Shown here: piece by piece, positions 1 to 64,000 of the stretch
How positions within the stretch are numbered: position 1 is the first letter of the stretch
How the letters are laid out: each line of letters opens with the position of its first letter
DNA from: an uncultured Mycoplasmatota bacterium
GTDB lineage: Bacteria; Bacillota_I; Bacilli_A; RF39; UBA660
Assembly (NCBI GenBank): GCA_949287595.1
Contig: CASEGV010000001.1
Location: 220,873-284,872, forward strand
DNA: 64,000 nucleotides
Direction of reading: 5' to 3'
Program-made: the position numbers and the translations under genes
Notes under the pieces: generated by a model
The model's input: only the letters and a program-made list of their open reading frames with translations
Databases searched by the model: none
Told to the model about the DNA's origin: nothing

Positions 1-28
1 TAAAACACAGTAAAATTAAACTAAAACT

Positions 29-40
29 CTTATTATTGTA
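29..40 (+). promoter_or_regulatory. putative phage promoter motif CTTATWWWTGWA (representative copy)
   Basis: cttattattgta upstream of ORF at 63; similar motif precedes many ORFs (2310, 5240, 8271, 12755, 20791, 25566, 35509, 37155, 46938, 49261, 50565 on +; many on -). Confidence 0.65.
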
Positions 41-62
41 GAACAATTTAAAATTTTAAATT

Positions 63-1148
63 ATGAAATTAGTTAATAAAGGAAGTTATGAAATTAACTT
101 ATTTAAAGATGGAATTAAAATTGATAAAAATCTATTAAAATTTAGAAATTTAGAAAAATCGTTAGATACTGTTAAGATAAATTCTAATGATAAAATAGAC
201 GAGAAAGGAGTTTCTCTGGAGTTTAAGGTTATTACAGATCCTGACGAAATTACTCCAGATGAATATGTATTTTTGAAAGAAGATGAAAAGAATAACGTAT
301 TATCTAGTTTATCTAGATTAAAAAATGTAAAAGATTTTCTTAGACAAAATGATTCTTCTTTATTTAATCTAAAAATTTCTAAATATTTGCTCAATCTTGT
401 TAAGTCTAATAGATTTGCAGCATTAAGTGATAGTAATAACAATATTATATTTAGAAATAGTATTCAAATTGTTGGGGAAGGTGATGAAAACAAGAAAAAG
501 AAATCAATTTTTAAGAAATTAAAGAATTTCTTTAGAGAGAAGATCAATGAAATTAATAAAGATAGATCTAATGAAGAATTTAGCTTAGACGTATTAGATC
601 TATTTGATCAAGTTAAGTTTATATCCAACAATAATGAAAAGGAATTTATTGACAGAACTTCATCTTATATGGCTTTAATTAAGAAAGCTGATATACTTCA
701 TCAAGAAGCACAGAAAGAAAAATTACTAATTGAACTAGTAAATCATATATATGAATCTGTAATCAGCGTTTCTGGATTTAATCATTATATAACATTTGAT
801 GATCTAGTTAAGTTACAGAAAAAGTGTTCTAAACAATTAGATTTAGATTATATAAAAAATTTTACTAGAGTTATCCCGGATGAAGTAGTTTCTAGAAAAA
901 TACTTGCAGATAGTTTGCAAGTATTTGATAATTATGTAGTTCTTCACTATGATCCTGAAGGAAAAGCTTTTAGTTGGACAGAAGAAGAGAAAGAACGTGC
1001 TAAGGATCCTGTTTTATTTGGAGTAATTAGTGGATCTAATAAATTATATTATATTGGATCTTGGGTAGATGATTACTGTGATTTAACATGGGATAAAATT
1101 GTAGAAAAAATAGGAGAAGATAAAACGTTATTTGAAGAAAATAAATAA
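63..1148 (+). CDS. hypothetical phage protein
   Basis: 361 aa ORF between promoter motif and terminator; C-terminal KDPVLFGVI...LYYIGSWVDDYCDLT looks conserved but function not recognised. Confidence 0.8.
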   Translation: MKLVNKGSYEINLFKDGIKIDKNLLKFRNLEKSLDTVKINSNDKIDEKGVSLEFKVITDPDEITPDEYVFLKEDEKNNVLSSLSRLKNVKDFLRQNDSSLFNLKISKYLLNLVKSNRFAALSDSNNNIIFRNSIQIVGEGDENKKKKSIFKKLKNFFREKINEINKDRSNEEFSLDVLDLFDQVKFISNNNEKEFIDRTSSYMALIKKADILHQEAQKEKLLIELVNHIYESVISVSGFNHYITFDDLVKLQKKCSKQLDLDYIKNFTRVIPDEVVSRKILADSLQVFDNYVVLHYDPEGKAFSWTEEEKERAKDPVLFGVISGSNKLYYIGSWVDDYCDLTWDKIVEKIGEDKTLFEENK

Positions 1149-1156
1149 AAACATAG

Positions 1157-1193
1157 AACATAACTTATTGGCGATAATAAGTTATGTTTTTTT
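1157..1193 (+). terminator. intrinsic terminator
   Basis: aacataacttatt/aataagttatgtt inverted repeat followed by T-run. Confidence 0.75.
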
Positions 1194-1219
1194 AATCTTA
1201 ACTTTAATTATTTTAAATT

Positions 1220-2284
1220 ATGTGGATTTATGTAATAATTACGTCAGTATTGTACATTGTTTTATGGTACTCTTACTTAATGGCTAAATGGAAAAATAAA
1301 ATAGGGGTTAGTTTGTTTTTTCCAGGATTAGTAGCTACTGTAGTATTGATTGTTGGTATTGAATATAATTTTCCAAAAGATATAAAGTTAGTCAATTATC
1401 ATGTTGATAGAATTGTATCTAAGAAAGAAATATCTGGTGGAGAAATTATAGAAAAATACTACATGAAGTATACTACTACCAACGGAGAAGAAGAAATGGA
1501 TATATCAAAAAATACATATCGATATTTTTCTTCTTTATGGGGTTCAGATAATATTACTACTAAGAACTATGATTCTAATAATAAAGTAGTTGAAATAGTA
1601 AAGTGGGATAATAATCCTTCAACAGCATTAATATATTCTAAACCTGTTGTATATACAAATTATAAACAAAATTTATTAAGTGTTTATAATATAAATAAGG
1701 TCTCTTTAGTAGACGCATTGAAAAATAATTTATTTATTAGAGAATCTATTGGTGTAGTTAATGAAAATAATGTGTTAGAACCAAGACAGAATTTGGTATT
1801 AGGTATTAATATTCCGGACTCACTTGAAAGAAGAATAAATTATGTAGCATCATTGGATTCAGAGTATAGACCAATACTATTAGTTTATTTGAATGAAAGT
1901 AGAGAAAAAACAAAATTACAAAGATCATTCTGGTCTGGAGGAAGAGAGAATGAGATAGTATTTTGTGTTGGAATAAATGATAATGATACTATTATGTGGT
2001 CTAGTTCATTTTCTTGGTTTGGAGATAAAAGATTAGAGAGATATATTAAAAGTAATGTATTAGAAAAAGGTGAAAAGTTAGATATAGAAAAATATGTGGA
2101 ATTTTTGGAAGAAAGTTATAAGAATGGATATTTTGATTCCGGAGATAAGTCTTATGAGTCTTACAATTTTATAAAAATTCCATTAGAAGAATTATTATTA
2201 ACGATAATGATGATATCAGTAATAATTATTAATATTATTGTTATTATAAAAGCATTTAGATTTAAAAAACAACATACTACCTGA
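1220..2284 (+). CDS. membrane protein, hypothetical
   Basis: 354 aa; two N-terminal and one C-terminal hydrophobic segments. Confidence 0.75.
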   Translation: MWIYVIITSVLYIVLWYSYLMAKWKNKIGVSLFFPGLVATVVLIVGIEYNFPKDIKLVNYHVDRIVSKKEISGGEIIEKYYMKYTTTNGEEEMDISKNTYRYFSSLWGSDNITTKNYDSNNKVVEIVKWDNNPSTALIYSKPVVYTNYKQNLLSVYNINKVSLVDALKNNLFIRESIGVVNENNVLEPRQNLVLGINIPDSLERRINYVASLDSEYRPILLVYLNESREKTKLQRSFWSGGRENEIVFCVGINDNDTIMWSSSFSWFGDKRLERYIKSNVLEKGEKLDIEKYVEFLEESYKNGYFDSGDKSYESYNFIKIPLEELLLTIMMISVIIINIIVIIKAFRFKKQHTT

Positions 2285-2335
2285 GTTTCGTCTCAGGTAG
2301 TTTCTTTTCCTTATTATTGATAAATAAATTTAATT

Positions 2336-4138
2336 ATGAAACGAAGTATATATATTAAAGCAGAAAAGCTATTAAAAGAAATAGTAGAAAAATGGGAATT
2401 TGGAAATAAAGTTTACTATGTTGGGGGATGTGTTCGAGATTTACAACTTGGAAATATCCCTAAAGATATAGATTTATGCATAGATGTAGATAATGGGACT
2501 GATAAATTTATTGAATACTTAAGAAATTATCAATCCGATCTATGTCATGGATTTACTGTATTTCCTAAGTACGGTACAGCAAAATTCTCTTTAAAAGTAT
2601 TTCAAGAGAATATTGATATAGAGTGTGTTATTCCTAGAACTGAATCTTATAATGATGGTCCTAGAAAACCAGATTCTATTAAGCAAACTACGATAGAAGA
2701 AGATGCTAAGAGAAGAGACTTTTGTTGTAACGCATTATATAAGAATGTATTGACTGGAGAAGTATTGGATCCTACAGGAAAAGGTTTAGTTGATTGTACG
2801 AATAAAATTTTGAGAACTCCTTTAGATCCATATAGTACTTATATTGATGATCCCCTTAGAATGATGAGGGCAATAAGATTTTCTTGTACTAAAGGATTTG
2901 TAATAGAGGAATCTACAAGAAAAGCTATTTTCTATTATCCACAATTTGATCAAATTTCAGTTGAGAGAATAAGGGACGAGTTTGATAAAATATTAATGTC
3001 CCAATGTCCTATAAAAGGATTAGATATTTTGATAGAAACTGAATTAATGATTAGAATAATAAAAAGATTTGTTAAGTATAAAGATTTTGACCAAAATAGT
3101 AAATATCATAATCTTACTTGGAAAGATCATACATTTTCAGTTCTTGATAAGGTAGTTAATCAAGGAGCTAATTTAGAAACTAGATTAGCAGCATTACTTC
3201 ATGATATTGCTAAGCCAACCTGTTATCAAGTAAAGTCTGATGGAACATATTCATTCCATGAACATGATATAAAATCTGCAGATATAGCAAAATCTATTCT
3301 TACTTCTTTAAAATACTCAAATGATATAATAGATAAAGTATGTTTCTTAGTAAGAAATCATATGTGTATAAAACAATTTTATGATTATAGTCTAAAAACA
3401 TATACTGGAAAACCAAAAGTAACTAGAAAATTAATTCGTTTACTAGAGGATAATATGACAGATGAAATGATGTTAATAGATGCAGATAATCTCAGTCATT
3501 CCCCTAGATGGAATATGCCAGGGCAAGTTTCAAGTTTTTTAAATGAAGTAGAAAGAATAAAAGAATTAGGAACGTCTAATAATAATAATTTTTCTATACC
3601 TGTTACTGGTGAGGATATTATGAATCACTATTATATTTCTCCGGGAGTATTGGTAAAAGAAATAAAAAAGATTCTTCAAGAATACTATGATGATAATCCC
3701 AATTTATCAAAAGCCGAGTTATTACTTGAGTATGATAAAGAATTTCTGAAAAAGAATTTATGGATAATAAAAACTGATTATCGTTATAGTGTATTTATCC
3801 TTGAACCAAAGATTACCGATTCTGATATATCATTTGACTGTAAAGATAGTCCATTAGATTTGACTGAAGGTGAACTACTTTCTTTTGGTATAGAGAGAAG
3901 ATATATTCCGGAGAAAGAAAATACTTATACTAAAGTTTCAGCAATATACGCACCGAGATTGTATAGAAGAAAAAGTAAGCATTTTAGATTTTATACAACA
4001 TCAGTAGAAATAGCAAAACTATTAGAATCTTTAGAAACAGACTGTGGAGGATATAAAAGTTTTAACTGTAGTTTAGAAATGAATGATCTTTCTTTCAGAG
4101 TTGAGTGGGAAGACGGAACTATAGATAGTGTATTATGA
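2336..4138 (+). CDS. cca: CCA-adding tRNA nucleotidyltransferase / poly(A) polymerase family with HD domain
   Basis: VGGCVRD..PKDIDL, EDAKRRDFCCNAL, DDPLRMMRAIRF, ERIRDEF; HD motif AALLHDIAKP. Confidence 0.9.
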   Translation: MKRSIYIKAEKLLKEIVEKWEFGNKVYYVGGCVRDLQLGNIPKDIDLCIDVDNGTDKFIEYLRNYQSDLCHGFTVFPKYGTAKFSLKVFQENIDIECVIPRTESYNDGPRKPDSIKQTTIEEDAKRRDFCCNALYKNVLTGEVLDPTGKGLVDCTNKILRTPLDPYSTYIDDPLRMMRAIRFSCTKGFVIEESTRKAIFYYPQFDQISVERIRDEFDKILMSQCPIKGLDILIETELMIRIIKRFVKYKDFDQNSKYHNLTWKDHTFSVLDKVVNQGANLETRLAALLHDIAKPTCYQVKSDGTYSFHEHDIKSADIAKSILTSLKYSNDIIDKVCFLVRNHMCIKQFYDYSLKTYTGKPKVTRKLIRLLEDNMTDEMMLIDADNLSHSPRWNMPGQVSSFLNEVERIKELGTSNNNNFSIPVTGEDIMNHYYISPGVLVKEIKKILQEYYDDNPNLSKAELLLEYDKEFLKKNLWIIKTDYRYSVFILEPKITDSDISFDCKDSPLDLTEGELLSFGIERRYIPEKENTYTKVSAIYAPRLYRRKSKHFRFYTTSVEIAKLLESLETDCGGYKSFNCSLEMNDLSFRVEWEDGTIDSVL

Positions 4139-4419
4139 AAAAGAAATCTTATTTTGAATCAATTAGTGTTAATGATTTATTCAGAGCTTTTCCTGGATTT
4201 ATATTTCGAGATGCTGGATTAGAAATTGTTGGATATAATCCACAAAATAATCAACATTTAGTTATAGATGACGGATTGTGTGTATCTGGAGATTATGGTT
4301 GGTGTGTTCACATATATCAACTTAATAATCCACCAAAAGATTATAGTTGGTTAACTTGGAAATATATAGTTGACGAACCATGGGCGAAGAAGATATTAGA
4401 AAAACGTTATAATTTTTAA
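4135..4419 (+). CDS. hypothetical protein
   Basis: 94 aa ORF, ATGA overlap with upstream gene. Confidence 0.7.
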   Translation: MKKKSYFESISVNDLFRAFPGFIFRDAGLEIVGYNPQNNQHLVIDDGLCVSGDYGWCVHIYQLNNPPKDYSWLTWKYIVDEPWAKKILEKRYNF

Positions 4420-4432
4420 ATTTAGGTGTAAT

Positions 4433-5236
4433 ATGGAAATAAAAGAATTTGTAAAATCAGTTGATTATAAAATTGATAAGTTATTTGGTAGTAGATCAAG
4501 TACAGCTCAAAATCCTGATGCTACTTTTGATCAGAAGACTGCTGATATTGACTCTATTAAAATTGTTGAAAAATATACTGGAGAAACAGTATATGATCTT
4601 ATAAAAGGAGAATTTCCTTTAATGAAATTTTTACAGGACAACTTAGATAAGTCAACTTTAATTACTAATAATATAGATCTTACATATTACAAAAATCTAG
4701 AGTTAAGAAAATTAAGTTTTGAAGATTTTAATGTATACTTCTTTACTTATGTGTCAGGAGTTAGTAGGAATATACGCGTTGGTTCTGTATATATGAATGT
4801 TAAACGAGTAGATTTACCTCCTAAGAATGAAATTAAACCAGCTAAAGATGGTAGATTATATATCTTTAGAGGAAAAGAAGATAATAAGATATATAAATTG
4901 CCATTTCTTAATTATCCAAGTAATATATCTGATTTTGTAAAATGGTTAAAGAAAAATAAAAAAATTTCGGTAACCCCAAAAGAATTTTGGAATAAGAAAG
5001 ATAATATTTCAGATTGGGGCGAATGGATGAAGGAACATTATATTCCGAAATTTAATTTAAAGACTCAAGATGATATAGCTAATTATATAGAGTATCTTGA
5101 GAATGATTATTTTCCTAAATATCAACCAAAAAATAAGGTAGTTCTTTTAAAAAATCCTATAGAAATAAACATTACTCAGGATGATATTGTAAAATTTATA
5201 AATGAAACTAATAATAGGTATAAAATATATCGTTAA
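4433..5236 (+). CDS. hypothetical protein
   Basis: 267 aa ORF in operon. Confidence 0.75.
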   Translation: MEIKEFVKSVDYKIDKLFGSRSSTAQNPDATFDQKTADIDSIKIVEKYTGETVYDLIKGEFPLMKFLQDNLDKSTLITNNIDLTYYKNLELRKLSFEDFNVYFFTYVSGVSRNIRVGSVYMNVKRVDLPPKNEIKPAKDGRLYIFRGKEDNKIYKLPFLNYPSNISDFVKWLKKNKKISVTPKEFWNKKDNISDWGEWMKEHYIPKFNLKTQDDIANYIEYLENDYFPKYQPKNKVVLLKNPIEINITQDDIVKFINETNNRYKIYR

Positions 5237-5278
5237 ACTCTTATAGTTGTATAATAAATTTAAAAATTATTAGAAACA

Positions 5279-7987
5279 ATGGAAGAAATGAGTTATTTTA
5301 CAAATGAGTTAAGAGAAATCTTTAAAAAATCTTATAAAACTGTAGAACAATTTAGGTTAAAAGAAGTTCCTCTGGACTTAATTATATCTAATATAATTAA
5401 ATATTATTTAGAGGAAGGAGGAGAATCTGAAGCATTATCTAATTATTTGGAAAGTAAACTTGAATTTGATGATAGTAAATCTCAGATAATTTCTAGTATG
5501 GAAGTCTGTATAAATGATAATTATTTATATAATGAAGATTATATAAATAAATTACCAAATAAGTATCATTTAAGTCACGATTTAGCGATTGCATCTAAAA
5601 AATTAAAAGATTTACTTGGATATTTAATTAATAAAAAAGATAATTTACCTGGATATACTTTTGGAAATAATTTTAAGATAGATACAGTATTATTTCTTGG
5701 TAGTGCATTAGAGGAATCTACTAAAATAACCGAATTGTTAAGAGATGAAGCGGATATTACTAGTGAAGATCTAGCAGAATACTTAAAGAAGTTTTTCTCT
5801 AGTAAAGTATCCGAATTAATTAACTCAGGTTCATCGGGTTTAGGAAATTTTTTTGAAAAAAGACTGGATTTCTCTGATGAAAAATCAAATAAGCCAACTC
5901 CTGAAGAAGATGACAAAGAATTCGAAATGGCAGGACAGAGTAATGTTAACCAATCATCTAGTGTAGATCCAAATTCTACAACTCCATTTCTGGATACATA
6001 TTCTGTAAATCTAACTAAACAATGTAAGTTAGGGAATTTTGATCCAGTAGTTGGAAGAGATAAAGAAATATCTCAGGTAATAGAAATTTTATCATGTAGA
6101 AAAAAGAGTAATTGTGTTCTCTTAGGTGATCCTGGAGTTGGAAAAACTAGTATTGTTGTTGGATTAGTTCAGGCTATAGAATCTGGTAACGTTCCTATTG
6201 AATTAAAAGGAAAAGAAGTAAGGTCTTTAGATATAGCTGGAATGGTTAGTGGCAGTACTTTTAGAGGAGATTTTGAAAAAAAATTACTAGAGTGTTTAAA
6301 AGAACTAGTAGAAAATCCAAATATTATCGCATTTATTGATGAAATGCATCAAATTATGGGTGCTGGTTCTAATACTCCTGGAAATGGAGATGCTGGACAA
6401 TTGATGAAGCCGTATTTAAGTGGTACTGCGGGAAAAATAACTGTAATTGGTGCTACTACTGCAGAAGAATATAGAAAATTCGTAGAGAAAGATGGAGCGT
6501 TAAAAAGAAGATTTCAAGAAGTATCAGTAGAAGAACCTGGAATAGAAGAAACTGTTGATATTTTGACAAAAATTGCTCCAAAATATGAAGAATATCATAA
6601 AGTAATATATTCCCCTGAAGTAATACGTTCTTGTGTAGAATGGTCTGGAAGATATATTGATAGATATTTTCCAGATAAAGCTATTGATTGTTTAGATATT
6701 GCAGGATCTCTTACTAAATTAAGTAGAGGGGTTAATACTAAAAAATTAGATAAATTAGAAGATGATCTTAAACTTTTGAGTGAAAAGAAGAAAAACTATA
6801 TTTCAGAATCTGAATTTGAAAAAGCTAGTAAAGTTAGGGGAAAAATTATAAAGCTGGAATCAAAAATAGAGGAAGAAAAATCAAAAATAAGTTTATCTAA
6901 TAGTGATAGATCTGATTGGATAAATGTAAGTTTGGATACTGTTGCAGAAGTAATTTCAAAAATGTCAAAAGTTCCAGTAGATAAAATTAGAAAGACTTCA
7001 TTTGATAAATTAAGATCAATGAAGAATACTATGGAACAGAAAATTATAGGTCAACCTGATGCAATTAGAAGCGTTAGTATGACTCTTAATAGACAATTCT
7101 TGGGATTTAAGGATAAAAATAAACCAGTATCTCTTATGTTTATTGGAAAAACCGCTACTGGAAAAACTTATCTATCAAAAATTTTAGCTAACGAAATTTT
7201 TGGAAGTGATAAGAATTTAATAAGAATTGATTGTAGCCTCTTAGCTTCTGGTGGAGAAGCTTCTGGAACTAGTTTGTTAGGATCTTCTGCTGGATATGTT
7301 GGATATGATAGTCCAACTATTTTCGAGGAGGTTAGAAAACGACCATTTAGCGTAGTATTATTCGATGAAATTGAAAAAGCTCCAGAAGGAATAATCAATA
7401 CAATTCTTCTTCCGTTACTAGATGAAGGATATATAACCTTAGCTAATAATACTAGAGTTAATTTTAGCAACTGTATTGTTATCTTTACAAGTAATATTGG
7501 AACTAAAGAAGTAGAAGCTAAAGGAAAAGGTCTTGGATTCAGTAAGCTCGATGGAGAGTTGAAAAATAAAGATGATGAATCTACAATTATGAAGGCTATT
7601 AAAAAGAAGTTTAGACCAGAAGTAATTAATAGAATTAGTGAAATTATATTCTTTAGATCATTAAATGAAGAAGATCTGAAAAAGATATTTGATTTAGAAA
7701 TTGCGAAGCTTAAGGATAGATTATCAGAAAAAGGATTTACCTTAAGTGTGACTGATTCTATGAAAAACTTTATAGTATCTAAATGTGATCTTAATTATGG
7801 TGCTAGAGATTTGCAGCGTCATATTGTAGAATACTGTGAAAATAGTATTTTGGAGTCTATGCTTAATTTTGAAAATATTGATAATTGTGGAAAAAATATA
7901 ACAGTAGACTTAGTAGATAATAACCCAGTTGTAAGTTTTAATACAACTATAGTTCTTAATAAAAGTTCTGTAAAACAATTATCTTAA
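5279..7987 (+). CDS. clpC: ClpC/ClpB-like AAA+ ATPase (Clp protease ATP-binding subunit)
   Basis: DPVVGRDKEI, GDPGVGKT, FIDEMH, IGATT..EYRK..EKDGALKRRFQ, UVR-like EFEKASKVR, second domain GKTATGKT, VLFDEIEKA, YGARDL. Confidence 0.9.
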   Translation: MEEMSYFTNELREIFKKSYKTVEQFRLKEVPLDLIISNIIKYYLEEGGESEALSNYLESKLEFDDSKSQIISSMEVCINDNYLYNEDYINKLPNKYHLSHDLAIASKKLKDLLGYLINKKDNLPGYTFGNNFKIDTVLFLGSALEESTKITELLRDEADITSEDLAEYLKKFFSSKVSELINSGSSGLGNFFEKRLDFSDEKSNKPTPEEDDKEFEMAGQSNVNQSSSVDPNSTTPFLDTYSVNLTKQCKLGNFDPVVGRDKEISQVIEILSCRKKSNCVLLGDPGVGKTSIVVGLVQAIESGNVPIELKGKEVRSLDIAGMVSGSTFRGDFEKKLLECLKELVENPNIIAFIDEMHQIMGAGSNTPGNGDAGQLMKPYLSGTAGKITVIGATTAEEYRKFVEKDGALKRRFQEVSVEEPGIEETVDILTKIAPKYEEYHKVIYSPEVIRSCVEWSGRYIDRYFPDKAIDCLDIAGSLTKLSRGVNTKKLDKLEDDLKLLSEKKKNYISESEFEKASKVRGKIIKLESKIEEEKSKISLSNSDRSDWINVSLDTVAEVISKMSKVPVDKIRKTSFDKLRSMKNTMEQKIIGQPDAIRSVSMTLNRQFLGFKDKNKPVSLMFIGKTATGKTYLSKILANEIFGSDKNLIRIDCSLLASGGEASGTSLLGSSAGYVGYDSPTIFEEVRKRPFSVVLFDEIEKAPEGIINTILLPLLDEGYITLANNTRVNFSNCIVIFTSNIGTKEVEAKGKGLGFSKLDGELKNKDDESTIMKAIKKKFRPEVINRISEIIFFRSLNEEDLKKIFDLEIAKLKDRLSEKGFTLSVTDSMKNFIVSKCDLNYGARDLQRHIVEYCENSILESMLNFENIDNCGKNITVDLVDNNPVVSFNTTIVLNKSSVKQLS

Positions 7988-7990
7988 AAT

Positions 7991-8027
7991 AAAAAGAAAC
8001 GTAGTTTTTAACTACGTTTCTTTTTTT
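7991..8027. terminator. bidirectional intrinsic terminator
   Basis: aaaaagaaacgtagtt/aactacgtttcttttt. Confidence 0.8.
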
Positions 8028-8302
8028 ATTCTTAATTGAAGACATTCCATCAGCTATTGAAAACTCACAAACTATTACCTCTTTATCATCTATACTTGTT
8101 ATTGTTATAAAGTAACAATAATTTCTCATTTTTCAATTAATTCTAAATCTAATTTAGGGTTCATTCCTAATAAAATCCCTAATTTATCATACTTCATAAT
8201 TATAAAATATAAGTTCAATTATAAGTATTTGAGTATAGTCTCTAATAAAGAAATATACTGCATTATAAACCTTAATAGTGAAGAATTAAACTAAATAATT
8301 AT

Positions 8303-8678
8303 ATGAAAGGAATTTATAAATTTGAATGGGATTTCTCTTATGGGAATATTAAGTGGAATTTTTATAGCTGATTCAGAGGATATCAGTTTATTAGAAAATA
8401 ATAAAATTGTATTAAATTTTGGAGAGGTTCTTGGAAAACATTCATGTGTTGATGAGGTAAATTTAGATCCTGGAGATTTTATAAAATTGACAGAGGATCA
8501 AGATTTAGTAGCGGCGTTTGAGAGTAATAATATGTTTTGTGGATATAATCCATTTAATATATTTATATCTAAATATTTTATGAATATCCCAAAAGAATTA
8601 TTAAATAAATATCCAAATGAAGATTGGGAAGATATGACCGCTGGAGAATATATAAATTTATTAAAAACTATAAAATAA
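8303..8678 (+). pseudogene. hypothetical protein with probable +1 frameshift near 8335-8345
   Basis: ATG at 8303 after promoter motif reads MKGIYKFEWDFS then stops after 22 codons; the long frame (MGILSGIFIADSED...) is offset by +1. Confidence 0.45.
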
Positions 8679-8802
8679 AGAATAATATGAATTTACCTAT
8701 TAATTGTTCTGGTTGTATATTTTTTGGGCAAACCAATGATATAACCTACTGTACTGCTGGGAAAAATGATTTAGAAGCAAAAACATGTAATGATAAGAAA
8801 CA

Positions 8803-9189
8803 ATGACAGCAAAAGAATTATTTCCAAAATATGTAGAAATATTTGAGCTTGTAATTGAGCAAGCGGGTGAAGATACTGGTAATAAGGTATATAAAAATAT
8901 ATCTAAAGTTATATTAGACAACAAAGATAAGATAGAAAGTTCTATAGAAAACGATGTTCCTTTTAGTTTGTTCGTTACGGTACTAATAATGATTGTATTA
9001 TTAGAGGTACATACTCCAGAAAAACTTGATAAAATGTCTAAAGAAGATACTAAAGTTTTAATGGATAATTTATTTGATAGGTATCTAAAAAAGCCTACAA
9101 GAAAGTTTACTGCTAGTTATGGTTTACCGACTATGAATTGTTTAGAGTATGGGGCATTTATTCGATTAAGAGATAATGATAGATTTTAA
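8803..9189 (+). CDS. hypothetical protein
   Basis: 128 aa ORF in operon. Confidence 0.7.
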   Translation: MTAKELFPKYVEIFELVIEQAGEDTGNKVYKNISKVILDNKDKIESSIENDVPFSLFVTVLIMIVLLEVHTPEKLDKMSKEDTKVLMDNLFDRYLKKPTRKFTASYGLPTMNCLEYGAFIRLRDNDRF

Positions 9190-9862
9190 AAAAGGAAATA
9201 TATTCACTACAGATAAAAAAGTGATAGTTAATACCATAAATTGTGTTGGGGTTATGGGAGCTGGAATAGCATTAGAGTGTAGGTTAAGATTTCCAGATAT
9301 GTTCAATACATATAAAAATTTATGTTCTGATGGTCTTATTTCTCCTGGATTATTATGGTTATATAAAGCTAATAACAGTAGATGGATATTAAATTTTCCA
9401 ACAAAAACACATTGGAAATATCCATCTAAAGAGATATATATTGAAAAAGGATTAGAGAAATTTGTAAACACTTATAAAAGTAAAAGTATAGATTCTATAG
9501 CATTTCCTCTTTTAGGAACTAATAATGGAGGATTAAATAAAGATAGAGTATTAGAAATTATGTGTAAATATTTAAAAGATTGCGATATACCAATATCAAT
9601 ATATGATTATGATCCTTTAGCAAATGATGGTATAATAGATAACTTTATTAAAAAATGGAAATTACTATCAGATGTAGATAAGATATCAATATTTGGGAAA
9701 TTGCAGTTTGAAAAATTAACTAAAGTTATTAATTATAATAATCTCAGTTCATTGATATCAATTCACAATATTGATAAATCTATATCTATTAATACTTTAG
9801 AAAAATGTTATAGCTTATATAAAATTGGAGATAAATTTAAATTATTAAAACAAAATAATTAA
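9176..9862 (+). CDS. macro domain protein (DarG-like ADP-ribosylglycohydrolase)
   Basis: KGNIF...IVNTINCVGVMGAGIALE..RFPDMF, ILNFPTKTHW, SIAFPLLGTNNGGL. Confidence 0.88.
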   Translation: MIDFKKGNIFTTDKKVIVNTINCVGVMGAGIALECRLRFPDMFNTYKNLCSDGLISPGLLWLYKANNSRWILNFPTKTHWKYPSKEIYIEKGLEKFVNTYKSKSIDSIAFPLLGTNNGGLNKDRVLEIMCKYLKDCDIPISIYDYDPLANDGIIDNFIKKWKLLSDVDKISIFGKLQFEKLTKVINYNNLSSLISIHNIDKSISINTLEKCYSLYKIGDKFKLLKQNN

Positions 9863-10440
9863 TGATCTTAAATGATTTTAAAGAAAAAGCAAATAAATTT
9901 CTTAAAGATAATTATGGAATTGAAAATTATATAGATGATAATGACTTTAAAATAAGTGTTTTAAAGTTTTATACTTATATCAGTGATAATTATTGTTCAG
10001 ATTTTATTGATAAGGTCGATCAAATTTCTAATATTATTTTATCAGATATAGTATTAACTGATTATAGGAAATTGATAGAAATAATTATATTTAATTTCTT
10101 ATTTGAAAGAATTCCTTGGTCTTATAGTGGATCTAATCTCTCTTTTATGTTCATAAAGGATATTTCTGAGTCCTTTACTAAAAGAGAGGAGGAGATAAAA
10201 AATTTATTTCTTGAAAATACTGAAGAATATTTAAAACTATTTGGATCTAGTAAACCAATAGAAACTAAGAAAAAAGAGCTCGATTATTGTCTACAGGATA
10301 TTAAATCAAATAAATTTTTGATATCAATATGTTTTGAATTTATAATCGATAAATGTCTTAAAAATATACTATATCAGAGTTCTTATGATAAAAGTACTAG
10401 AGTAAACTTTGAAGAATTTTTAAATATTATTACAACATGA
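9862..10440 (+). CDS. hypothetical protein
   Basis: 192 aa ORF coupled to neighbours. Confidence 0.7.
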   Translation: MILNDFKEKANKFLKDNYGIENYIDDNDFKISVLKFYTYISDNYCSDFIDKVDQISNIILSDIVLTDYRKLIEIIIFNFLFERIPWSYSGSNLSFMFIKDISESFTKREEEIKNLFLENTEEYLKLFGSSKPIETKKKELDYCLQDIKSNKFLISICFEFIIDKCLKNILYQSSYDKSTRVNFEEFLNIITT

Positions 10441-10994
10441 AAAATTTTAAAGTAACATCAGTAGAAAATGGAAAAGAGTATTGGATTTCAAGAGCTCATG
10501 CAGTTGTAGGTATAGTTTATACTATTCACAATGGTAGTATATTCTTTCTAGTATCTAAAAGAGGAAGTGGATGTCCAGATAATGTAGGATATTGGGCTTG
10601 TACTTGTGGATATTTAGATTGGGGAGAAACTAGAAAAGATGCAGTTAGAAGAGAGTTGTATGAAGAATTAGGATTAGATCTTAGTGTTTATCCTAATGAA
10701 TATGTAGAACATTTCTGTACTATCGATGATCCTAGTAGAGATGCTAGAGAAAATATAGTATCTAGATATCTTATAAAAGTAGATTACGAATCTATTAATG
10801 GTAAGATAAGTAAAGGAGAAATAAATAATAATACTGAGTCAAGAGGAGGAGAGAAAGATGAAGTAGAAGAAATTAGATTTATTGAATCAGAATTTATAGA
10901 TTATTTTGAATGGGCATTTAATCATGGGGAAATATTGAAAGAAGTTGTCAAGTATATTAAAACCGGTCAAAAGCCTAATTATTGTGATGAATAA
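10437..10994 (+). CDS. NUDIX hydrolase
   Basis: Nudix box GYLDWGETRKDAVRRELYEELGL. Confidence 0.9.
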   Translation: MKNFKVTSVENGKEYWISRAHAVVGIVYTIHNGSIFFLVSKRGSGCPDNVGYWACTCGYLDWGETRKDAVRRELYEELGLDLSVYPNEYVEHFCTIDDPSRDARENIVSRYLIKVDYESINGKISKGEINNNTESRGGEKDEVEEIRFIESEFIDYFEWAFNHGEILKEVVKYIKTGQKPNYCDE

Positions 10995-11057
10995 ATTCAG
11001 TAAATAATAATGAGATTAATAATCAGCAACAATTCAAAAGTTCATCACAAAGAAAAA

Positions 11058-11080
11058 AGAAGAGGATTAAATCCTCTTCT
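11058..11080. terminator. bidirectional intrinsic terminator
   Basis: agaagaggatt/atcctcttct between convergent genes. Confidence 0.75.
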
Positions 11081-11479
11081 TTATTTTTTATTTATAATAT
11101 GTTTTTTAATAAATGAAATCGTACTAAATAATGGACAGTCTTTTGAACATTCTTGTATACAATAATTACTACAATAGTTAACTATACTATTACTAACTAG
11201 TGTTGGTGTATTTATATCAAAACATCTAATATCCCATATAAAATCACACCCTTCTATATAATACATAAATTCCTCTATATCAGTATTATATGTTAATCTA
11301 GATATTTTTGCAACCTTTCCAAAATATTTAAACATTTCAGGAACTATAAGATTATATCCGTCAATTGTAAAGCTACGAGTATTTTTTCTATGATCAATAA
11401 TATATGTATTAATATTAAACCATTCTGCTGTATGAATTAATACACTCTCTCCTACTTCTAATCTATATATTGTTTTCAT
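11081..11479 (-). CDS. hypothetical protein with C-terminal Cys4 motif
   Basis: YCSNYCIQECSKDCPL; paralog of 11463..11888 (LEVG...EWF). Confidence 0.75.
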   Translation of the reverse strand: MKTIYRLEVGESVLIHTAEWFNINTYIIDHRKNTRSFTIDGYNLIVPEMFKYFGKVAKISRLTYNTDIEEFMYYIEGCDFIWDIRCFDINTPTLVSNSIVNYCSNYCIQECSKDCPLFSTISFIKKHIINKK

Positions 11480-11888
11480 GAATTATCTTTTTTATTGGAC
11501 AATTTTCTTGACATTCTTGTATACAAAAAATATTACAGTATTCATTTAATTTATCTTTGATAGATGAATATTTTTCTGACATTAATACATCTGGATAAAC
11601 TTTATAGACTACATTATCATTATTACTACCAATTATTTTGATAATATACATAATAGATCCATACTCTATCAATGTTTCTCTACTATCTAATACTTCAATA
11701 ATTTCTCCCATTAATCCAGCATAATCTAGTAGATTCACAGTTAATGCTTTTATCCATCCTTGTTTTAATAAATAACGATCGTAAAGATAATATCCTCCTT
11801 GAGAAACTATTTTACAATTATTTTCAAACCATTCTTTTGGTTTAATAATAATTTTATCTCCAACTTCCAATACTATTTTTAATTTCAT
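11463..11888 (-). CDS. hypothetical protein with C-terminal Cys4 motif
   Basis: YCNIFCIQECQENCPI. Confidence 0.75.
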   Translation of the reverse strand: MKLKIVLEVGDKIIIKPKEWFENNCKIVSQGGYYLYDRYLLKQGWIKALTVNLLDYAGLMGEIIEVLDSRETLIEYGSIMYIIKIIGSNNDNVVYKVYPDVLMSEKYSSIKDKLNEYCNIFCIQECQENCPIKKIIHENNI

Positions 11889-11964
11889 GATAAAGTATAA
11901 ATTAAGTACATATATAAGAATTTAAAGGAGTTAAGAAAAATAAAAAGAGAGCTACTAGCTCTCT

Positions 11965-12240
11965 TTATTCTATTCCATTCAATATAAAGTCTATATTAAA
12001 TTTTCCATAGATATTATTTGCTCTTCTCCAGTCTCTCCCAAAGGAAGTATGTACCCACACTCCAATTAAAGAAAAAACATCTAAGATTTTCTCATTTATC
12101 ATCATTCTTTCTCTTGCTTCTTCAACATCTATTTGTGACTTAAAAGTAACAATAAGCCTAGACTTTATTTCAATTTGAGGAATTTTAATGAAATTTCCAT
12201 TTTTTGTTGTTATTCCAAATATTATTTCATATTTTTTCAT
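11965..12240 (-). CDS. hypothetical protein
   Basis: 91 aa ORF followed by terminator hairpin. Confidence 0.65.
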   Translation of the reverse strand: MKKYEIIFGITTKNGNFIKIPQIEIKSRLIVTFKSQIDVEEARERMMINEKILDVFSLIGVWVHTSFGRDWRRANNIYGKFNIDFILNGIE

Positions 12241-12262
12241 GATATAAAAAATTAAAATCTCC

Positions 12263-12640
12263 TTAAGCTTTAATACTTAAGGAGATGGTTAAACATTTCT
12301 TTTCTTCTCTCATATATAAGGCTTTTAGTTGATAATAGAAGGAAAAAAGATGGAATTTGATTCCATCTTTTTTATTAAATTTATCGTAATAATATTGCCA
12401 ACTCATACATGAACTTATCAATCTATGAATATCGTCATCTTCAAAATAAATAGTAAAATTTCCTCCATCATTTTCAATGGTATTACTTTTAGACCCTTCA
12501 TAGATTCCAGTACAAGTTGCATTCATACTCCATATATCTTTTAGAGATATTAAAGCTCTTTTTGCATTATTAATATGTTGCAACTGATCTTCAGTTATTG
12601 CAGCACAAAATACGTAATGTCTAATTAATTTCTTTTCCAT
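12263..12640 (-). CDS. hypothetical protein
   Basis: 125 aa ORF with upstream promoter motif near 12717-12727. Confidence 0.7.
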   Translation of the reverse strand: MEKKLIRHYVFCAAITEDQLQHINNAKRALISLKDIWSMNATCTGIYEGSKSNTIENDGGNFTIYFEDDDIHRLISSCMSWQYYYDKFNKKDGIKFHLFSFYYQLKALYMREEKKCLTISLSIKA

Positions 12641-12782
12641 AATTTAAAAAAAAATTAAATCCTCAAAACTTTTATTTAGTCTTGAGGAGTATGTTAATAT
12701 TATTGTTAATTCATTCTCATATATAAGGCTTTGAAATTATTATAGCCGGAAATCCTTATATTTGAAAAAATAATATTAAATT

Positions 12783-13172
12783 ATGGAAACAGATGAAACA
12801 ATGAATGTATTTATTAGACATAAGTGGAAATCTTATCCTATTCCAGAACATAAGAAGAAAGAAGGAATATTAAAATTTTTTCAAAAGAAATTTAATCATT
12901 ATGATATCAGTTTGAATAGTAAATTTAATGACGAGTTTTATATTAATGCATGGTTTAGAGATCTATCTAAAGCAGAGGGTTTCGAGAATCTTAGAGACTT
13001 ACCTTCTCCTAAGTGGTATTTTGATGTACAATTTAATACTATGGAAGATAGAACTATAAATATCACTACTGTATCTTGGAAACCTACAGAAGGGCAAACA
13101 CCTGATAATTTTATAAATGAAGTAGAAAATTATTTTATAAAACTATATAAATTTTTATATTGCAATGAGTAA
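12783..13172 (+). CDS. hypothetical protein
   Basis: 129 aa ORF after promoter motif at 12755. Confidence 0.7.
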   Translation: METDETMNVFIRHKWKSYPIPEHKKKEGILKFFQKKFNHYDISLNSKFNDEFYINAWFRDLSKAEGFENLRDLPSPKWYFDVQFNTMEDRTINITTVSWKPTEGQTPDNFINEVENYFIKLYKFLYCNE

Positions 13173-13419
13173 TAAAAATAAATCGTATTATTCGAGTAGA
13201 AAAATAAAAATTTCTATAGAATCTCCGTTAATTGGAGAAGTTATAATTAAGATATGGAGAAAGAAAGGAGAATATTATTTATTGACTATTTCTAATACTT
13301 CAGATGAGCTTTTTGAAGATTATGAAACTACTCTTAAAATCTTAACAAAATTAAGATGTAGATCAGCTAAGAAATGGTTTATAAAAGAGTTTAATAAAAA
13401 AAAAGATCTTAAAGTATGA
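13165..13419 (+). CDS. hypothetical protein
   Basis: 84 aa ORF overlapping neighbours. Confidence 0.6.
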   Translation: MSNKNKSYYSSRKIKISIESPLIGEVIIKIWRKKGEYYLLTISNTSDELFEDYETTLKILTKLRCRSAKKWFIKEFNKKKDLKV

Positions 13420-13766
13420 TTAAAAGTAAAATTATGATAAGACTAGCAAGATTTTTTAAGTCTAAAGATCAGTTTAGTGGATCATCCATGTGTTTTAGAT
13501 CTAAGTATGGATCTTCTGCAAAAAATTATCAACAGATTTTAGAAGATAGAATAAAATTAATAAAAACTCAAATTATAAATAAAACTGATATATCTAGAGA
13601 TGAGAGATTATTAGTTTTATCTATTCCACATGAAGAGGAGAAACTTTATGAAGATATAAAAAAATATTTTTCGGATAAGGGATTTATTACTTTTTATGCA
13701 GATAAAGAAAAGATAAAAGAGCTCAAGGAAAGAAAGTATTTATTCATTTCTTGGGATATTAATTAA
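13416..13766 (+). CDS. hypothetical protein
   Basis: 116 aa ORF. Confidence 0.7.
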   Translation: MIKSKIMIRLARFFKSKDQFSGSSMCFRSKYGSSAKNYQQILEDRIKLIKTQIINKTDISRDERLLVLSIPHEEEKLYEDIKKYFSDKGFITFYADKEKIKELKERKYLFISWDIN

Positions 13767-13787
13767 CAATTATAAATTTAAAATTTT

Positions 13788-16337
13788 ATGAAAAATTACA
13801 AAGGATTAAATGATTCAGAAGTATTAACTTTTAGAAGTAAGTTTGGAGAAAATGTGTTAACACCACCGAAGAAAACTCCTTGGTGGAAACTGTATTTAGA
13901 AAAGTTTAAAGATCCTGTTATCGTTATCTTATTGATAGCCGCCGTAATATCTATTATAGTAGGTATTGTAAATGGAGATTATATTGAACCAATAGGTATT
14001 ATAATTGCAATTCTCTTAGCTACCGGAGTAGGATTTTACATGGAGTTCAGTGCTAAAAAGAAATTTGATATTCTAAATCAAGTTTCAGATACTGAACCAG
14101 TTAAAGTTATAAGGAATGAAGGAAAAGTAATGGAGGTTAAAAAGACTGAATTAGTAGTAGGAGATATAGTAATTCTTAATTCTGGAGATGAAGTTCCAGC
14201 TGATATAGAGTTATTAGAAGCTACTAATATTAAAGTTGATGAAGCATCTTTAACTGGAGAATCTGTTCCAGTAGGTAAAAGAGCTAAAGAGGACGGTGAA
14301 AAATATGAAGGATCAGGTTTTCCAGAGTATCTCGTACTTAAATCAACTAATATTACTGAGGGAAATGCAGTCGGTGTGGTAGTAAATGTTGGAGATAGTA
14401 CAGAAATTGGAAAAACAACAAGACAAGCAATGGAGGAAACTAATGTAGAAACTCCATTAAATAAACAGTTAAATGGACTAGCTAAGTTAATAAATAAATC
14501 TGCATTTACTGTTGCTGGATTATTGTTGCTATTCTTAAATATACATCATTTTGGGTTTACTGATTTTGATAGTTCTCTAATTGGAATAGTATTATCAGAA
14601 ATTAAATTCTTTATGATGGCTATAGTTTTAGTTATATGCGCTGTTCCAGAAGGATTGCCGTTGGCTAGTACTTTAAGTTTGGCTTTTTCAATGAAAGCAA
14701 TGGCTAAAGATAATAATTTAGTTAAAAAGCTTCATGCATCTGAAACTATTGGGGCAATTAATATAATTTGTACTGATAAAACAGGAACACTTACCCAAAA
14801 TAAGATGAAAGTAGTAGATGAATCTATTAAGAGTTATTATAAAGTAATAGTTAATGGAGCAATAAATTCTACTGCTAATCTTAGTGTAAATGAGTATGAT
14901 AAAGCACGAATCAAAGTAATTGGTAATCCTACTGAAGGAGCAATATTAATGTGGATTGATGAATGCGATGCACAAAAGATATATGATGAAGTAGTAGAAC
15001 CAGAACAAGTTGGATATATCGGAATACGAGATACTGTAAAAGTAGTAGAACAAGTACCATTTAATAGTACTAATAAATATATGTCTACTAAAGGTTCAGA
15101 TGGGGTTTTGTATGTTAAAGGAGCTCCAGAAGTAGTATCTAAGTTATGTAAGGATGATTCATATCTAGAAGAAGTAGCCAAACAACAAGAGAGAGGAAGA
15201 AGAGCTATAAGTTTTGCTAGTGGTTCTGATATGGAACATTTAGAGTATGATGGAACTTTATTTATTGAAGATCCTATTAGATCTGATGTTCCAGAAGCAG
15301 TTAAGAAAGCTTATGAAGCAGGAGTAGATGTGATGATGATGACTGGTGATAATATTAAAACCGCATCAGAAATTGCAAGACAAGCTGGTTTCAAAGATAT
15401 CTATGCAATTGAGGCTAAAGATTGGTCAGGTATAAAAAATGATTGGAAAAATAATATTGGAGGATCTACTAGAGATTATCCAAATGTTATCGCAAGATGT
15501 AAACCTGATGATAAACTAAGAATTTTGAAAGATTTACAAAAACATAATAAAGTATGTGCAATGACGGGTGACGGGGTTAATGATAGCCCATCCTTGAATC
15601 ATGCTAATGTGGGAATTGCTATGGGATCAGGAACTTCTGTAGCAAAAGAAGCAGCCGATATAGTACTCTTAGATGATGCATTCCCTAGTATTTTGAAAGG
15701 ATTAGTATGGGGTAGATCATTGTATAAGAATATTCAGAATTTCTTAGTATTCCAGTTAATCATTAATGTAGCTGTATGTTTAACTGCATTGTTTGGTCCT
15801 ATTCTTGGAATTGATATGCCATTTAGTGTTACTCAAATGTTATGGGTTAATATTGTAATGGATACATTGGCTAGTTGTGCAATTTCTTCTGAACCTGCAG
15901 ATGAAAATGTATTGAAAGATAAGCCAAGAAAATTTGATGCATTTATCATTACTAAACCAATGTATAAAACTATTTTAGGAATGGGAATATTTGTATTTTT
16001 ACTATTATCTACTATAGTTTTTGATATTGCTCACGGTTCTAAAGTATTTGGACTAGATTTAACAGAACTATTTGCAGTATTTATGGTAATTAATTGGTGG
16101 AACTTATTTAATATCAGAGTATTTGGAAAGAATAGAAGTATATTCCATAACCTCTTTGATAATAAAATGTTCATAATAAGTGCTATTATTATGTTATTAG
16201 GAACTATTCTTATAGTTCAGTTTGGTGGAGAAGTATTTAATACAAGACCACTTTCTATGTCAGAATGGCTTATAATAATAGGAGTAACTTCACCAATAGT
16301 TTTAATAAGAGAATTATGGTGGAAGATTAGTAAATAA
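13788..16337 (+). CDS. P-type ATPase, type II (calcium-translocating PMCA-like)
   Basis: DEASLTGES, AVPEGLPL, phosphorylation site CTDKTGTLT, KGAPE, TGDN, MTGDGVNDSPSL, QMLWVNIVMD; multiple TM helices. Confidence 0.93.
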   Translation: MKNYKGLNDSEVLTFRSKFGENVLTPPKKTPWWKLYLEKFKDPVIVILLIAAVISIIVGIVNGDYIEPIGIIIAILLATGVGFYMEFSAKKKFDILNQVSDTEPVKVIRNEGKVMEVKKTELVVGDIVILNSGDEVPADIELLEATNIKVDEASLTGESVPVGKRAKEDGEKYEGSGFPEYLVLKSTNITEGNAVGVVVNVGDSTEIGKTTRQAMEETNVETPLNKQLNGLAKLINKSAFTVAGLLLLFLNIHHFGFTDFDSSLIGIVLSEIKFFMMAIVLVICAVPEGLPLASTLSLAFSMKAMAKDNNLVKKLHASETIGAINIICTDKTGTLTQNKMKVVDESIKSYYKVIVNGAINSTANLSVNEYDKARIKVIGNPTEGAILMWIDECDAQKIYDEVVEPEQVGYIGIRDTVKVVEQVPFNSTNKYMSTKGSDGVLYVKGAPEVVSKLCKDDSYLEEVAKQQERGRRAISFASGSDMEHLEYDGTLFIEDPIRSDVPEAVKKAYEAGVDVMMMTGDNIKTASEIARQAGFKDIYAIEAKDWSGIKNDWKNNIGGSTRDYPNVIARCKPDDKLRILKDLQKHNKVCAMTGDGVNDSPSLNHANVGIAMGSGTSVAKEAADIVLLDDAFPSILKGLVWGRSLYKNIQNFLVFQLIINVAVCLTALFGPILGIDMPFSVTQMLWVNIVMDTLASCAISSEPADENVLKDKPRKFDAFIITKPMYKTILGMGIFVFLLLSTIVFDIAHGSKVFGLDLTELFAVFMVINWWNLFNIRVFGKNRSIFHNLFDNKMFIISAIIMLLGTILIVQFGGEVFNTRPLSMSEWLIIIGVTSPIVLIRELWWKISK

Positions 16338-16398
16338 AAATAAAAAAGATAAAAGAGATTAATTATAATTAATCTCTTTTATTTTATTAATAACTATT

Positions 16399-16776
16399 AT
16401 GGAAAGATTAGACTCTAATAAAAAACCTTATGGAATAATATGTAATGTTAGATTATGGAAATATATAAAACCTAAATTACAAGAGTGGAAATATTATTCA
16501 ATAAAAGGATTTAATGAAGATTGGAGTAAACCAGCAATTTTACTAATTCGAACAATAGGTGGAGTTGGACTATATAATAAGTTTAATCTACCTACTAATT
16601 TCGATTTTGAAATAAAATTAATACATAATGTTGATGAATTTCTTACTAAAGCAGCAGAATTAACTGGATTTAATTATGAATTATATGATAAAAATGAAAA
16701 TATGGTGAAATTAACAGTAGAACAAATAGAAGATATATTGGATATTCCACATGGAAATTTACTAATTATTGAATAA
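16399..16776 (+). CDS. hypothetical protein, tandem paralog 1 of 3
   Basis: shared LWKYIKP.L.EW.Y, DEFLTKAAEL.G, LTVEQIEDILDIPHG. Confidence 0.8.
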   Translation: MERLDSNKKPYGIICNVRLWKYIKPKLQEWKYYSIKGFNEDWSKPAILLIRTIGGVGLYNKFNLPTNFDFEIKLIHNVDEFLTKAAELTGFNYELYDKNENMVKLTVEQIEDILDIPHGNLLIIE

Positions 16777-17137
16777 TATGGAAGAAAAGATACCGTGTAT
16801 AAGATGTAATAGGAGAATTTGGAGATACATAGAGCCTTACTTAAGAGAATGGAATTACAAAATTGAAGATATTTATAATTGGTCAGTATTTTCTTTATTA
16901 ATTATTAATAGAGATAATATTCTAGGAGAAGTTACTAATATAAAAGGATTTCCTGAAGATGAAGAGTGTAGATTTATCGTAAAAGATATTGATGAATTTC
17001 TCACTAAAGCTGCAGAATTAATGGGATTTACTTATACTGATCATTATACAGGTGATGATAGTAATATAGTAACATTAACAGTAGAACAAATAGAGGATAT
17101 ACTTGATATACCACATGGAAATTTAATAATAATATAG
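16769..17137 (+). CDS. hypothetical protein, tandem paralog 2 of 3
   Basis: same motifs as 16399 and 17139 ORFs. Confidence 0.8.
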   Translation: MNNMEEKIPCIRCNRRIWRYIEPYLREWNYKIEDIYNWSVFSLLIINRDNILGEVTNIKGFPEDEECRFIVKDIDEFLTKAAELMGFTYTDHYTGDDSNIVTLTVEQIEDILDIPHGNLIII

Positions 17138-17138
17138 T

Positions 17139-17483
17139 ATGATACCATATATTGAATGTAATGATCGTCTTTGGGCTTATATAAAACCTTACTTAATTAA
17201 GTGGAAATATAATATTAGTGATATAGATAAATGGAAAAATTTTCCATATCTTATTATTAATAGAGATAATATTCTAGGAGAAGTTACTAACGTAGATCTT
17301 AGTGGAGAATCTTATACTAGAACTTTAGTAAAAGATATTGATGAATTTCTTACTAAAGCTGCAGAATTGATGGGATATACTTATACAGACTCCTATAAAG
17401 ACGGGGTTGTAAAATTAACCATAGAACAGATAGAAGATATTTTAGATATTCCAAGAGGTTTATTAATAATACCAGATAAATAA
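17139..17483 (+). CDS. hypothetical protein, tandem paralog 3 of 3
   Basis: same motifs; IINRDNILGEVTN identical to paralog 2. Confidence 0.8.
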   Translation: MIPYIECNDRLWAYIKPYLIKWKYNISDIDKWKNFPYLIINRDNILGEVTNVDLSGESYTRTLVKDIDEFLTKAAELMGYTYTDSYKDGVVKLTIEQIEDILDIPRGLLIIPDK

Positions 17484-17484
17484 A

Positions 17485-17515
17485 AAAATAGAGAGGAGTA
17501 AATCCTCTCTATTTT
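17485..17515. terminator. bidirectional intrinsic terminator
   Basis: aaaatagagagga/tcctctctatttt between convergent genes. Confidence 0.8.
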
Positions 17516-18003
17516 TATTTATGCAAAAGTTCTCCATTTTTCCCAAATACTTTATAATGTGAGTTCATAATAATTGTTGAAGTTTCTCCATCCGATTTTC
17601 TTATAACTAAATAATCATCAGTTGCATCATATCCGTATCCAATTATTATTCCTTTATTATTTTCAGACAAATCATCTTCAGCAATTAATCCAAACCAATT
17701 AGGTAAGTCTTTTATATAGTGATTAGATTCACAATAAGCTTTATTGAGTCCTGGCAATTTAAATTCGCTATTTCTCAAATCTTGTGGATCTTCTATCACG
17801 GTCCATGGTCCAAATTGGGATGGATTAAAACCATCCCAACCATACTCTTTTTCGAGAATATTTAGTTCTTTTTCCTCTTCTTCAAATGATTCGCTATTCT
17901 TATATTTTTTTATAATTTCTAAACGTTTATCATAATACTCAAGGGATTTTTTATTATATTCTTCCCAAGCTTTGACATAATGTTTATACAGTTCCTTCTC
18001 CAT
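17515..18003 (-). CDS. hypothetical protein
   Basis: 162 aa ORF. Confidence 0.7.
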   Translation of the reverse strand: MEKELYKHYVKAWEEYNKKSLEYYDKRLEIIKKYKNSESFEEEEKELNILEKEYGWDGFNPSQFGPWTVIEDPQDLRNSEFKLPGLNKAYCESNHYIKDLPNWFGLIAEDDLSENNKGIIIGYGYDATDDYLVIRKSDGETSTIIMNSHYKVFGKNGELLHK

Positions 18004-18211
18004 TTAAAAATTTTTTTAAATATTCATCATAGATTCGTGGAATATCTTCTGCAACCATAGGATTTAATCCTCTCCAATCAAATTTACCATAAAGATTTTT
18101 TATAGTAGGATGATTCATTATTGCAAGACCTTCCCACATTTCATCTATATCTTTTTCTGTTAATCCTAATTCTTTAATCCATTGATTATTTTTTGTTCGC
18201 TTCTCATTCAT
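17984..18211 (-). CDS. hypothetical protein
   Basis: 75 aa ORF coupled to neighbours. Confidence 0.65.
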   Translation of the reverse strand: MNEKRTKNNQWIKELGLTEKDIDEMWEGLAIMNHPTIKNLYGKFDWRGLNPMVAEDIPRIYDEYLKKFLNGEGTV

Positions 18212-18606
18212 TTTATAAATAATTGAATGATATTTTTAGCTGATAGAGCATCTGAATATTCTTTAAAATAATTTCCAGATTCATAATATTTATCATCTAT
18301 TTCTGAATTTCGTTCTATAAAGTCGCATATCTCTAAAAATTCATTTATGTAGTAATAAGTTTCTCCTTCTTTAGCTCTTTCAAATACTTTATCAGACCTA
18401 TCTCTATCTAATCTATAACAAGTAGCTGCAATAAGATCAGAAGCTAGACTTTCAGCAAAAGGAGTTTCTTTAATTAATTCACTAACCATATCAAAATAAG
18501 TATATTTTTCTCTACCAGATATTAAATATACCTTATCTCCACAATTATGCTGTCTTATCTCAGCATCAAAATGTTTAATTAATCTTTCTCTTAGTATTTT
18601 GTCCAT
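18208..18606 (-). CDS. hypothetical protein
   Basis: 132 aa ORF. Confidence 0.7.
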   Translation of the reverse strand: MDKILRERLIKHFDAEIRQHNCGDKVYLISGREKYTYFDMVSELIKETPFAESLASDLIAATCYRLDRDRSDKVFERAKEGETYYYINEFLEICDFIERNSEIDDKYYESGNYFKEYSDALSAKNIIQLFIK

Positions 18607-18844
18607 AAAATAAATCTTTTATATTTATATCATAACTTATAAGTCCAGTTAATATAGAAATAATTATTATTGTGAGATTAAAGAATATATGATAACTTCC
18701 AAAACTTACATGAAGTACTACATCATCATATGTATGTACTTTATCATATGGAAATAATAATATTCCAAAATATAACCATTATAAAAAATTCTACTAATAT
18801 TAAAAAAGTAGTAAAGATATATCTTTTTATAATATTATAATTTT

Positions 18845-19450
18845 TTATTTTCTTCTTCCTAACATTATATCAATAAATAATTTCCACTCTTTAGTAAATA
18901 CATTTTCTAATCTATATTTTTCAGTTTTACTGTATATATTTTCAGGATTTAATTTATTTATAAATTCTGCAAATTCAAGATTAGTTTTAAATTCATCTCT
19001 TGATATAGAAAATATAGAATCTTTATTATATAGGTAATCCTTAATAATATTAGAATCTCCTTTATACTGCTTTACTAGTTCTTTTCCAGTAACTGTAATA
19101 TAATCACAAGAAGTTTCTAAGAAATATTTCATCTCTTTTGTAGTCGTTATACCTTTTAATTCTGAATCATTTTCAGAACTTAGGCTAAGGTTCCTTCTTT
19201 TTAATTCATTTTCTAATATTGGAAGCCATTCTTGTCTCCAACCACCACTACTTTTTATTTTCTTAATTGAATTAATAATGTGAGTAGTTACCATTTCTGA
19301 TACTTTGATGGATTTTCCAGCTGAAGTTGTCCAAATAGCTTCGTTATTAGAATCATACTTTATCATATTACCGTCTTTTATAAAAATTAATCCCATAATA
19401 CTATTATTTCTTACTCTGTTTATCTTTTCGAAAACTAGTTTTCTTATCAA
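18845..19450 (-). CDS. hypothetical protein (start uncertain, possibly MGLIFIK)
   Basis: up to 201 aa ORF. Confidence 0.65.
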   Translation of the reverse strand: MIRKLVFEKINRVRNNSIMGLIFIKDGNMIKYDSNNEAIWTTSAGKSIKVSEMVTTHIINSIKKIKSSGGWRQEWLPILENELKRRNLSLSSENDSELKGITTTKEMKYFLETSCDYITVTGKELVKQYKGDSNIIKDYLYNKDSIFSISRDEFKTNLEFAEFINKLNPENIYSKTEKYRLENVFTKEWKLFIDIMLGRRK

Positions 19451-20303
19451 ACCCTGCAGATTCTATCTTAATATCATTACTAGGCTCTGGAATAGGTATC
19501 ATTTTTTGCTCAATCAAGAACTCTTCTATTCTACTATATATTGAAGTATCTGCAGAAAATTGTTCCAATGAAATTTTACTAATTTCAGAAAAATCTGGAT
19601 TTATAGAAAAATTCCAATAAGGATATCCAAAAGAATTATAATTTCCAGACATATGTTTTGGTAAACTTTCTGCCATATAAAATATTGGGGATCCTATAGT
19701 ATGAAATAAATCCCTATATTCAGGACTTTTCAAATCTTCTTTTGAATCTATTACTATGTCTTCAGAAGACATATAATTATTTAGGAAAAAATAAGAATTT
19801 TCAATATCTGAATATTTTCTTAATATAATTTTATGAATCGGTTTTTTATTTTTTCCTTTTCCTTTGAATTGTACGAAGTCCATATTATGTTCTTTTCCAA
19901 TCTCGAATAGGAATTCTGTACTAAACGGAATATCTATATCATTATAGTGTTCAATTTCTTTATAATTATATGGTGCTTTATAACTTACTGTGATGTTTTT
20001 ATTTAAAATAGTTACAGTTGGTATTAAATATATATAAGGATATATCCCTACTATACTGTATTCAAATCTCATTTCATTTTCTGGACCTTCCATTATTTTA
20101 TTATAATAATTGTATGTCCATTTAAAACATCTACTTAAAATATTAAAAGATTTCTTATCTTTCAATTTTAAATTATCTATGTATGTGTTAAAATCCCCCA
20201 CATTAGATATATAAGAGGGAATTCTTCTAAACTCTATAGTTTTATCACTATCATAGATTGTATTAAAATCATAAAAATCTTTAAATTTAGATACTATTTT
20301 CAT
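19404..20303 (-). CDS. hypothetical phage protein
   Basis: 299 aa; MKIVSKFKDFYD...KIESAGFDKKTSFR termini look like a conserved phage family. Confidence 0.75.
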   Translation of the reverse strand: MKIVSKFKDFYDFNTIYDSDKTIEFRRIPSYISNVGDFNTYIDNLKLKDKKSFNILSRCFKWTYNYYNKIMEGPENEMRFEYSIVGIYPYIYLIPTVTILNKNITVSYKAPYNYKEIEHYNDIDIPFSTEFLFEIGKEHNMDFVQFKGKGKNKKPIHKIILRKYSDIENSYFFLNNYMSSEDIVIDSKEDLKSPEYRDLFHTIGSPIFYMAESLPKHMSGNYNSFGYPYWNFSINPDFSEISKISLEQFSADTSIYSRIEEFLIEQKMIPIPEPSNDIKIESAGFDKKTSFRKDKQSKK

Positions 20304-20339
20304 ACTATTTATTAATTAATATTGTCAATTATAAGGATT

Positions 20340-20711
20340 TTAACTCTCTGTTATAACTCTGATTAATAATTTTTCTTCTGTAGCTATTGATATCATCATC
20401 TTACTACCTTTATTTTCTGCTTTAGAGCTTAAAAATACAATACAAGCATTGCTAACTTCTGCCATTTTCTTATTTCTTAAATAACCAGCTCTTTTACCAT
20501 ATTTATCCCAATTAGCTGGATATCTTTCTATCTTATATCCTTTCTCTTCTGCATATTTCTCTCCTAGTGTATCAGCCCCTCTAGCTGTTCCAGAAACTAT
20601 AACTATTTCTTCCCCTTCATTAACTTTTCTAGATAAGATTTTATCACATTTCTCTTTTAACATGTCATAATTGTCAAACTCTCTAGATCCTGCTATTATT
20701 ACTTTAAACAT
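20340..20711 (-). CDS. YspA/SLOG-family (DUF2493-like) protein
   Basis: KVIIAGSREF, IVSGTARGADTLGE.YA, PANWDKYGKRAGYLRNKKMA. Confidence 0.85.
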   Translation of the reverse strand: MFKVIIAGSREFDNYDMLKEKCDKILSRKVNEGEEIVIVSGTARGADTLGEKYAEEKGYKIERYPANWDKYGKRAGYLRNKKMAEVSNACIVFLSSKAENKGSKMMISIATEEKLLIRVITES

Positions 20712-20827
20712 AATTAATTAATTTTAATTGTTAATATTTCATAATTAAGGTTATTGTAGTAATTGTTTAGCAAATTAATAAGCTAAAAGCCTTATATATG
20801 TAATAATAACATATAAATTATAAAATT

Positions 20828-20944
20828 ATGATTCCAAAAGAATTTGTAGAAAATTTATTAATAGCATCGAGATGTTTTTATATTAGTCTTGTTGCTAAAG
20901 TTCTTTTAGAGGTTGCTGAAGAGAACGAAAAAACGGATAATTGA
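20828..20944 (+). CDS. 38-aa small protein in its own transcription unit
   Basis: MIPKEFVENLLIASRCFYISLVAKVLLEVAEENEKTDN; promoter motif at 20791 and terminator at 20948-20975. Confidence 0.55.
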   Translation: MIPKEFVENLLIASRCFYISLVAKVLLEVAEENEKTDN

Positions 20945-20947
20945 AAA

Positions 20948-20975
20948 AAGAAGAGGATTAATCCTCTTCTTTTTT
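20948..20975. terminator. bidirectional intrinsic terminator
   Basis: aagaagaggatt/aatcctcttctt. Confidence 0.8.
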
Positions 20976-20979
20976 ATTT

Positions 20980-22695
20980 TTATAAAATTATTTCTTTAAT
21001 TGGAGTAAGATCGAAACTACTTGGAGTTATCACTACTTTATCTTTTTCTAATAATACGTTCTTAGAGAAAGTTTGTTCCGGAAATATATTAATATTTAAT
21101 TTATTAGATTTTTCTATAAATGGTATAAATTTAGCTCCGAAAGATATATCACTTATATTTTCTCCAGATTCTTTTAATTTAAGTAATGATTTCTCTAAAT
21201 AATCAAATTCTTCTTGTTTCATTTCAGAATTACTTCTTCCGTGTTTAACTAATGGAAGAAGTACGTGATAGTGAATTTCTCCAGGATTATATGATTTTCG
21301 TATTTCAAAAAATTCATTAATACTTTGAATATCTGATATAATATGATGTATTGTAATTTTTATATCTCTTCCTAAAAGATTATTAACAGCTCTTAAAGAT
21401 TGATCTCTAAGTTTCTTATTACCAAAAGATATTGCAACAGCTTCACAATATTTTTCAGTAGCATTAATCATATCATCCCTTCTCTTTATTTCCTCTGGAT
21501 CATTACCATCGTATCCTAGTATTTTTCCAGAAGTAGTATAATTAGGTATAACTCCTGTTTCTCTTACAGTTCTTAAGAAATCTATGAATTGTGGATGCAA
21601 ATCGCTGGATCCTCCCGACGTTGAGGAAGTTATATTTCTATAACTAACAGAATACATTTTCATCTTACAATTAAATTTATCAAATTATAAGATGCCGCGC
21701 CCTTCAAAGTTTTATATTCTTTATAAAATATATAAAGTTTCATCCATACTCGTTACATTACTATAGCATATTACCTCTATAGTTAACACGGTATTACCAT
21801 GCTAATTTTAAATAGTTTAGGCTTCACCGTTAGCACTAATATTTAGTACCCTTAATAAGATTAAGTTGGCGCAGTTCCATTAATAGTATCACTACTATTA
21901 GGGGCTATTAATATAATTTTTTCTAATTTTATAATAAAATCTTTTATATTGAATTTATTGTTTTTGTGATTACAACTTTGTAATTTTCTTAATTCCGAAT
22001 TCAGTATCACTTGTACAAAATAATTTTATATACTTTGTTTCAAGTTCTCTTAAATCTTTTAAAAAATTATTATTTAAAGTTGTATCTATTGATTCAATTT
22101 CCTTAAATAAGAAATTTTCTTCTCCATATTTATTCCATGCATTTTGAAGGTGCTTGTTTATGTGAATTCCTTTTCTTAATTCTCTTTTATGTTCTTGAAG
22201 TCTCCGTTTAACATTTTTTGAGGAACCTATATACATTTTATTATTTATTATATTTAAAATCATATATATTCCCCAAACAAGAGACTTCTTTTTCTTTCCT
22301 CTTTTATTCATGTTTTATTATAAAATTTTAATATTATATTTTAATTAACCAATTGCAATTTGCAGAGGAGCATTAGTTACCTCTATATTACCTATCTTTC
22401 TACGGAACCAATTTTTACTCCATTTCTTCCAAGTTTCACAAATATCTTCGTAAAATATTCCACTATTTTTTGCAGAAGTATAACAGAAAGGACAGTTCTC
22501 AGGACAATATGTTCCTAAACTAATGTCATAAAATTCACTATTCTCTGGTGGTAATTCTATAAAATTTTTTCCATAATTTTTAAAATCAGCAAAAAATCTT
22601 ACAGTAATATTATTTTCCCAAAGCGCACTATAGTTATACTCTGGCATATATCTGTAAATTCTTCTATTCCTCTGATTCTTTGAGTATAGCTTCAT
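20980..22695 (-). CDS. radical SAM protein, spliced (exon1 22695-22348, exon2 21618-20980; 328 aa)
   Basis: CPENCPFC (CxxxCxxC) in exon1; joining gives QIAIG|SGGSSDLHPQF at the GGEP-equivalent motif, then PNYTTSG. Confidence 0.82.
21619..22347 (-). mobile_element. group I intron (729 nt) in radical SAM gene
   Basis: 5' exon ends in U (ggt) pairing with tagcc (U.G wobble); core aacggtgaagcc...aataccgtg, tgtaacgagta, gaaaatgtattct; ends ...caacG; splicing restores frame. Confidence 0.8.
21970..22311 (-). CDS. intron-encoded GIY-YIG homing endonuclease (short, probably truncated)
   Basis: WGIYMILNIINNKMYIGSSKNVKRRLQEH...NKHLQNAWNKYG; only 113 aa. Confidence 0.85.
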   Translation of the reverse strand: MNKRGKKKKSLVWGIYMILNIINNKMYIGSSKNVKRRLQEHKRELRKGIHINKHLQNAWNKYGEENFLFKEIESIDTTLNNNFLKDLRELETKYIKLFCTSDTEFGIKKITKL

Positions 22696-23167
22696 CTTTT
22701 ATTGTATTTAAACATTTTCCTAATAAATTTAATCCCCAAAGAGAAGTATTGAGTAGGTTAGGATGATTTTCTCCCATTCCAATACCCCAAATACTATCGT
22801 GTGGACTAGCTTCCGCAAAATCAACTTTACTACTTTTAGCAGCTAATATCATCTTTCTAAATTCAAGATTTTGTTTGAATTTAAGTCTTAGAGCAGTTAA
22901 CATTGCATTTTCTCTTTCTTTTTTCCACAATTCTTCAGAAAAATTCTTTACTTCTCTTCCTAATTTTTTTGCATCTCTAGGAGTTTTGCTTTTTAGAATT
23001 TTTTCAGCAGTTTCTGTATCTTTAAAATACATAGCTTTTAAATACATAAAATAATGTTCAGATGTAGGAACTGTTACGTTAATATCTGGTAACACTAATG
23101 GAGTCTCTGCCCAATTACTTAAAATACTTCCTCCCCAAAAAAATATATAATTTTTTGTAACTTTCAT
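22664..23167 (-). CDS. NADAR (YbiA-like) family protein
   Basis: LSNW, TSEHYFMYLKA.YFKD, AKKLGREVKNF, KFKQN, EASPHDSIWGIG, GLNLLGKCL. Confidence 0.9.
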   Translation of the reverse strand: MKVTKNYIFFWGGSILSNWAETPLVLPDINVTVPTSEHYFMYLKAMYFKDTETAEKILKSKTPRDAKKLGREVKNFSEELWKKERENAMLTALRLKFKQNLEFRKMILAAKSSKVDFAEASPHDSIWGIGMGENHPNLLNTSLWGLNLLGKCLNTIKDEAILKESEE

Positions 23168-23649
23168 AATACTTCCTCCAAATTATTAGTAATATCTTTT
23201 TTAGGAATTATTGATTTAGATACTAATTGCGGAATCATCTTATAATGATATGACAATTTACTATCAATACATTCATAATACAAAGATCCTTTAGGAATTA
23301 CGCATAATAATAAAGATGCTCCTCCTGTATTTTTTGGAAGACACGTCTTTAAAAACTCTATATAACTACTTTTAAAAGGTTCTTCCATTTTTGATAAATA
23401 TCTACTATCTATCGGATAACTGTAGATTCCTTCAGTAGTTTCTCTCTTAAATAAAGCATTAAATATACTTTTAATTCCAAAATTAATATCAGTTCGTTTA
23501 TTTAATTCGTATGAAGTATTAATTTCTTTCTTACCTTTTATACTCTTCATATACCAAGGATAGTATTTTACCTGTCCTTTAAGAGTTAATTTTAAGACAA
23601 CTATATCTCTATTAGCTCTTTTTGGTAATAAAGTTAATGTTGTACTCAT
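23164..23649 (-). CDS. hypothetical protein
   Basis: 161 aa; DIVVLK, EGIYSY, CVIPKGSLYY resemble a common Bacteroidetes-phage family. Confidence 0.7.
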   Translation of the reverse strand: MSTTLTLLPKRANRDIVVLKLTLKGQVKYYPWYMKSIKGKKEINTSYELNKRTDINFGIKSIFNALFKRETTEGIYSYPIDSRYLSKMEEPFKSSYIEFLKTCLPKNTGGASLLLCVIPKGSLYYECIDSKLSYHYKMIPQLVSKSIIPKKDITNNLEEVL

Positions 23650-24494
23650 AATTTTAATGTTTTATATATTGAATCTAATCTACGAATAGTTCCTTGACAG
23701 GATTTTAATAAACTCTCAGAATCTCTTAAAAGTTTTCTAGCAAACCTTAATTCTGTAGGTTCATTAATTGTATCTATTTTTGCTCCTTTCTTTTTTCCAT
23801 AGAACTTAATATATTCTTTGTCATAAGTATCTTTTTTCTCTTTAGATAGTTCTTCAAGATCCTTCAAAGAATTTTTAAGCTCTTCTATTCTTGATTTACA
23901 ATCACTTTCTAACTTATCATTTTCTTTAACCAAATTTTTAAACATTAATTTTAGAGGTTTTAATTCATCTAATAGTTTATTTATTTGGTAATTATGATTC
24001 TTGATTACTAGATCAAGAATTTCTTTTGGAGTTTTTGTTTTCTTAGACTCTAAGTGTTTTATGATAGTTTCTAAAGATTTGATCTCTTTTTCTTTAGCCT
24101 TTATAATATCATCAATTGTTAATCTAATAAAAACATGACTTCTATGACTAAGATACCCTCTCTTTTTCTTAACTACTATAGTATATACACACTTAGATGG
24201 AAATATATATTCATCAAATCCAAAATCAAAGTAATAAATTTTATTACCGTGACATACATTTATCTGGCCTTTGTGATTTTTCTCTATAAATCCAGTATAT
24301 GTACCATCTGGTAGAATCGTTATATTCTTAGATTCTAATCTTCCAGTAAGATCAGATTCGTCATCTACTTCTACATCTTCATCTAAGATTAACTCACTTT
24401 CATGTTCTTTAACTAACATTTCTAATTCTTGATCTTTCTTCTCTTTAATTTCCTGATAACGATTTTTATCAGAATCTTTTTTAGTTGTTCTCAT
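23646..24494 (-). CDS. hypothetical coiled-coil protein
   Basis: 282 aa, K/E/L-rich C-terminus. Confidence 0.7.
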   Translation of the reverse strand: MRTTKKDSDKNRYQEIKEKKDQELEMLVKEHESELILDEDVEVDDESDLTGRLESKNITILPDGTYTGFIEKNHKGQINVCHGNKIYYFDFGFDEYIFPSKCVYTIVVKKKRGYLSHRSHVFIRLTIDDIIKAKEKEIKSLETIIKHLESKKTKTPKEILDLVIKNHNYQINKLLDELKPLKLMFKNLVKENDKLESDCKSRIEELKNSLKDLEELSKEKKDTYDKEYIKFYGKKKGAKIDTINEPTELRFARKLLRDSESLLKSCQGTIRRLDSIYKTLKL

Positions 24495-24596
24495 TTTATT
24501 AAATTTAATTTGATTATTAAAAATATTTTAAATCATTTATAAGGTTTTAGGGCAAATAAAAAAGTAAGGAAATTACTTCCTTACTTTCTAAATTAT

Positions 24597-25289
24597 TTAT
24601 CTAATATTAGGCGTAATTGGACCGTCCATTAACAAAGTCCAAGCCCATCCATCAATAATAGTTATTGTTTTAGGTATATTAATTTGTGGAATACCTTTAA
24701 GAAATGTAAAATTATAAACTTTGTCCAAATAAGTTATCATTCCTATATGTCCTCCAAATTTTCCTTCATATATACCATCAGGAACTTCTGTAAATCTGTT
24801 AGTTGATCTAGTTTGGAGAGTAACGTCATATTCTTTCACAACTCTTCCAGGTAATGGTATTTCAAGATATCTTAATACTTCCTCTTCATTAATTCTATCA
24901 GTATCACAGTCACAACATAGTTCTAATATCCATTTTTTTCGATTAATATTATACCTAGCAAATACATAATTAACTAGTTTATATTGATATGGACCATACA
25001 TTTTTACTACACATAAGCATAATCTAGAATTACCATTTTCATCTACTTTCGGTAATCCATCAATTTTCGGATTTCTAAATTGTTCTACCATCCAAGTATC
25101 ATAGTCTTCTCTACTTCTTTGGAAATCTTCTCCTTTTCGATATCCTTCAGAATAAGAGATATTTGATAATTCTACAGCATCTTCATATTTTATTAAATCG
25201 GATACTTTAGGATCATGTTCACTTGACAATAAGTCGTTTATATTAGTAAGATGCTCTCCCAAAAATTTTTCACCACTTTTACTATTCAT
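24597..25289 (-). CDS. hypothetical protein
   Basis: 230 aa ORF. Confidence 0.7.
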   Translation of the reverse strand: MNSKSGEKFLGEHLTNINDLLSSEHDPKVSDLIKYEDAVELSNISYSEGYRKGEDFQRSREDYDTWMVEQFRNPKIDGLPKVDENGNSRLCLCVVKMYGPYQYKLVNYVFARYNINRKKWILELCCDCDTDRINEEEVLRYLEIPLPGRVVKEYDVTLQTRSTNRFTEVPDGIYEGKFGGHIGMITYLDKVYNFTFLKGIPQINIPKTITIIDGWAWTLLMDGPITPNIR

Positions 25290-25551
25290 TCTCTAAATTA
25301 TTTATTAAATTTATTAATTCTTCACTATTATTACTCTTTTTAATAAGTTTTTCTTTAAATTCATTTAGCGCAAACTCTATAATATCTTTGCAAGAATCTT
25401 TACTAATTACTTCACTGTAAGATGCTCCTCCTCCATCCCACCAACTATCATTATACACTATAAATCCTACTTTCTCAATAAAATTATTAACTTCTTTACT
25501 AATCATATTATTTATAATTAAAGTTATACATTTATAAGGGTTTCCAGGCAA
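25282..25551 (-). CDS. hypothetical protein (true start probably MISKEV at 25506)
   Basis: promoter motif at ~25527-25538 lies inside the annotated 5' part. Confidence 0.6.
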   Translation of the reverse strand: MPGNPYKCITLIINNMISKEVNNFIEKVGFIVYNDSWWDGGGASYSEVISKDSCKDIIEFALNEFKEKLIKKSNNSEELINLINNLENE

Positions 25552-25598
25552 TATTCCTCCAAAGCCTTATAAATGTAATATATAAAATTTAAAATAGT

Positions 25599-25943
25599 AT
25601 GATACAATTATTAATTTATGCAGCTGGGGCTATAGGCCTAGCTAAAGCTATTTACGATACATGTAGCGAAGAAAGAGAAGCTACTAGTATGAAGAAAGAA
25701 CAAGAGAAAGTACTGCTTCCTATTATTGAAAAAGTAAAAATATTTAAAGAACATTTTCTAGAAATAGGAGCAGAAGAACAAGTAAGGGAGTGCGATGAAC
25801 TATTAAAAGATATAAATACGAAAGATAAAAATGGAGGATTTACTACTAAGTTAGCACTCTCAGAAGAAAAATTTGCAAATGTAGTTGTAAGATTTAAAAA
25901 ATTATCAAATTATGACAACTACACTAAATGTTATTCAAATTAA
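25599..25943 (+). CDS. hypothetical protein with N-terminal hydrophobic segment
   Basis: 114 aa; own promoter motif (25566) and terminator hairpin (~25944-25968). Confidence 0.7.
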   Translation: MIQLLIYAAGAIGLAKAIYDTCSEEREATSMKKEQEKVLLPIIEKVKIFKEHFLEIGAEEQVRECDELLKDINTKDKNGGFTTKLALSEEKFANVVVRFKKLSNYDNYTKCYSN

Positions 25944-25967
25944 AAGTAGAGAATTATTTCTCTACTT

Positions 25968-27152
25968 TTATTTTTCTTCTTCTTTAGCTTCATCGTATAA
26001 TCTAACAGCTAAAGATAATGCTACTCCATATAATAATACATTAATTAACATTAATGTCTGATATGAACTCTCTGGAAGTCCAACCATTATATTAGCCATT
26101 TGATTTCCACATAACCCAGCTAGAGCAGTTGAAGATAAGATTAATCCAAAAACTTCAGATATATCTTCAATTCCATATCTTCTATACAATATTATAGGCA
26201 TAGTGCTGAACATAGCTCCATATCCAGCATTACATATCAACACAGCAATAGGAATGAAGCCAGAGAAAGCAAATGCCATTAAGCATGATATAAAAGATAC
26301 ACTTAATATTAAATTGAGTAATTTTTCTTCATGTTTAAAAGAGTCACTCCACCATGCTAGTGAAAAACGTCCTAACGAATTAAATATTGCTGCTAATACT
26401 GCCCCCGTGATAATTCCAATCTCTGCAGCATTAAAGAAAAATCTTTCATAACTAATTATAGCCAATCCTGATGTAGTATTTAAAAAGAATATCATCCATA
26501 TAGTTCCAAGTCCAGGAAGTAAAAATAACTCTTTTCTATGTTTCCACCACACTTTTAGTCTTTTATAAGATAATTTTTCATGCTTTTCTTCTTTACTTGA
26601 TTTTCTTATTAAACAAGATGCTAAAAGTATTAAAACAAAATAGAAAACTCCTGCATTTATAAGAGTACTAGATATTCCATAATTATCAATACTAAACTGT
26701 AGAATAGGTGAAGCGATTAATTTTGCTAATCCAAATCCTGTTAATGCTAAACCAATTGCTAATCCCATATGACTCTTAAACCACATCATTAGACTTTTTA
26801 TAGGACATAAGTATCCTACACCAATTCCAATACCCATAAGTACTCCGTATCCTAAAAGGAATAGCGAACTGTTATTATATTCACATGCAAATCCGGATAA
26901 TATCAATCCTCCACCAAAAAGTATAGCTGTAATTAATGTTGATAATTTTACATTTCTTTTCACTAATGGTCCTAGTATCGCTGATGATAATCCTAAGAAA
27001 AATATAGATAGTGAAAATGCCCAAGTAATATTTCCATCTATATATGGACTAATATAATCATATAATAAAGACCAACAATATATAGATCCTATACTACAAT
27101 AAATTAATAGTGCTGGTATTGCACTATATTTAAATTCATCTTTAAGTTTCAT
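25968..27152 (-). CDS. MFS transporter, OFA (oxalate:formate antiporter)-like
   Basis: about 12 hydrophobic segments; GSIYCWS, YGVLMGIGIGVGY..P, WF..HMGLAIGLALTGFG, FNSLGRF. Confidence 0.85.
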   Translation of the reverse strand: MKLKDEFKYSAIPALLIYCSIGSIYCWSLLYDYISPYIDGNITWAFSLSIFFLGLSSAILGPLVKRNVKLSTLITAILFGGGLILSGFACEYNNSSLFLLGYGVLMGIGIGVGYLCPIKSLMMWFKSHMGLAIGLALTGFGLAKLIASPILQFSIDNYGISSTLINAGVFYFVLILLASCLIRKSSKEEKHEKLSYKRLKVWWKHRKELFLLPGLGTIWMIFFLNTTSGLAIISYERFFFNAAEIGIITGAVLAAIFNSLGRFSLAWWSDSFKHEEKLLNLILSVSFISCLMAFAFSGFIPIAVLICNAGYGAMFSTMPIILYRRYGIEDISEVFGLILSSTALAGLCGNQMANIMVGLPESSYQTLMLINVLLYGVALSLAVRLYDEAKEEEK

Positions 27153-27212
27153 ATTACAAAAATTAAAAAGAATACTATAAGGTTTATTTACCTCATAGTA
27201 TTCTTATATTAT

Positions 27213-27695
27213 TTATTTCTTCTTATATTTATACAGAATACAATCTTTACCACATTCCATTATACATTGGGAATTACAAAATTTATTCAGATCCTCTATA
27301 CCATTGCTATTATCTTTTTTCTCAACGTCTAATGGTATAAGATCACATCCTCTTATATACCTAACTCTAAAATCTTGTACAACAGACTCTGAATTATTTT
27401 TAACATTATTTTTAGTAACTATTAAAAATAACTGTCTTCTCGGATCTACTAAAGAACTAGATACTTTAATTACATTATCTCTTTCTACAAGACTTATAGG
27501 TCCTACTACAAAACCAAATTCTCTATCACGAACATCAAACACTAATTTTCCAGTTTCTAAAGATTCAGAAATTCCTATATTAGAAAACATATTATCTCTT
27601 TGTGTCATACAAGATCTTATTTCGGGTATAAGATCATTGTAACTATTTACATCCATAGATCTACAAATGTATTTCAGTAAATCTTCCGTAATCAT
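27213..27695 (-). CDS. hypothetical protein with C-terminal Cys4 motif
   Basis: FCNSQCIMECGKDCIL. Confidence 0.75.
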   Translation of the reverse strand: MITEDLLKYICRSMDVNSYNDLIPEIRSCMTQRDNMFSNIGISESLETGKLVFDVRDREFGFVVGPISLVERDNVIKVSSSLVDPRRQLFLIVTKNNVKNNSESVVQDFRVRYIRGCDLIPLDVEKKDNSNGIEDLNKFCNSQCIMECGKDCILYKYKKK

Positions 27696-27700
27696 AGATT

Positions 27701-28468
27701 TTATAATTTTGTCAATAAATTAACTATTTCTTCTGTATCTTTACCAAACATTATCCAAATAAGATTAGGAATATTAGAGCAAGATTTTAAGTATTCCCAA
27801 TTTTTCTTTATATTATATATTAAATTTGTAATAGCATCTTTTATTGAAAAATCTTTATAATAAGCTACAATAAATTTTGTTAATATAATATCCCTCTTTA
27901 TTGTATCTGAGTTACCTTTATCAAATAGTGGATAGATATTTTCTTTAAAAAATTTTTCGGAAAATAAACTATCTACTTTATCACCAGTAAACCTATTAAT
28001 ATTTTGAAATACACTAGATAATATTAACTCTAGATTATCTTTTCCAGTAATTTTAATCACTTCTAGAAAATAATTTACTATCCTTGTAATTTCTTCATTT
28101 TCAGGATTATTATTTTCTTCGTTAATTATTGATGAATTACTAAATGGTGATTTTTTAGTAGATACAATCTCATTAAAAAGATCAGGGATTGGATTTGCAA
28201 ATGATACAGTTTCTAGTTTTTTACAATCATTATCATGATTACATTTATCACAAGAAGATTTCTCTATCTCATTATCGTCTTCATTGTAAAAATCCCAATC
28301 ATATATTTCACTAGACTTAGCTAAATATTCATAATTAGATTTTGTATCTTCTATTTCAGCTATAAAAGTTTGGGTTGTATTCTCATCAAACTCTTTACTA
28401 AATTTTAAATTTTTTAGAACTTTTTCTAAGTCTTTTGTCTTTACTGTTAATTTTATTTTACGATACAT
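27701..28468 (-). CDS. hypothetical protein
   Basis: 255 aa ORF. Confidence 0.7.
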   Translation of the reverse strand: MYRKIKLTVKTKDLEKVLKNLKFSKEFDENTTQTFIAEIEDTKSNYEYLAKSSEIYDWDFYNEDDNEIEKSSCDKCNHDNDCKKLETVSFANPIPDLFNEIVSTKKSPFSNSSIINEENNNPENEEITRIVNYFLEVIKITGKDNLELILSSVFQNINRFTGDKVDSLFSEKFFKENIYPLFDKGNSDTIKRDIILTKFIVAYYKDFSIKDAITNLIYNIKKNWEYLKSCSNIPNLIWIMFGKDTEEIVNLLTKL

Positions 28469-29676
28469 GGATTAAAAGGTTTAGTGTTAGTATTTAAATA
28501 AACTATCTGTGTTTCATCTTCTGGATCTAAATTAACAACAGAATTATATTTCAAAAATTCAACTTTAGAAGGATATTTACAATGTGCATGGATAGAATAA
28601 TACTCTGACTTCCAAGAATATCTTCTAGAAAAAGTCTTATCATACTCATCCATATCTCTATTTCCATATATTGCATTACCTATAAATTTTGGGCTCAATT
28701 GTTCCAATCCTCTTATACCTCCATGAGTACAGATATAAGTTAAATCATTTGTTTTTATGACATAATAAGGAACAAGCTTTTCATTCATAGTTTTTATATA
28801 ATTCCAACAAGTACTGGAATCTAATATCTCAAATTCCTTAGCTGTAGTACATAAAAATTCATCTGGAAGTGTTTCCCAAATAATTTTTGCAGCCTCTTGT
28901 CTTTGTTTACTAGAAGATTGAGAAATCCATCTACAATAAAGATATTTTCTTAATCTTCTTTCATGATTTCCTTCTAAACAAATATTATATCCTCCAGTTT
29001 TATATAAAACATAATCCATCATTAATTTAGAACCGCCAATTTTAGGACCATCTATGTAATCACCTAAAAATACTTTATATTCTTGAACAGGAATTTTAGA
29101 ATTTAATTGACAAAATAAATCATAGTTAGAATGTATATCAGAAAAGAAATGTATATTAGAATTACTGCAATCAGTTAAATTCAATACATACTTATTATCC
29201 CAAAATTTAATAATATCCTCATAATTATCAATAATATTAGTTTGAGATAATTGAAGATTTAGGAAAGACTCAACATCTTTTTGTAAATCTTCTCTTTTCT
29301 TTTTCTTAAATCCATCTATACTATATTTCCCGGGATTTCCTATATAATCTTGTGGTATTGGAAATATTTTATTAAATACCGTATAACCATATACAGTAGA
29401 TAAGGTTTCTATAGTACTTGTCCCTATTAAATTTAAGTCTATTACTACTAAACATCCAGATTCTAATCTATTTATTACAGCTCTTAAGAATTCTTTAAAT
29501 ACTTTACTAGTATCTGATCTGCCTAAAATACACTCTTCTTTAGAATTTCCTTCAGGTATAGAGTATAATCTACTAAAAGTATCGTAATCTATGAAAAAAT
29601 TTTGCAAATTTTCACTTATTACCCAATTTTTCTTCTGATTTTTATCTAATCCTCTAAGTAATATTAATGATTTCAT
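28453..29676 (-). CDS. Pnkp-like protein: degenerate P-loop kinase domain plus calcineurin-like metallophosphoesterase
   Basis: SDIHSN, FLGDYIDGP, LEGNHE, THGG; N-terminal LILLRGLDKNQKK occupies Walker A position but is non-canonical. Confidence 0.75.
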   Translation of the reverse strand: MKSLILLRGLDKNQKKNWVISENLQNFFIDYDTFSRLYSIPEGNSKEECILGRSDTSKVFKEFLRAVINRLESGCLVVIDLNLIGTSTIETLSTVYGYTVFNKIFPIPQDYIGNPGKYSIDGFKKKKREDLQKDVESFLNLQLSQTNIIDNYEDIIKFWDNKYVLNLTDCSNSNIHFFSDIHSNYDLFCQLNSKIPVQEYKVFLGDYIDGPKIGGSKLMMDYVLYKTGGYNICLEGNHERRLRKYLYCRWISQSSSKQRQEAAKIIWETLPDEFLCTTAKEFEILDSSTCWNYIKTMNEKLVPYYVIKTNDLTYICTHGGIRGLEQLSPKFIGNAIYGNRDMDEYDKTFSRRYSWKSEYYSIHAHCKYPSKVEFLKYNSVVNLDPEDETQIVYLNTNTKPFNPCIVK

Positions 29677-29686
29677 AAATAAATTC

Positions 29687-30259
29687 TTATTCTGGAAGTT
29701 GATATCTCATTATTTCTTGAAATTTTGGAGTAAATGCCATCATCTGAGATAAAACAGATAATACACTTCCTACTTTTCCAGGTAATAGTGGAACATTATG
29801 TTGTCTACAAGCTGAATATACTGTAGAATAATTTATATATTCTTCTGGACATCTAACTACTAATTTTCCACTAGCACAACAATATCCAAATAAAAACATT
29901 GGAAGAGTTGCAGTAGATCTTTTCAAAAAATTTAAAAATATACAATCAGATGCCGCCAGAGATGAATATATCCAATCCAATTTCCCCATAAATTCAGGAT
30001 TTAATACATTTGGAACTGGATTTTTCGGAACTACAAAACTATTCATTATAACAAAATTTAACCCTTGATACTGAATTAGTCCTTTTTGTGGATCAGTTAT
30101 CTCAGTTAATCCTTTTATAAATTTATCAGCCCAATCAAATTTTCTATCATCCCTTGTATCTATACTTCCACCGAGAAATAATTTAATAGAATTCTCGGTT
30201 CCCTCAGGAATAATCTCCCCAGGATAAATTACTATAATATTATTACTTACTTGTTGCAT
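29687..30259 (-). CDS. nucleoside 2-deoxyribosyltransferase-like protein
   Basis: KLFLGGSID...W, DW..LAASDCIF.NF, KLVVRCPEEY. Confidence 0.6.
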   Translation of the reverse strand: MQQVSNNIIVIYPGEIIPEGTENSIKLFLGGSIDTRDDRKFDWADKFIKGLTEITDPQKGLIQYQGLNFVIMNSFVVPKNPVPNVLNPEFMGKLDWIYSSLAASDCIFLNFLKRSTATLPMFLFGYCCASGKLVVRCPEEYINYSTVYSACRQHNVPLLPGKVGSVLSVLSQMMAFTPKFQEIMRYQLPE

Positions 30260-30271
30260 TTTGTAATTTAT

Positions 30272-30967
30272 TTAAATCCACTCAGTCTTTTTATACAATG
30301 GTTCTACTAATTTTCTTAAATCTTCTATTTTATCATCTAGTATTAGTAAAACAGCTTCTGCCCACAAATCACTCATATATTCAGCAATAACCTGAGTAAA
30401 ACAGTATTTTGGAGATTCTTTTGAATTACTAAAATCTAGATACTCTTGATAATCTTTTATAATACAGAAATTTCTTTTGTTTTTAACAGCCTCTTTTACA
30501 TCTTCTTTAAGATCTTCAATTGGATATCCAAACATTGGAAGAAATTCTGTAGTTTTTAGAGTTTTTCTTAATGCAGCATTACAGAATCTATTAATAGAAT
30601 CATTTAAAATTTCCATACTTAATGGATTCATTGATACTGCCATTTTTTGTTCATCCATTTTCATTATTTGTGAATCTACTGGAAGTGGAAAAGATATTAT
30701 AGCTGTATTTTTTCCAGTCTTCTCTACTCTAAGTTGATCCTCTGTTAAATCTAATCGTTTACTACTATTTTTAATCATTCCAGAAAAATTTGGAAAGTAA
30801 TTATTTAACAAATTAGAAGTAACGATTAATTGAATTCTTTTTTCATTAGGATCAAATGAATTTCGTATTTCCATATTACAAGAATTTAAAAATTTCAAAA
30901 ATAAATTATTAATTTTCAACAAATATAAGGGAATTGGCTTATTTTTCTTGCCAAAATAAATTAACAT
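30272..30967 (-). CDS. hypothetical protein (start probably MEIRNS at 30874)
   Basis: long ORF in operon. Confidence 0.7.
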   Translation of the reverse strand: MLIYFGKKNKPIPLYLLKINNLFLKFLNSCNMEIRNSFDPNEKRIQLIVTSNLLNNYFPNFSGMIKNSSKRLDLTEDQLRVEKTGKNTAIISFPLPVDSQIMKMDEQKMAVSMNPLSMEILNDSINRFCNAALRKTLKTTEFLPMFGYPIEDLKEDVKEAVKNKRNFCIIKDYQEYLDFSNSKESPKYCFTQVIAEYMSDLWAEAVLLILDDKIEDLRKLVEPLYKKTEWI

Positions 30968-31553
30968 TATCGTTATTTATTTTATTCCTTATATCTTTCT
31001 GAAAATCAAAAATAACTGGACTCTCTATTGGTTCTAGTGTTCTAAGAAATTTAGTAAAATCTTTAAATTTTCCTTTTTGAATATCTGGTTTTTCTAAATT
31101 TGATATTCTATATGTAAAAATTCCTAGAGACTCATTATACTTATCTCTAATAGAATCGTATTGAGATGAGTGATAATCACTATCTAATTCTAATGCTACT
31201 CCTATACCACCAGACCATTTAAGATTAGCAAAGAAATAATCTAATAAGTAAAATGATCCAGTTTGATTATTTAACCTTCCAGAATTTTGTATAATTATAG
31301 GATATTCCCTATACACTATCAATGGATCAAAATATCCAATATTTAATAACATATCCATCATTTTAGCCTGAAGACTTCTTTTCACTAATTGTTTTCTTCT
31401 GGTATATTTTTTAGAACTTCTTGAATTAGGATATAATATAGTCTTTATATTAAATATTCTATTAGATTCTGAAATAGCATATACAGGGATAGGTTGATAT
31501 GGAATATCATTAAAGAAAAAAGTCTCTAAATAATTTATCTCTTTTTTATTCAT
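30939..31553 (-). CDS. DUF559/Vsr-like PD-(D/E)xK endonuclease family protein
   Basis: REYPII, FYLLDYFF, ALELDSDYH, DSIRDKY..SLGI.TYRI. Confidence 0.6.
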   Translation of the reverse strand: MNKKEINYLETFFFNDIPYQPIPVYAISESNRIFNIKTILYPNSRSSKKYTRRKQLVKRSLQAKMMDMLLNIGYFDPLIVYREYPIIIQNSGRLNNQTGSFYLLDYFFANLKWSGGIGVALELDSDYHSSQYDSIRDKYNESLGIFTYRISNLEKPDIQKGKFKDFTKFLRTLEPIESPVIFDFQKDIRNKINNDNVNLFWQEK

Positions 31554-31625
31554 AGAATAATCTAAAAGAATACTGAGGAAACTAGGGATATTTCTTCTCT
31601 AATTTTCCTCAGTATATATTAAAAA

Positions 31626-32423
31626 TTATTTTTTTAATTTCTTAGTAACAATTTCTTCTTTCTTAAGTACTGTAACTGGAATATTTAATTCACTAACAGT
31701 ACTACTATCTTCTACTTTAATCAACGAAACTTTTACAGCATATTCTCCTTCAACTGAAAATACAGCTTTAAGAGGAGTGTATGCTAAATATGGCTGATCT
31801 GGTTCTACAGTAATATCAAATCCATCACCTCCCCAATCTCCATTATTTACAAAAGAAAAATCATTTCCTTCTCCATCAGAAATAGTGTAATTCACATCTC
31901 CAGGACCTTCTGTAGAAAATACAAATTTTACTCCAGTAAAGCTTTTATTAGATGTAAATCCTACAGTTACATTAACTTCATCACCTGAATATATTTTTTC
32001 TGGCAACGTTGGAGAAATAAATTCTACTTTTTCATCCTCTTCTGTGTTAGAGTTTTCTTCTACAGTTACGTTCAATGTAGATACTAAACCATCCATGGTA
32101 GTACAAGTAATAGTAGCATTACCAGTTTGACATGCGTAAGCTACATTATCAATAATTTGAATTATTTTTAAATTATTACTTTCAAATGTAGGATATTGAA
32201 CATTTGCCAAAAAAGGCTTAGCTTCTACTTTTAAATTAAATGTAGATCCAGGAACTAATTTAATACTTCCTTCAGAAGCTCCTAAAAAATTAATCTCAGT
32301 AGCTTTATGAACGTTGATATCTTTATCAGTTTTTTCTGCTACTTCACTAAGAATCTCGTTTCCTCTAACAGGAGCCATAGCATCTAATTTTAGGCTCTTG
32401 TCATTATAAAAATCATTCACCAT
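31626..32423 (-). CDS. Ig-like (Big_2) domain protein, possibly virion-associated
   Basis: TFESNNLKIIQI...ACQTGNATITCTTMDG..STLNVTV; second beta-rich domain. Confidence 0.7.
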   Translation of the reverse strand: MVNDFYNDKSLKLDAMAPVRGNEILSEVAEKTDKDINVHKATEINFLGASEGSIKLVPGSTFNLKVEAKPFLANVQYPTFESNNLKIIQIIDNVAYACQTGNATITCTTMDGLVSTLNVTVEENSNTEEDEKVEFISPTLPEKIYSGDEVNVTVGFTSNKSFTGVKFVFSTEGPGDVNYTISDGEGNDFSFVNNGDWGGDGFDITVEPDQPYLAYTPLKAVFSVEGEYAVKVSLIKVEDSSTVSELNIPVTVLKKEEIVTKKLKK

Positions 32424-32597
32424 TTTCTTAAATTTAATTTATTAAAGTTTAACATTTACAAGTATAAGGCTATTTCCTGAATTTTTCCGCGTTTTAAAGA
32501 TTATGTAAAGAAAAAGAAGATTACTTTCTTCTCAGAAAATAATCTCCTAATTCATACTAAAATGGATAAACTTTACATTTTTGCATATATAAGGTTA

Positions 32598-32876
32598 TTA
32601 AGGATTTTCAGAATCATCAGTATCCACAAAGAACATTGAATTTACTACTTTATTTATAATAGAATTCTTTATATCACTAGAATTATAAAGTTGCTTTTTT
32701 ATCTCTTCTTTTATTAAATAATTTATGTCAGTTTTTTTAAATGTATCATCTAAAACTAACTTAACTTGTTCTGTTATAGCATCATCAATCCATTCCCTGA
32801 TATCAGCTTTTGTAATGCCTAGATCATTATACATAAAATTTCTAAACATTATCCATTTTTCATTTTTCTCAGCCAT
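32598..32876 (-). CDS. hypothetical protein
   Basis: 92 aa ORF. Confidence 0.7.
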   Translation of the reverse strand: MAEKNEKWIMFRNFMYNDLGITKADIREWIDDAITEQVKLVLDDTFKKTDINYLIKEEIKKQLYNSSDIKNSIINKVVNSMFFVDTDDSENP

Positions 32877-32886
32877 AAAATTTTAA

Positions 32887-33396
32887 TTAAATTGTTAATA
32901 TACTGGTATAAATAACTCTATCTACTTTAGAATAATTTTCTTTGCTTAAATATTCTTTCCATTCTTCTTTAGGATCTATACTTCCCAAAATCATATTGTC
33001 ACAATCTTTTTCTATACTTAAAACTTTTCTAATATATGGTTCACAATAATCATAATATAATATAATAATATCCCCTTCAAATACCCTATAAATAGGAACA
33101 GATTCAGTTATTACTAAATTACATGTATCTTTAGAATTAAGTTTATAGTAAAATTTATCTTGATGTGGAGAGTCTAAACTTACCTTAAGAGTAAAGTTAT
33201 ATAATATATTTAATTTATTCTTTTTTAGAGATATTGTATCTAAGTTAAACTTCAAGCCATTATACTTATATGGTATTACTTGTTTTAACCTTACGTACTT
33301 ATACCTTAATATAAAAGTAAACACTAAATAAATTAATAATAGCAATAGTCCGACAACTATTGCACTTTCAAGTAAATTTATCGCTGAATTATCCAT
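32887..33396 (-). CDS. membrane-anchored hypothetical protein
   Basis: N-terminal TM segment. Confidence 0.65.
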   Translation of the reverse strand: MDNSAINLLESAIVVGLLLLLIYLVFTFILRYKYVRLKQVIPYKYNGLKFNLDTISLKKNKLNILYNFTLKVSLDSPHQDKFYYKLNSKDTCNLVITESVPIYRVFEGDIIILYYDYCEPYIRKVLSIEKDCDNMILGSIDPKEEWKEYLSKENYSKVDRVIYTSILTI

Positions 33397-33470
33397 ATTT
33401 AATTAAATTATTACATGTATAAGAGATTGAGAGCTTTATAATTGAATTATAACTTAAATTATTACATAAT

Positions 33471-33713
33471 ATGAAAAATTTTAGAAAAAGAATGTTTATT
33501 AATTGGAAAGATATCCTATATAACATAACGGAGGGTTCTTTTCCAATTAGTTTAGTATTTTATTTAATAATCTCTGATGGAAAACTTGGAGAAAAATATC
33601 TAATATTAACTGTTATATTTTTTATTATAATGTCTATTTTAGTATCTATCAATTGGGATGAAGTTAGGAATAGATTAAATGCAAGAAAAAGGAAACTTAC
33701 TAAATTAAATTGA
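33471..33713 (+). CDS. small membrane protein
   Basis: 80 aa, two hydrophobic segments, basic tail. Confidence 0.6.
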   Translation: MKNFRKRMFINWKDILYNITEGSFPISLVFYLIISDGKLGEKYLILTVIFFIIMSILVSINWDEVRNRLNARKRKLTKLN

Positions 33714-33714
33714 T

Positions 33715-34077
33715 ATGGAAGAAGAGAATAAAGAGAGATTTATAGTAGGGAATTATTACTTAATAAAACCAGATCCTATAGTTTTTGATTCAAATTTGGA
33801 TTATTCCAATCTTATTAAATATTTTAGGAAAGCAGGAGAATTAGAAGTATATGGCCCTATCTACAGCATAATAAAAATAGATAATAATGATGTAACTGTT
33901 TTGACAAGAATGTTAGATCCAATTCCAGAAGAAGATCAAATAATAATTAGTTATTGCAAAAATAATTGTCCAAATAGAGAAGATTGTATTGCTAATTGTG
34001 CCTTATCAGAATATAAACATTATAAAGCAGATATAATGTCTGAATATTATGATAAAAATAAAAAAGAAGAAAGCTAG
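33715..34077 (+). CDS. hypothetical protein with C-terminal Cys4 motif
   Basis: YCKNNCPNREDCIANCAL. Confidence 0.7.
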   Translation: MEEENKERFIVGNYYLIKPDPIVFDSNLDYSNLIKYFRKAGELEVYGPIYSIIKIDNNDVTVLTRMLDPIPEEDQIIISYCKNNCPNREDCIANCALSEYKHYKADIMSEYYDKNKKEES

Positions 34078-34078
34078 G

Positions 34079-34660
34079 TTAATTCCTAGCTTTCTTTATT
34101 TCTACATCTTTCCATTTTCCTTTAGTATCTCCAATTGGACTTAATAAATCTATAGTCCTTGTATATCTTGGATTCATCGTATCGTGGACTTCATATTCTC
34201 CGTTAATACTTGGATCATGATCGCACTTAATAATAACTTTTTCTCCATATTTAAAGTGTTTTCTAAGATCTCTACTTACTGCTACCCATTTTAATTTTCC
34301 AGCATTTAAGTTATTTAAACAGATTTTGCTATTATCCGCAGTAATTAAAGGATCATCATCACACTGCTCCTTAACTGGATTATACTTAGTCACTGTTACC
34401 TTAAATATTTTATCATCTTTTTTTATTTCTCTTGTAAAAGATGTTTTTTCTTTTTGGAAATATGTATTATTTTCTTCTGCCTCTTTTTCGATTTTCATTA
34501 TTGAGTCTATAAATTCTTCATACTCAACTTCTTCGGCATCCATCCATTCTTTTTTAACTGGTTTATTATTACTAAATAAAACCAATCCAATTACGTATAG
34601 TATAAATATTATTATTAAATAATATACTACCGTTTCACACTTTTTAAAAAACTTTTCCAT
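34079..34660 (-). CDS. membrane-anchored 3D-domain protein (peptidoglycan-related)
   Basis: N-terminal TM; VTVTKYNP..QCDDDPLITAD, VAVSRDL, VHDTMNPRY..TIDLL. Confidence 0.78.
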   Translation of the reverse strand: MEKFFKKCETVVYYLIIIFILYVIGLVLFSNNKPVKKEWMDAEEVEYEEFIDSIMKIEKEAEENNTYFQKEKTSFTREIKKDDKIFKVTVTKYNPVKEQCDDDPLITADNSKICLNNLNAGKLKWVAVSRDLRKHFKYGEKVIIKCDHDPSINGEYEVHDTMNPRYTRTIDLLSPIGDTKGKWKDVEIKKARN

Positions 34661-34776
34661 ATTATAATTTTATTAAAAAAATAAACCCTCAAATATTTTT
34701 CAATATCTTGAGGATTTTACTACTAATTCTTTATCACTAATAAGGCTATTAAGGAATTATAAATGGAAGAAAAAAA

Positions 34777-34811
34777 AATAATTATAAATCTGCTGTGATT
34801 TATAATTATTT
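34777..34811 (-). terminator. intrinsic terminator closing the non-coding unit
   Basis: aataattataaatc/gatttataattatt hairpin with A-run on + side. Confidence 0.6.
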
Positions 34812-34819
34812 TCAATATT

Positions 34820-34914
34820 TTATTATACACATTAGGATTCGAACCTACTACTTTTATAAAATAGTATCTATTTTATAAATGTTTTGCCCCTCTTAAACTA
34901 TCTATGTATAATAA
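34820..34914 (-). ncRNA. tRNA-like structure without canonical anticodon loop
   Basis: minus strand: closing stem tattatacata/tgtgtataata, D arm gttt-aagaggggca-aaac, 12-bp stem tttataaaatag-ata-ctattttataaa, T arm tagg-TTCGAAT-ccta. Confidence 0.6.
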
Positions 34915-34953
34915 TTATTATTTTGTTGTGTTCTTTATAAAGTTGTTTGCACC

Positions 34954-35020
34954 TCATAAACATAGGAATTTCTTCCACTAGCTTAAGTTATACGTTACAT
35001 ATTTCTTAAGATGTTTATGA
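34954..35020 (-). ncRNA. putative structured RNA (three-way junction)
   Basis: 10-bp closing stem tcataaacat/atgtttatga enclosing cttaag/cttaag stem and ggaa-GAAA-ttcc hairpin. Confidence 0.4.
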
Positions 35021-35051
35021 TGTATAAAATTGTTATTGTGTCTTTTATATT

Positions 35052-35172
35052 TTCATATATAAGATTCTTAAGGTTTTTAAAACGGTAAGATTTTACATAT
35101 GAAAATATATAGTTACATAATATATTTTATTCATATATAAGAATTTAAAGGTTTTTAAAACGGTAAGATTTT
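35052..35172 (-). repeat. imperfect tandem duplication (~42 bp) carrying the promoter motif
   Basis: tcatatataaga..t...aggtttttaaaacggtaagatttt occurs at ~35053 and ~35131. Confidence 0.75.
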
Positions 35173-35427
35173 TTATTCAAAAAAGTCCTTATATCTTCTT
35201 ATAAAAGTATCTAGTATATTTCTATCAGTATAGGAATATCCTCCCCATTTATTTTTCCAATCCTCATCTGCAGAGTGTATTTCAGTCCAATTTTTTGAAA
35301 ATCTCCACTTAAAATCGTATAAGAATAAAACTATAGATATTATTAAAGTAAAAGATGCCTCAATAGAAATATACATTATTTGAATAATAATCCAAACTAA
35401 TTTATCAATTCTAAATAATTTTATCAT
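35173..35427 (-). CDS. small membrane protein
   Basis: 84 aa with hydrophobic N-terminal half. Confidence 0.65.
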   Translation of the reverse strand: MIKLFRIDKLVWIIIQIMYISIEASFTLIISIVLFLYDFKWRFSKNWTEIHSADEDWKNKWGGYSYTDRNILDTFIRRYKDFFE

Positions 35428-35544
35428 AATTTGTTTATTTTATTAAATACATTTATAAGAGTTTTAAACTATATAATATGTTCTGAATAATTAATATCCT
35501 TTAAAACTCTTATAAATGTAATAATAATTTAAAAAAATGAATAT

Positions 35545-35955
35545 ATGAAAAATTTAACAATTAAAGAAGCTTATGAATTAAATGATTTGTTTGAAACTAA
35601 TAAGTTTAAGCCTGGAATGAATAGTACAAACCTATATACTTCAGTGTTATCAATAAATTCTAAACATATTTCCCCCGGAAAAAATAATCTTAGAATTATC
35701 CAATGTAAAAGTAATGTACATAAATTAGTTGGTAAATTCTTAGATAAAAATAGAAAAATATTACACATAAGTTGTTACTCAGTAGACGGAAATATTTTGA
35801 AGGAATTTGATTTTAATTGTTCTGAATTATATCAGGTAGCTGAAGGAAAACAATTAAATGATATTGTAAATAATAATATAGAATTTACTAAATTAAGTGG
35901 AGATATATTTGTTCCAAAATCAAAATACTTTGGTTTCAAAATAATACGTAATTAA
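35545..35955 (+). CDS. hypothetical protein
   Basis: 136 aa; own promoter motif (35509) and terminator. Confidence 0.7.
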   Translation: MKNLTIKEAYELNDLFETNKFKPGMNSTNLYTSVLSINSKHISPGKNNLRIIQCKSNVHKLVGKFLDKNRKILHISCYSVDGNILKEFDFNCSELYQVAEGKQLNDIVNNNIEFTKLSGDIFVPKSKYFGFKIIRN

Positions 35956-36028
35956 AAGAGAGGAAAATCCTCTCTTTTTTATTTTCTTTAAATCCTTATT
36001 AATATAATAAATAATTAATAATTTTATC

Positions 36029-37084
36029 ATGGATAAAGAACTTATAAAATTATCTGTTTTAAAAAATAGTAATTATACGAAAAAAATAGAAGATAATTAT
36101 CTAGTGCCATCTTTTATTTATAGTAGTAGTGGAAGAAAAATAAATATTCTTGAAGCTAGAAAAGTTGTAGATAATTCTAAAGAAGAGTTTATAAATTTGC
36201 TAAGAAAAGATATAAAAGATCTAAAATTAGCTTTTCAAGACTGCTATAAAGATTTATTTAGATATATTATTAAATTTCCAATAATAATTGAAGATAAATC
36301 TCTTTGGAATAAATTACTAGATACAGAAGGGATTGATAAATATAATCCAATAAGAGAAAAAGATTTTATTTTATTAGATTTATTATTTACTAAAATTAAT
36401 TTAGCAATATCTATAGATAATAATCCCATTATAGATAGGATTAATGATAGATATATAAAAATAAAGTATGGAATAGATACTATTAGATATAATAAATATG
36501 GAGAATCTAATATATCTAGAAATATTGATAGAAAATACTTAGAAGATTATATTAGAAACTTTATAAAAACAAATGAAGATTATAATAATACTCAACTATT
36601 AATTATTCCAGAAGATACTATAATTAATAATTATATTATTGATTATCAAGGAGCTTTTAAGTTTATAGAGAAATTAAAATTATATCTATCAGACCTATTT
36701 TATCTATATGATAATATAATCTTAACAACAAAGGATATTTATAATATTGATCCTGAAGATTTTGATATAGATACTAATATTAATAATCAAAATCAATATA
36801 TAAATAGTATTATCACAGTATTAAAACAAGTATATAAAAAAGATACTTATATTCACAATACTATGAAATTTTCACTAAAAAATGTTATGTGGATTATAAA
36901 TCTAATAAATAATAATTCTTTTTCCTGGAATTTCTTTGTAGGAAAAGAGGTTCCTTATTGGATTATAAATATAATTGGATATCCACCAAAAGAATATTAT
37001 AATAAATTATATATACAGCAAGATAAAAATGATGGAAAAATAAAAAAATTTCTAGAAGAATTAAAAAAGATTTATAAAATATAA
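36029..37084 (+). CDS. hypothetical protein, weak similarity to DUF559-like ORF 30939..31553
   Basis: KFPIIIE, FILLDLLF..INLAISID, DRYIKIKYGIDTIRY; catalytic E/H apparently missing. Confidence 0.65.
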   Translation: MDKELIKLSVLKNSNYTKKIEDNYLVPSFIYSSSGRKINILEARKVVDNSKEEFINLLRKDIKDLKLAFQDCYKDLFRYIIKFPIIIEDKSLWNKLLDTEGIDKYNPIREKDFILLDLLFTKINLAISIDNNPIIDRINDRYIKIKYGIDTIRYNKYGESNISRNIDRKYLEDYIRNFIKTNEDYNNTQLLIIPEDTIINNYIIDYQGAFKFIEKLKLYLSDLFYLYDNIILTTKDIYNIDPEDFDIDTNINNQNQYINSIITVLKQVYKKDTYIHNTMKFSLKNVMWIINLINNNSFSWNFFVGKEVPYWIINIIGYPPKEYYNKLYIQQDKNDGKIKKFLEELKKIYKI

Positions 37085-37246
37085 GAGGGTTGTTCCCTCT
37101 TATATTTTTCTTTAATCTAATTTTAATAAAGTGATATTAAAAACTTCTATAATCCTTATAATTGATATGTATATATAAATTTATTATGTATAAATACTTC
37201 TAATATTTTGCAAAATATTAGAAGTTAAATATTAATTATATAAATC

Positions 37247-40200
37247 ATGAATAGAAGATTGGTATTAATTGATCAAAATGAAACCCCAGACTATACTAAA
37301 TATTATAGTGGGGAAGTTGGAAATGAAGTGTATACATTACAATATCTTGAATCTTTACTTAAAAGTGATTCTAGTAGGATATTAGGTGTTGGGGAAGGTG
37401 ATGCAGTATTATTAGTTGGAGCAGAACCATTTAAATTTTTGCAAGGATATTATCATTTTGGAGTACGTTCTGAAAATTATTTTGACTGTTCTAAATTAAG
37501 AAGATTATCTATTGAAGGCGGAGCTTTTGTAAAGTGTGTTACTGAATACCCTAGTCAAGAAGAGATTAATGATTTTATGTCAATAGACTTTACTACACCT
37601 AGAGACTTTTCTTGGTTTAAACAAAAAGTATTACATACTTTTGAAGAAGCTTGGAAATTTTTAGATTGGATAGAATCATTACCAAAAGAAGAACCACTTG
37701 GATTTGACTATGAAGCATCTGGTATGCCACTAGATAAAGTATTTTATTTATCTGGAGCATCTATATGTAATATAAATTACGGTGGTTTTATATCATTTAC
37801 AGATATTAGAAGAACCTCATCTGAATATGCTTATAGAGGATTACTAGAAAGGCTTGGAAAAATCCTTCTAGAAAGAATGGATTACATATGGGTTTATAAT
37901 ATGCAATATGAATTCCAAGTATCTCATAGAGAGTTAGGAGTAGATTTATATAATCTTTGCGATGCTAGTGTAGTAAATGTTCTTGACGGAAATCATTTAA
38001 AGAAATATTCATTAAAATGGACTGGTCAAAAAGTTCTTGATGGAGTAAGAACTTGGGACGTAGATTTTGATAGATTATCTGATTTAATGGATTCAATGTT
38101 TTATGAAACGGTTGGAAAATTAAAGAAAGATAAGAAAAAAGTATTTAAGGTAACCTTAGATAATTACCAAGATACTAATGAATGGAAAATTATTTGCTCA
38201 ATTTATCCAGATTACGTAGGAGAATTTGAAAGATTAATTAATGATTATTGGGGATTTCCATTTATGTGTGTACCCTCAGATATATTAGGATATTACTGTA
38301 ATTTGGATGCTTTCTACACTTTAATGATTTTTAAAGAAAGAGAGAATACATATAGTAAAGATGCATTTAGAACATTCTTAGATAATATAAGATTAGGAGC
38401 TAGACTACACTCGAGTGGCCTTTATATAGATGAACCTTATAGATTAAAATATCAAGAAGAATGTCATAAAATGATGGCTTGGGGTATAACTTACTGTGCT
38501 ACTGCAAGATGTAAGATTAAAATGGATAAACACTCCAAATTAATGGCATCAACAAAAAAGATGAGTCCTTTTATAAAACTTTTAATTGAAAAAGAGTGCT
38601 TCTTTAATGGTAATTCTCAAGAAATAGTAAAAAATATTTTACTAAATCACGTAGATATATTAGATGCTTATAGTACTGGAGTAAACGAAGGACTTTTATT
38701 AATGAATTTTGGAGAACAATTTGCTGAAGGTTTTCTAAATATACTAACTGATTCAATGAAAGAGATTAAGTTTAAAGGAAAAATTGATTCGGGAGTAAAG
38801 AATAAAAGAAAATTATTAGGAGTAGTAGCAGCAAAGTTAGAATCATTTATTGGATTAGACAAAATAAAGCTAAATAATAAACATATTGAATTAGAAAAAT
38901 TCTATTATTATAAGAATGCTTATGATGAACTGATTAATATTAGTAATACTCAATTAAATGATATTAATAATATACCACAAAATATAAAAGCATTCGGAAA
39001 GGTTTTTAATTTACTTGATTATTCTAAATTCGTTAGTGATAATTATTTTAAATGTAAAAGTCCACAAGAAAATGATAAAATAGTTACTGAAATGTTTGAG
39101 CTTTACAAATCTCAGACAGCATTTATAGCAGCATTAGGAGAAAGTATTCAGCAACTACCAATTGAAAAGAAAGAAGATTTTTATACTAATTTAGGAATAT
39201 TCGAAATACAAGATGCTTTTAGTCACTTTATGTCAGAATGGAAAAATTGGTATGAACATTCTTCAACAGAAGAAGCTGAATATATAAGCAACTTATATCC
39301 AAGTAAAATGTTCCATCTAGCTATGGATTTTTGGAAGAAAGGAATAGAAGTAGAAACAGCTAAAGATGTATATCCAGTTAAGGACGTGTGGGCAGATTTT
39401 TTTGGATTTAATACACAAGCGCAGTTCTTTGATTATTTTAAAGATCAATATGAATCGTATTGTAAGCCATTCTCAGACTCTGATTTAACTGGAGATGATT
39501 TCTTCTTAATGAGAAAATTTTCATTAAATTATTTATTATATAAAAAATATGCAAAAGTATTAAGTACTTATATAGATGGTATGTTTAAAGCTAATAATAA
39601 ATGGGTAATAGAAGGAGAAGATCATATACCTTTAAGAGAAGCTGATCCATCTGAACCTGGAGCTATAGAAAAATGTTTTGCTCACTTTGAAGTAAATACT
39701 AAAAGTAGTAAAAGATGGTCTTCCGGATTCCATACTATTATCTCACATTCTGATCTTAAGGATTGTTTATCAACTCCATATCATTATGATAGATTTGGAA
39801 ATAAAGTAATAGAAGACTTCTTCGAAACATATTTTGACATTAGCAGTGCAGAGGTAAATTATAATTTTGCCGTTTAAGGTAGTAATATCTTAAATAATAA
39901 GTGGGCAAATTAACGGTAAAAGGTGAGATTCCTAATACCGTGCTAACTATAAGAATTACGAATAGGTCTTGTAGTAGTGTAACGCATAGAAGGTGAATAA
40001 ATATAATCCTTCCACGAGTGTCCACCAACCTATACAAGGTTGAAAATATATGCTGGACTAAGAAGAATATGAATTCTTAGAATTATAGGATAAAAAGCCT
40101 ATAAGATAACAAACGAAAAGCTGCAGGATTTGCTAGTGGAGACCCTGATTTAATAAATAAATTTCAAATTGGGGAAGATATATATATATACTCAGCTAAA

Positions 40201-42408
40201 TTATATTTAGGAGAAGAATTTGATAGACTTGAAGATCATGTAAAGAAAATGTGGAGAAAGCGATTTAAAACAATTTTCTTAGGAGTACTTTATGGTCTTG
40301 GAAAGAAGAGTTTAGCAGAAAGATTAAACTGTTCTGAAGCAGAAGCAGAAGAAATTATACAAGGACTTTACAAGAGTTTCCCAAAATTGAGAGAATATGT
40401 AGCAATTCAACAAAAATATCCACTTGAACATAGTGGATATATTAATACAATGCTGGGAGATAAGTTAAAAGTATCCGAATATGATTTACTATTAAAATCT
40501 ACTTCAGAACGTGAGAAAAAAGGATTAATAGCCAGAATTCAAAGGTTGGGCGTAAATCTACCTATCCAAGGTGGGACAAGTTCAATCATGGCTAGTGGAT
40601 TTATGAATAATATTAGAGAATCTATAAAAAATGGTTGGAAGAATATACTACAACCAATTATTGTAGTGCATTAACTTTATATAGTGCACTTAAAACCTAC
40701 TTAATTGCTGGAAACACTTGTTAGGTTATCAATACGTCGGAACTTGTCAATCCTATCGTAAAAATTTGATAAATAGAGTCAATCAGCAGTAAATTGCAAA
40801 TCAGGAATAAATAATTAATTTAAAATAATTAAAAATGGAAAGTTATGAGTTTAAATTATTAATAAATGGAATAGAAAATTTACCTAAAGAGCTTTTAAAT
40901 TATAATTCCGTATTATATAGAATTTATGATAAAGCAACTAATAAGAACTACATAGGAACAGCAAAATATGGAATTCCTGGAAGATTATATGATAGATCTT
41001 ATGGACATGTAGTTTATTTACGTAATTTGAATAAAACAAAGTGTCGCGGAATGTATTTTGAAATGTCTAAAAGAATAGAAGATTTTTCTCTTATTATAGA
41101 GAAAGTTACTGAATCAAAAAATTATGAAGAAATTTTATTGGATGAAACTGAATTGATAATAAAGTATGATTCAGTACTGTCAGGGTATAATGTTAGTATT
41201 GATGGAAAACCAAGATGGAAACAAGGAACAATCTGTGTAAATGATGGAAAATATGACTTATATATTTATCCTCAAGATATAGATAGATATATAAATAATG
41301 GATTTTCATTAGGATCTTGTAAACATGATTTTTTAAAAGGATTTATATGGATTAATAATGGATCTATATCTAAAATGATAGATCCGGATGATTTTGAATT
41401 ATTTAAATTAGACGGATTTGTGAAAGGATCTTTAGTATCTCCAAATAAGGGAAAGATTTGGGTAAATGATGGAAAGAATTCAAAATTAATTAATAAAGAT
41501 AAGATTAATACTAAAGAATTTGAAAATTATAAATTTTATGGAAGACTAGAAGGTCCTCGAAAACCCAGAGGAAAGTATAATTCTTCAAAGAAGAGAAAAA
41601 TAGTAAACAATGGGGAGAAAGAGCTTAGAGTATTAGAGTCTGAATTAGAATCTTTTTTAAAAGATAATCCATCCTATATATTAGGGCGATTGAAAGGAAA
41701 AATTTTAGTAAGTAATAAAGAAACTAATATATCTAAGTTTATTAGTAAAGATAAATTAAATGAATATTTATCTAAAGGATTTACAATCGGGAGAACAAAG
41801 AAATGACAGACTTTGTTTAGTAAATGCAATTTATTCAACGACTATCGAAAACATATCTTATTTGAAAGAAAAAGTGAGTAGAGTAGAACATAAGCTATTG
41901 ATGTTCGAAACAGTAGGCACCTTATGAATGGGTGAAGATATAGTCTGGTCTACCTAGAGATAGATAGCAGAAATATTTAAAAATATTTCGGCATAAATGT
42001 AGCGAATTTATGTGAACATTAACGGATTCTAATACTAATTATGTTCCAGTTAGTAAAATATTTGATATTAGAAAATTTTATGATATAAACTATACTGATT
42101 ATTGTTCATCCTTTGGACCAAAAATTAAATTATTATTTGATTTGTTATCTGGAGTTTCTTACGAAAAAGCATGTCCTATGAAACAAATTGATGAAAATAC
42201 TATTGAATATAAAGGAAGTGCTTATTCATTATTAGCTATTTATGATAGAATAATGAATTGTAAAGATTTAAAAGTGGAGTGTAATGTTTCTAGAGATTCA
42301 TTAATTCCAAAATGGATAACAAATCCTATAGATAGATTTATAAGAGAGAATGGTACTAGTATAGTTAAAGATATAAGTAAGTATACAATTCAATTTAAAA
42401 AATTATAA
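37247..42408 (+). CDS. polA: DNA polymerase family A, spliced (exons 37247-39855, 40116-40671, 42025-42408; 1182 aa)
   Basis: 3'-5' exo GFDYEASG, YNMQYE, YCNLDA; joined motif A YFDISSAEV|KAAGFASGD, motif B RKRFKTIFLGVLYG, NLPIQG, joined motif C IVVH|DS. Confidence 0.9.
39856..40115 (+). mobile_element. group I intron (260 nt, ORF-less) in polA motif A
   Basis: P1 ggt|aaa...tttgcc with U.G; core aacggtaaaa...aataccgtg, gtgtaacgcata, gaaaatatatgct; ends aaacG; splicing restores frame. Confidence 0.85.
40672..42024 (+). mobile_element. group I intron (1353 nt) in polA motif C with homing endonuclease
   Basis: P1 gtgcat|...gtgcac with U.G; aattgctggaaa, aatcagcag, ttcaacgactat, gaagatatagtct; ends aacG before GAT TCT. 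Confidence 0.88.
40835..41806 (+). CDS. intron-encoded GIY-YIG-like homing endonuclease with C-terminal repeats
   Basis: VLYRIYDKATNKNYIGTA...E...GYN; about five repeats beginning CVNDG/WINNG/WVNDG/IVNNG/LVSN and ending GF..G. Confidence 0.8.
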   Translation: MESYEFKLLINGIENLPKELLNYNSVLYRIYDKATNKNYIGTAKYGIPGRLYDRSYGHVVYLRNLNKTKCRGMYFEMSKRIEDFSLIIEKVTESKNYEEILLDETELIIKYDSVLSGYNVSIDGKPRWKQGTICVNDGKYDLYIYPQDIDRYINNGFSLGSCKHDFLKGFIWINNGSISKMIDPDDFELFKLDGFVKGSLVSPNKGKIWVNDGKNSKLINKDKINTKEFENYKFYGRLEGPRKPRGKYNSSKKRKIVNNGEKELRVLESELESFLKDNPSYILGRLKGKILVSNKETNISKFISKDKLNEYLSKGFTIGRTKK

Positions 42409-42413
42409 AAATA

Positions 42414-42443
42414 AATAAGAGGGAAATATTTCCCTCTTATTTT
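42414..42443. terminator. bidirectional terminator shared by polA and cassette A
   Basis: aaataagagggaaa/tttccctcttattt. Confidence 0.8.
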
Positions 42444-42751
42444 TATCCTTTAAATTCTGTAGGTCTTCCATTATATGTACTAGGAGATATTATTACATCA
42501 AAAAAAGTTAAACTACCATAATCATTTCCGACTATTATATCTGAAGAATTCATTTCTCCCTCATTTATTATTGTTGAAAAACGTTCTTCGTAGTAAGAAG
42601 ATTGTCTATTATATCTATATTTTCCATTTATAGAAAAATTCGTAGGAGCTATTTCATTACAATGTATATATACATGATTTATTCCATTTACTGTTTTACC
42701 TGATGAGTAAAACTCTATTGAAGATAATCCCTCTTGTTTTAAAGGAACATT
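42443..42751 (-). other. silent C-terminal cassette A (102 aa, no start codon)
   Basis: open frame from site S1: NVPLKQEGLSSIEFYSSGKTVNGINHVYIHC...PSTYNGRPTEFKG*. Confidence 0.85.
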
Positions 42752-42753
42752 TA
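42739..42753 (-). repeat. putative recombination site S1
   Basis: minus strand taaatgttcctttaa. Confidence 0.85.
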
Positions 42754-42781
42754 GTTTATATTAGAATTTTAATATAAATAT

Positions 42782-42796
42782 AAAACGTTCCTTTAA
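42782..42796 (+). repeat. putative recombination site S2
   Basis: aaaacgttcctttaa. Confidence 0.85.
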
Positions 42797-43164
42797 CTCA
42801 GGAAGGTAGAGAACTCTACAGAGTTGTAACTTATCAACTTACCTCAATCTCACCATCTACTGCAGAAATTGAATGCTGTGGAAATAGTCTGCATGTAGGA
42901 GATGATCCATTAATGACATTAGTAGATGATGGAGGATTAATTGATATAACTGTATTTGGTCAAAAAAATGGATGGAGTTTTTCTATTAAATTCACTGGAA
43001 TAGATAAAATTTACAAAGATACAGGAGATAACTGGACTGGATATTTTAATTTTAGTAACGGAGTATTCTCAGTTAGTGAAGGAAATAATGGACATTTAAC
43101 AGGTAATGTAACTGATGAAAGTAGTGGTAAAGTATTTAATATAACAATTGAAGTAATTGGATAA
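42784..43164 (+). other. silent C-terminal cassette B (126 aa, no start codon)
   Basis: NVPLTQEGRELYRVVTYQLTS...; in frame with and extends track ORF 42913..43164. Confidence 0.85.
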
Positions 43165-43176
43165 ATTATTAAATAA

Positions 43177-43204
43177 AAAGAGGTGCTTTAAAGCACCTCT
43201 TTTT
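43177..43204. terminator. bidirectional terminator after cassette B
   Basis: aaagaggtgct/agcacctcttt. Confidence 0.8.
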
Positions 43205-43208
43205 ATTT

Positions 43209-44102
43209 TTAGTAATATAAACTTAATAATTGTCCTAAATCTAGATAATCTATTCCTAAGTTTTTTGAAGTTAATAAATCTCTATCACTTTGTCCATATA
43301 ATCCAGAATTTAATCCTATATGAATTATATCATCTCTATCATAAGTTAAACCTTTTAATACTGAACTTATAACAGTATCTTTAGTTTGTCCTAATTGACT
43401 TTGTATAATTATTTGACAATTAGTATATGGAACTCTTAAATATTCTGATAAAGCACATATTATGTAATCTAATAATACCCTCCAAGAATCTGAACCATTA
43501 CTAGAAGATAGTAAGCTACCGGGAATAATAGCATAAATTTTTTCAGGATTAAAACATGCTAATTTATCCCATACTTCAAATCTTAATCTTACGTCATAAA
43601 TTCCTCTAGGTAATAATCCTGGTTTTCCATTACTCTGAAAAGTTTCTATTAGACAATCTAAAACATCACAAAATATGACTTTTTTTTGTCTATTAATTTC
43701 TCTCTTTTCATTACTTCCCCAAGAATTATTTTGTGGGGATGAATATCCTCCCCAAGAAGAACCAGAACTAGTTCCCCAAGATGGAGAGGGATTTCTTTGC
43801 CAAGGAAATTGTTGCTGTGATGTTGTATTTCCCCAACTACTTCCTGGTGTTGTAGTATTTCCCCAAGAAGATTGTCCATTATTAGAAGTTCCCCAATTAT
43901 TTACTGGTTGCCCAAAAGGAGTTTGTTGCATAATTTTTTTATTAAATTTATCCTGTTCATTAAATACTTCATTTACTTTTTCTTCTTCATCCCCCTCATC
44001 AAAATCGGCTGGTTCTTCATCATCTTCTTCATCTATTGGAGGATCATCATAATTAATTTCAGAATCAATATAGTCTCTTTTTAAAATTTCTTCATCTCTC
44101 AT
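43209..44102 (-). CDS. protein with acidic N-terminus, WG-repeat low-complexity region and degenerate HAD (PNK 3'-phosphatase-like) domain
   Basis: NNWG, SSWG x3, PSWG, NSWG; VIFCDVLDCLI and IG...SDRD..TSKNLGIDY. Confidence 0.65.
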   Translation of the reverse strand: MRDEEILKRDYIDSEINYDDPPIDEEDDEEPADFDEGDEEEKVNEVFNEQDKFNKKIMQQTPFGQPVNNWGTSNNGQSSWGNTTTPGSSWGNTTSQQQFPWQRNPSPSWGTSSGSSWGGYSSPQNNSWGSNEKREINRQKKVIFCDVLDCLIETFQSNGKPGLLPRGIYDVRLRFEVWDKLACFNPEKIYAIIPGSLLSSSNGSDSWRVLLDYIICALSEYLRVPYTNCQIIIQSQLGQTKDTVISSVLKGLTYDRDDIIHIGLNSGLYGQSDRDLLTSKNLGIDYLDLGQLLSLYY

Positions 44103-44560
44103 TTTGACTTATTAATAAATAATTCTCTAAAAATACAAAGTTTATTATTTAATGAGCAATTCGAGTGATCTTTATTATAAAGTTCACACATACTAGGACA
44201 AGCTTTATCGATTAATTCTGATAATCTATATAATGGATTATTATTTTCTATACTCTCGAATATATTTTTATCAGCAAATAATCTCTCTAATTCTCCTTCA
44301 ATAGGGACCATATTACATAAATCTGTACTATTTCCACTATTATCTACACTCAAGTCAGAACAATAATCAGTGAAACAATAATCTTTATTATCTATGTATC
44401 TAGGATCTGGGATATATCTGCAAATTTTACTATAATAGCAATCATCACATACTATCTTTCCACCTCCTTCGACGATTATAGGTTTAAATATTAAAGTCTC
44501 ATCTCTTAAGCTTCCATCTTTTTCTTTTAATGTAACTTTTATAGTCTTAAATTTACTCAT
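44099..44560 (-). CDS. Cys-rich hypothetical protein
   Basis: CDDCYYSKIC, CFTDYC, CPSMC...CSLNNKLC. Confidence 0.72.
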   Translation of the reverse strand: MSKFKTIKVTLKEKDGSLRDETLIFKPIIVEGGGKIVCDDCYYSKICRYIPDPRYIDNKDYCFTDYCSDLSVDNSGNSTDLCNMVPIEGELERLFADKNIFESIENNNPLYRLSELIDKACPSMCELYNKDHSNCSLNNKLCIFRELFINKSK

Positions 44561-44642
44561 AATTAGTTAATTTTATAAATTAATGAAGCATTATTTGCTT
44601 CATTAATAAGGAATTAAGTCCATTTAAGACGTTAGTAATAAA

Positions 44643-44978
44643 TTATTTAGGTAACATTACTTTTATATTATACGTATACGTATCATCTCCAGACGTAGAA
44701 GTACTTGAGCTAGGATATTTCATTTCTCTTCCCATAGATCCAAAAGCATAATCATACTCTATATTAACTGTTCCTGAAGTTTTTCCGGGAGGGATTGTTA
44801 TAGAATAGTCTCCATTACCTGTCATCTGAAAAAATCCATCTGGTGTTGTATTACCAGTAGTAAATCTACCTTCTACATAAATAGTAGCTAAATTTGCTGG
44901 ATCACTTGTATAACGAGATTCATTTATAGTTACTGTACATGTAGGTTTCGGTTTTCCATACTGAGTTAAAGGAACGTT
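44643..44978 (-). other. silent C-terminal cassette C (111 aa, no start codon)
   Basis: NVPLTQYGKPKPTCTVTINESRY...; in frame with and extends track ORF 44643..44825. Confidence 0.85.
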
Positions 44979-44980
44979 TA
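44966..44980 (-). repeat. putative recombination site S3
   Basis: minus strand taaacgttcctttaa. Confidence 0.85.
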
Positions 44981-45017
44981 ATTTTGCTCTTATATTAACT
45001 TTAAACTCTAATAATTG

Positions 45018-45066
45018 AGAACAATAATAACTTAGAAAAATTATGTAAATTAGTTATTATTGTTCT
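45018..45066. repeat. 15-bp perfect inverted repeat upstream of adhesin gene
   Basis: agaacaataataact / agttattattgttct followed by T-run. Confidence 0.7.
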
Positions 45067-45102
45067 TTTTATTTCATATTATAACTTATAATAATTAAAA
45101 TT

Positions 45103-46875
45103 ATGGCAGAATTAAAAATAGCAACTAAAGCATTTTGTAATACTCTTCTTGCAGGATCTTTCTCAGGAGATACTACACAATGCCCTACGAAAAGTGAAAT
45201 ATTAAGTGCTGGACTTAGTATAAAATCTGGAACATATGAAGATAATCAATTAGTTCCAGAAGATCATATTCAATATCTATGGTGGGAATATACATTTTCT
45301 GTATCTCCTACTGCAGCATCTCAAATTCCAGCTACTGGGGGGAATAGGCAATTTACTGTAACTTCTTATAAGGTTCAATATTCAAAATCTACTGCTGGAG
45401 ATAAAGTAGAAGTTACAAGACAAAATGTAGGATATACATCCTCTAATTCAGGTAGTGGTTCTTGGAACTCTGGGAATAATACAATAACTTATAGTGAAAA
45501 TAAAAGTACTAAAGGGTTATCTGGTATAGTAACTTGGACTCAAAATGAATCTAGTAAAAAAGTAACAGCTACTCACTCTCAAGCACCTGGAACTATAACT
45601 TATAGTGGAATAACTATAAAGTCTGCTACTGCTAATGTTGCTCCTGCAAAAGGTGGAACAATAAATTCTGGATCTGTTACTTATGAACAAACTTGGGGAT
45701 GGAATGGAGCAACTACTGGAGGAGGAACTATTACTTCAGGATTATCAGTATCATGGACATCAGTATCTATTCCATCATTAGGTACCACTACAACTAATTC
45801 TACTACAGATACTGGAAAAGATATAACAGTAACTGTTAGCGGTAATGGAAAAACTGCATCAAAAGCAGTAAATGTTAATCAAGAAGCTAATACCTATACG
45901 GATAGTTGGGGAAGTTGGAGCTATACAATTAGTAATATTACTGTAGGTGGAGGAAGTGGAGATATTCCTTATAGTGGTGGTACTAGAACAGTTAGTGCTT
46001 CATGTACTGGAAGTAGAGGTGGAACTAGAACTTGGAAATCTGGAAGTACACAATCTATTAGTGATAGTAGTAGTCCATCCGTTAGCTGGAGTATTTCAGG
46101 TTCAGGATTTTCTTTGAATGGAACAACAGTTACTGCTAGTGCAAATAATGGGGGAAGAAGATGTTGTACTGTAACTGCTTCATATCCAGGGGCTACTTCA
46201 AAAACTGCACAGATATGTCAAGCCGAAGGAGCTATTTCGTACGGAAATTATAGATTTTCTACTAGTCCAACTTCTATTAACTTTTCTAGTAGCGGTGGAA
46301 GTAATAGCTTTACAGTAACTTCAGTTGCAACTAAATATATAGGATCAACTTCACAGGGTGATGTTTCTATATCTTGGAGTGGATCTAAGGGAGGTACGAA
46401 TTCATCATCATTTAGTGTATCTCCATTAAGTGGTGGAAATGGAACAAGAGTTAATGTTAGTATTGGCTCAAATTCTGATACTAGCAGTAAAAGTGCAACA
46501 GTTAACTTAGTTCAAGAAGGTTCTGGCACTAGCATAAACGTTCCTTTAAAACAAGATGCTCCAGTATATAATGTTTATTTTAATTTAACTTGGGGAGGTA
46601 GTATGTCTAATACATATGGCGCTCAATTTGATATTAATAGTTCTAATTTTTACGATGGAAATAGAAAACACATATCAGATTCAGGACCTACTCCAGGAGC
46701 GACAGAAAAGATTACTATTAGAGTAATTAATACAAATTTATTCTCATGGAGTACATCTGGAGCTTGGTATTCATATCATAGAGATCCTAGTAATAAAGTA
46801 GATACTTATATATCTCCTAATAGTGGAACTTGTTCTTCTGGGGATAATATAGATATTTATTTTAATGCAATTTAA
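45103..46875 (+). CDS. BACON/Ig-repeat adhesin or tail-fibre-like protein with exchangeable C-terminus
   Basis: S/T/G-rich beta repeats (FSVSPT..IPATGGNRQFTVTS; FSTSPTSINFSSSGGSNSFTVTS...SPLSG...N...SATV...INVPLKQ) ending in Q as in BACON domains; site S4 at codon 479. Confidence 0.8.
   Translation: MAELKIATKAFCNTLLAGSFSGDTTQCPTKSEILSAGLSIKSGTYEDNQLVPEDHIQYLWWEYTFSVSPTAASQIPATGGNRQFTVTSYKVQYSKSTAGDKVEVTRQNVGYTSSNSGSGSWNSGNNTITYSENKSTKGLSGIVTWTQNESSKKVTATHSQAPGTITYSGITIKSATANVAPAKGGTINSGSVTYEQTWGWNGATTGGGTITSGLSVSWTSVSIPSLGTTTTNSTTDTGKDITVTVSGNGKTASKAVNVNQEANTYTDSWGSWSYTISNITVGGGSGDIPYSGGTRTVSASCTGSRGGTRTWKSGSTQSISDSSSPSVSWSISGSGFSLNGTTVTASANNGGRRCCTVTASYPGATSKTAQICQAEGAISYGNYRFSTSPTSINFSSSGGSNSFTVTSVATKYIGSTSQGDVSISWSGSKGGTNSSSFSVSPLSGGNGTRVNVSIGSNSDTSSKSATVNLVQEGSGTSINVPLKQDAPVYNVYFNLTWGGSMSNTYGAQFDINSSNFYDGNRKHISDSGPTPGATEKITIRVINTNLFSWSTSGAWYSYHRDPSNKVDTYISPNSGTCSSGDNIDIYFNAI
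46535..46549 (+). repeat. putative recombination site S4 (inside expressed gene)
   Basis: taaacgttcctttaa. Confidence 0.85.
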
Positions 46876-46880
46876 TAAAA

Positions 46881-46915
46881 AAAATAGACTATCATTGGAC
46901 ATGATAGTCTATTTT
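46881..46915 (+). terminator. intrinsic terminator after adhesin gene
   Basis: aaatagactatcat/atgatagtctattt. Confidence 0.8.
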
Positions 46916-46981
46916 GCTTTTCTTACACCTTTAATATCTTATTATTGAAATTAATAATAATAATTAAGTATTTAATCAATT

Positions 46982-48022
46982 ATGTTAGAGACAAATAAAT
47001 TATTGTATTCTTTATCTGATGTATCAATAATTCCAGCTGAAACAGTTACTATTGAGAGTAGATCTGAGTGCATTCCTTTTACAAATAATATTGAAAGAAC
47101 AGATTCTAATTACTATCCTATAGTAGTAGCTCCAATGGCATCAGTTATTTCAGAGAATAATTATAAGATCTTTAATAATAATAAAGTATCATGTATTATT
47201 CCTAGAAATATAGAATTAGAAGTTAGATTAAAATTATGTAGTGATGTATTTTGTGCTTTTTCTCTTAAAGAAATAGAAAATAATTTTATTACAAATAAAT
47301 TTAATGTAATTAATAAAATCTATGTACTAATCGACATTGCTAATGGACATTTACAAAAACAGCTAACTATAGGAAGTAAATTAAAACAGATATATGGAAG
47401 TAATGTAGTATTGATGGGAGGAAATATTGCTAATCCTGACACTTATTTATACTATAATTACTCTGGATTTGATTATGTTAGAGTTGGTATTGGAGGAGGA
47501 TCAGGATGTTTAACATCTACTCAAACTAGTATTCATTACCCAATGGCATCTTTATTAGATGATATTACAAAAATAAGATATAATATAGATATTAACACTA
47601 GCACTAAAGTAATTGCTGATGGAGGTATTGGAAATTATTCTGATGCTATAAAATGTTTGGCTTTAGGTGCAGATTATGTTATGATGGGGAAAGTATTTGC
47701 AAAAACTGTAGAAGCATGTGGAGATACCTATGTAGGATTAGATGGTAAAGTATATAGACACTATTATGGTATGTCAACTAAGGAAGCTCAAGCAAAAATT
47801 TTAGGAAAATCATTAGAAAACATCAAAGAAAAATTAAAAACTTCTGAAGGAAAGACAGAAGAATTAGAAGTAGAATATACTATATCTGGATGGATTGATA
47901 ATTTTAATTCATACCTTAGATCAGCTATGTCTTATACTAATTCAAGAAGTCTTAGTGAATTTAAAAACTCTAGATGTAATATTATCTCTTTATCATCTAG
48001 TAATTTTATTAATAATAAATAA
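46982..48022 (+). CDS. GMP reductase / IMP dehydrogenase family (no CBS domains)
   Basis: IDIANGH, GGNIA, VRVGIGGGSGCLT, IADGGI...KCLALGADYVMMG, YYGMST, LRSAMSY. Confidence 0.88.
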   Translation: MLETNKLLYSLSDVSIIPAETVTIESRSECIPFTNNIERTDSNYYPIVVAPMASVISENNYKIFNNNKVSCIIPRNIELEVRLKLCSDVFCAFSLKEIENNFITNKFNVINKIYVLIDIANGHLQKQLTIGSKLKQIYGSNVVLMGGNIANPDTYLYYNYSGFDYVRVGIGGGSGCLTSTQTSIHYPMASLLDDITKIRYNIDINTSTKVIADGGIGNYSDAIKCLALGADYVMMGKVFAKTVEACGDTYVGLDGKVYRHYYGMSTKEAQAKILGKSLENIKEKLKTSEGKTEELEVEYTISGWIDNFNSYLRSAMSYTNSRSLSEFKNSRCNIISLSSSNFINNK

Positions 48023-48031
48023 ATTTAACTT

Positions 48032-48847
48032 ATGGCTAGAAAGAAAGCTATTAAATCAGATCTTGAAGAAGAGTTGCAAGAAATTAGAAATGAAAAGAAT
48101 AATATCTTAAATTTCAAGATGAATTTTAAATGCAGAACTAAACATCAAAAAGAATTTCTAAAGTCAATATATGAAAAAGAAATTACTTTAGTTTATGGAG
48201 CTGCCGGAACTGGAAAATCTTACGTATCTCTTTATGCAGCATTAGATTTACTTAAACACAGTTCAGAAAATGGATATGAGAAAATAGTACTAATTTATCC
48301 AGTAGCAACAAACCCTGATGAAAATATTGGATTTTTAAAAGGAACATTAGATGAAAAACTTTCCGTTTATAAAGAAGCGGACTTTTATACTATGGAAAAA
48401 ATAATAAATGCTTCTGGAAAAAATGGAAAAGAAGTAGTCCAGAAATTAGTTGAAGCTGGAAAAATAGAAGTAAAGTCTGCAACTTTTCTAAGAGGATCTA
48501 CTATAGATAATTCAATAGTAGTAATATCTGAAGCTCAAAATTTCTCAAAAGACACATTTCTTAAAATATTAACAAGAATAGGAACTAATTCCAAATATAT
48601 TTTTAATTCAGATCACCAACAATTAGATAATGGAAGTATCAAATCTAAAAAAAATGTTAGTGGATTACAATACGCTAAAGAAAAATTATTTGATTTAGAT
48701 GAAATAGGAATAATTGAGTTTGGATTAGAAGATATTGTAAGAAATGATATTATTGTAAAAGTACTAAAACGATGGATACCTGAAGTATATGGTAATATAG
48801 ATGAAAAAGATCTGGATAAAAAAATATCAGAAGAAAAATTAGAATAA
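48032..48847 (+). CDS. phoH: PhoH family ATPase
   Basis: GAAGTGKS, IGFLKG, FLRGSTI, ISEAQN, LTRIG, DIVRN. Confidence 0.9.
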   Translation: MARKKAIKSDLEEELQEIRNEKNNILNFKMNFKCRTKHQKEFLKSIYEKEITLVYGAAGTGKSYVSLYAALDLLKHSSENGYEKIVLIYPVATNPDENIGFLKGTLDEKLSVYKEADFYTMEKIINASGKNGKEVVQKLVEAGKIEVKSATFLRGSTIDNSIVVISEAQNFSKDTFLKILTRIGTNSKYIFNSDHQQLDNGSIKSKKNVSGLQYAKEKLFDLDEIGIIEFGLEDIVRNDIIVKVLKRWIPEVYGNIDEKDLDKKISEEKLE

Positions 48848-48878
48848 AAAATAGAGGCTTAACGCCTCTATTTTTTTA
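48848..48878. terminator. bidirectional terminator between phoH and cassette D
   Basis: aaaatagaggc/gcctctatttt. Confidence 0.8.
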
Positions 48879-48940
48879 GTAAAATAATTATTTCCCCAAT
48901 ATTTAAATAAATATGTATATAGTATACAATATACAATAGA

Positions 48941-49243
48941 TTAAACATAATATACTGTTACATAAGAATGAGTCTCTTCATTTTCTCTTATTACAACAGA
49001 GCTTATTCCAGAAAAATTTCCAAAACTTAATGATTTATCTACTGTCCATGTTCCTGTTGATAGAGTATATTCGATTATTTTAAGAGTATTTCCCATATAA
49101 CTAATATGCTGATTTACTCCTCCAGATTCTTTCACAAGAGTTATATCTGCAGATATACTTTGTCCTGGTGGGACACCAGATGGACTCCAATGTACTACTA
49201 AGGTTCCAGTAATAGTTTTTCCATACTGATTTAAAGGAACATT
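48941..49243 (-). other. silent C-terminal cassette D (100 aa, no ATG at head)
   Basis: NVPLNQYGKTITGTLVVHWSPSGVPPGQ...; in frame with and extends track ORF 48941..49135. Confidence 0.85.
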
Positions 49244-49245
49244 TA
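49231..49245 (-). repeat. putative recombination site S5
   Basis: minus strand taaatgttcctttaa. Confidence 0.85.
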
Positions 49246-49310
49246 AAATCGTCTAAAATTCTTATAATTGTAATATACTTAAATAAATTAACATAGAAAA
49301 AATTAAAAAA

Positions 49311-50462
49311 ATGAGTGAATTAATTTCTTCAAAGTGGGTAGACGAATTAGGAATATACTATCCTATAGATGGTAATACTCAACTTCATCAAACTCCTGGA
49401 AATGGTATATTTGAATTATATCAATCTCAGGGTCAAGATAAACGTATAGGATTAAAGAAAATTGCAAATAAATTTGAGTTTAATTTTAAGCTCTATGATT
49501 TAGATTGTAGTGATTTTTTAAACTTAGTAAAAAATACGTGGGAATCTGATATATTTGTAGAAAATAATAGGAATCTAGGGATTATTTTAAATGGAATAAA
49601 AGGAACCGGAAAAACCTTAAGTTCTAAAATACTTTGTAATAAAATTGGATTACCAGTAATAATGGTTACAAAAATTATTGATGGTATGATAAGTTTTATA
49701 CAATCACTAGAATTTGAATGTATTATATTAATTGATGAAGCAGAAAAAACATTTAAAAAAGGAGAAGATGATGAGCTTCTAGTAAAATTAATTGATGGAG
49801 TATATAATAGATCTAGAAAGCTATACATACTCACTACAAATAAATTGGATATCAATGAAAATCTTTTAGGAAGACCTGGAAGAATAAGATACATTAAAGA
49901 ATATGGAAATTTGTCCAATAAAGCAGTTAAAGAATTTTTAGATGATAACCTTAAAGTACCTAACAAAAGAGATGCTATCTTAGAGATAGTAGATCTTCTT
50001 GAAATATCTACTATAGATATTCTTAGAAATATAGTAGAAGAAGTAAATATTCATGGAGATATTTCAGAAGATAGTTATCTTAATGTTCCAAAATCTAAAT
50101 ATATATTTGATATACTTAGATTTGAAATAACTAATTCTTCTCAAGTAGAGGAAATAAAAAATACTCTAAAAGGTGTAAAAGATATTAAAGAATGGTTATC
50201 TTTACCATCTGGAAAAGGAGAAGATAGAACTAATGAAGATGAATTATATGATAAATACAGATTCTTCGAAGATACTTTAAAGAGTAAATATTCTACTTTA
50301 TGGAAAAACTCTGAAACATCTTTGGGAATTTTACTAGATGAAATCGATGAAGAAGGATTTGTAAGTGTAAAGGGTATAGGATATTACAGTGATACTGAAT
50401 ATCTAATAAAAATAATAGGACAAAGAAATAATCCATCTTTATATAGAGGAGATTTGATTTGA
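49311..50462 (+). CDS. AAA family ATPase
   Basis: GIKGTGKT, ILIDEAEK, ILTTN, RPGRIRY. Confidence 0.88.
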   Translation: MSELISSKWVDELGIYYPIDGNTQLHQTPGNGIFELYQSQGQDKRIGLKKIANKFEFNFKLYDLDCSDFLNLVKNTWESDIFVENNRNLGIILNGIKGTGKTLSSKILCNKIGLPVIMVTKIIDGMISFIQSLEFECIILIDEAEKTFKKGEDDELLVKLIDGVYNRSRKLYILTTNKLDINENLLGRPGRIRYIKEYGNLSNKAVKEFLDDNLKVPNKRDAILEIVDLLEISTIDILRNIVEEVNIHGDISEDSYLNVPKSKYIFDILRFEITNSSQVEEIKNTLKGVKDIKEWLSLPSGKGEDRTNEDELYDKYRFFEDTLKSKYSTLWKNSETSLGILLDEIDEEGFVSVKGIGYYSDTEYLIKIIGQRNNPSLYRGDLI

Positions 50463-50593
50463 TGTTTAATTGGTGGAGTTTTTGAAGACAAAGAGTAATT
50501 TAGTCGTGAGACTAGGTTACTCTTATTTTCTTTTATAAAACATCTATTAAGTTTTACTAAAACTCTTATAAATGAAACTTAATATACATTAAT

Positions 50594-50944
50594 ATGAACA
50601 AACAAGAAGAATTAAATTTTAAAATTAATTGTATTATATCTAGGGGGAAAAATATTATTTATTATAGAAAAATAGATAATAGACCTAGATGTCAATATAT
50701 TCATGTAGTTAGATTATTTAGGAAAGACCTAAAAGAAATATTATCCTTAATTCCTGAATATGATCCTAAATATTTAGAAATAAAAGAATTATTAATAAAG
50801 ATAATTCAAGTTATACCTCCTAAAGTTAAGTCGGAAAATTGTGAAGAAGTTATAATGAAATTTGCAAAAATACTAATGACTTCTGAAGAATTTAATAATA
50901 TTCCTACTTTACCTATATCAAATAATCAAATATTCGATGAGTAA
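50594..50944 (+). CDS. hypothetical protein
   Basis: 116 aa after promoter motif at 50565. Confidence 0.7.
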   Translation: MNKQEELNFKINCIISRGKNIIYYRKIDNRPRCQYIHVVRLFRKDLKEILSLIPEYDPKYLEIKELLIKIIQVIPPKVKSENCEEVIMKFAKILMTSEEFNNIPTLPISNNQIFDE

Positions 50945-51488
50945 TACTGATGAAATAAAAAATATACTACTTATACTAGACAATAATTCCATAAGTTTAA
51001 ACAATAAATTTAGATACTATTCTAAATGTAGTAGTTCTATTAAAAAAGAGATAATAGATGTTATAGATGAATCTATATACTCTAATTTTATTGATATATT
51101 TTATCGATTTGGAGAAGAACTCTCTAATGAAATAGATTATGATCTATTGAAAATTGCGGAATTAATTGAAATAGATTGTCATAATAGGCGTATTTATAAT
51201 TTATTTGTAAAGAAATTAGAATTATTTGTAGATACATCTATAAGTAAGTATAAACAAGAATTATTAATTATGAATCGTTATAAGAAAAATAATAATACAT
51301 CTTTCTACTTTAAAGATATATCCGCATTAAAAAATATAATAAGTGTCGAATCCTATGACATTAGAGAAATAAGAAAAGATCCTATCGATAATGATGAACT
51401 CTTTTTATTATTAAGATTATTCTTAAGAAATAAATATAATTTTATAAAAATACCCAATAATGGTTTAATAAATGTTACAAAATTATGA
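50937..51488 (+). CDS. hypothetical protein
   Basis: 183 aa ORF. Confidence 0.65.
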   Translation: MSNTDEIKNILLILDNNSISLNNKFRYYSKCSSSIKKEIIDVIDESIYSNFIDIFYRFGEELSNEIDYDLLKIAELIEIDCHNRRIYNLFVKKLELFVDTSISKYKQELLIMNRYKKNNNTSFYFKDISALKNIISVESYDIREIRKDPIDNDELFLLLRLFLRNKYNFIKIPNNGLINVTKL

Positions 51489-51883
51489 CGAATAGTAAAA
51501 AGAAAAAAGAGAGAAGAAAATTAAGATATTTACGTAATATCAGAAAAGAAGTAGAATACAAAAAAGATGCTTGGGAGAAAGGAAAATTAATTGAAGAAAA
51601 TCATAATAATGGGCCATATTCTCCTGAGTATAGTGTGGAACTGGGGAATAGATTATATAATATTATACAATCATTTAAAGAACAAGCATTTAGCAATTCA
51701 TCATTAAACTCTGTTCAAAAAAATGAATTTTTATTAATCAAATTTAGGATGTATAGAATAAAGATTAGAGATTTTATACTTCACTATAATCCTATTATTC
51801 CTAAATCAGAAGAATATAACTATTTGAAACTTCTTATAGAAACATATTGGGATAAGCCTAATGAATTAATATATTATATTTAA
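51485..51883 (+). CDS. hypothetical protein
   Basis: 132 aa ORF. Confidence 0.7.
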   Translation: MTNSKKKKERRKLRYLRNIRKEVEYKKDAWEKGKLIEENHNNGPYSPEYSVELGNRLYNIIQSFKEQAFSNSSLNSVQKNEFLLIKFRMYRIKIRDFILHYNPIIPKSEEYNYLKLLIETYWDKPNELIYYI

Positions 51884-51892
51884 TTATATCAT

Positions 51893-52525
51893 ATGGAAAT
51901 AAAAAAGTTAAATTTTGAAAATAGTGAAATAATTGAAGTTAAAATAAATCCTTCAGAAATATTAAAGAACGTATATTTTCACAGTGAATACGAAAAAACT
52001 AATGTAGAAGAGGAAATTACTAGTAAATTCTTTGGATTATTAAAATCCAGAAAAGAAAAATTAGTTAAGGAGAATTACAGTAATGTAATAATAGATAATA
52101 ATGTTTTAAGAAATAGGGATACTCCAAGTATAAGAAAACTTTCTAATGAAGAATTAGAGAATTTAGTTAATAATAAAAGTATAGAATATTTTAATTTTAT
52201 TTATGGTAAGAAAACCATAATTCTAGGAAATAGGGTTTATGATAAAATTTGGGAAATTAACACATTACCTAGCATAACTATAAAATATAATGTATCTGAA
52301 AATTATCCAAGAATATCTACAGATATAAATAGTCCAGTTACTTATGAAGTAGGGATTAGAAATGTAGAACAAGAATTATATTTTTCTAATACAAGAGAGA
52401 TAAAAGAATTTATCATAAATGTAATAATGAAAAATAAATCTTTTAATACAAAAGCAATATATGTTGATGAAAATAATAAAGTTATAAAAAATTTAAAAGA
52501 ATATATAGAAAATTATGATAAATGA
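51893..52525 (+). CDS. hypothetical protein
   Basis: 210 aa ORF. Confidence 0.7.
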   Translation: MEIKKLNFENSEIIEVKINPSEILKNVYFHSEYEKTNVEEEITSKFFGLLKSRKEKLVKENYSNVIIDNNVLRNRDTPSIRKLSNEELENLVNNKSIEYFNFIYGKKTIILGNRVYDKIWEINTLPSITIKYNVSENYPRISTDINSPVTYEVGIRNVEQELYFSNTREIKEFIINVIMKNKSFNTKAIYVDENNKVIKNLKEYIENYDK

Positions 52526-52976
52526 TGATATATTAATTAAATTTGCTAGAAAAAGAGGTTATAGTACAACTTGGCCAGAGCAAGTAAATTTAATGAAATC
52601 CAGAATGACTGATATGAAATTAGGATTTCCTGGTTTAGGTAATGATCACTTAACTTTAATTGAATTTAAAGATATTGTAATAGGAGATATATTTATATAT
52701 GATCCTTACATAGAAACAGGAACTAATACTGGAGATGAAGCTCCAATAATGTTAAAGTTACTAGATACAGCTGGAACTTACTATGTTGAGGGAATAGGCT
52801 GTGGATTAGATTCAATAAGAGATCCAGATAGAACTAAAATTCGATGGAGAGATATTATAAATATACAAAATATAAATCCTGATTTTTTAGTATTTAGAGT
52901 AGATGTTAAGCCGACTTTAAACGGAGGTCCTGGATATTATTATTTTTATAAATCATATAGAGATTTTAGATATTAA
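52515..52976 (+). CDS. hypothetical protein
   Basis: 153 aa ORF. Confidence 0.7.
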   Translation: MINDDILIKFARKRGYSTTWPEQVNLMKSRMTDMKLGFPGLGNDHLTLIEFKDIVIGDIFIYDPYIETGTNTGDEAPIMLKLLDTAGTYYVEGIGCGLDSIRDPDRTKIRWRDIINIQNINPDFLVFRVDVKPTLNGGPGYYYFYKSYRDFRY

Positions 52977-53000
52977 AAAAAGAAATACCAATAGCTAAAG

Positions 53001-53573
53001 CTATTGGTATTTTTTATTCCATTTTTCAATTATTTTTATAAAATCTACTACACTTGTTCCTCCCATTATATAATCACTATCTTTTGTTTTATAGTCTTTT
53101 ATAAAAATCCACGGTATAGCTCCATCATTTATATCTTCTACACAAAATGGGCTATTATAACCTCTATCTCTTGGAAGATATAACTTATTTTCATTTATAT
53201 AGAATGGAATTTTTAATATTTCAATTTTTTCTTTGAAATTATCTCCATGATCGTATGGTTCTCCTGCATTATATTCATAAGGAGAATCATTCCAATCATC
53301 TCCCCATTGCTCTTTTAATGATAGGGGAGTAAAATAAGCATAATATACACTTTTTCCTGGAATATATTCTGGATTCGGATAGTCTTTAGTCCTTAAGTAC
53401 CAACGATTATTATCTTTCCAACTAAAACCAGGCGAATTAATTATTTCTTTAGACTCTTCATCCCAATCACTTATAGTTTCTGGGATATCATCTATATAAC
53501 ATAATTTATAAGAGGAGGTATAATATTTTTCTCCATCTTTTTTAATTTCTTCAATTGATTTTACTGTATACAT
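53001..53573 (-). CDS. hypothetical phage protein
   Basis: 190 aa; motif AYFT...QWGDDWNDSPYEYNAGEPY. Confidence 0.75.
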   Translation of the reverse strand: MYTVKSIEEIKKDGEKYYTSSYKLCYIDDIPETISDWDEESKEIINSPGFSWKDNNRWYLRTKDYPNPEYIPGKSVYYAYFTPLSLKEQWGDDWNDSPYEYNAGEPYDHGDNFKEKIEILKIPFYINENKLYLPRDRGYNSPFCVEDINDGAIPWIFIKDYKTKDSDYIMGGTSVVDFIKIIEKWNKKYQ

Positions 53574-53587
53574 ATTATTATATTTTA

Positions 53588-54448
53588 TTAAAGATACATA
53601 AATAATTGAGGAGCAGTGAAATCATTTATAAGAAAATGAAGATTTAATTCATTTTCAAATTTATAAACTTTTTCAATCTGTATTGCATATCCCTCAGACT
53701 TTCCTTTAAAGTATTCAAAAAATTTATCTTTTGATATTCCTCCAATAAACTGATAAGCATTCCAAAGATTTTCTGGAGTATCTTTATCTACTCCATTTAT
53801 TATCATAAGTCCAATGGCTTTCTTAGATGGATTAGAACTGTATATTAATACCTTTTTTATACTAGTATTAAAAATTGATTTTCTAAACTCTACTAATTTA
53901 GTACCATTTATTATCTGGCTAGAATACTCCGGTTTTATAGATAATATAACTAAATCTTTTTTTCTCTTAAGATGATTAAGGTAAGAAAAAACTTCTTCGC
54001 AGACACCGTCAGAGGTTATATTTATCCCAACAAAAGAAAAATTTCTTTTCTTTAAGAATTGATTAATACTTTGAAAATTTTCTGAATTAGAATTTATTGG
54101 CACATTTATACTAAAATCAAACCCTAATATACTCTTACTAAACCCAAATAAATCAGATCCAATTCTCCCAAGTCGATATTCTTTAAGTACATGTAATAAA
54201 CATATCTTTTTTTCTTCGGGAGAATTTTTTAATATAGAAATTCCTACTGGTTTTATCTCTACCTTAGTTGATTCATACATTAGTGCTAGTATTACTACTC
54301 TTGTTCCATTTCCTAATTCACTTTTTACTTTCTCAATCCATTCATCAAAATTTGGATAAACCTGTCTAGATGGTTCTAATAATTCTCTAAGATCAAACGT
54401 GTTAAACTCATCCAGGCTATTTATTTGACTTAAACTAAATGATTTCAT
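53588..54448 (-). CDS. GNAT-like acetyltransferase fused to ASCH domain
   Basis: YPNFDEW, KKICLLHVLKEYR.GRIGS.LF; C-terminal ILSIKPEY...IINGTK.VEFRK, LIYSS.P, APQ.FMY. Confidence 0.78.
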   Translation of the reverse strand: MKSFSLSQINSLDEFNTFDLRELLEPSRQVYPNFDEWIEKVKSELGNGTRVVILALMYESTKVEIKPVGISILKNSPEEKKICLLHVLKEYRLGRIGSDLFGFSKSILGFDFSINVPINSNSENFQSINQFLKKRNFSFVGINITSDGVCEEVFSYLNHLKRKKDLVILSIKPEYSSQIINGTKLVEFRKSIFNTSIKKVLIYSSNPSKKAIGLMIINGVDKDTPENLWNAYQFIGGISKDKFFEYFKGKSEGYAIQIEKVYKFENELNLHFLINDFTAPQLFMYL

Positions 54449-54459
54449 CTCAATTAACT

Positions 54460-54735
54460 TTATTTTATTGTATCCCCTATATTATATAACTTATATTCAT
54501 ATTTAAATACTCTAACACAGACTATAGAATAATCTCCTTTTTTAAGATTACAATCTCTATTACTTATGTATAAGAAATAATTTCTGTCTTCTTCTAAGTT
54601 AGAATATATTGGTTTAGAACTACTTTTCTCTATTATTATTCCTCCTTTATAGTTTCTAATAGTTTCTATTTCTCTACAACTATAAAAAATTATAGAGAAG
54701 ATAAAAATAAATAAAATATTTAATAATTTTTTCAT
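54460..54735 (-). CDS. small lipoprotein-like protein
   Basis: MKK + hydrophobic + YSC lipobox-like; paralog of 54739 ORF (ETI.NYK.GI.I.K, EY....GDT). Confidence 0.7.
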   Translation of the reverse strand: MKKLLNILFIFIFSIIFYSCREIETIRNYKGGIIIEKSSSKPIYSNLEEDRNYFLYISNRDCNLKKGDYSIVCVRVFKYEYKLYNIGDTIK

Positions 54736-54738
54736 AAA

Positions 54739-55077
54739 TTATAAAACTGTATCTCCTAAAGATACTGAATTATATTCAAATTCAGTAACATATATTTTAT
54801 TAACTTCCCATGAACGCCCTCTGTTATGCCTCCAAACGCTTCTCTTAATAGTTACTGAATAATTTGATCCAATACTATCTTTATTTTTATCAATAACTAT
54901 TCCTGATTTATAATTAGATATAGTTTCTATCTTATGATTATGTTTCCTTAAATAAATGTTTTCATCTGATTCAATATATCTACAAGAATAATTATTAACA
55001 AATATCAAAGGAACTGCTATACTAAAAGCTATGATAAAAATTACTACTAAATAAATTTTTGCATTATACATTATCAT
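54739..55077 (-). CDS. small membrane-anchored protein, paralog of 54460 ORF
   Basis: N-terminal TM; ETISNYKSGIVIDK, EYNSVSLGDT. Confidence 0.7.
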   Translation of the reverse strand: MIMYNAKIYLVVIFIIAFSIAVPLIFVNNYSCRYIESDENIYLRKHNHKIETISNYKSGIVIDKNKDSIGSNYSVTIKRSVWRHNRGRSWEVNKIYVTEFEYNSVSLGDTVL

Positions 55078-55182
55078 ATAAATATTCGTTAAATCTATTT
55101 TTCTAATTTAGTTATAGAGGGTTCTATCCCCAATATATTTTAATATCACTAATATTATCAGTAAGATTTCCATTTTTATCTA

Positions 55183-55680
55183 TCATAAACACACTTCTCT
55201 TTTTAAAAAACATTCTAATGCATAATTTCTATCTTCAGTAGCTGACTCAAGACATACTAATCCTCTTTGACGCCAATATTTACTTAAAATAGCTGTATTG
55301 TCGGGTAATGATAGCTGAATATCTTTTTCCTCTATAGTCCAAAAATATCCTATACATTTTTCAGAAATTCCATAAACTTTACATTCAATTATATCATTAA
55401 CATATAATTCCGGAACTAAATTAATATTTTCCACTGTTCCTACTAAAGTTTCAGAATTAAAATCTCTTCGTAAATTAGAATACTCTGGAATCATTCTAAC
55501 TAGATCTTTGCATTCTGATCCATTTATTATAGAGGCTTTATCATACCCAAGTAAACTTGATAATTCTCCATGAAGATACCACCAATCTCCGTATAAAAAA
55601 TTATTACTATCCTTTGCTTCTTTGACTAATTTTTTATAATCTTTAGAATAATATGAAATTAATAATGGAATATTTTTCAT
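55183..55680 (-). CDS. hypothetical protein
   Basis: 165 aa ORF. Confidence 0.7.
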   Translation of the reverse strand: MKNIPLLISYYSKDYKKLVKEAKDSNNFLYGDWWYLHGELSSLLGYDKASIINGSECKDLVRMIPEYSNLRRDFNSETLVGTVENINLVPELYVNDIIECKVYGISEKCIGYFWTIEEKDIQLSLPDNTAILSKYWRQRGLVCLESATEDRNYALECFLKREVCL

Positions 55681-55684
55681 AAAT

Positions 55685-56059
55685 TTATGAACAAAATATT
55701 ATTAAATAATAATTATCATCCCATTCGGAAAGATATTCATCAATCCAAGATATTAATTGAGTAAACATCCACTCTAGATAAATTGGTTTAACTTCTTCAT
55801 TCGGTATATTTATCTCACTAGGACAATTATCTCTATACTTAATACATTCTTCCCTAAATTTTTCAAATTTATCTTTATTAATTATTAACTCATCATAAAC
55901 TTCATAATAATCACAGATAAAAATATCTTTATAAAAATATCTTGGTATAAATGTCCAAGATCTTCCACCAAAATACTTTACCTGTTCAGAATTAGAAAAA
56001 TTTTTTGTTTTATCATACTTCTCTTTTTGTACTTTATAAAATCCAATATCTAATCCCAT
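55685..56059 (-). CDS. hypothetical phage protein (MGLD family)
   Basis: 124 aa starting MGLDI. Confidence 0.7.
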   Translation of the reverse strand: MGLDIGFYKVQKEKYDKTKNFSNSEQVKYFGGRSWTFIPRYFYKDIFICDYYEVYDELIINKDKFEKFREECIKYRDNCPSEINIPNEEVKPIYLEWMFTQLISWIDEYLSEWDDNYYLIIFCS

Positions 56060-56143
56060 ATATTTAAATTTTAATTTACATTTATAAGGATTTTAAGAAA
56101 AATAATAGGAGGAAACATCTTCTTCCTCCTATTATCTATTATA

Positions 56144-56992
56144 TTATTCTTCACCAAATATTTCAGTAAATGGTTTTAAATTTCCATCTGGATTATGTTC
56201 TTTTCTAGAATTATTATCTTCTAGAATTGCAAAACAAATTTCTTCAAATGAATTACTAAATTCCTGTTCATCAAAAACCTCTTTAAATAGCATTGCAATA
56301 TGTTTTGGTGGATTTTTAAAAGCCCCACAACCTAAAGCACCTAATACTAATTTAGTATGTTTATTTTCTTTAGCTATTCTTAAAATAGTTCTAATTTTAC
56401 TCTTAACTATTGGAATATATTTTCTCTCTAACATTCCAGTACTAGAATCTATTTTTGGATGAACTACCCCAGCAACAGAAATAACGCTACAAATAAAAGG
56501 ATTATCTAGCTTACTATAAGTTACTGCATCCCTAAACACGCAAACATTCGGTGAATATATTCCGCCCCTTGATGGAATCGGATATCTATCATCTTTTTTA
56601 GAAAATCCAAATATATCTTTACCCCAAGAAGTAAGAGAGTATAAAGAATATAATAAAGTACTTCTTCTACATAGATCTTCTTCTTGAGCTCTACTACCAT
56701 TCCTAACTCCTCCACCTGGATTAGTTGATGAAGCCATATTTAATACAGCACATTTAGGGCCCATTTCTCTAGCCTTTAAAAATGTATCTATATTTTGAAC
56801 ATAAACTTTTAAGGGTTTATCTAATGTTCCAGATTTAGATTGTTCTGTACTGTAATAAAGCTTAGTTCCTTCTTTTAGTTTTTTAAGACCTAAAAGATCT
56901 ACCATGTTTCCACTCTTTGATTCATAATCTCCCGCTTGAATATCTTCTACGGTTTCATTGTAAATTCTAATTAATTCTTCTTTTGATTTCAT
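56144..56992 (-). CDS. TIGR02452/DUF2263 bacterial-type PARG (macro-fold ADP-ribose glycohydrolase)
   Basis: VLNMAS..NPGGGVRNGSRAQEEDLCRRSTL, GIYSPNV.VFR, LVLGALGCGAFKNPP. Confidence 0.9.
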   Translation of the reverse strand: MKSKEELIRIYNETVEDIQAGDYESKSGNMVDLLGLKKLKEGTKLYYSTEQSKSGTLDKPLKVYVQNIDTFLKAREMGPKCAVLNMASSTNPGGGVRNGSRAQEEDLCRRSTLLYSLYSLTSWGKDIFGFSKKDDRYPIPSRGGIYSPNVCVFRDAVTYSKLDNPFICSVISVAGVVHPKIDSSTGMLERKYIPIVKSKIRTILRIAKENKHTKLVLGALGCGAFKNPPKHIAMLFKEVFDEQEFSNSFEEICFAILEDNNSRKEHNPDGNLKPFTEIFGEE

Positions 56993-57750
56993 AATTTCTT
57001 AATTAAACATTTATCACAACTTTGAAATATACATTTATTACAATAGTAATCATTTATTATATTTTTCACATATCCTGCTCTATAATAAAGGTTTAAGGTG
57101 TTATCTTTTCTAAACCTAAAAGGTAGTAAAGAATGATTATCTATTATTTCCTTATCAAGATTAACATCTCTATCATCAATCAGATAACTATAACAGATAT
57201 TATCATTATTAGTATTCATGAATTCATTATAATGACTAATACCAATTATTGTTGCTTTATAATTAGTATCTTCTATTTTTACCCTATCTCCTAATAAAAA
57301 TTCTCCACATTTATTTAAATCTTTTAATGCACCATTATCACAATCAATACATAAATCAGTATCTTTAAGTTTACATACATAATTACATTCAAATAAATCT
57401 TGAAAAAACTTTCTATTATCGCTATTTTTTGGAATAACTTTTTCTATTTCATCTAGAGATATAATAGAATCTATATTCTTAAATCGATTCTTAAAAGAAA
57501 ACTTCTTGTTTATTAGATCGTATTCTACTAAAATATACTTATTAGAATTAGTTAACTGCTCTTTATTATCTATATCTAATCTTATAGTTGTAGTAATAGT
57601 TTTTTCTATAAAATTATAAAATAACTTAGTTACAGTTCCGAGAATTATATTTTCATTATTTAATATAACATCTACAATCTCATCTATAATAAAAGGATTA
57701 TATATAAGATAATCTGAAGCTGTTAAATTATTATCATTTCCTAATTTCAT
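56989..57750 (-). CDS. Cys-motif hypothetical protein, paralog 1 of 3
   Basis: YNPF, FECNYVCK..D..C..C, LGDRV, YRAGY, YCNKCIFQSCDKC. Confidence 0.78.
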   Translation of the reverse strand: MKLGNDNNLTASDYLIYNPFIIDEIVDVILNNENIILGTVTKLFYNFIEKTITTTIRLDIDNKEQLTNSNKYILVEYDLINKKFSFKNRFKNIDSIISLDEIEKVIPKNSDNRKFFQDLFECNYVCKLKDTDLCIDCDNGALKDLNKCGEFLLGDRVKIEDTNYKATIIGISHYNEFMNTNNDNICYSYLIDDRDVNLDKEIIDNHSLLPFRFRKDNTLNLYYRAGYVKNIINDYYCNKCIFQSCDKCLIKKL

Positions 57751-58463
57751 AATTTACTAATTAAGCATTTATTGCACTCTTGAAATATACATTTATTACA
57801 ATAATAATTATTATCAGATCTTTTTAAATAGCCAGCTCGATAGTGAATAATTAAAAATTTATCATCAATGCTAATAAATGGTAAATTAGATCTATTATAT
57901 TTAACTCCATCTATTAGATATTGATAGTAAATTTTATCTTTCTTAACTATTCCTGATATAGTTGCATGGATATTATTGATTTTTACTCTATCTCCTAATA
58001 ACAATATCTTTTTATCATCTATATACTTAAATTCTTTAAAATTAAAACACTTATCACATATGTCAGTATCTTTAAATTTACATACATAATTACATTCAAA
58101 TAAATTCTGAAAAGCATTTCTAATATTATACTCTTCGTTATCACAATTATTAGGAAGAATTGATAATATATCTTCAGACTTGAATAATCCCTGATAATAC
58201 ATATTATCTTCAATTTTGAAAAAATAATCCTTAGATATTAAATCATATGTAACAACAATATATTTATATAAATTAAGATGACAAATATTATCATCTACAC
58301 TTACTATAGAAATAATAGTTCTATTATCAATATTATAATATACTGATTCTATCATTCCATTATATATCTTATTACTTTTTAAGGTAATCAAAACTTCTTC
58401 ACCAATAAAATATGGGTTAAATATTAGATATTCTGAAGCTGTTAGATTATTATTTAACTTCAT
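57747..58463 (-). CDS. Cys-motif hypothetical protein, paralog 2 of 3
   Basis: same motifs. Confidence 0.78.
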   Translation of the reverse strand: MKLNNNLTASEYLIFNPYFIGEEVLITLKSNKIYNGMIESVYYNIDNRTIISIVSVDDNICHLNLYKYIVVTYDLISKDYFFKIEDNMYYQGLFKSEDILSILPNNCDNEEYNIRNAFQNLFECNYVCKFKDTDICDKCFNFKEFKYIDDKKILLLGDRVKINNIHATISGIVKKDKIYYQYLIDGVKYNRSNLPFISIDDKFLIIHYRAGYLKRSDNNYYCNKCIFQECNKCLISKL

Positions 58464-59239
58464 AATTCTAAAGTTTTAAATACATTCCTTAGACCTAATT
58501 TTTCCACCTGACATTCATTACAGTTGGAAAATATACATCTATTACAAGGATTAGAATTCAATGTAAATCCTCCTCTATAATATAATCCAACTCTATCCTG
58601 TATCCTCCAATTATACCTATAAAGATTTCTAGAAACTCCAGTATATTTACTACTATTAGGATTATATTCACTTGGACTTTCCATACTTTTCTGTACAACA
58701 TCTTTTGGAGAAAGAGAATATATACATCTAAATTTATCCGTATTATGTTCTATATCTAACCCTAATAGATCTGTTTTATAGGGATATCTTCCATCTTCAG
58801 TAATAATTCTGATTTTATCTCCAATATAGAATATATCAGAAGATTCTCCTCTAAAATCTACTACTGGACAACTATCACAAATTCCCCTACTTTTAAGATT
58901 ACAGATATAATCACATTCAAAATTGCTCTTATAATATCTAAATTCTACTTTCAATTTACTAATTGGGATTTCTACATCCTTAGCATAATATAATTTAAAA
59001 AATTCTCCTGTAGTTATTTTAAATATTATACTAATCGGATCAAATTCAAGTGGAGTAATTGATACAAGATCATAAATTAAGACATTTTCATCATATGTTC
59101 TAAAACATCCACTCACAGTATAATTTACTTTATTTCCTGTTTCAACAACTATTGAAATTTCATCCTTTATTAATAAAGGATTATATATCATATAATTAAT
59201 ATTCGGTATCATATCTCGATAATATATGAAATGCATCAC
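58460..59239 (-). CDS. Cys-motif hypothetical protein, paralog 3 of 3
   Basis: FECDYICNLKSRGICDSC, IGDKI, YYRGGF, CNRCIFSNCNEC. Confidence 0.75.
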   Translation of the reverse strand: MMHFIYYRDMIPNINYMIYNPLLIKDEISIVVETGNKVNYTVSGCFRTYDENVLIYDLVSITPLEFDPISIIFKITTGEFFKLYYAKDVEIPISKLKVEFRYYKSNFECDYICNLKSRGICDSCPVVDFRGESSDIFYIGDKIRIITEDGRYPYKTDLLGLDIEHNTDKFRCIYSLSPKDVVQKSMESPSEYNPNSSKYTGVSRNLYRYNWRIQDRVGLYYRGGFTLNSNPCNRCIFSNCNECQVEKLGLRNVFKTLEL

Positions 59240-59768
59240 CTGGAAAAAACTCTAGTAAAGAATAGGAGACTATAGTATCATGTTTAGGCTCACTTTCTAT
59301 CTGTTCCTTAGTGGGTATTATTCCCCTATAAACTTTTAAACCTATATTAATTTCATACTTACTCTTCTCTATAGTCTCTGGATCATGACTACTATTATAT
59401 ACTCTATCATCAAATATTTCTGTTATAATAAATGGATAATCAGGACCATAATAGTCTTTTAAATAACGACCAGGCTTTGTAAAGAAAACTAAATCTCCCT
59501 CATTAAAATAACCACCTGGATGAAATCTTTTGGCAATTATTTCGAGATATGTAGGATCTTCCTTCTTTAATAAATCAATTATATTACTAGAATATTTAGA
59601 ATAATCAAAATCTACAAAATCCCAAGTAACTCCTAATTCTGATAACTTAAAAGTCTTATTTTTACATATAACTACTCTTTCCTTACTAGGAAGAAACATT
59701 TCATGTAAAACTATCCATATCTTTCCGGTACTTTTCTCAATTATTCTCTTTATTATCATCTTTATCAA
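59196..59768 (-). CDS. hypothetical protein
   Basis: 190 aa ORF. Confidence 0.7.
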   Translation of the reverse strand: MIKMIIKRIIEKSTGKIWIVLHEMFLPSKERVVICKNKTFKLSELGVTWDFVDFDYSKYSSNIIDLLKKEDPTYLEIIAKRFHPGGYFNEGDLVFFTKPGRYLKDYYGPDYPFIITEIFDDRVYNSSHDPETIEKSKYEINIGLKVYRGIIPTKEQIESEPKHDTIVSYSLLEFFPGDAFHILSRYDTEY

Positions 59769-60009
59769 AATTTTTCAGTACTTCTTTATCCTTTCCTTCC
59801 TTCAGACCTTTATAATACTCTCCTTGGGTTATAATTTCAATTCCTAATATTATTAAGAAAAATCCTACTGGTCTCCACCAAGTATGCATCTTAATGTAAA
59901 ATGGATTAAAACTAAACTCTGTGTGACCTAAATAAAAGAATAATAAAGCTAATACTACAATAAAAATAATAATTTCCATTACCAAACTCCTTTTTTTACC
60001 TTTGTCCAT
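59737..60009 (-). CDS. small membrane protein
   Basis: two hydrophobic segments. Confidence 0.65.
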   Translation of the reverse strand: MDKGKKRSLVMEIIIFIVVLALLFFYLGHTEFSFNPFYIKMHTWWRPVGFFLIILGIEIITQGEYYKGLKEGKDKEVLKNFDKDDNKENN

Positions 60010-60773
60010 ATCATATATTTTAAAACAGGTAAAGATATTTCCATATATCTCTCTAATAAATCTTCGATCGATAAAAATCTATCGTTCAAACACGCATAAC
60101 TATTTCTTGCTAAATGATATAATTCATGGGACCAAATTTCAAGATCTCTCTTAATTCTTCTATTTCTAGATTTAGGAACTAATACGATAAATCTCTTAAC
60201 TCCCTTACACCACCTAACAGATCCATCTGCTGATAAACCTAATCTAAATGTATTCTGAAATGATTCATCTTTATATACTCCTCCAGAATATATTACCGAA
60301 TCTACTTCATTCCCTACATTATCTATAATTTTCTTACAGGATTTTATACCATTTAATAAATTATAAATGTATATAAAATCTTTTATTTGATTACTTACTA
60401 AATAACCAAACATATAAGCTTCCGTCTCTGAATCTAAAATTCCTAATGATGACGTTATATCTTTTACTACAGCATAAGATTTTCTAAAAATCCACTTAAG
60501 CCTATCTAACTCGCTAAGATCTTTGAATAATATTATAGAACGATTGCCTTTTCCATTAATACCAAAATCATTATTAGTAACCTTATATTCTTTTTCTAAA
60601 TTAAATAGAGCTTTAATAGATTTTTCGTTATTCATACAATAAACTGTAATAGTTTTATTAAAACATTCTAATGAATAACTTTTTTCTCCTAGATAAATTT
60701 TATTATCCTCTTTTTTATCTACCTCTTCGATTAATCTAAGAAATTTTAAAAATTTAAATAATTTTTCATCCAT
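59979..60773 (-). CDS. hypothetical protein with HExxH motif
   Basis: WSHELYHL; ETEAYMFGYL. Confidence 0.65.
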   Translation of the reverse strand: MDEKLFKFLKFLRLIEEVDKKEDNKIYLGEKSYSLECFNKTITVYCMNNEKSIKALFNLEKEYKVTNNDFGINGKGNRSIILFKDLSELDRLKWIFRKSYAVVKDITSSLGILDSETEAYMFGYLVSNQIKDFIYIYNLLNGIKSCKKIIDNVGNEVDSVIYSGGVYKDESFQNTFRLGLSADGSVRWCKGVKRFIVLVPKSRNRRIKRDLEIWSHELYHLARNSYACLNDRFLSIEDLLERYMEISLPVLKYMIWTKVKKGVW

Positions 60774-60893
60774 ATATATTATATCTTAATTAAATACATA
60801 TATAAGAATTTGAAAGGAAAAATAAAAAAAGAGAGTACTTAGACTCTCTTTTAAATTATAATCAATTATTAATTTCTATTAAATATATTATAA

Positions 60894-61961
60894 TTAAAAT
60901 TTCTTAGATAATAATTCATAACCCCTAATTCTCTTCTTCTTTCCATCTACTATTCCAGTTGTCATATATTCCTTTATTTCAAAGTAATTCTCTATATCAT
61001 TTGCTTTTGGAGTTTTACTATAATTTATTTCAGTGTATATATTTGATAATTTTTGTTTGATTTCTGCTAAACTTAGCTTGTCTCCTACTTTGAAGTCTAA
61101 ATAAATATGATTCTGGAGTAATAATGGATTAAATACTATTACACTTAGTTCTTTTTTAATTCTAGTAATATTATACCCTAATGAATATAATTTTTCAGGA
61201 CCTAAAGTAGTATAATATGACTTAATCTCGTCTGAATCTGACATTTGACCTAGCACTATCTCTATTGCTTTTGGAGATAGGTTATATTCACATAAATATT
61301 TTAATTTATCATACATAGTATGTAATTCTTGGTATTCTCTTAAGAAATCATTAACTTCTTGATCTATAACGTCATCTTCAGAGTATTTTTTAGTTATTCT
61401 TGTATCTTTAATCTTAATATATTTATCTATTACATCTTCTCCAAAATCATTCTTAATATAATTGTATATAATATTTATATCTATTATTTTATCTCCTAAA
61501 TCTACTATTAATTTATTATAATAGTTATCAATAGCCTTTTTATTATTTTCAACATCTTTAAGATCTGATACTGGATAAGTATACTTAATTACTTCCTTAG
61601 CTATATTCTTATACTTTAAATACTTATTATCTGAAGATCCTTTTGGAAGATTATTTTCGATATCATCTAGAGATTTAATTCCTTTAAAAAAATCTACTAT
61701 CTCTTCTGAATAATAGAACCATTCATTGCCATACTCTTTATATTTCAAATCTCTAAATTTATATTGTATTCTCTTTTCTTGATCTTCATTCCCTTCTGGA
61801 ATTTCAAATAATAATTTATAAGTAGGATTATGAAGTTTATAAGTAGCAAATCTTCTATCTTTTATATTATCTTCAGTATATCCTATTTTTAATAATTGAA
61901 AGAAAGTGATATTACCATCACCTTCCTCTTTAAATCCACTCGATTTTATTAGATAAATCAT
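60894..61961 (-). CDS. GIY-YIG/T5orf172-like nuclease domain plus C-terminal domain shared with adjacent helicase-like gene
   Basis: MIYLI...LKIGYT...R...Y..HNP...E...NEWF; C-terminal DDVIDQEVNDFL...GYELLS. Confidence 0.72.
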   Translation of the reverse strand: MIYLIKSSGFKEEGDGNITFFQLLKIGYTEDNIKDRRFATYKLHNPTYKLLFEIPEGNEDQEKRIQYKFRDLKYKEYGNEWFYYSEEIVDFFKGIKSLDDIENNLPKGSSDNKYLKYKNIAKEVIKYTYPVSDLKDVENNKKAIDNYYNKLIVDLGDKIIDINIIYNYIKNDFGEDVIDKYIKIKDTRITKKYSEDDVIDQEVNDFLREYQELHTMYDKLKYLCEYNLSPKAIEIVLGQMSDSDEIKSYYTTLGPEKLYSLGYNITRIKKELSVIVFNPLLLQNHIYLDFKVGDKLSLAEIKQKLSNIYTEINYSKTPKANDIENYFEIKEYMTTGIVDGKKKRIRGYELLSKKF

Positions 61962-61963
61962 AG

Positions 61964-64000
61964 TTAATTATTTGCTTCAATTGAATTATATTTAGCCGAA
62001 AGTAACTCGTAAGCTTTTACTACTTTCTTCTTACCGTCAACTACTGCTCGCATAGATGACTCCTTAATCTCAAAATAATTTCCTAAATCACTTGCTTTTG
62101 GAGTTGCTTTATAACTTACCTCATCATATATGCTCTTTAATTTAGATTTTATATCAGCTAATGGTAATTTATCTCCCACTTTAAAATCCTGATATATACG
62201 ATTCTGAAGAAGTAATGGATTAAACATTACTACGTTAAGCTCTTTCTTTATAAAAGTTTTATTATAGGATAAAGCTCTTAATCTATTTGGTCCCAAGACA
62301 TTATAGTAATTTTTTATTTCATCACTATCTGGGAACTGTCCTAGTACTATTTCCAAAGCTTTAGGTGATAATCCTCCTTCACACAACATCTTTAACTTTT
62401 CATACATTGTTGGAAGTGTTCTATAAGTATTCAAAAAATTATTGACTTCTTGATCTATAACATCATCCTTTGTTAATTTATTATGTATTGTGGAGAAAAC
62501 TGTAAATCTATCCGCATAATCAATTTGTTGTATCTGGAATGCTCTTAACTCATTTACATACACTAACTCATTAATATGAGGTATTAATATTTTATCTCCG
62601 GTAGTATCATTAATTATCTCATCAACTCCTACATAATTATCTTTGTAATTCTGAGTCTTTGCAAGCGTCTGATATGCATTAGCAAGATCATATCTTACAG
62701 AATTATCCCTAGAATCAGAATATGCTTTTAATAGATTTTCTGTTACTTTCTGCTTCTTTTCAATAATTCTTTTAAAATCATCAACTGTCATTTTATTATA
62801 ATCAGCTGTAGATTTATAGAAGAAAAATGCACAATTAAACCAGGGATTATCCTCATCCCTTAATCTGCCAAGAATCTGACTTAAATCCTCCGATATATCA
62901 ACAGCAAGAGAATCGACATTAGCATCTGAAAAGATATAAGTAGTTGCTGTTTTACTATAGAAGTCAACACCTAAGTATGCAGTTCTGGTACATAAAGTTA
63001 TAGGTTTTGCTTTCTCTCCCTTCAATGGAATACTACCAATATCAAACTTCTTACCAAGCTTCTTTTGTATCCTCTTCCTATTTTCATCATTATCAGCACA
63101 AATAATATTTACCTGTTCTGATGTAAGGTTATTATTCTTAATTATGCTAATAATATGATTAACTGAATTAACGTAGAAAATAAGTTCATCAGAATAGATA
63201 ATCTCTGGAACAAAATTTTTTATTCGGATAATGCTTTTATATTCTCCTCTTAAAAACGGCTCCAATATCTCTTTAGCCTTTGTTCCTACACTCTTCATTG
63301 TTCTAACCTCCAAGTGTGGTCTTTTTACCCTACTTGGATTTTCTACTTCCCAATCTAGTGTATAATACGGAAGATATTTAAAATCATTTAACATTTCAAG
63401 ATAATCATCTAACATTGGAGTTGCACTTAGAAAAATGGTTTTGGGAGATTGTCTAAGATATCTAAGAAATTGAGTTTCAGTAGAAGATTTAAATCTAGAA
63501 TCATGTAGAATACTTTGAAATTCATCTACTACTACAAAAAATTCATGAAATATACCTAGATCTTTGAGAATTTGATAAACAATTCTATAAGAATCATATG
63601 TTACTAAGATTTTACACGGTTTACCTTCACTTTTTCTTCTATTTACATATTCTACTGTTTCATTATACAGTCTAGTATACACTTTATTATTTTGTTCTTT
63701 TTTTTCATCCTCCAGTTTTTTAATCTCATCCTCTGTTAAAGATTTACTGTAATCTTTTACATCTTTACTAATATCTTTATCAGTAGAGAGATCTTTTTCC
63801 ATTTCATTTTTAACTAAGTAAACATCTTCTTCATGTTGTTCATATTTATTCTTTCCTAACATTTTTCTTGGTACAGCTCCAATTACATTTTCATTAGATG
63901 TTAAGAAATATTCAGTAAAACCACATCCAGGAAGTTGTTTATTTATTATACATTTATCTGGAAACATAGATAAATTGAAGTCTATCCATTCACTTATATA
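61964..64000 (-). CDS. superfamily 2 helicase-like protein, probably 5'-truncated by window edge
   Basis: PGCGFT (Walker A-like), VTYDS, VVDEFQ, LSATP, YLGVDFY, QILGRLR; frame is open to position 64000 (YISEWIDFNLSMFPDK). Confidence 0.75.
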   Translation of the reverse strand, partial: YISEWIDFNLSMFPDKCIINKQLPGCGFTEYFLTSNENVIGAVPRKMLGKNKYEQHEEDVYLVKNEMEKDLSTDKDISKDVKDYSKSLTEDEIKKLEDEKKEQNNKVYTRLYNETVEYVNRRKSEGKPCKILVTYDSYRIVYQILKDLGIFHEFFVVVDEFQSILHDSRFKSSTETQFLRYLRQSPKTIFLSATPMLDDYLEMLNDFKYLPYYTLDWEVENPSRVKRPHLEVRTMKSVGTKAKEILEPFLRGEYKSIIRIKNFVPEIIYSDELIFYVNSVNHIISIIKNNNLTSEQVNIICADNDENRKRIQKKLGKKFDIGSIPLKGEKAKPITLCTRTAYLGVDFYSKTATTYIFSDANVDSLAVDISEDLSQILGRLRDEDNPWFNCAFFFYKSTADYNKMTVDDFKRIIEKKQKVTENLLKAYSDSRDNSVRYDLANAYQTLAKTQNYKDNYVGVDEIINDTTGDKILIPHINELVYVNELRAFQIQQIDYADRFTVFSTIHNKLTKDDVIDQEVNNFLNTYRTLPTMYEKLKMLCEGGLSPKALEIVLGQFPDSDEIKNYYNVLGPNRLRALSYNKTFIKKELNVVMFNPLLLQNRIYQDFKVGDKLPLADIKSKLKSIYDEVSYKATPKASDLGNYFEIKESSMRAVVDGKKKVVKAYELLSAKYNSIEANN

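Follow-up and report, generated by a model that had tools for sequence, protein, structure and literature searches.

The question raised by this locus is whether one surface-type protein is supplied, by DNA inversion, with several alternative C-terminal ends. In the window, i.e. the whole 64,000-nt stretch of DNA that was analysed, the 14-mer AAAYGTTCCTTTAA is found at 42739(-), 42783(+), 44966(-), 46536(+) and 49231(-). The copies strictly alternate in orientation and span 6.8 kb. All five had been listed in the initial annotation and all were recovered; 0.24 matches are expected, and five were reached in none of 100 shuffles. There is no sixth copy in the whole assembly (2,107,787 bases), where the reversed control pattern has no match, and no further copy was found on contig C1, which carries the window, with up to one mismatch allowed. 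The copy at 46536 is the start of codon 479 (NVPLKQ) of the 590-aa gene 45103..46875. Translation of the frame bears out the earlier statement that a C-terminal rest of 112 aa follows it. The features of the locus are as follows.

42413-42442, no strand: palindromic, terminator-like hairpin of 13 pairs, detected on both strands; common to the last DNA-polymerase piece (+) and cassette A (-)
42443-42752, minus strand: silent cassette A; site 42739-42752, 102-aa frame, stop codon
42753-42782, no strand: AT-rich spacer of 30 nt separating sites A and B, which stand head to head; 'left flank' of either site, non-expressing
42783-43164, plus strand: silent cassette B; site 42783-42796, 126-aa frame, stop codon
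43171-43208, no strand: terminator-like hairpin of 17 pairs after cassette B
43209-44560, minus strand: two passenger genes (297 aa and 153 aa) within the invertible segment from site B to site C
44643-44979, minus strand: silent cassette C; site 44966-44979, 111-aa frame, stop codon
44980-46535, plus strand: constant segment, invertible; upstream region and codons 1-478, start at 45103; between site C (-) and site E (+)
46536-46875, plus strand: cassette E, currently expressed; site 46536-46549, 112 aa, stop codon
46881-46915, no strand: terminator-like hairpin after cassette E, from the hairpin search
46982-48022, plus strand: passenger gene, IMP dehydrogenase/GMP reductase-like (PF00478, 2.3e-37), in the segment between sites E and D
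48032-48847, plus strand: passenger gene, PhoH-like ATPase (PF02562, 2.6e-46), in the segment between sites E and D
48846-48876, no strand: terminator-like hairpin separating the PhoH-like gene from the end of cassette D
48941-49244, minus strand: silent cassette D; site 49231-49244, 100-aa frame, stop codon

The four start-less frames of 102, 126, 111 and 100 aa described at the outset are confirmed by translation. Cassettes A-D are in the same phase as E, have no start codon at the head of the frame, and have upstream stop codons 0-25 codons away. The five cassettes are mutually dissimilar after the first 8-10 residues, in agreement with the divergence after a few residues noted before. The ORF list contains internal fragments only (42913..43164, 44643..44825 and 48941..49135) and nothing for cassette A, so it does, as pointed out earlier, miss or fragment all four. 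A diversity-generating retroelement was considered and rejected, as the cassettes are dissimilar beyond these 8-10 residues and long direct repeats were not found. The 297-aa and 153-aa passenger genes have no Pfam or PHROG match.

A computed search for terminator-like hairpins gives 10 sites, compared with 2.0 expected. The claim that a hairpin follows each cassette holds by this search for A, B, D and E, each of which has one; the hairpin after cassette C (about 44581-44609) was spotted by eye only. Neutral decay of the cassettes, which the initial annotation had named as a sign against its own reading, is contradicted in part. Silent cassette pairs with 85-87% nucleotide identity show a pN/pS of 0.18-0.23, but cassette C in the sequencing run X3 has 4 synonymous and 13 non-synonymous changes, close to the neutral expectation. 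Other close cassette pairs display 0-1 synonymous vs 8-10 non-synonymous differences.

A silent cassette of this locus has an expressed counterpart in a homologue. In protein P0004, which is 92% identical to the target in the constant part, a homologue of cassette D is fused at residues 479-578 (76% identity over 100 aa, E 1.3e-48). Fused homologues of cassettes A, B and C were not found, in searches that are weak as evidence. The motif NVPLxQ is located 91-225 aa before the C-terminal end in 98 of the 120 best homologues, and the tails behind it in the best homologues form 25 unrelated families. Among homologue pairs whose constant parts are at least 85% identical, 632 have unrelated tails and 415 related ones.

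The sites are conserved at the DNA level. Their consensus, wTAAAYG-TT-CCTTTAA, is a dyad, though an imperfect one, in which a central TT separates the arms TAAACG and TAAAGG; a serine invertase is expected to use a site of this form, short and dyadic with an asymmetric dinucleotide at its centre. The dyad is kept across 128 distinct site contexts, and conservation ends sharply at position -1/-2. Six-frame translation shows the codons GTT-CCT-TTA in all 51 NVPLxQ peptides, the background shares being 0.39, 0.41 and 0.52, and the Asn codon AAC in 46 of them (background share 0.12). The invariance of the Val, Pro and Leu codons therefore points to a constraint on DNA. The shared core is only ~15 bp, and its synonymous positions are kept even though the phages' target proteins are 45-48% identical.

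Comparison with relatives reveals that segment order and orientation differ by site-bounded inversions; a single fixed arrangement, which had been named as a contrary outcome, is not what is found. In seven IMG/VR loci of related jumbo phages (L026-L032) the core occurs 3-9 times each, and it is exactly there that reassorted flanks and cassettes meet. When these are taken together with a segment of the window and locus L017 (nine loci), there are 51 sites, of which 46 open complete frames of 93-225 aa. Eight of 19 cassette families are found with left flanks of two or more classes, and 11 of 18 flank classes have more than one cassette family. L029 and L026 are ~99.5% identical, and the comparison yields nine matching blocks at 98.3-99.7% identity, five of them inverted; block boundaries are mostly at sites, and the remainder at a 49-bp repeat. 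L017 has the same A/B spacer between head-to-head site pairs, and a C-like cassette cut by the contig end. Other contigs also end near sites: G002 begins with the A/B spacer, 48 nt before a site, G001 ends 67 nt past a site, and in the 34 site-bearing IMG/VR contigs 22 of 68 termini are within 130 nt of one. In relatives the sites are spread over more than 20 kb, with up to 12 in one contig, and a DNA polymerase gene rides in the inverted segments.

A candidate for the enzyme is encoded 179 kb from the sites (G000:C1:83761-84360). This ORF of 199 aa begins MIYGYIRVST, in keeping with a small serine recombinase of about 180-200 aa that has its catalytic Ser near residue 9-10 and a C-terminal HTH, and is the sole PF00239 match on C1 (1.2e-24). 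Its best NCBIfam model is the Mpi family NF009949 (1.5e-58, 197.9 bits, positions 1-197 of 203), which outscores other families by more than 50 orders of magnitude. Strict membership of the equivalog was rejected, since the curated cut-off, 272 bits, is not reached. Among the PHROGs, phrog_125, 'DNA invertase', scores best (9.2e-35), and the PDB matches are resolvases and Gin (Gin chains 1e-9). Tyrosine recombinases (PF00589) have seven matches in the assembly and none on C1. The invertase is found at 80-99% identity in 43 IMG/VR jumbo-phage contigs. Of the site-bearing contigs, all 12 that reach 350 kb encode it, and so do 18 of the 34 overall, most of the remainder being fragments. No site lies within 3 kb of the invertase gene in any of the 43 loci. 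This small serine invertase, Mpi-like and the phage's only detected recombinase, is the likely catalyst and would act in trans; the link to the sites is one of co-occurrence.

The locus is very likely a multiple-inversion system, or shufflon, of a jumbo phage of roughly 370 kb from the gut, probably operated in trans by the Mpi-like invertase. The central claim made at the start, that alternative C-terminal cassettes are attached to a single constant N-terminal part by site-specific inversion, is supported by the D fusion, the reassortment, the inversions, the breaking and branching of contigs at sites, the constraint on the core and the co-occurrence of the invertase. In such a system each site would separate a 'flank' side from a 'cassette' side. 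Recombination of two oppositely oriented sites, with the crossover probably at the central TT, would invert the DNA between them and exchange what lies on the cassette sides. One flank would be the end of the constant part (gene 45103..46535), the other flanks being non-coding, and the cassette placed behind the constant part would be translated in frame (NVPL-x-Q...) and end at its own stop codon and terminator. One inversion would reach A, C or D, two would reach B, and inversions alone could produce 64 arrangements. Passenger genes would be carried along: at this locus those for the PhoH-like and IMPDH-like proteins, in relatives that for the DNA polymerase. Switching may take place within a population during replication.

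Alternative junctions, which the initial annotation had proposed to look for, were sought in Logan contigs and are found in part: X3, X5 and X6 branch or break at sites, but X1, the likely source run, has the reference arrangement only. In X3 and X6 the contigs break exactly at sites. In X6 the constant segment is a separate 1585-nt contig covering 44967-46548, cassette B a separate 414-nt contig covering 42787-43200, and the body of cassette C is joined to the A/B spacer. In X3 the body of cassette E stands behind the A/B spacer, and cassette E is therefore silent there; a loose end behind 46550 reads N-Q-Y-G-K-E, which is the D-type junction of P0004. In X3 and X5 the constant end is continued in at least two different ways. 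All new junctions consist of a flank end and a cassette end, as the inversion model requires. The evidence consists of contigs, and branching at sites could thus stem from co-existing strains instead of switching within a lineage.

This raises the question of whether exchange took place over evolutionary time only, by homologous or microhomology recombination between co-infecting relatives at a conserved box, with no programmed switching. The one fixed arrangement in X1 fits this, as does the fact that the rearrangement evidence all comes from comparison between contigs, samples or strains. Such exchange is nevertheless quite improbable, given a ~15-bp core whose synonymous positions are kept at 45-48% target identity: a protein-recognised site fits this better than homology-driven exchange. 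Also at odds with it are the several site-bounded inversions between L026 and L029 at ~99.5% identity, the branching within the single runs X3, X5 and X6, the 22 of 68 contig termini at sites, and a conserved invertase that co-occurs with the sites. It is scarcely credible that NVPLxQ is a mere structural linker of a multi-domain family and the start-less frames are decaying remnants of paralogues. The motif is indeed at a domain boundary, and expressed homologues of cassettes A, B and C were not found. However, frames stay open for 100-126 codons at 27% GC (random stop codons are estimated at ~8%), each is then followed by a terminator, and a relative expresses the D homologue in fused form. 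The linker reading is further opposed by synonymous positions invariant in 51 of 51 peptides, purifying selection on silent cassettes (pN/pS 0.18-0.23) and strictly alternating sites, and it is contradicted by flank and cassette reassortment in the nine loci and by the L026/L029 inversions.

There is a small chance that the shufflon is real but is served by another recombinase, from the host or an undetected phage enzyme, the Mpi-like invertase being employed otherwise. One candidate is a transposase-like ORF at 63..1148 of the window (phrog_10081, 6.8e-18). The distance of 179 kb and the absence of the invertase next to sites in all 43 loci are compatible with another enzyme, as is a link between invertase and sites that consists of co-occurrence. 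On the other hand, C1 has one serine recombinase and no tyrosine recombinase, it offers the invertase no alternative site to serve (up to one mismatch), and none of the 12 large site-bearing contigs lacks the invertase. The form of the sites, a dyad with an asymmetric central dinucleotide, is as expected for serine invertases. Mpi itself works in trans on dispersed sites, according to the available part of its description (bioRxiv 10.1101/2022.10.31.514637).

A multiple-inversion system driven by the Mpi-like invertase would have counterparts, and the relationship to Gin, Cin, Min and Rci that was first suggested holds for the serine invertases Gin, Cin and Min, but not for Rci. The Min system of p15B has six crossover sites. 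It resembles the jumbo phage locus in having several short sites in both orientations, a constant N-terminal part, start-less C-terminal cassettes, many isomers and a serine-family invertase. The available text of one report describes Min of this plasmid-prophage as a serine-invertase multiple-inversion system (PMC6109161). In contrast to Min, where the invertase is beside the sites, here it is 179 kb away, the sites are spread over 6.8 kb (>20 kb in relatives), and inverted segments carry unrelated genes (PhoH-like and IMPDH-like, and DNA polymerase in relatives). The target also has no detectable kinship to Mu/P1-type tail fibres, and the carrier is a jumbo phage of ~370-400 kb that looks lytic. 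The Gin (Mu) and Cin (P1) systems have two sites, two alternatives, an adjacent invertase, and a requirement for an enhancer and Fis. They share with this locus a small serine invertase (~190-200 aa) whose catalytic domain is N-terminal and whose HTH is C-terminal, and an in-frame C-terminal swap at a short site. They differ from the five sites and five alternatives found here (up to 12 sites in one relative contig), and, in contrast to the Gin/Cin/Min type in general, in which the invertase gene adjoins the invertible segment and contains the recombinational enhancer, the gene here lies apart from that segment. The system would be an enlarged, more dispersed version of the host-range switching known from phages Mu, P1 and p15B.

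In Bacteroides fragilis, Mpi is the master DNA invertase, and its 10-nt inverted-repeat consensus presumably resembles the core at 9 of 10 positions. No family scores better than Mpi for the phage invertase, and as far as the accessible part of the source describes, Mpi works in trans on numerous dispersed sites (bioRxiv 10.1101/2022.10.31.514637). However, Mpi flips capsule-locus promoters, whereas coding sequence would be spliced here, and the gene is phage-encoded and reaches 197.9 of the 272 bits of the equivalog. Short repeats also serve to exchange the C-terminus of a surface-recognition protein among several cassettes in the R64/IncI Rci system and in Rin, a shufflon of Bifidobacterium prophages that has 11-bp sites and five variants of the RBP (available part of PMC6109161). 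Theirs are tyrosine recombinases beside the cassettes, and none was found on C1; an R64-type (Rci) shufflon was rejected, as there is no PF00589 match on this contig. BV01-like Phocaeicola phages have a tail-fibre shufflon whose configurations vary between samples and, as would be so in the present case, a gut phage performs multi-cassette inversion, which there alters the distal part of a tail protein that binds carbohydrate (preprint PMC13596623, in the part available). Unlike the locus described here, theirs, according to the same part of that source, is 1.7 kb with three cassettes, 10-bp motifs and an adjoining recombinase, in a temperate phage of ordinary size (PMC13596623).

With respect to the target protein, the N-terminal part is kept in more than 4360 homologues, and the protein has no match of its own in Pfam, PHROG, NCBIfam or PDB. 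A Mu S/P1 S tail-fibre homologue was rejected, as no match in these four collections was found. The BACON label first given to the gene is not borne out by the protein itself, which matches no BACON or other Pfam family at E up to 0.01, but among 30 aligned relatives 18 match PF13004 (best 3.7e-11) and 17 match fn3_6. The N-terminal part shows similarity to a crAss-like BACON protein. Judging from its relatives, the constant part is probably repeat-rich and of the Ig-like/BACON family. The target may have a tail-fibre, receptor-binding or host-range role, in which the variable tip would bind host receptors, and one surface-type protein could join any of five unrelated end pieces. Tail-fibre-like PHROG matches are found 5-10 kb away in L029.

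The AAAYGTTCCTTTAA 14-mer (the core) occurs five times in the window against 0.24 copies expected, and five or more copies were reached in 0 of 100 shuffles. There are no copies outside these five in the 2.1-Mb assembly, and none with up to one mismatch elsewhere on C1, the 371-kb contig that holds the window. Each copy opens one of five alternative C-terminal pieces, cassettes A to E.

42739, minus strand: site of cassette A; 14-mer copy with a silent frame of 102 aa
42783, plus strand: site of cassette B; 14-mer copy with a silent frame of 126 aa
44966, minus strand: site of cassette C; 14-mer copy with a silent frame of 111 aa
46536, plus strand: site of cassette E; 14-mer copy at codon 479 (N-V-P-L-K-Q) of the 590-aa gene 45103..46875
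49231, minus strand: site of cassette D; 14-mer copy with a silent frame of 100 aa

Frames A–D are in the same phase as the expressed copy at 46536, stop codons lie 0–25 codons upstream of them, and none of the four has a start codon at its head. Sequence search and frame translation confirm in this respect what the initial annotation described, i.e. five copies, a common phase and start-less cassettes. Similarity among the five C-terminal pieces is confined to the first 8–10 residues. A DGR was considered and ruled out because the cassettes are not alike. Terminator-like hairpins are found 3′ of A, B, E and D (10 found vs. 2.0 expected), and that 3′ of C was recognized by eye only. The silent cassettes are all missed or truncated by gene callers, as had been claimed: the ORF list contains internal fragments of B, C and D only. 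The passengers among the cassettes are two minus-strand genes of unknown function (43209–44560), an IMPDH/GMP-reductase-like gene and a PhoH-like gene. Pfam, searched at E up to 1, gave no informative match for any of the five cassettes, for the two passenger proteins or for the N-terminal 99 aa. With respect to RNA-level explanations, Rfam has no match in the window or in 39700–42200.

In the proposed mechanism, inversion between two oppositely oriented sites would flip the intervening DNA. The constant segment, which carries the promoter and codons 1–478 (the constant part), is itself bounded by sites C(−) and E(+), and flipping it would join the constant part to C. An E–D inversion would place D behind the constant part and an A–E inversion would join it to A; B would require two steps. 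By computation, 64 arrangements can be reached by inversions alone. Every cassette would supply its own stop codon and terminator, and the passenger genes would keep their own signals and change orientation only. At L029, the locus of a relative, genes for an 848-aa ATPase and the 1179-aa DNA polymerase are among the passengers.

Homologues of the target protein number more than 4360 in the protein collection, and one of these, P0004, carries a constant part 92% identical to that of the window. At its residues 479–578, P0004 is homologous to cassette D, which is silent in the window (76% over 100 aa, E 1.3e-48). This fusion is exactly what the inversion model predicts. Other tips stand behind the NVPLxQ motif in P0005, P0007, P0008, P0009 and P0010, and the tip of P0010 is a 202-aa cassette that is silent in the IMG/VR locus L017. 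Fused forms of A, B and C were not found in searches that are weak evidence on this point. NVPLxQ lies 91–225 residues from the C-terminal end in 98 of the 120 best homologues, and the tails of these 98 fall into 25 unrelated families. Among pairs whose constant parts are 85% or more identical, 632 have unrelated tails vs. 415 with related tails.

An alignment-based scan of IMG/VR yielded seven loci on jumbo-phage contigs of up to 401 kb, in which the target is only 45–48% identical and the core is present in 3–9 copies per locus. Together with the window and L017 these hold 51 sites. Complete frames of 93–225 aa start from 46; of the other five frames, three run off contig ends and two are disrupted. 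Cassettes and flanks, the two sides of each site, are reassorted: 8 of 19 cassette families are found behind more than one left-flank class, 11 of 18 flank classes have more than one cassette family, and a cassette that one genome expresses can lie silent in a different one. Order and orientation, which the initial annotation proposed to compare, are not fixed among relatives. L029 and L026 align in nine blocks of 98.3–99.7% identity, of which five are inverted, and the block boundaries are mostly at sites, the rest at a 49-bp repeat. More distant relatives of about 33% identity (L016, L022–L025) have no copies of the core and no multi-copy inverted 13-mer, and therefore lack the inversion system. 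Close relatives among cultured/GenBank phages were not found by megablast of 42000–49600, and a protein search there gave two weak partial matches only.

The 49-bp sequence is an inverted repeat without the core, seen at 9834–9882 and 10806–10854 in L026, L027, L029 and L031. It flanks the promoter and first 268 codons of the target gene in these relatives. L026 and L029 differ by an inversion at this repeat that joins the N-terminus to either of two ~370-aa arms, and the 'second' ORF of L029 is 99.5% identical to residues 375–746 of L026. The repeats appear to be a second, nested inversion layer in the relatives. This layer is absent from the window.

Evidence from assemblies comes from Logan contigs, not raw reads. 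The likely source run (X1) shows the region contiguous and in the reference arrangement. In X3 (same study, other sample) and X6 (other study), contigs end exactly at the sites. In X6 the constant segment 44967–46548 is a separate 1585-nt contig, cassette B (42787–43200) is a separate 414-nt contig, and the body of C is joined to the A/B spacer. In X3 the A/B spacer precedes the body of E, and E is therefore silent there; two different continuations follow the constant end, one of which (N-Q-Y-G-K-E) is a D-type junction. A further run, X5, has three 42–50-nt contigs in which the sequence beyond site 46536 differs. Every new junction in X3, X5 and X6 has a flank end on one side and a cassette end on the other, and this is what the inversion model requires. 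Logan index words are 31 letters long, as are the words used in Logan assembly. Since the shared core is shorter than these words, the breaks at the sites argue that alternative junctions are present in the reads. Such junctions may also come from a mixture of strains, a source that has to be kept in mind alongside inversion. Among 34 site-bearing IMG/VR contigs, 22 of 68 termini lie within 130 nt of a site (20 contigs affected), where a rough estimate gives fewer than one by chance; a shufflon would account for the breakage of these phages' assemblies at a single locus. The window stretch is present in runs from nine studies. With the D fusion in P0004, the reassortment, the L029/L026 inversions and the breaks at sites, the initial interpretation of a C-terminus swapped by site-specific inversion is well supported, and the locus is very probably a functional inversion shufflon.

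The site is constrained as DNA. The NVPLxQ peptide was searched in all six frames of nine loci, blind to codons, and in the 51 cases found GTT-CCT-TTA is used in 51 (background shares 0.39, 0.41 and 0.52) and the rare AAC (background share 0.12) in 46. Conservation starts sharply at position −1, with T in 124 of 128 distinct site contexts, and the stretch conserved across these 128 is wTAAACGTTCCTTTAA. This may be read as an imperfect dyad, TAAACG / TT / CCTTTA. Serine-invertase crossover sites have this form, a dyad with an asymmetric dinucleotide at its centre, and crossover probably takes place at the central TT.

Neutral decay of the silent cassettes, which the initial annotation set against its own reading, finds a mixed answer. 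Silent-cassette pairs at 85–87% nucleotide identity have pN/pS values of 0.18–0.23, a purifying signal; because of this the silent cassettes are, to judge by these pairs, not simply decaying. The opposite is seen with the silent C of run X3 (13 non-synonymous vs. 4 synonymous changes) and with one 99-aa cassette family, found at L026 12925(−), L030 12301(+), L031 19399(−) and L032 9995(−), which has 8–10 non-synonymous and 0–1 synonymous differences. Both fit either neutral drift or diversifying selection, and in the 99-aa family diversifying selection on the tip may be involved. At L082 (G002:C1:1-2014, on a related viral contig), at ~93–106, one partner of the head-to-head pair with which the contig begins has the core G changed to A and reads N-I-P-L-R-Q; this may be a locked or decaying site. 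L028 has head-to-head sites at 3961(+) and 4013(−), ~40 nt apart, with frames of just 23 and 27 aa. Its cassettes look deleted or collapsed, and the pair may be a product of recombination between directly oriented sites.

C1 is 370,971 bp in length with 27% GC and one 10-N scaffold gap at 52.5 kb, and belongs to a 2.1-Mb bin with 6.99% contamination. The window has genes typical of large phages (Lon-like protease, ATPases, tRNA nucleotidyltransferase, RNA ligase, DNA polymerase A and PhoH). Viral contigs of IMG/VR are close relatives; completeness is scored at 29% for a contig of 113 kb and at 64% for another of 254 kb, and these figures imply a genome of ~390 kb, and target homologues are found on contigs of 386–417 kb. 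Because of these phage-type genes, viral relatives and contig sizes, C1 is read as a probable jumbo phage binned with a bacterium. In the phage hallmark search, phrog_2 matched the PhoH-like P-loop only and PF04984 (tail sheath) had no match. The nearest relatives of the invertase described below and the BACON signal hint at a host in Bacteroidota. A simple repeat finder detected no CRISPR arrays in the assembly, and there is therefore no spacer link to a host. Distant relatives of the target gene (L024, L025) are found in MAGs labelled Mollicutes; low-GC jumbo phages may be mis-binned by composition, and these labels are therefore not to be read as host.

C1 has one resolvase/invertase domain match and no tyrosine recombinase. 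The invertase is a 199-aa ORF at C1:83761–84360, 179 kb from the shufflon, and starts with MIYGYIRVST. Among NCBIfam models it scores best with the Mpi master DNA invertase family (1.5e-58, full length), at 197.9 bits, which is below the 272-bit Mpi equivalog cut-off. It also matches phrog_125 'DNA invertase' (9.2e-35) and, in PDB, the Tn3 and gamma-delta resolvases and Gin; among annotated phage proteins, the invertase from Bacteroides phage B124-14 is the closest (40.5% identity). The enzyme is 80–99% identical in 43 IMG/VR jumbo-phage contigs, including a 401-kb contig with the L026 shufflon ~217 kb away. Every site-bearing contig of 350 kb or more (12 of 12) encodes it, and none of the 43 loci has a site within 3 kb of it; the link between enzyme and sites is therefore strong co-occurrence, not proof. 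It is likely that this Mpi-like invertase drives the shufflon. Two of the 43 genes (L072 and L073) look frameshifted, one base shorter and with many in-frame stops, and may be pseudogenes or assembly errors.

The target had been labelled a BACON-repeat protein. The window protein itself has no match in Pfam, PHROG, NCBIfam or PDB, but BACON is found in 18 of 30 aligned relatives (fn3_6 in 17 of 30), and the label for the window protein comes from these relatives. Comparison of window 45103–45580 with L137 6001–6462 shows that residues 5–160 resemble the start of a 758-aa protein from the crAss-like phage cr115_1 (35.8% identity, E 4e-6). This protein carries the annotation 'lipocalin-like, BACON binding domain' and is encoded next to the endolysin among large structural-looking genes. 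At L029, tail-fibre PHROG genes are 5–10 kb from the target. PDB sequences gave no match to a profile built from alignment A1, and for the homologue P0099 the ESM Atlas has only sub-threshold look-alikes (0.86–0.87), some with BACON. Because the protein has a strongly conserved N-terminus, Ig-like repeats and a ~100-aa hypervariable tip, we lean towards a receptor-binding virion protein, i.e. an anchored fibre or adhesin.

Inversion switches of phage host range are classical; to our knowledge, they are small compact loci beside the recombinase in temperate phages of ordinary size. Min of p15B follows the same logic as this locus, as do the simpler Gin and Cin systems, whereas Rci of R64 and Rin of Bifidobacterium prophages differ in enzyme class from the invertase found here (PMC6109161). 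Tail-fibre shufflons of gut phages were recently reported for BV01-like phages (PMC13596623), and Mpi-family invertases are enriched near programmed bacterial inversions (PMC9881135). No description of the present system was found in the main texts searched on jumbo-phage inversion; the supplements of PMC9881135 and PMC13596623 might list related loci. The core motif was not found in this context in the literature searched, where the three matches were unrelated. New here are the jumbo-phage setting, an invertase remote from its sites, sites scattered among unrelated and even essential genes, the large tip pool and an undescribed target protein family.

Known inversion logic seems to have been scaled up in an uncultured jumbo-phage clade widespread in animal guts, with cassettes dispersed among genes of replication and metabolism. 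It is possible, and proposed here tentatively, that a clade of ~370–400-kb gut jumbo phages has a shufflon of genome scale, driven from afar by a 'master' serine invertase and, in some members, with a nested second layer. The invertase is 80–99% conserved, against a divergence of its target down to 45% identity; the sites, up to at least 12, are spread over tens of kb, the clade-wide library has at least 25 unrelated tips, and inverted segments carry essential genes such as DNA polymerase. If true, this switch could exceed in size every combinatorial surface-protein switch described so far in viruses and could be the phage equivalent of Bacteroides Mpi, perhaps evolved in response to phase variation of host surfaces. 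How huge phages cope with such variable surfaces could be approached directly through the invertase and its 15-bp site, and the cassettes are compact ~100-aa binding-domain candidates, each with an exact boundary.

Two minor observations concern other parts of the window. The DNA polymerase A gene (37247–42408) is in three pieces (~37247–39856, 40117–40671 and 42016–42405), vs. one unbroken ORF of 1179 aa in L029. Within the larger of the gaps (~1.3 kb) is an ORF at 40835–41806 (323 aa, weak PHROG matches only), and Rfam detects no intron there (39700–42200). At 63–1148, a 361-aa ORF matches the transposase PHROG phrog_10081 (6.8e-18), which suggests a mobile element inside the jumbo phage.

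Follow-up and report, generated by a model that had tools for sequence, protein, structure and literature searches.

A candidate five-site inversion switch with a predicted invertible expression unit in a probable jumbo phage of the gut

Introduction

Can a DNA inversion system turn the start of a gene, together with its upstream region, towards alternative 3' ends, instead of moving these ends behind a fixed start? This question is raised by a locus in the 64,000-nucleotide stretch of DNA analysed here (the window; contig CASEGV010000001.1), in which AAAYGTTCCTTTAA occurs in five copies with alternating orientation between 42739 and 49244. A previous sequence-only reading had interpreted the constant region as an invertible segment with cassettes on both sides, and this interpretation is supported by the present analysis. 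We regard it as probable that the locus is a site-specific five-site multi-inversion switch for the C-terminal tip of an Ig/BACON-like fibre or adhesin in a jumbo phage, with the phage's own invertase as the most likely enzyme. Multi-inversion switching of fibres is itself known; new would be a mobile unit of promoter and constant part in a phage shufflon. No description of such a switch was found in the full-text literature, including the Jug preprint (PMC12363816) and papers on jumbo phages (main texts).

Crossover sites, cassettes and the expressed gene

The core AAACGTTCCTTTAA with up to two mismatches has six matches in the window against 1.35 expected, five of them being the sites S1 to S5, and six were reached in 0/100 shuffles. 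The whole assembly of 2.1 Mb contains eight core matches with at most one mismatch, five of which are S1 to S5 (Table 1). Three sites are in minus (S1, S3, S5) and two in plus orientation (S2, S4). All five encode N-V-P-L in frame and each opens a cassette of 100–126 codons; at least 100 open codons downstream are found at 9.6% of positions and strands of the window and at 0.007% after shuffling. A long open frame upstream is present at S4 only (484 codons, 478 of them from the ATG at 45103), the other four sites showing 0–25 codons, and S3 is located 123 nt 5' of the start codon of the constant part. Terminator-like sites are abundant (10 found, 2.0 expected). Short outward-facing site pairs comparable to S1/S2 occur also in the relatives L014, L015 and L016.

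Table 1. Features of the locus (positions within the window)
Feature	Position	Strand	Remarks
Terminator-like hairpin, bidirectional	42413..42442	.	behind cassette A and last DNA-polymerase piece
Cassette A, NVPLKQEGLSS...	42443..42751	-	102 codons + stop, without own start codon
S1 crossover site (AAATGTTCCTTTAA)	42739..42752	-	cassette A left, 30-nt spacer right; core match and frame
Spacer P, 30 nt	42753..42782	.	between outward-facing S1/S2; non-coding "empty slot" parking two cassettes
S2 crossover site	42783..42796	+	cassette B to right; core match and frame
Cassette B, NVPLTQEGREL...	42784..43164	+	126 codons + stop
Terminator-like hairpin	43171..43208	.	behind cassette B and 297-aa ORF
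Segment Q cargo	43209..44560	-	two ORFs, 297 + 153 aa; no Pfam or PHROG family
Cassette C, NVPLTQYGKPK...	44643..44978	-	111 codons + stop; 5' side of constant unit
S3 crossover site	44966..44979	-	promoter side of constant unit; core match and frame
Segment K, predicted invertible expression unit	44980..46535	+	123-nt upstream region (44980-45102) + 478-codon constant part, ATG 45103
S4 crossover site	46536..46549	+	inside expressed gene, encodes N-V-P-L; core match and frame
Cassette E, NVPLKQDAPVY...	46537..46875	+	112 codons + stop; the one expressed at present
Terminator-like hairpin, bidirectional	46881..46915	.	behind cassette E
Segment R cargo, IMPDH/GMP-reductase-domain protein	46982-48022	+	PF00478, E 2.3e-37
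Segment R cargo, PhoH-like protein	48032-48847	+	PF02562, E 2.6e-46
Terminator-like hairpin	48846..48876	.	between PhoH-like gene and cassette D
Cassette D, NVPLNQYGKTI...	48941..49243	-	100 codons + stop
S5 crossover site	49231..49244	-	right flank beyond S5 fixed; core match

The five cassettes show no pairwise similarity past NVPL-x-Q, and no family was found for any of them in Pfam. The structure model of the constant part is a string of beta (Ig/BACON-like) domains. Cassette E is modelled with low confidence (pLDDT means of 39–67 for 10-residue blocks from about residue 490), and the fold matches in the PDB are generic strings of Ig domains with TM of at most 0.2. The gene product may be an Ig/BACON-like fibre or adhesin, and the likeness of the predicted fold would fit a role in host attachment.

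The crossover point can be narrowed down by comparison of 56 sites. GTTC is invariant in all of them and every exchange point falls within 4 bp: core positions 1–4 stay linked to the upstream flank, and position 9 follows the cassette. Dyad symmetry extends over only 6–7 bp on each side of TT. Strand exchange would occur in the invariant GTTC at the centre of the short dyad TAAA(C/G)G-TT-C(C/G)TTTA. The repeats at capsule promoters have, in the excerpted text of PMC8375218, the motif GTTCGTTTAA in B. intestinalis (PVR7-11) and ARACGTTCGTN for the Mpi repeats of B. fragilis; with these published forms the core of the window agrees at 9/10 and 10/11 positions, respectively. A G-variant of the core (5/56 sites, in relatives) matches the Mpi-type motif of this excerpt completely. 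The site is a one-base variant of the Mpi-type repeat published for Bacteroides capsule promoters.

Inversion geometry

Each site separates an "upstream" end from a start-less cassette, the only productive end being the 3' end of the constant part. In the proposed mechanism the unit 44980-46535 would be turned onto cassettes stored on either side; the other invertible segments carry ordinary genes. We infer both a promoter in the upstream region 44980-45102 and the rate of switching. The unit of promoter and constant part is considered invertible because the constant part has a site at its promoter end as well: as the sequence-only reading had noticed, S3(-) at 44966-79 and S4(+) at 46536-49 bracket the upstream region and the 478-codon constant part (44980-46535 enclosed).

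The one-step partners predicted for this unit (cassette C by S3xS4, A by S1xS4, D by S4xS5) were reproduced when the inversions between sites of opposite orientation were enumerated breadth-first in a five-site model; the claim that cassette B needs two steps was reproduced as well. Altogether 64 configurations are reachable in this enumeration, 32 with the constant segment in forward and 32 in reversed orientation.

Exchange at the sites in other samples and proteins

Evidence at the level of reads consists of assembled contigs of other samples, where mixtures of strains could yield the same breaks. In a contig of another study (X6, record 27) the reverse strand of 42778..42732 is joined to 46557.. 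with 17 letters shared. The S1 spacer is fused there to cassette E exactly at the site, which is the product of exchange between S1 and S4. In the same sample the piece of cassette C, S3 and constant part is contiguous; in the five-site model only 2/64 configurations hold this piece together with the spacer–E junction, and both have the constant segment reversed. S3 and the start of the constant part are contiguous in X6 record 26 and also in X3 record 13.

Contigs of X3 end or start at S1, S3, S4 and S5. One of them (record 14) begins with 16 spacer-like letters, 14/16 identical to the window, followed by the site and cassette E. The constant end is joined to a B-tailed cassette in record 11, and a second joint of it leads into a 15-letter loose end reading QYGK as in the tail of the database protein P0004. 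This means that the constant end has at least two cassette junctions within this one sample. The cassette beside S3 reads DKKSIICYLS in X3, the tail type expressed in protein P0009. At 90% likeness only a small share of the stretch is covered by X5, so that its three contigs of 42–50 nt at S4 amount to no more than a hint.

Where strains share more than 95% identity with the window, their differences from it fall precisely at the sites. X1 may be the source sample; its listed contigs (records 1 and 3) cross all five sites in the arrangement of the window, and none of the joints listed for it is located at a site. At contig level switching in X1 is rare or absent. The search for inversion isoforms in assemblies, proposed by the sequence-only reading, succeeded with the S1 spacer–E junction of X6, but the contigs of X1 display the window arrangement only. 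The sites recombine: arrangements of different strains and samples have exchanged partners precisely at these positions, and no single population showed both orientations. An assembly artefact was rejected as explanation, the repeats of 14–22 nt being shorter than the assembler word length, which we take to be 31.

Joints not accounted for by the switch were also seen: 42411 is joined with 42796 on opposite strands in X6, and X1 contains low-depth joints 42418-46947 and 42411-43931 with sides below 30.

Among the ten closest homologues examined NVPL is kept at the junction in nine, with three E-type tails (database proteins P0002, P0003 and P0006), one D-type tail and five others. P0004 consists of the constant part and the D-type tail, 76/100 residues being identical to cassette D. 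A search with cassette C revealed neither a database protein in which it follows the constant part nor any longer protein that carries it, which weighs little.

Conservation in distant relatives

The identical 14-bp core is kept in seven distant relatives (viral contigs of 14.5–401 kb in IMG/VR). Each of the seven IMG/VR loci, which span about 10–18 kb, has 8–16 copies of the core with up to two mismatches. The expressed gene is located between a (-) and a (+) site in 7/7 relatives and carries a different cassette in each of them. The upstream (-) site is conserved in all seven as well, with a different cassette attached to it in each, and one particular cassette has four different partners across five loci. 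Site and layout are thus conserved across the clade. A metagenomic locus (L060, 38% GC, 43% identity) with a fibre gene devoid of sites and of NVPL represents a non-switching form. Scans of IMG/VR and of the species genomes with exact patterns of the constant-end junction gave nothing, nor did a profile scan of the species genomes.

The element and its candidate recombinase

The locus is located on an element of 370.9 kb with 27% GC that is circular by an 80-nt end overlap; the runs holding it come from chicken and bird gut, and its DNA polymerase is in three pieces. Jug phages are described with about 360–400 kb (group Beta smaller), about 27% GC, occurrence in bird and mammal gut and a DNA polymerase split by endonuclease inserts (PMC12363816). 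Size, GC content, gut source and split polymerase of the element fit this account of Jug phages, the comparison being one by description. Searches for Pfam terminase, sheath and baseplate families came out empty for the contig and for the assembly as a whole, and the phage nature therefore rests on the relatives in the IMG/VR listing, on PHROG hits and on the agreement with what is described for Jug phages. Among GenBank phages no close relative was revealed by near-identity or protein searches. We take the circular 371-kb element to be, most likely, a Jug-type jumbo phage of the gut.

No recombinase family was detected among the scanned ORFs of the window. The only Resolvase-family match on the contig is a serine invertase of 199 aa at contig positions 83761-84360, 179 kb away from the sites (contig 263611-270116). 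It matches NF009949 ("master DNA invertase Mpi family") with E 1.5e-58 over positions 1–197 of 203, better by more than 50 orders of magnitude than the next family (1e-5); its score of 197.9 bits is below the NCBI equivalog cut-off of 272. Solved structures of Tn3 and gamma-delta resolvases (E ~1e-11) match slightly better than Gin (1e-9). The enzyme is 80–99% identical in 43 jumbo viral contigs, and among the matches listed the nearest homologues outside large jumbo-size contigs are ~48–55% identical, the only named one being annotated as Mpi family. It is present in 15/15 site-bearing IMG/VR contigs of at least 300 kb, a co-occurrence that reflects shared ancestry within one clade and is not independent evidence. 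Within 3 kb of the invertase gene no site was found in the 44 loci examined, and no other target repeat was found for it. The enzyme acting at the sites is most likely this phage-encoded Mpi-family invertase, which would work in trans.

A tyrosine recombinase (Rci/Rin-like) was rejected, as no Phage_integrase match is present on the contig; moreover, it would be unlikely because an overlap of 6–8 bp would not fit into an exchange window of 4 bp or less. IS110-type matches are missing on the contig as well. In the relative locus L015 no recombinase family was found either.

Comparison with known systems

The locus resembles a shufflon, for which at least three sites in both orientations and in-frame 3' cassettes are typical: there are five sites and five cassettes, and isoforms differing by inversion are seen between samples and genomes (X6, X3, P0004, relatives). 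In contrast with shufflons the constant part is not fixed and no recombinase gene is adjacent. In the systems of Mu, P1 and p15B the invertible DNA does not include the constant part, and there is an adjacent invertase gene. Here, constant part and upstream region are invertible, cassettes are found on both sides together with unrelated cargo genes, and the enzyme is encoded 179 kb away. By sequence the enzyme is related to Gin no more closely than to Tn3 and gamma-delta resolvases. Hin, Gin, Cin, Pin and Min depend on an enhancer within or close to the invertase gene and use 26-bp sites with 12-bp half-sites, whereas the dyad here has 6–7 bp per side. In common with Min (p15B), Gin (Mu) and Cin (P1) are a phage-borne location, a serine invertase and alternative C-terminal fibre parts, and Min has several crossover sites (both according to the excerpted part of PMC6109161). 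Rin of Bifidobacterium prophages and BV01-like tail-fibre systems of Phocaeicola phages share a receptor-binding protein of gut phages with several dissimilar C-terminal cassettes delimited by short sites, as far as the excerpts of PMC6109161 and PMC13596623 describe them. Rin relies on a tyrosine recombinase, and in both systems a compact cassette array follows a fixed constant part and has the recombinase at its flank, unlike the present layout.

The Mpi invertons of Bacteroides have in common with the locus a nearly identical motif, a promoter-bearing segment between inverted sites and a small serine recombinase that is assigned to the same NCBIfam family and has its gene at a distance from the sites. 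They differ in that here one site is within the coding sequence, so that a flip alters the C-terminus and does not switch the locus on or off; furthermore, five sites interlock as in a shufflon, the replicon is phage-like and the enzyme remains under the equivalog cut-off. In the sap system of Campylobacter fetus a promoter-bearing invertible segment is likewise placed between oppositely oriented alternative genes, but there the promoter alone changes its place, between complete genes and through homologous recombination. The vsa genes of Mycoplasma pulmonis encode a bacterial surface lipoprotein family, and recombinase and sites are unrelated to those described here. Nevertheless, vsa inversions move promoter and N-terminal coding DNA onto silent genes (in the excerpt of PMC4534519). 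The earlier statement that the layout is unusual therefore holds in comparison with Min, Rin and BV01-type shufflons, but a functional precedent exists in vsa.

Alternative explanations

Could the same switch be driven by a Mpi-type master invertase of the host, the phage mimicking host sites and its own enzyme having targets elsewhere? We consider this unlikely. The site is one base off the host repeats given in the excerpt of PMC8375218, the phage invertase is encoded 179 kb away with no site nearby, and it scores under the Mpi cut-off, all of which is compatible with a host enzyme. Against it stand the conservation of the phage enzyme (80–99%) across the site-bearing clade and the failure to find any other target repeat for it; the distance is no counter-argument, Mpi acting in trans according to the excerpted text of PMC6109161.

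A shufflon that is fossil or nearly frozen, with strain differences due to old events or homologous exchanges and with switching ceased, would explain the unbroken contigs of X1 in a single arrangement, but is quite improbable given that five cores, five cassette frames and the invertase are all intact, that the differences of strains above 95% identity to the window coincide with the sites, and that X3 alone has at least two constant-end junctions. Moreover, a 4-bp exchange window over 56 sites would not result from homologous recombination. Least credible of all is a classical arrangement with S4xS5 inversion only, in which S3 and S1/S2 arose by chance or have decayed and the constant part always keeps its orientation. 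It would agree with the database proteins, where D is the only cassette of the window besides E that was found behind the constant part. Yet the spacer–E junction of X6 involves S1, the frames of cassettes A, B and C are intact (102–126 codons), and the upstream (-) site occurs in 7/7 relatives with attached cassettes that are all different. We therefore retain the five-site switch with the phage invertase as the probable reading.

Implications

The five-site switch would provide a concrete mechanism for tip variation with five tips here and a dozen or more in relatives, apparently built on the invertase family and the site that hosts use for capsule variation. Jug-type jumbo phages are reported to be abundant in human and animal guts (excerpt of PMC12363816), and the locus bears on what they bind and on their way of dealing with the phase-variable capsules of Bacteroidales. 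The hosts are presumed to be of Bacteroides type and capsule-switching. Tentatively, and with more doubt than confidence, we suggest that the phage took over the capsule-switching machinery of Bacteroidales hosts (Mpi-family invertase and site) and extended it into a genome-scale fibre shufflon in which promoter and 478-codon part form an inverton. Since the sites hardly differ, the enzyme of the host may act on phage targets and that of the phage on host targets. If this is true, capsule switching of the host and tip switching of the phage would be mechanically coupled, and in infected cells capsule promoters might even be set anew by the enzyme of the phage.

In more general terms, programmed inversion in a virus can move an expression unit instead of cassettes. 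It can also carry multi-kb segments with core genes, among these the DNA polymerase gene in relatives, which has consequences for assembly and comparison of such genomes. The genomes of the relatives differ by permutation and inversion of segments, and the DNA-polymerase block is found in four placements relative to the expressed gene in five loci.

Architecture of the proposed switch

The locus, carried by a Jug-like jumbo phage, is best described as a five-site switch for a fibre tip, putatively of Mpi type, in which the expression unit itself is invertible; both the enzyme and the receptor role are putative. With up to two mismatches the core AAACGTTCCTTTAA occurs six times in the window (1.35 expected; none of 100 shuffles reached six) and five of these copies are clustered within 6.5 kb. 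The crossover sites S1-S5 represent five of the eight copies with at most one mismatch in the entire 2.1-Mb assembly, and all five encode N-V-P-L in the frame from the second base. Each opens a 3' cassette (A-E). Open frames of 100 codons lie ahead of 9.6% of the window positions and of 0.007% after shuffling. In pairwise comparison the likeness among the five cassettes is limited to NVPL-x-Q, and none matched a Pfam family.

An upstream gene is found at S4 only (478 codons from ATG 45103), with 0-25 open codons at the other four sites, and S3 is located 123 nt upstream of this ATG, inverted relative to S4. The sequence-only reading, according to which S3 (-) and S4 (+) bracket the upstream region and the 478-codon constant part, is exact. 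From left to right the locus comprises a fixed left flank with the final fragment of a split DNA polymerase at its end, cassette A, S1, a 30-nt spacer, S2, cassette B, two ORFs of no assigned function, cassette C, S3, segment K (upstream region and constant part), S4, cassette E, an IMPDH/GMP-reductase-domain gene, a PhoH-like gene, cassette D, S5 and the right flank. Terminator-like hairpins (10 found, 2.0 expected) are present behind cassettes A, B and E and also between the PhoH-like gene and cassette D. Enumeration of inversions between oppositely oriented sites in this five-site model, as had been proposed, gave 64 reachable arrangements, with K forward in 32 and reversed in 32, and reproduced the claim that cassettes A, C and D reach expression in one step and cassette B in two.

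Location of sites, cassettes, candidate enzyme and site-bracketed segments (S1-S5, window positions; L010-L016, positions in relative loci)
Feature	Location	Strand	Remark
S1	42739-52	-	
S2	42783-96	+	
S3	44966-79	-	
S4	46536-49	+	
S5	49231-44	-	
Cassette A			102 open codons after site
Cassette B			126 open codons after site
Cassette C			111 open codons after site
Cassette D			100 open codons after site
Cassette E			112 open codons after site; currently expressed
Candidate invertase ORF	contig position 83761-84360		199 aa; 179 kb from sites
DNA-polymerase block, L011	left of gene	same	
DNA-polymerase block, L014	left of gene	opposite	
DNA-polymerase block, L010, L013	right of gene	opposite	
DNA-polymerase block, L015	right of gene	same	
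Site-bracketed DNA-polymerase segment	L015 12942-16688; L010 10925-14673; L013 11227-14978; L014 1268-5014		
Short outward-facing pairs and L012 pair	L012 1961-2026; L014 5631-5715; L015 11121-11205 and 12252-12338; L016 4575-4659		

Recombined forms in metagenomes and databases

Contigs from four public runs (X1, X3, X5, X6) were compared with window positions 41500-50500, an assembly search that had likewise been suggested from the sequence. In X6, which derives from a different study, record 27 fuses spacer and S1 (42778..42732, reverse strand) to cassette E (46557..), both sides of the joint sharing 17 letters; it is the product of S1/S4 exchange. Record 26 of this run keeps C, S3 and K contiguous. 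Since both junctions fit only two of the 64 arrangements, both with K reversed, we infer that K is reversed in X6, assuming the same five sites there and with one further X6 joint unexplained. In X3, another sample of the source study, contigs end or start at S1, S3, S4 and S5. Record 14 shows 16 spacer-like letters (14 identical to the window) followed by site and cassette E, and record 11 leads from the constant end via 248 unmatched letters to the 3' end of cassette B. A 15-letter loose end past the constant end reads QYGK, like the tail of the database homologue P0004. Record 11 and this loose end together show that, within one sample, the constant end has two or more partners. The letters adjoining S3 in X3 read DKKSIICYLS, the tail type expressed by the homologue P0009. 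Three 42-50-nt contigs at S4 in X5 give a further hint. What counts against switching is X1, the possible source sample, in which both long contigs cross all five sites in the window's own arrangement. The constant region as an invertible segment with cassettes on both sides is confirmed as an observation and supported as an interpretation; the evidence for switching consists of differences between samples and strains, and switching within one population is putative.

Joints away from the sites, of low depth or with short sides, were also seen in X1 (42418 / 46947 and 42411 / 43931) and X6 (42411 / 42796). In a minor variant of the source sample, one X1 joint would delete the switch in its entirety (42419-46946). 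These off-site joints may represent other strains or artefacts.

Among the 10 closest database homologues of the constant part (54-92% identity) NVPL is kept in nine. The tail is of E type in three (91-101 of 110-112 residues identical), P0004 alone has a D-type tail (76/100 residues identical) and five have tails of other types. The protein database search found no longer protein bearing cassette C.

Crossover point and putative invertase

GTTC (core positions 5-8) is invariant across 56 sites. Variants of positions 1-4 (ATAT, AACT, AATT) stay with given upstream flanks while the cassettes change, and those of position 9 (G or T) go with the cassette, reappearing with it on different flanks; this places the exchange within GTTC. 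Exchange at this point, the centre of the dyad TAAA(C/G)G-TT-C(C/G)TTTA, would fit a serine recombinase with its 2-bp stagger. A search of the 371-kb contig gave one match to the Resolvase family and none to the Phage_integrase and IS110 families. The candidate invertase has a Resolvase domain and a C-terminal helix-turn-helix, and a full-length match links it to NCBIfam NF009949 ('master DNA invertase Mpi family serine-type recombinase'; E 1.5e-58), with a score of 197.9 bits under the equivalog cut-off of 272. It is found in 43 jumbo viral contigs at 80-99% identity; the next-closest homologues (~48-55%) are mostly on short contigs, and the only named one among the matches listed is annotated as Mpi family. 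All 15 site-bearing contigs of at least 300 kb carry the invertase (15/19 in the reverse direction), which is co-inheritance within one clade and not independent proof of action.

According to PMC8375218, capsule promoters in Bacteroides intestinalis lie between copies of an inverted repeat, GTTCGTTTAA, and this sequence overlaps ARACGTTCGTN, the repeat found at those B. fragilis promoters that the serine invertase Mpi controls. The window core is one position off each of these, and the variant AAACGTTCGTTTAA, present in 5 of the 56 sites (in relatives), matches both in full. PMC6109161 describes Mpi as acting globally in trans and adds that no trans-supplied invertase had been reported for phage genomes.

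The switch appears to behave as a shufflon with the components of the Bacteroides promoter-inverton system. Segment K is in effect an Mpi-type promoter inverton whose second repeat falls within coding DNA and which interlocks with three more sites. A mobile constant unit, two-sided cassettes, cargo genes in invertible segments and a distant enzyme are the four traits in which the locus differs from Min/Gin/Cin and the Rin shufflon (both as portrayed in PMC6109161) and from the BV01-like shufflon (PMC13596623). The claim of an unusual layout thus holds against these systems, but a moving expression site has a functional precedent in vsa of Mycoplasma pulmonis (PMC4534519). Full-text literature searches found no published description of such a locus. 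Campylobacter fetus sap is another functional precedent for a moving expression site.

Putative fibre protein and carrying replicon

The protein presumably functions as fibre or adhesin. Its AlphaFold model (mean pLDDT 78.1) shows successive beta domains over residues 60-490 and a poorly predicted tip. Among viral models the best matches (E 4e-30 to 1e-19) belong to gut Myoviridae, Siphoviridae and one crAss-like virus and are BACON-domain proteins or carry the label 'cellulase'; PDB matches are generic Ig strings. Residues 1-160 resemble the start of a BACON-domain protein of a crAss-like phage that is encoded among very large ORFs and adjoins the endolysin, and residues 1-15 show no variation among 12 homologues. 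Such a pattern is in keeping with an anchor that is conserved and a distal tip that varies.

The first 80 nt of the contig (370,971 nt) are identical to its last 80 nt, hence it represents a circular 370.9-kb replicon. It has 27% GC compared with ~29-30% for most other contigs of the bin and carries the only Mpi-family match of the bin. It is probably a phage genome that was placed in the bin of an unrelated bacterium, and it occurs in runs from chicken and bird gut. Its family-A DNA polymerase is split into three (37247-39877, 40249-40674, 42142-42408), and a 323-aa ORF (40835-41806, PHROGs of unknown function) separates the second piece from the third. In L015, one of the relative loci, the polymerase is a single 1183-aa ORF (13045-16596). 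The split fits the insertion of introns or endonucleases, which has been described for Jug phages. By description (PMC12363816) the element is like Jug group Beta in size, GC, host animals and split polymerase, and that group is predicted there to infect Bacteroides or Phocaeicola.

Related loci in viral contigs

A fibre profile search located seven relative loci on IMG/VR viral contigs of 14.5-401 kb, with 45-48% identity in the constant part. All seven contain the identical 14-bp core in 8-16 copies per ~10-18 kb locus (at most two mismatches), nearly all of which open a cassette of 98-225 codons; the 19-nt site form has 145 exact matches on 47 IMG/VR contigs. In each of the seven the expressed gene is bracketed by a (-) site 3.4-3.8 kb upstream and a (+) site at the gene end, so that throughout this clade the expression unit is, as a rule, bracketed and movable. 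The expressed cassette is a different one in every locus, and the cassette SQDGKTVSTYIVQF... has four different upstream partners across five loci. The complete DNA-polymerase block is bracketed by outward-facing sites in four of four loci and both orientations occur: segments with core genes flip too in this clade.

A NADAR-domain gene lies together with a radical-SAM-like gene (weak match, below the Pfam cut-off) in another site-bracketed segment (L015 3364-4950). Short pairs of outward-facing sites in which the core is degenerate (ATAT.., AACT..) resemble S1-spacer-S2 of the window, and at the L012 pair the two cassettes have shrunk to 23 and 27 codons. A metagenome contig of 38% GC (L060 8001-9533) encodes a 510-aa protein that is homologous to the constant part (43% identity) and ends with ...GENGYIDKIEI. 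The protein lacks the NVPL motif, Mpi-type sites are absent from the surrounding 8 kb, and it represents a non-switching form of the fibre.

The relatives, but not the window, show a second, nested inversion tier, a ~0.9-kb segment holding the promoter and the first ~270 codons, flanked by 49-nt inverted repeats without the Mpi-type motif (L013 7834-7882 and 8807-8855). It is flipped in L010 (6388-10213) compared with L013 (6475-10231) and L014 (6492-10300). This flip links the N-terminus to either of two start-less 'bodies' of ~480-510 codons each, the second of which is interrupted in five of the seven loci.
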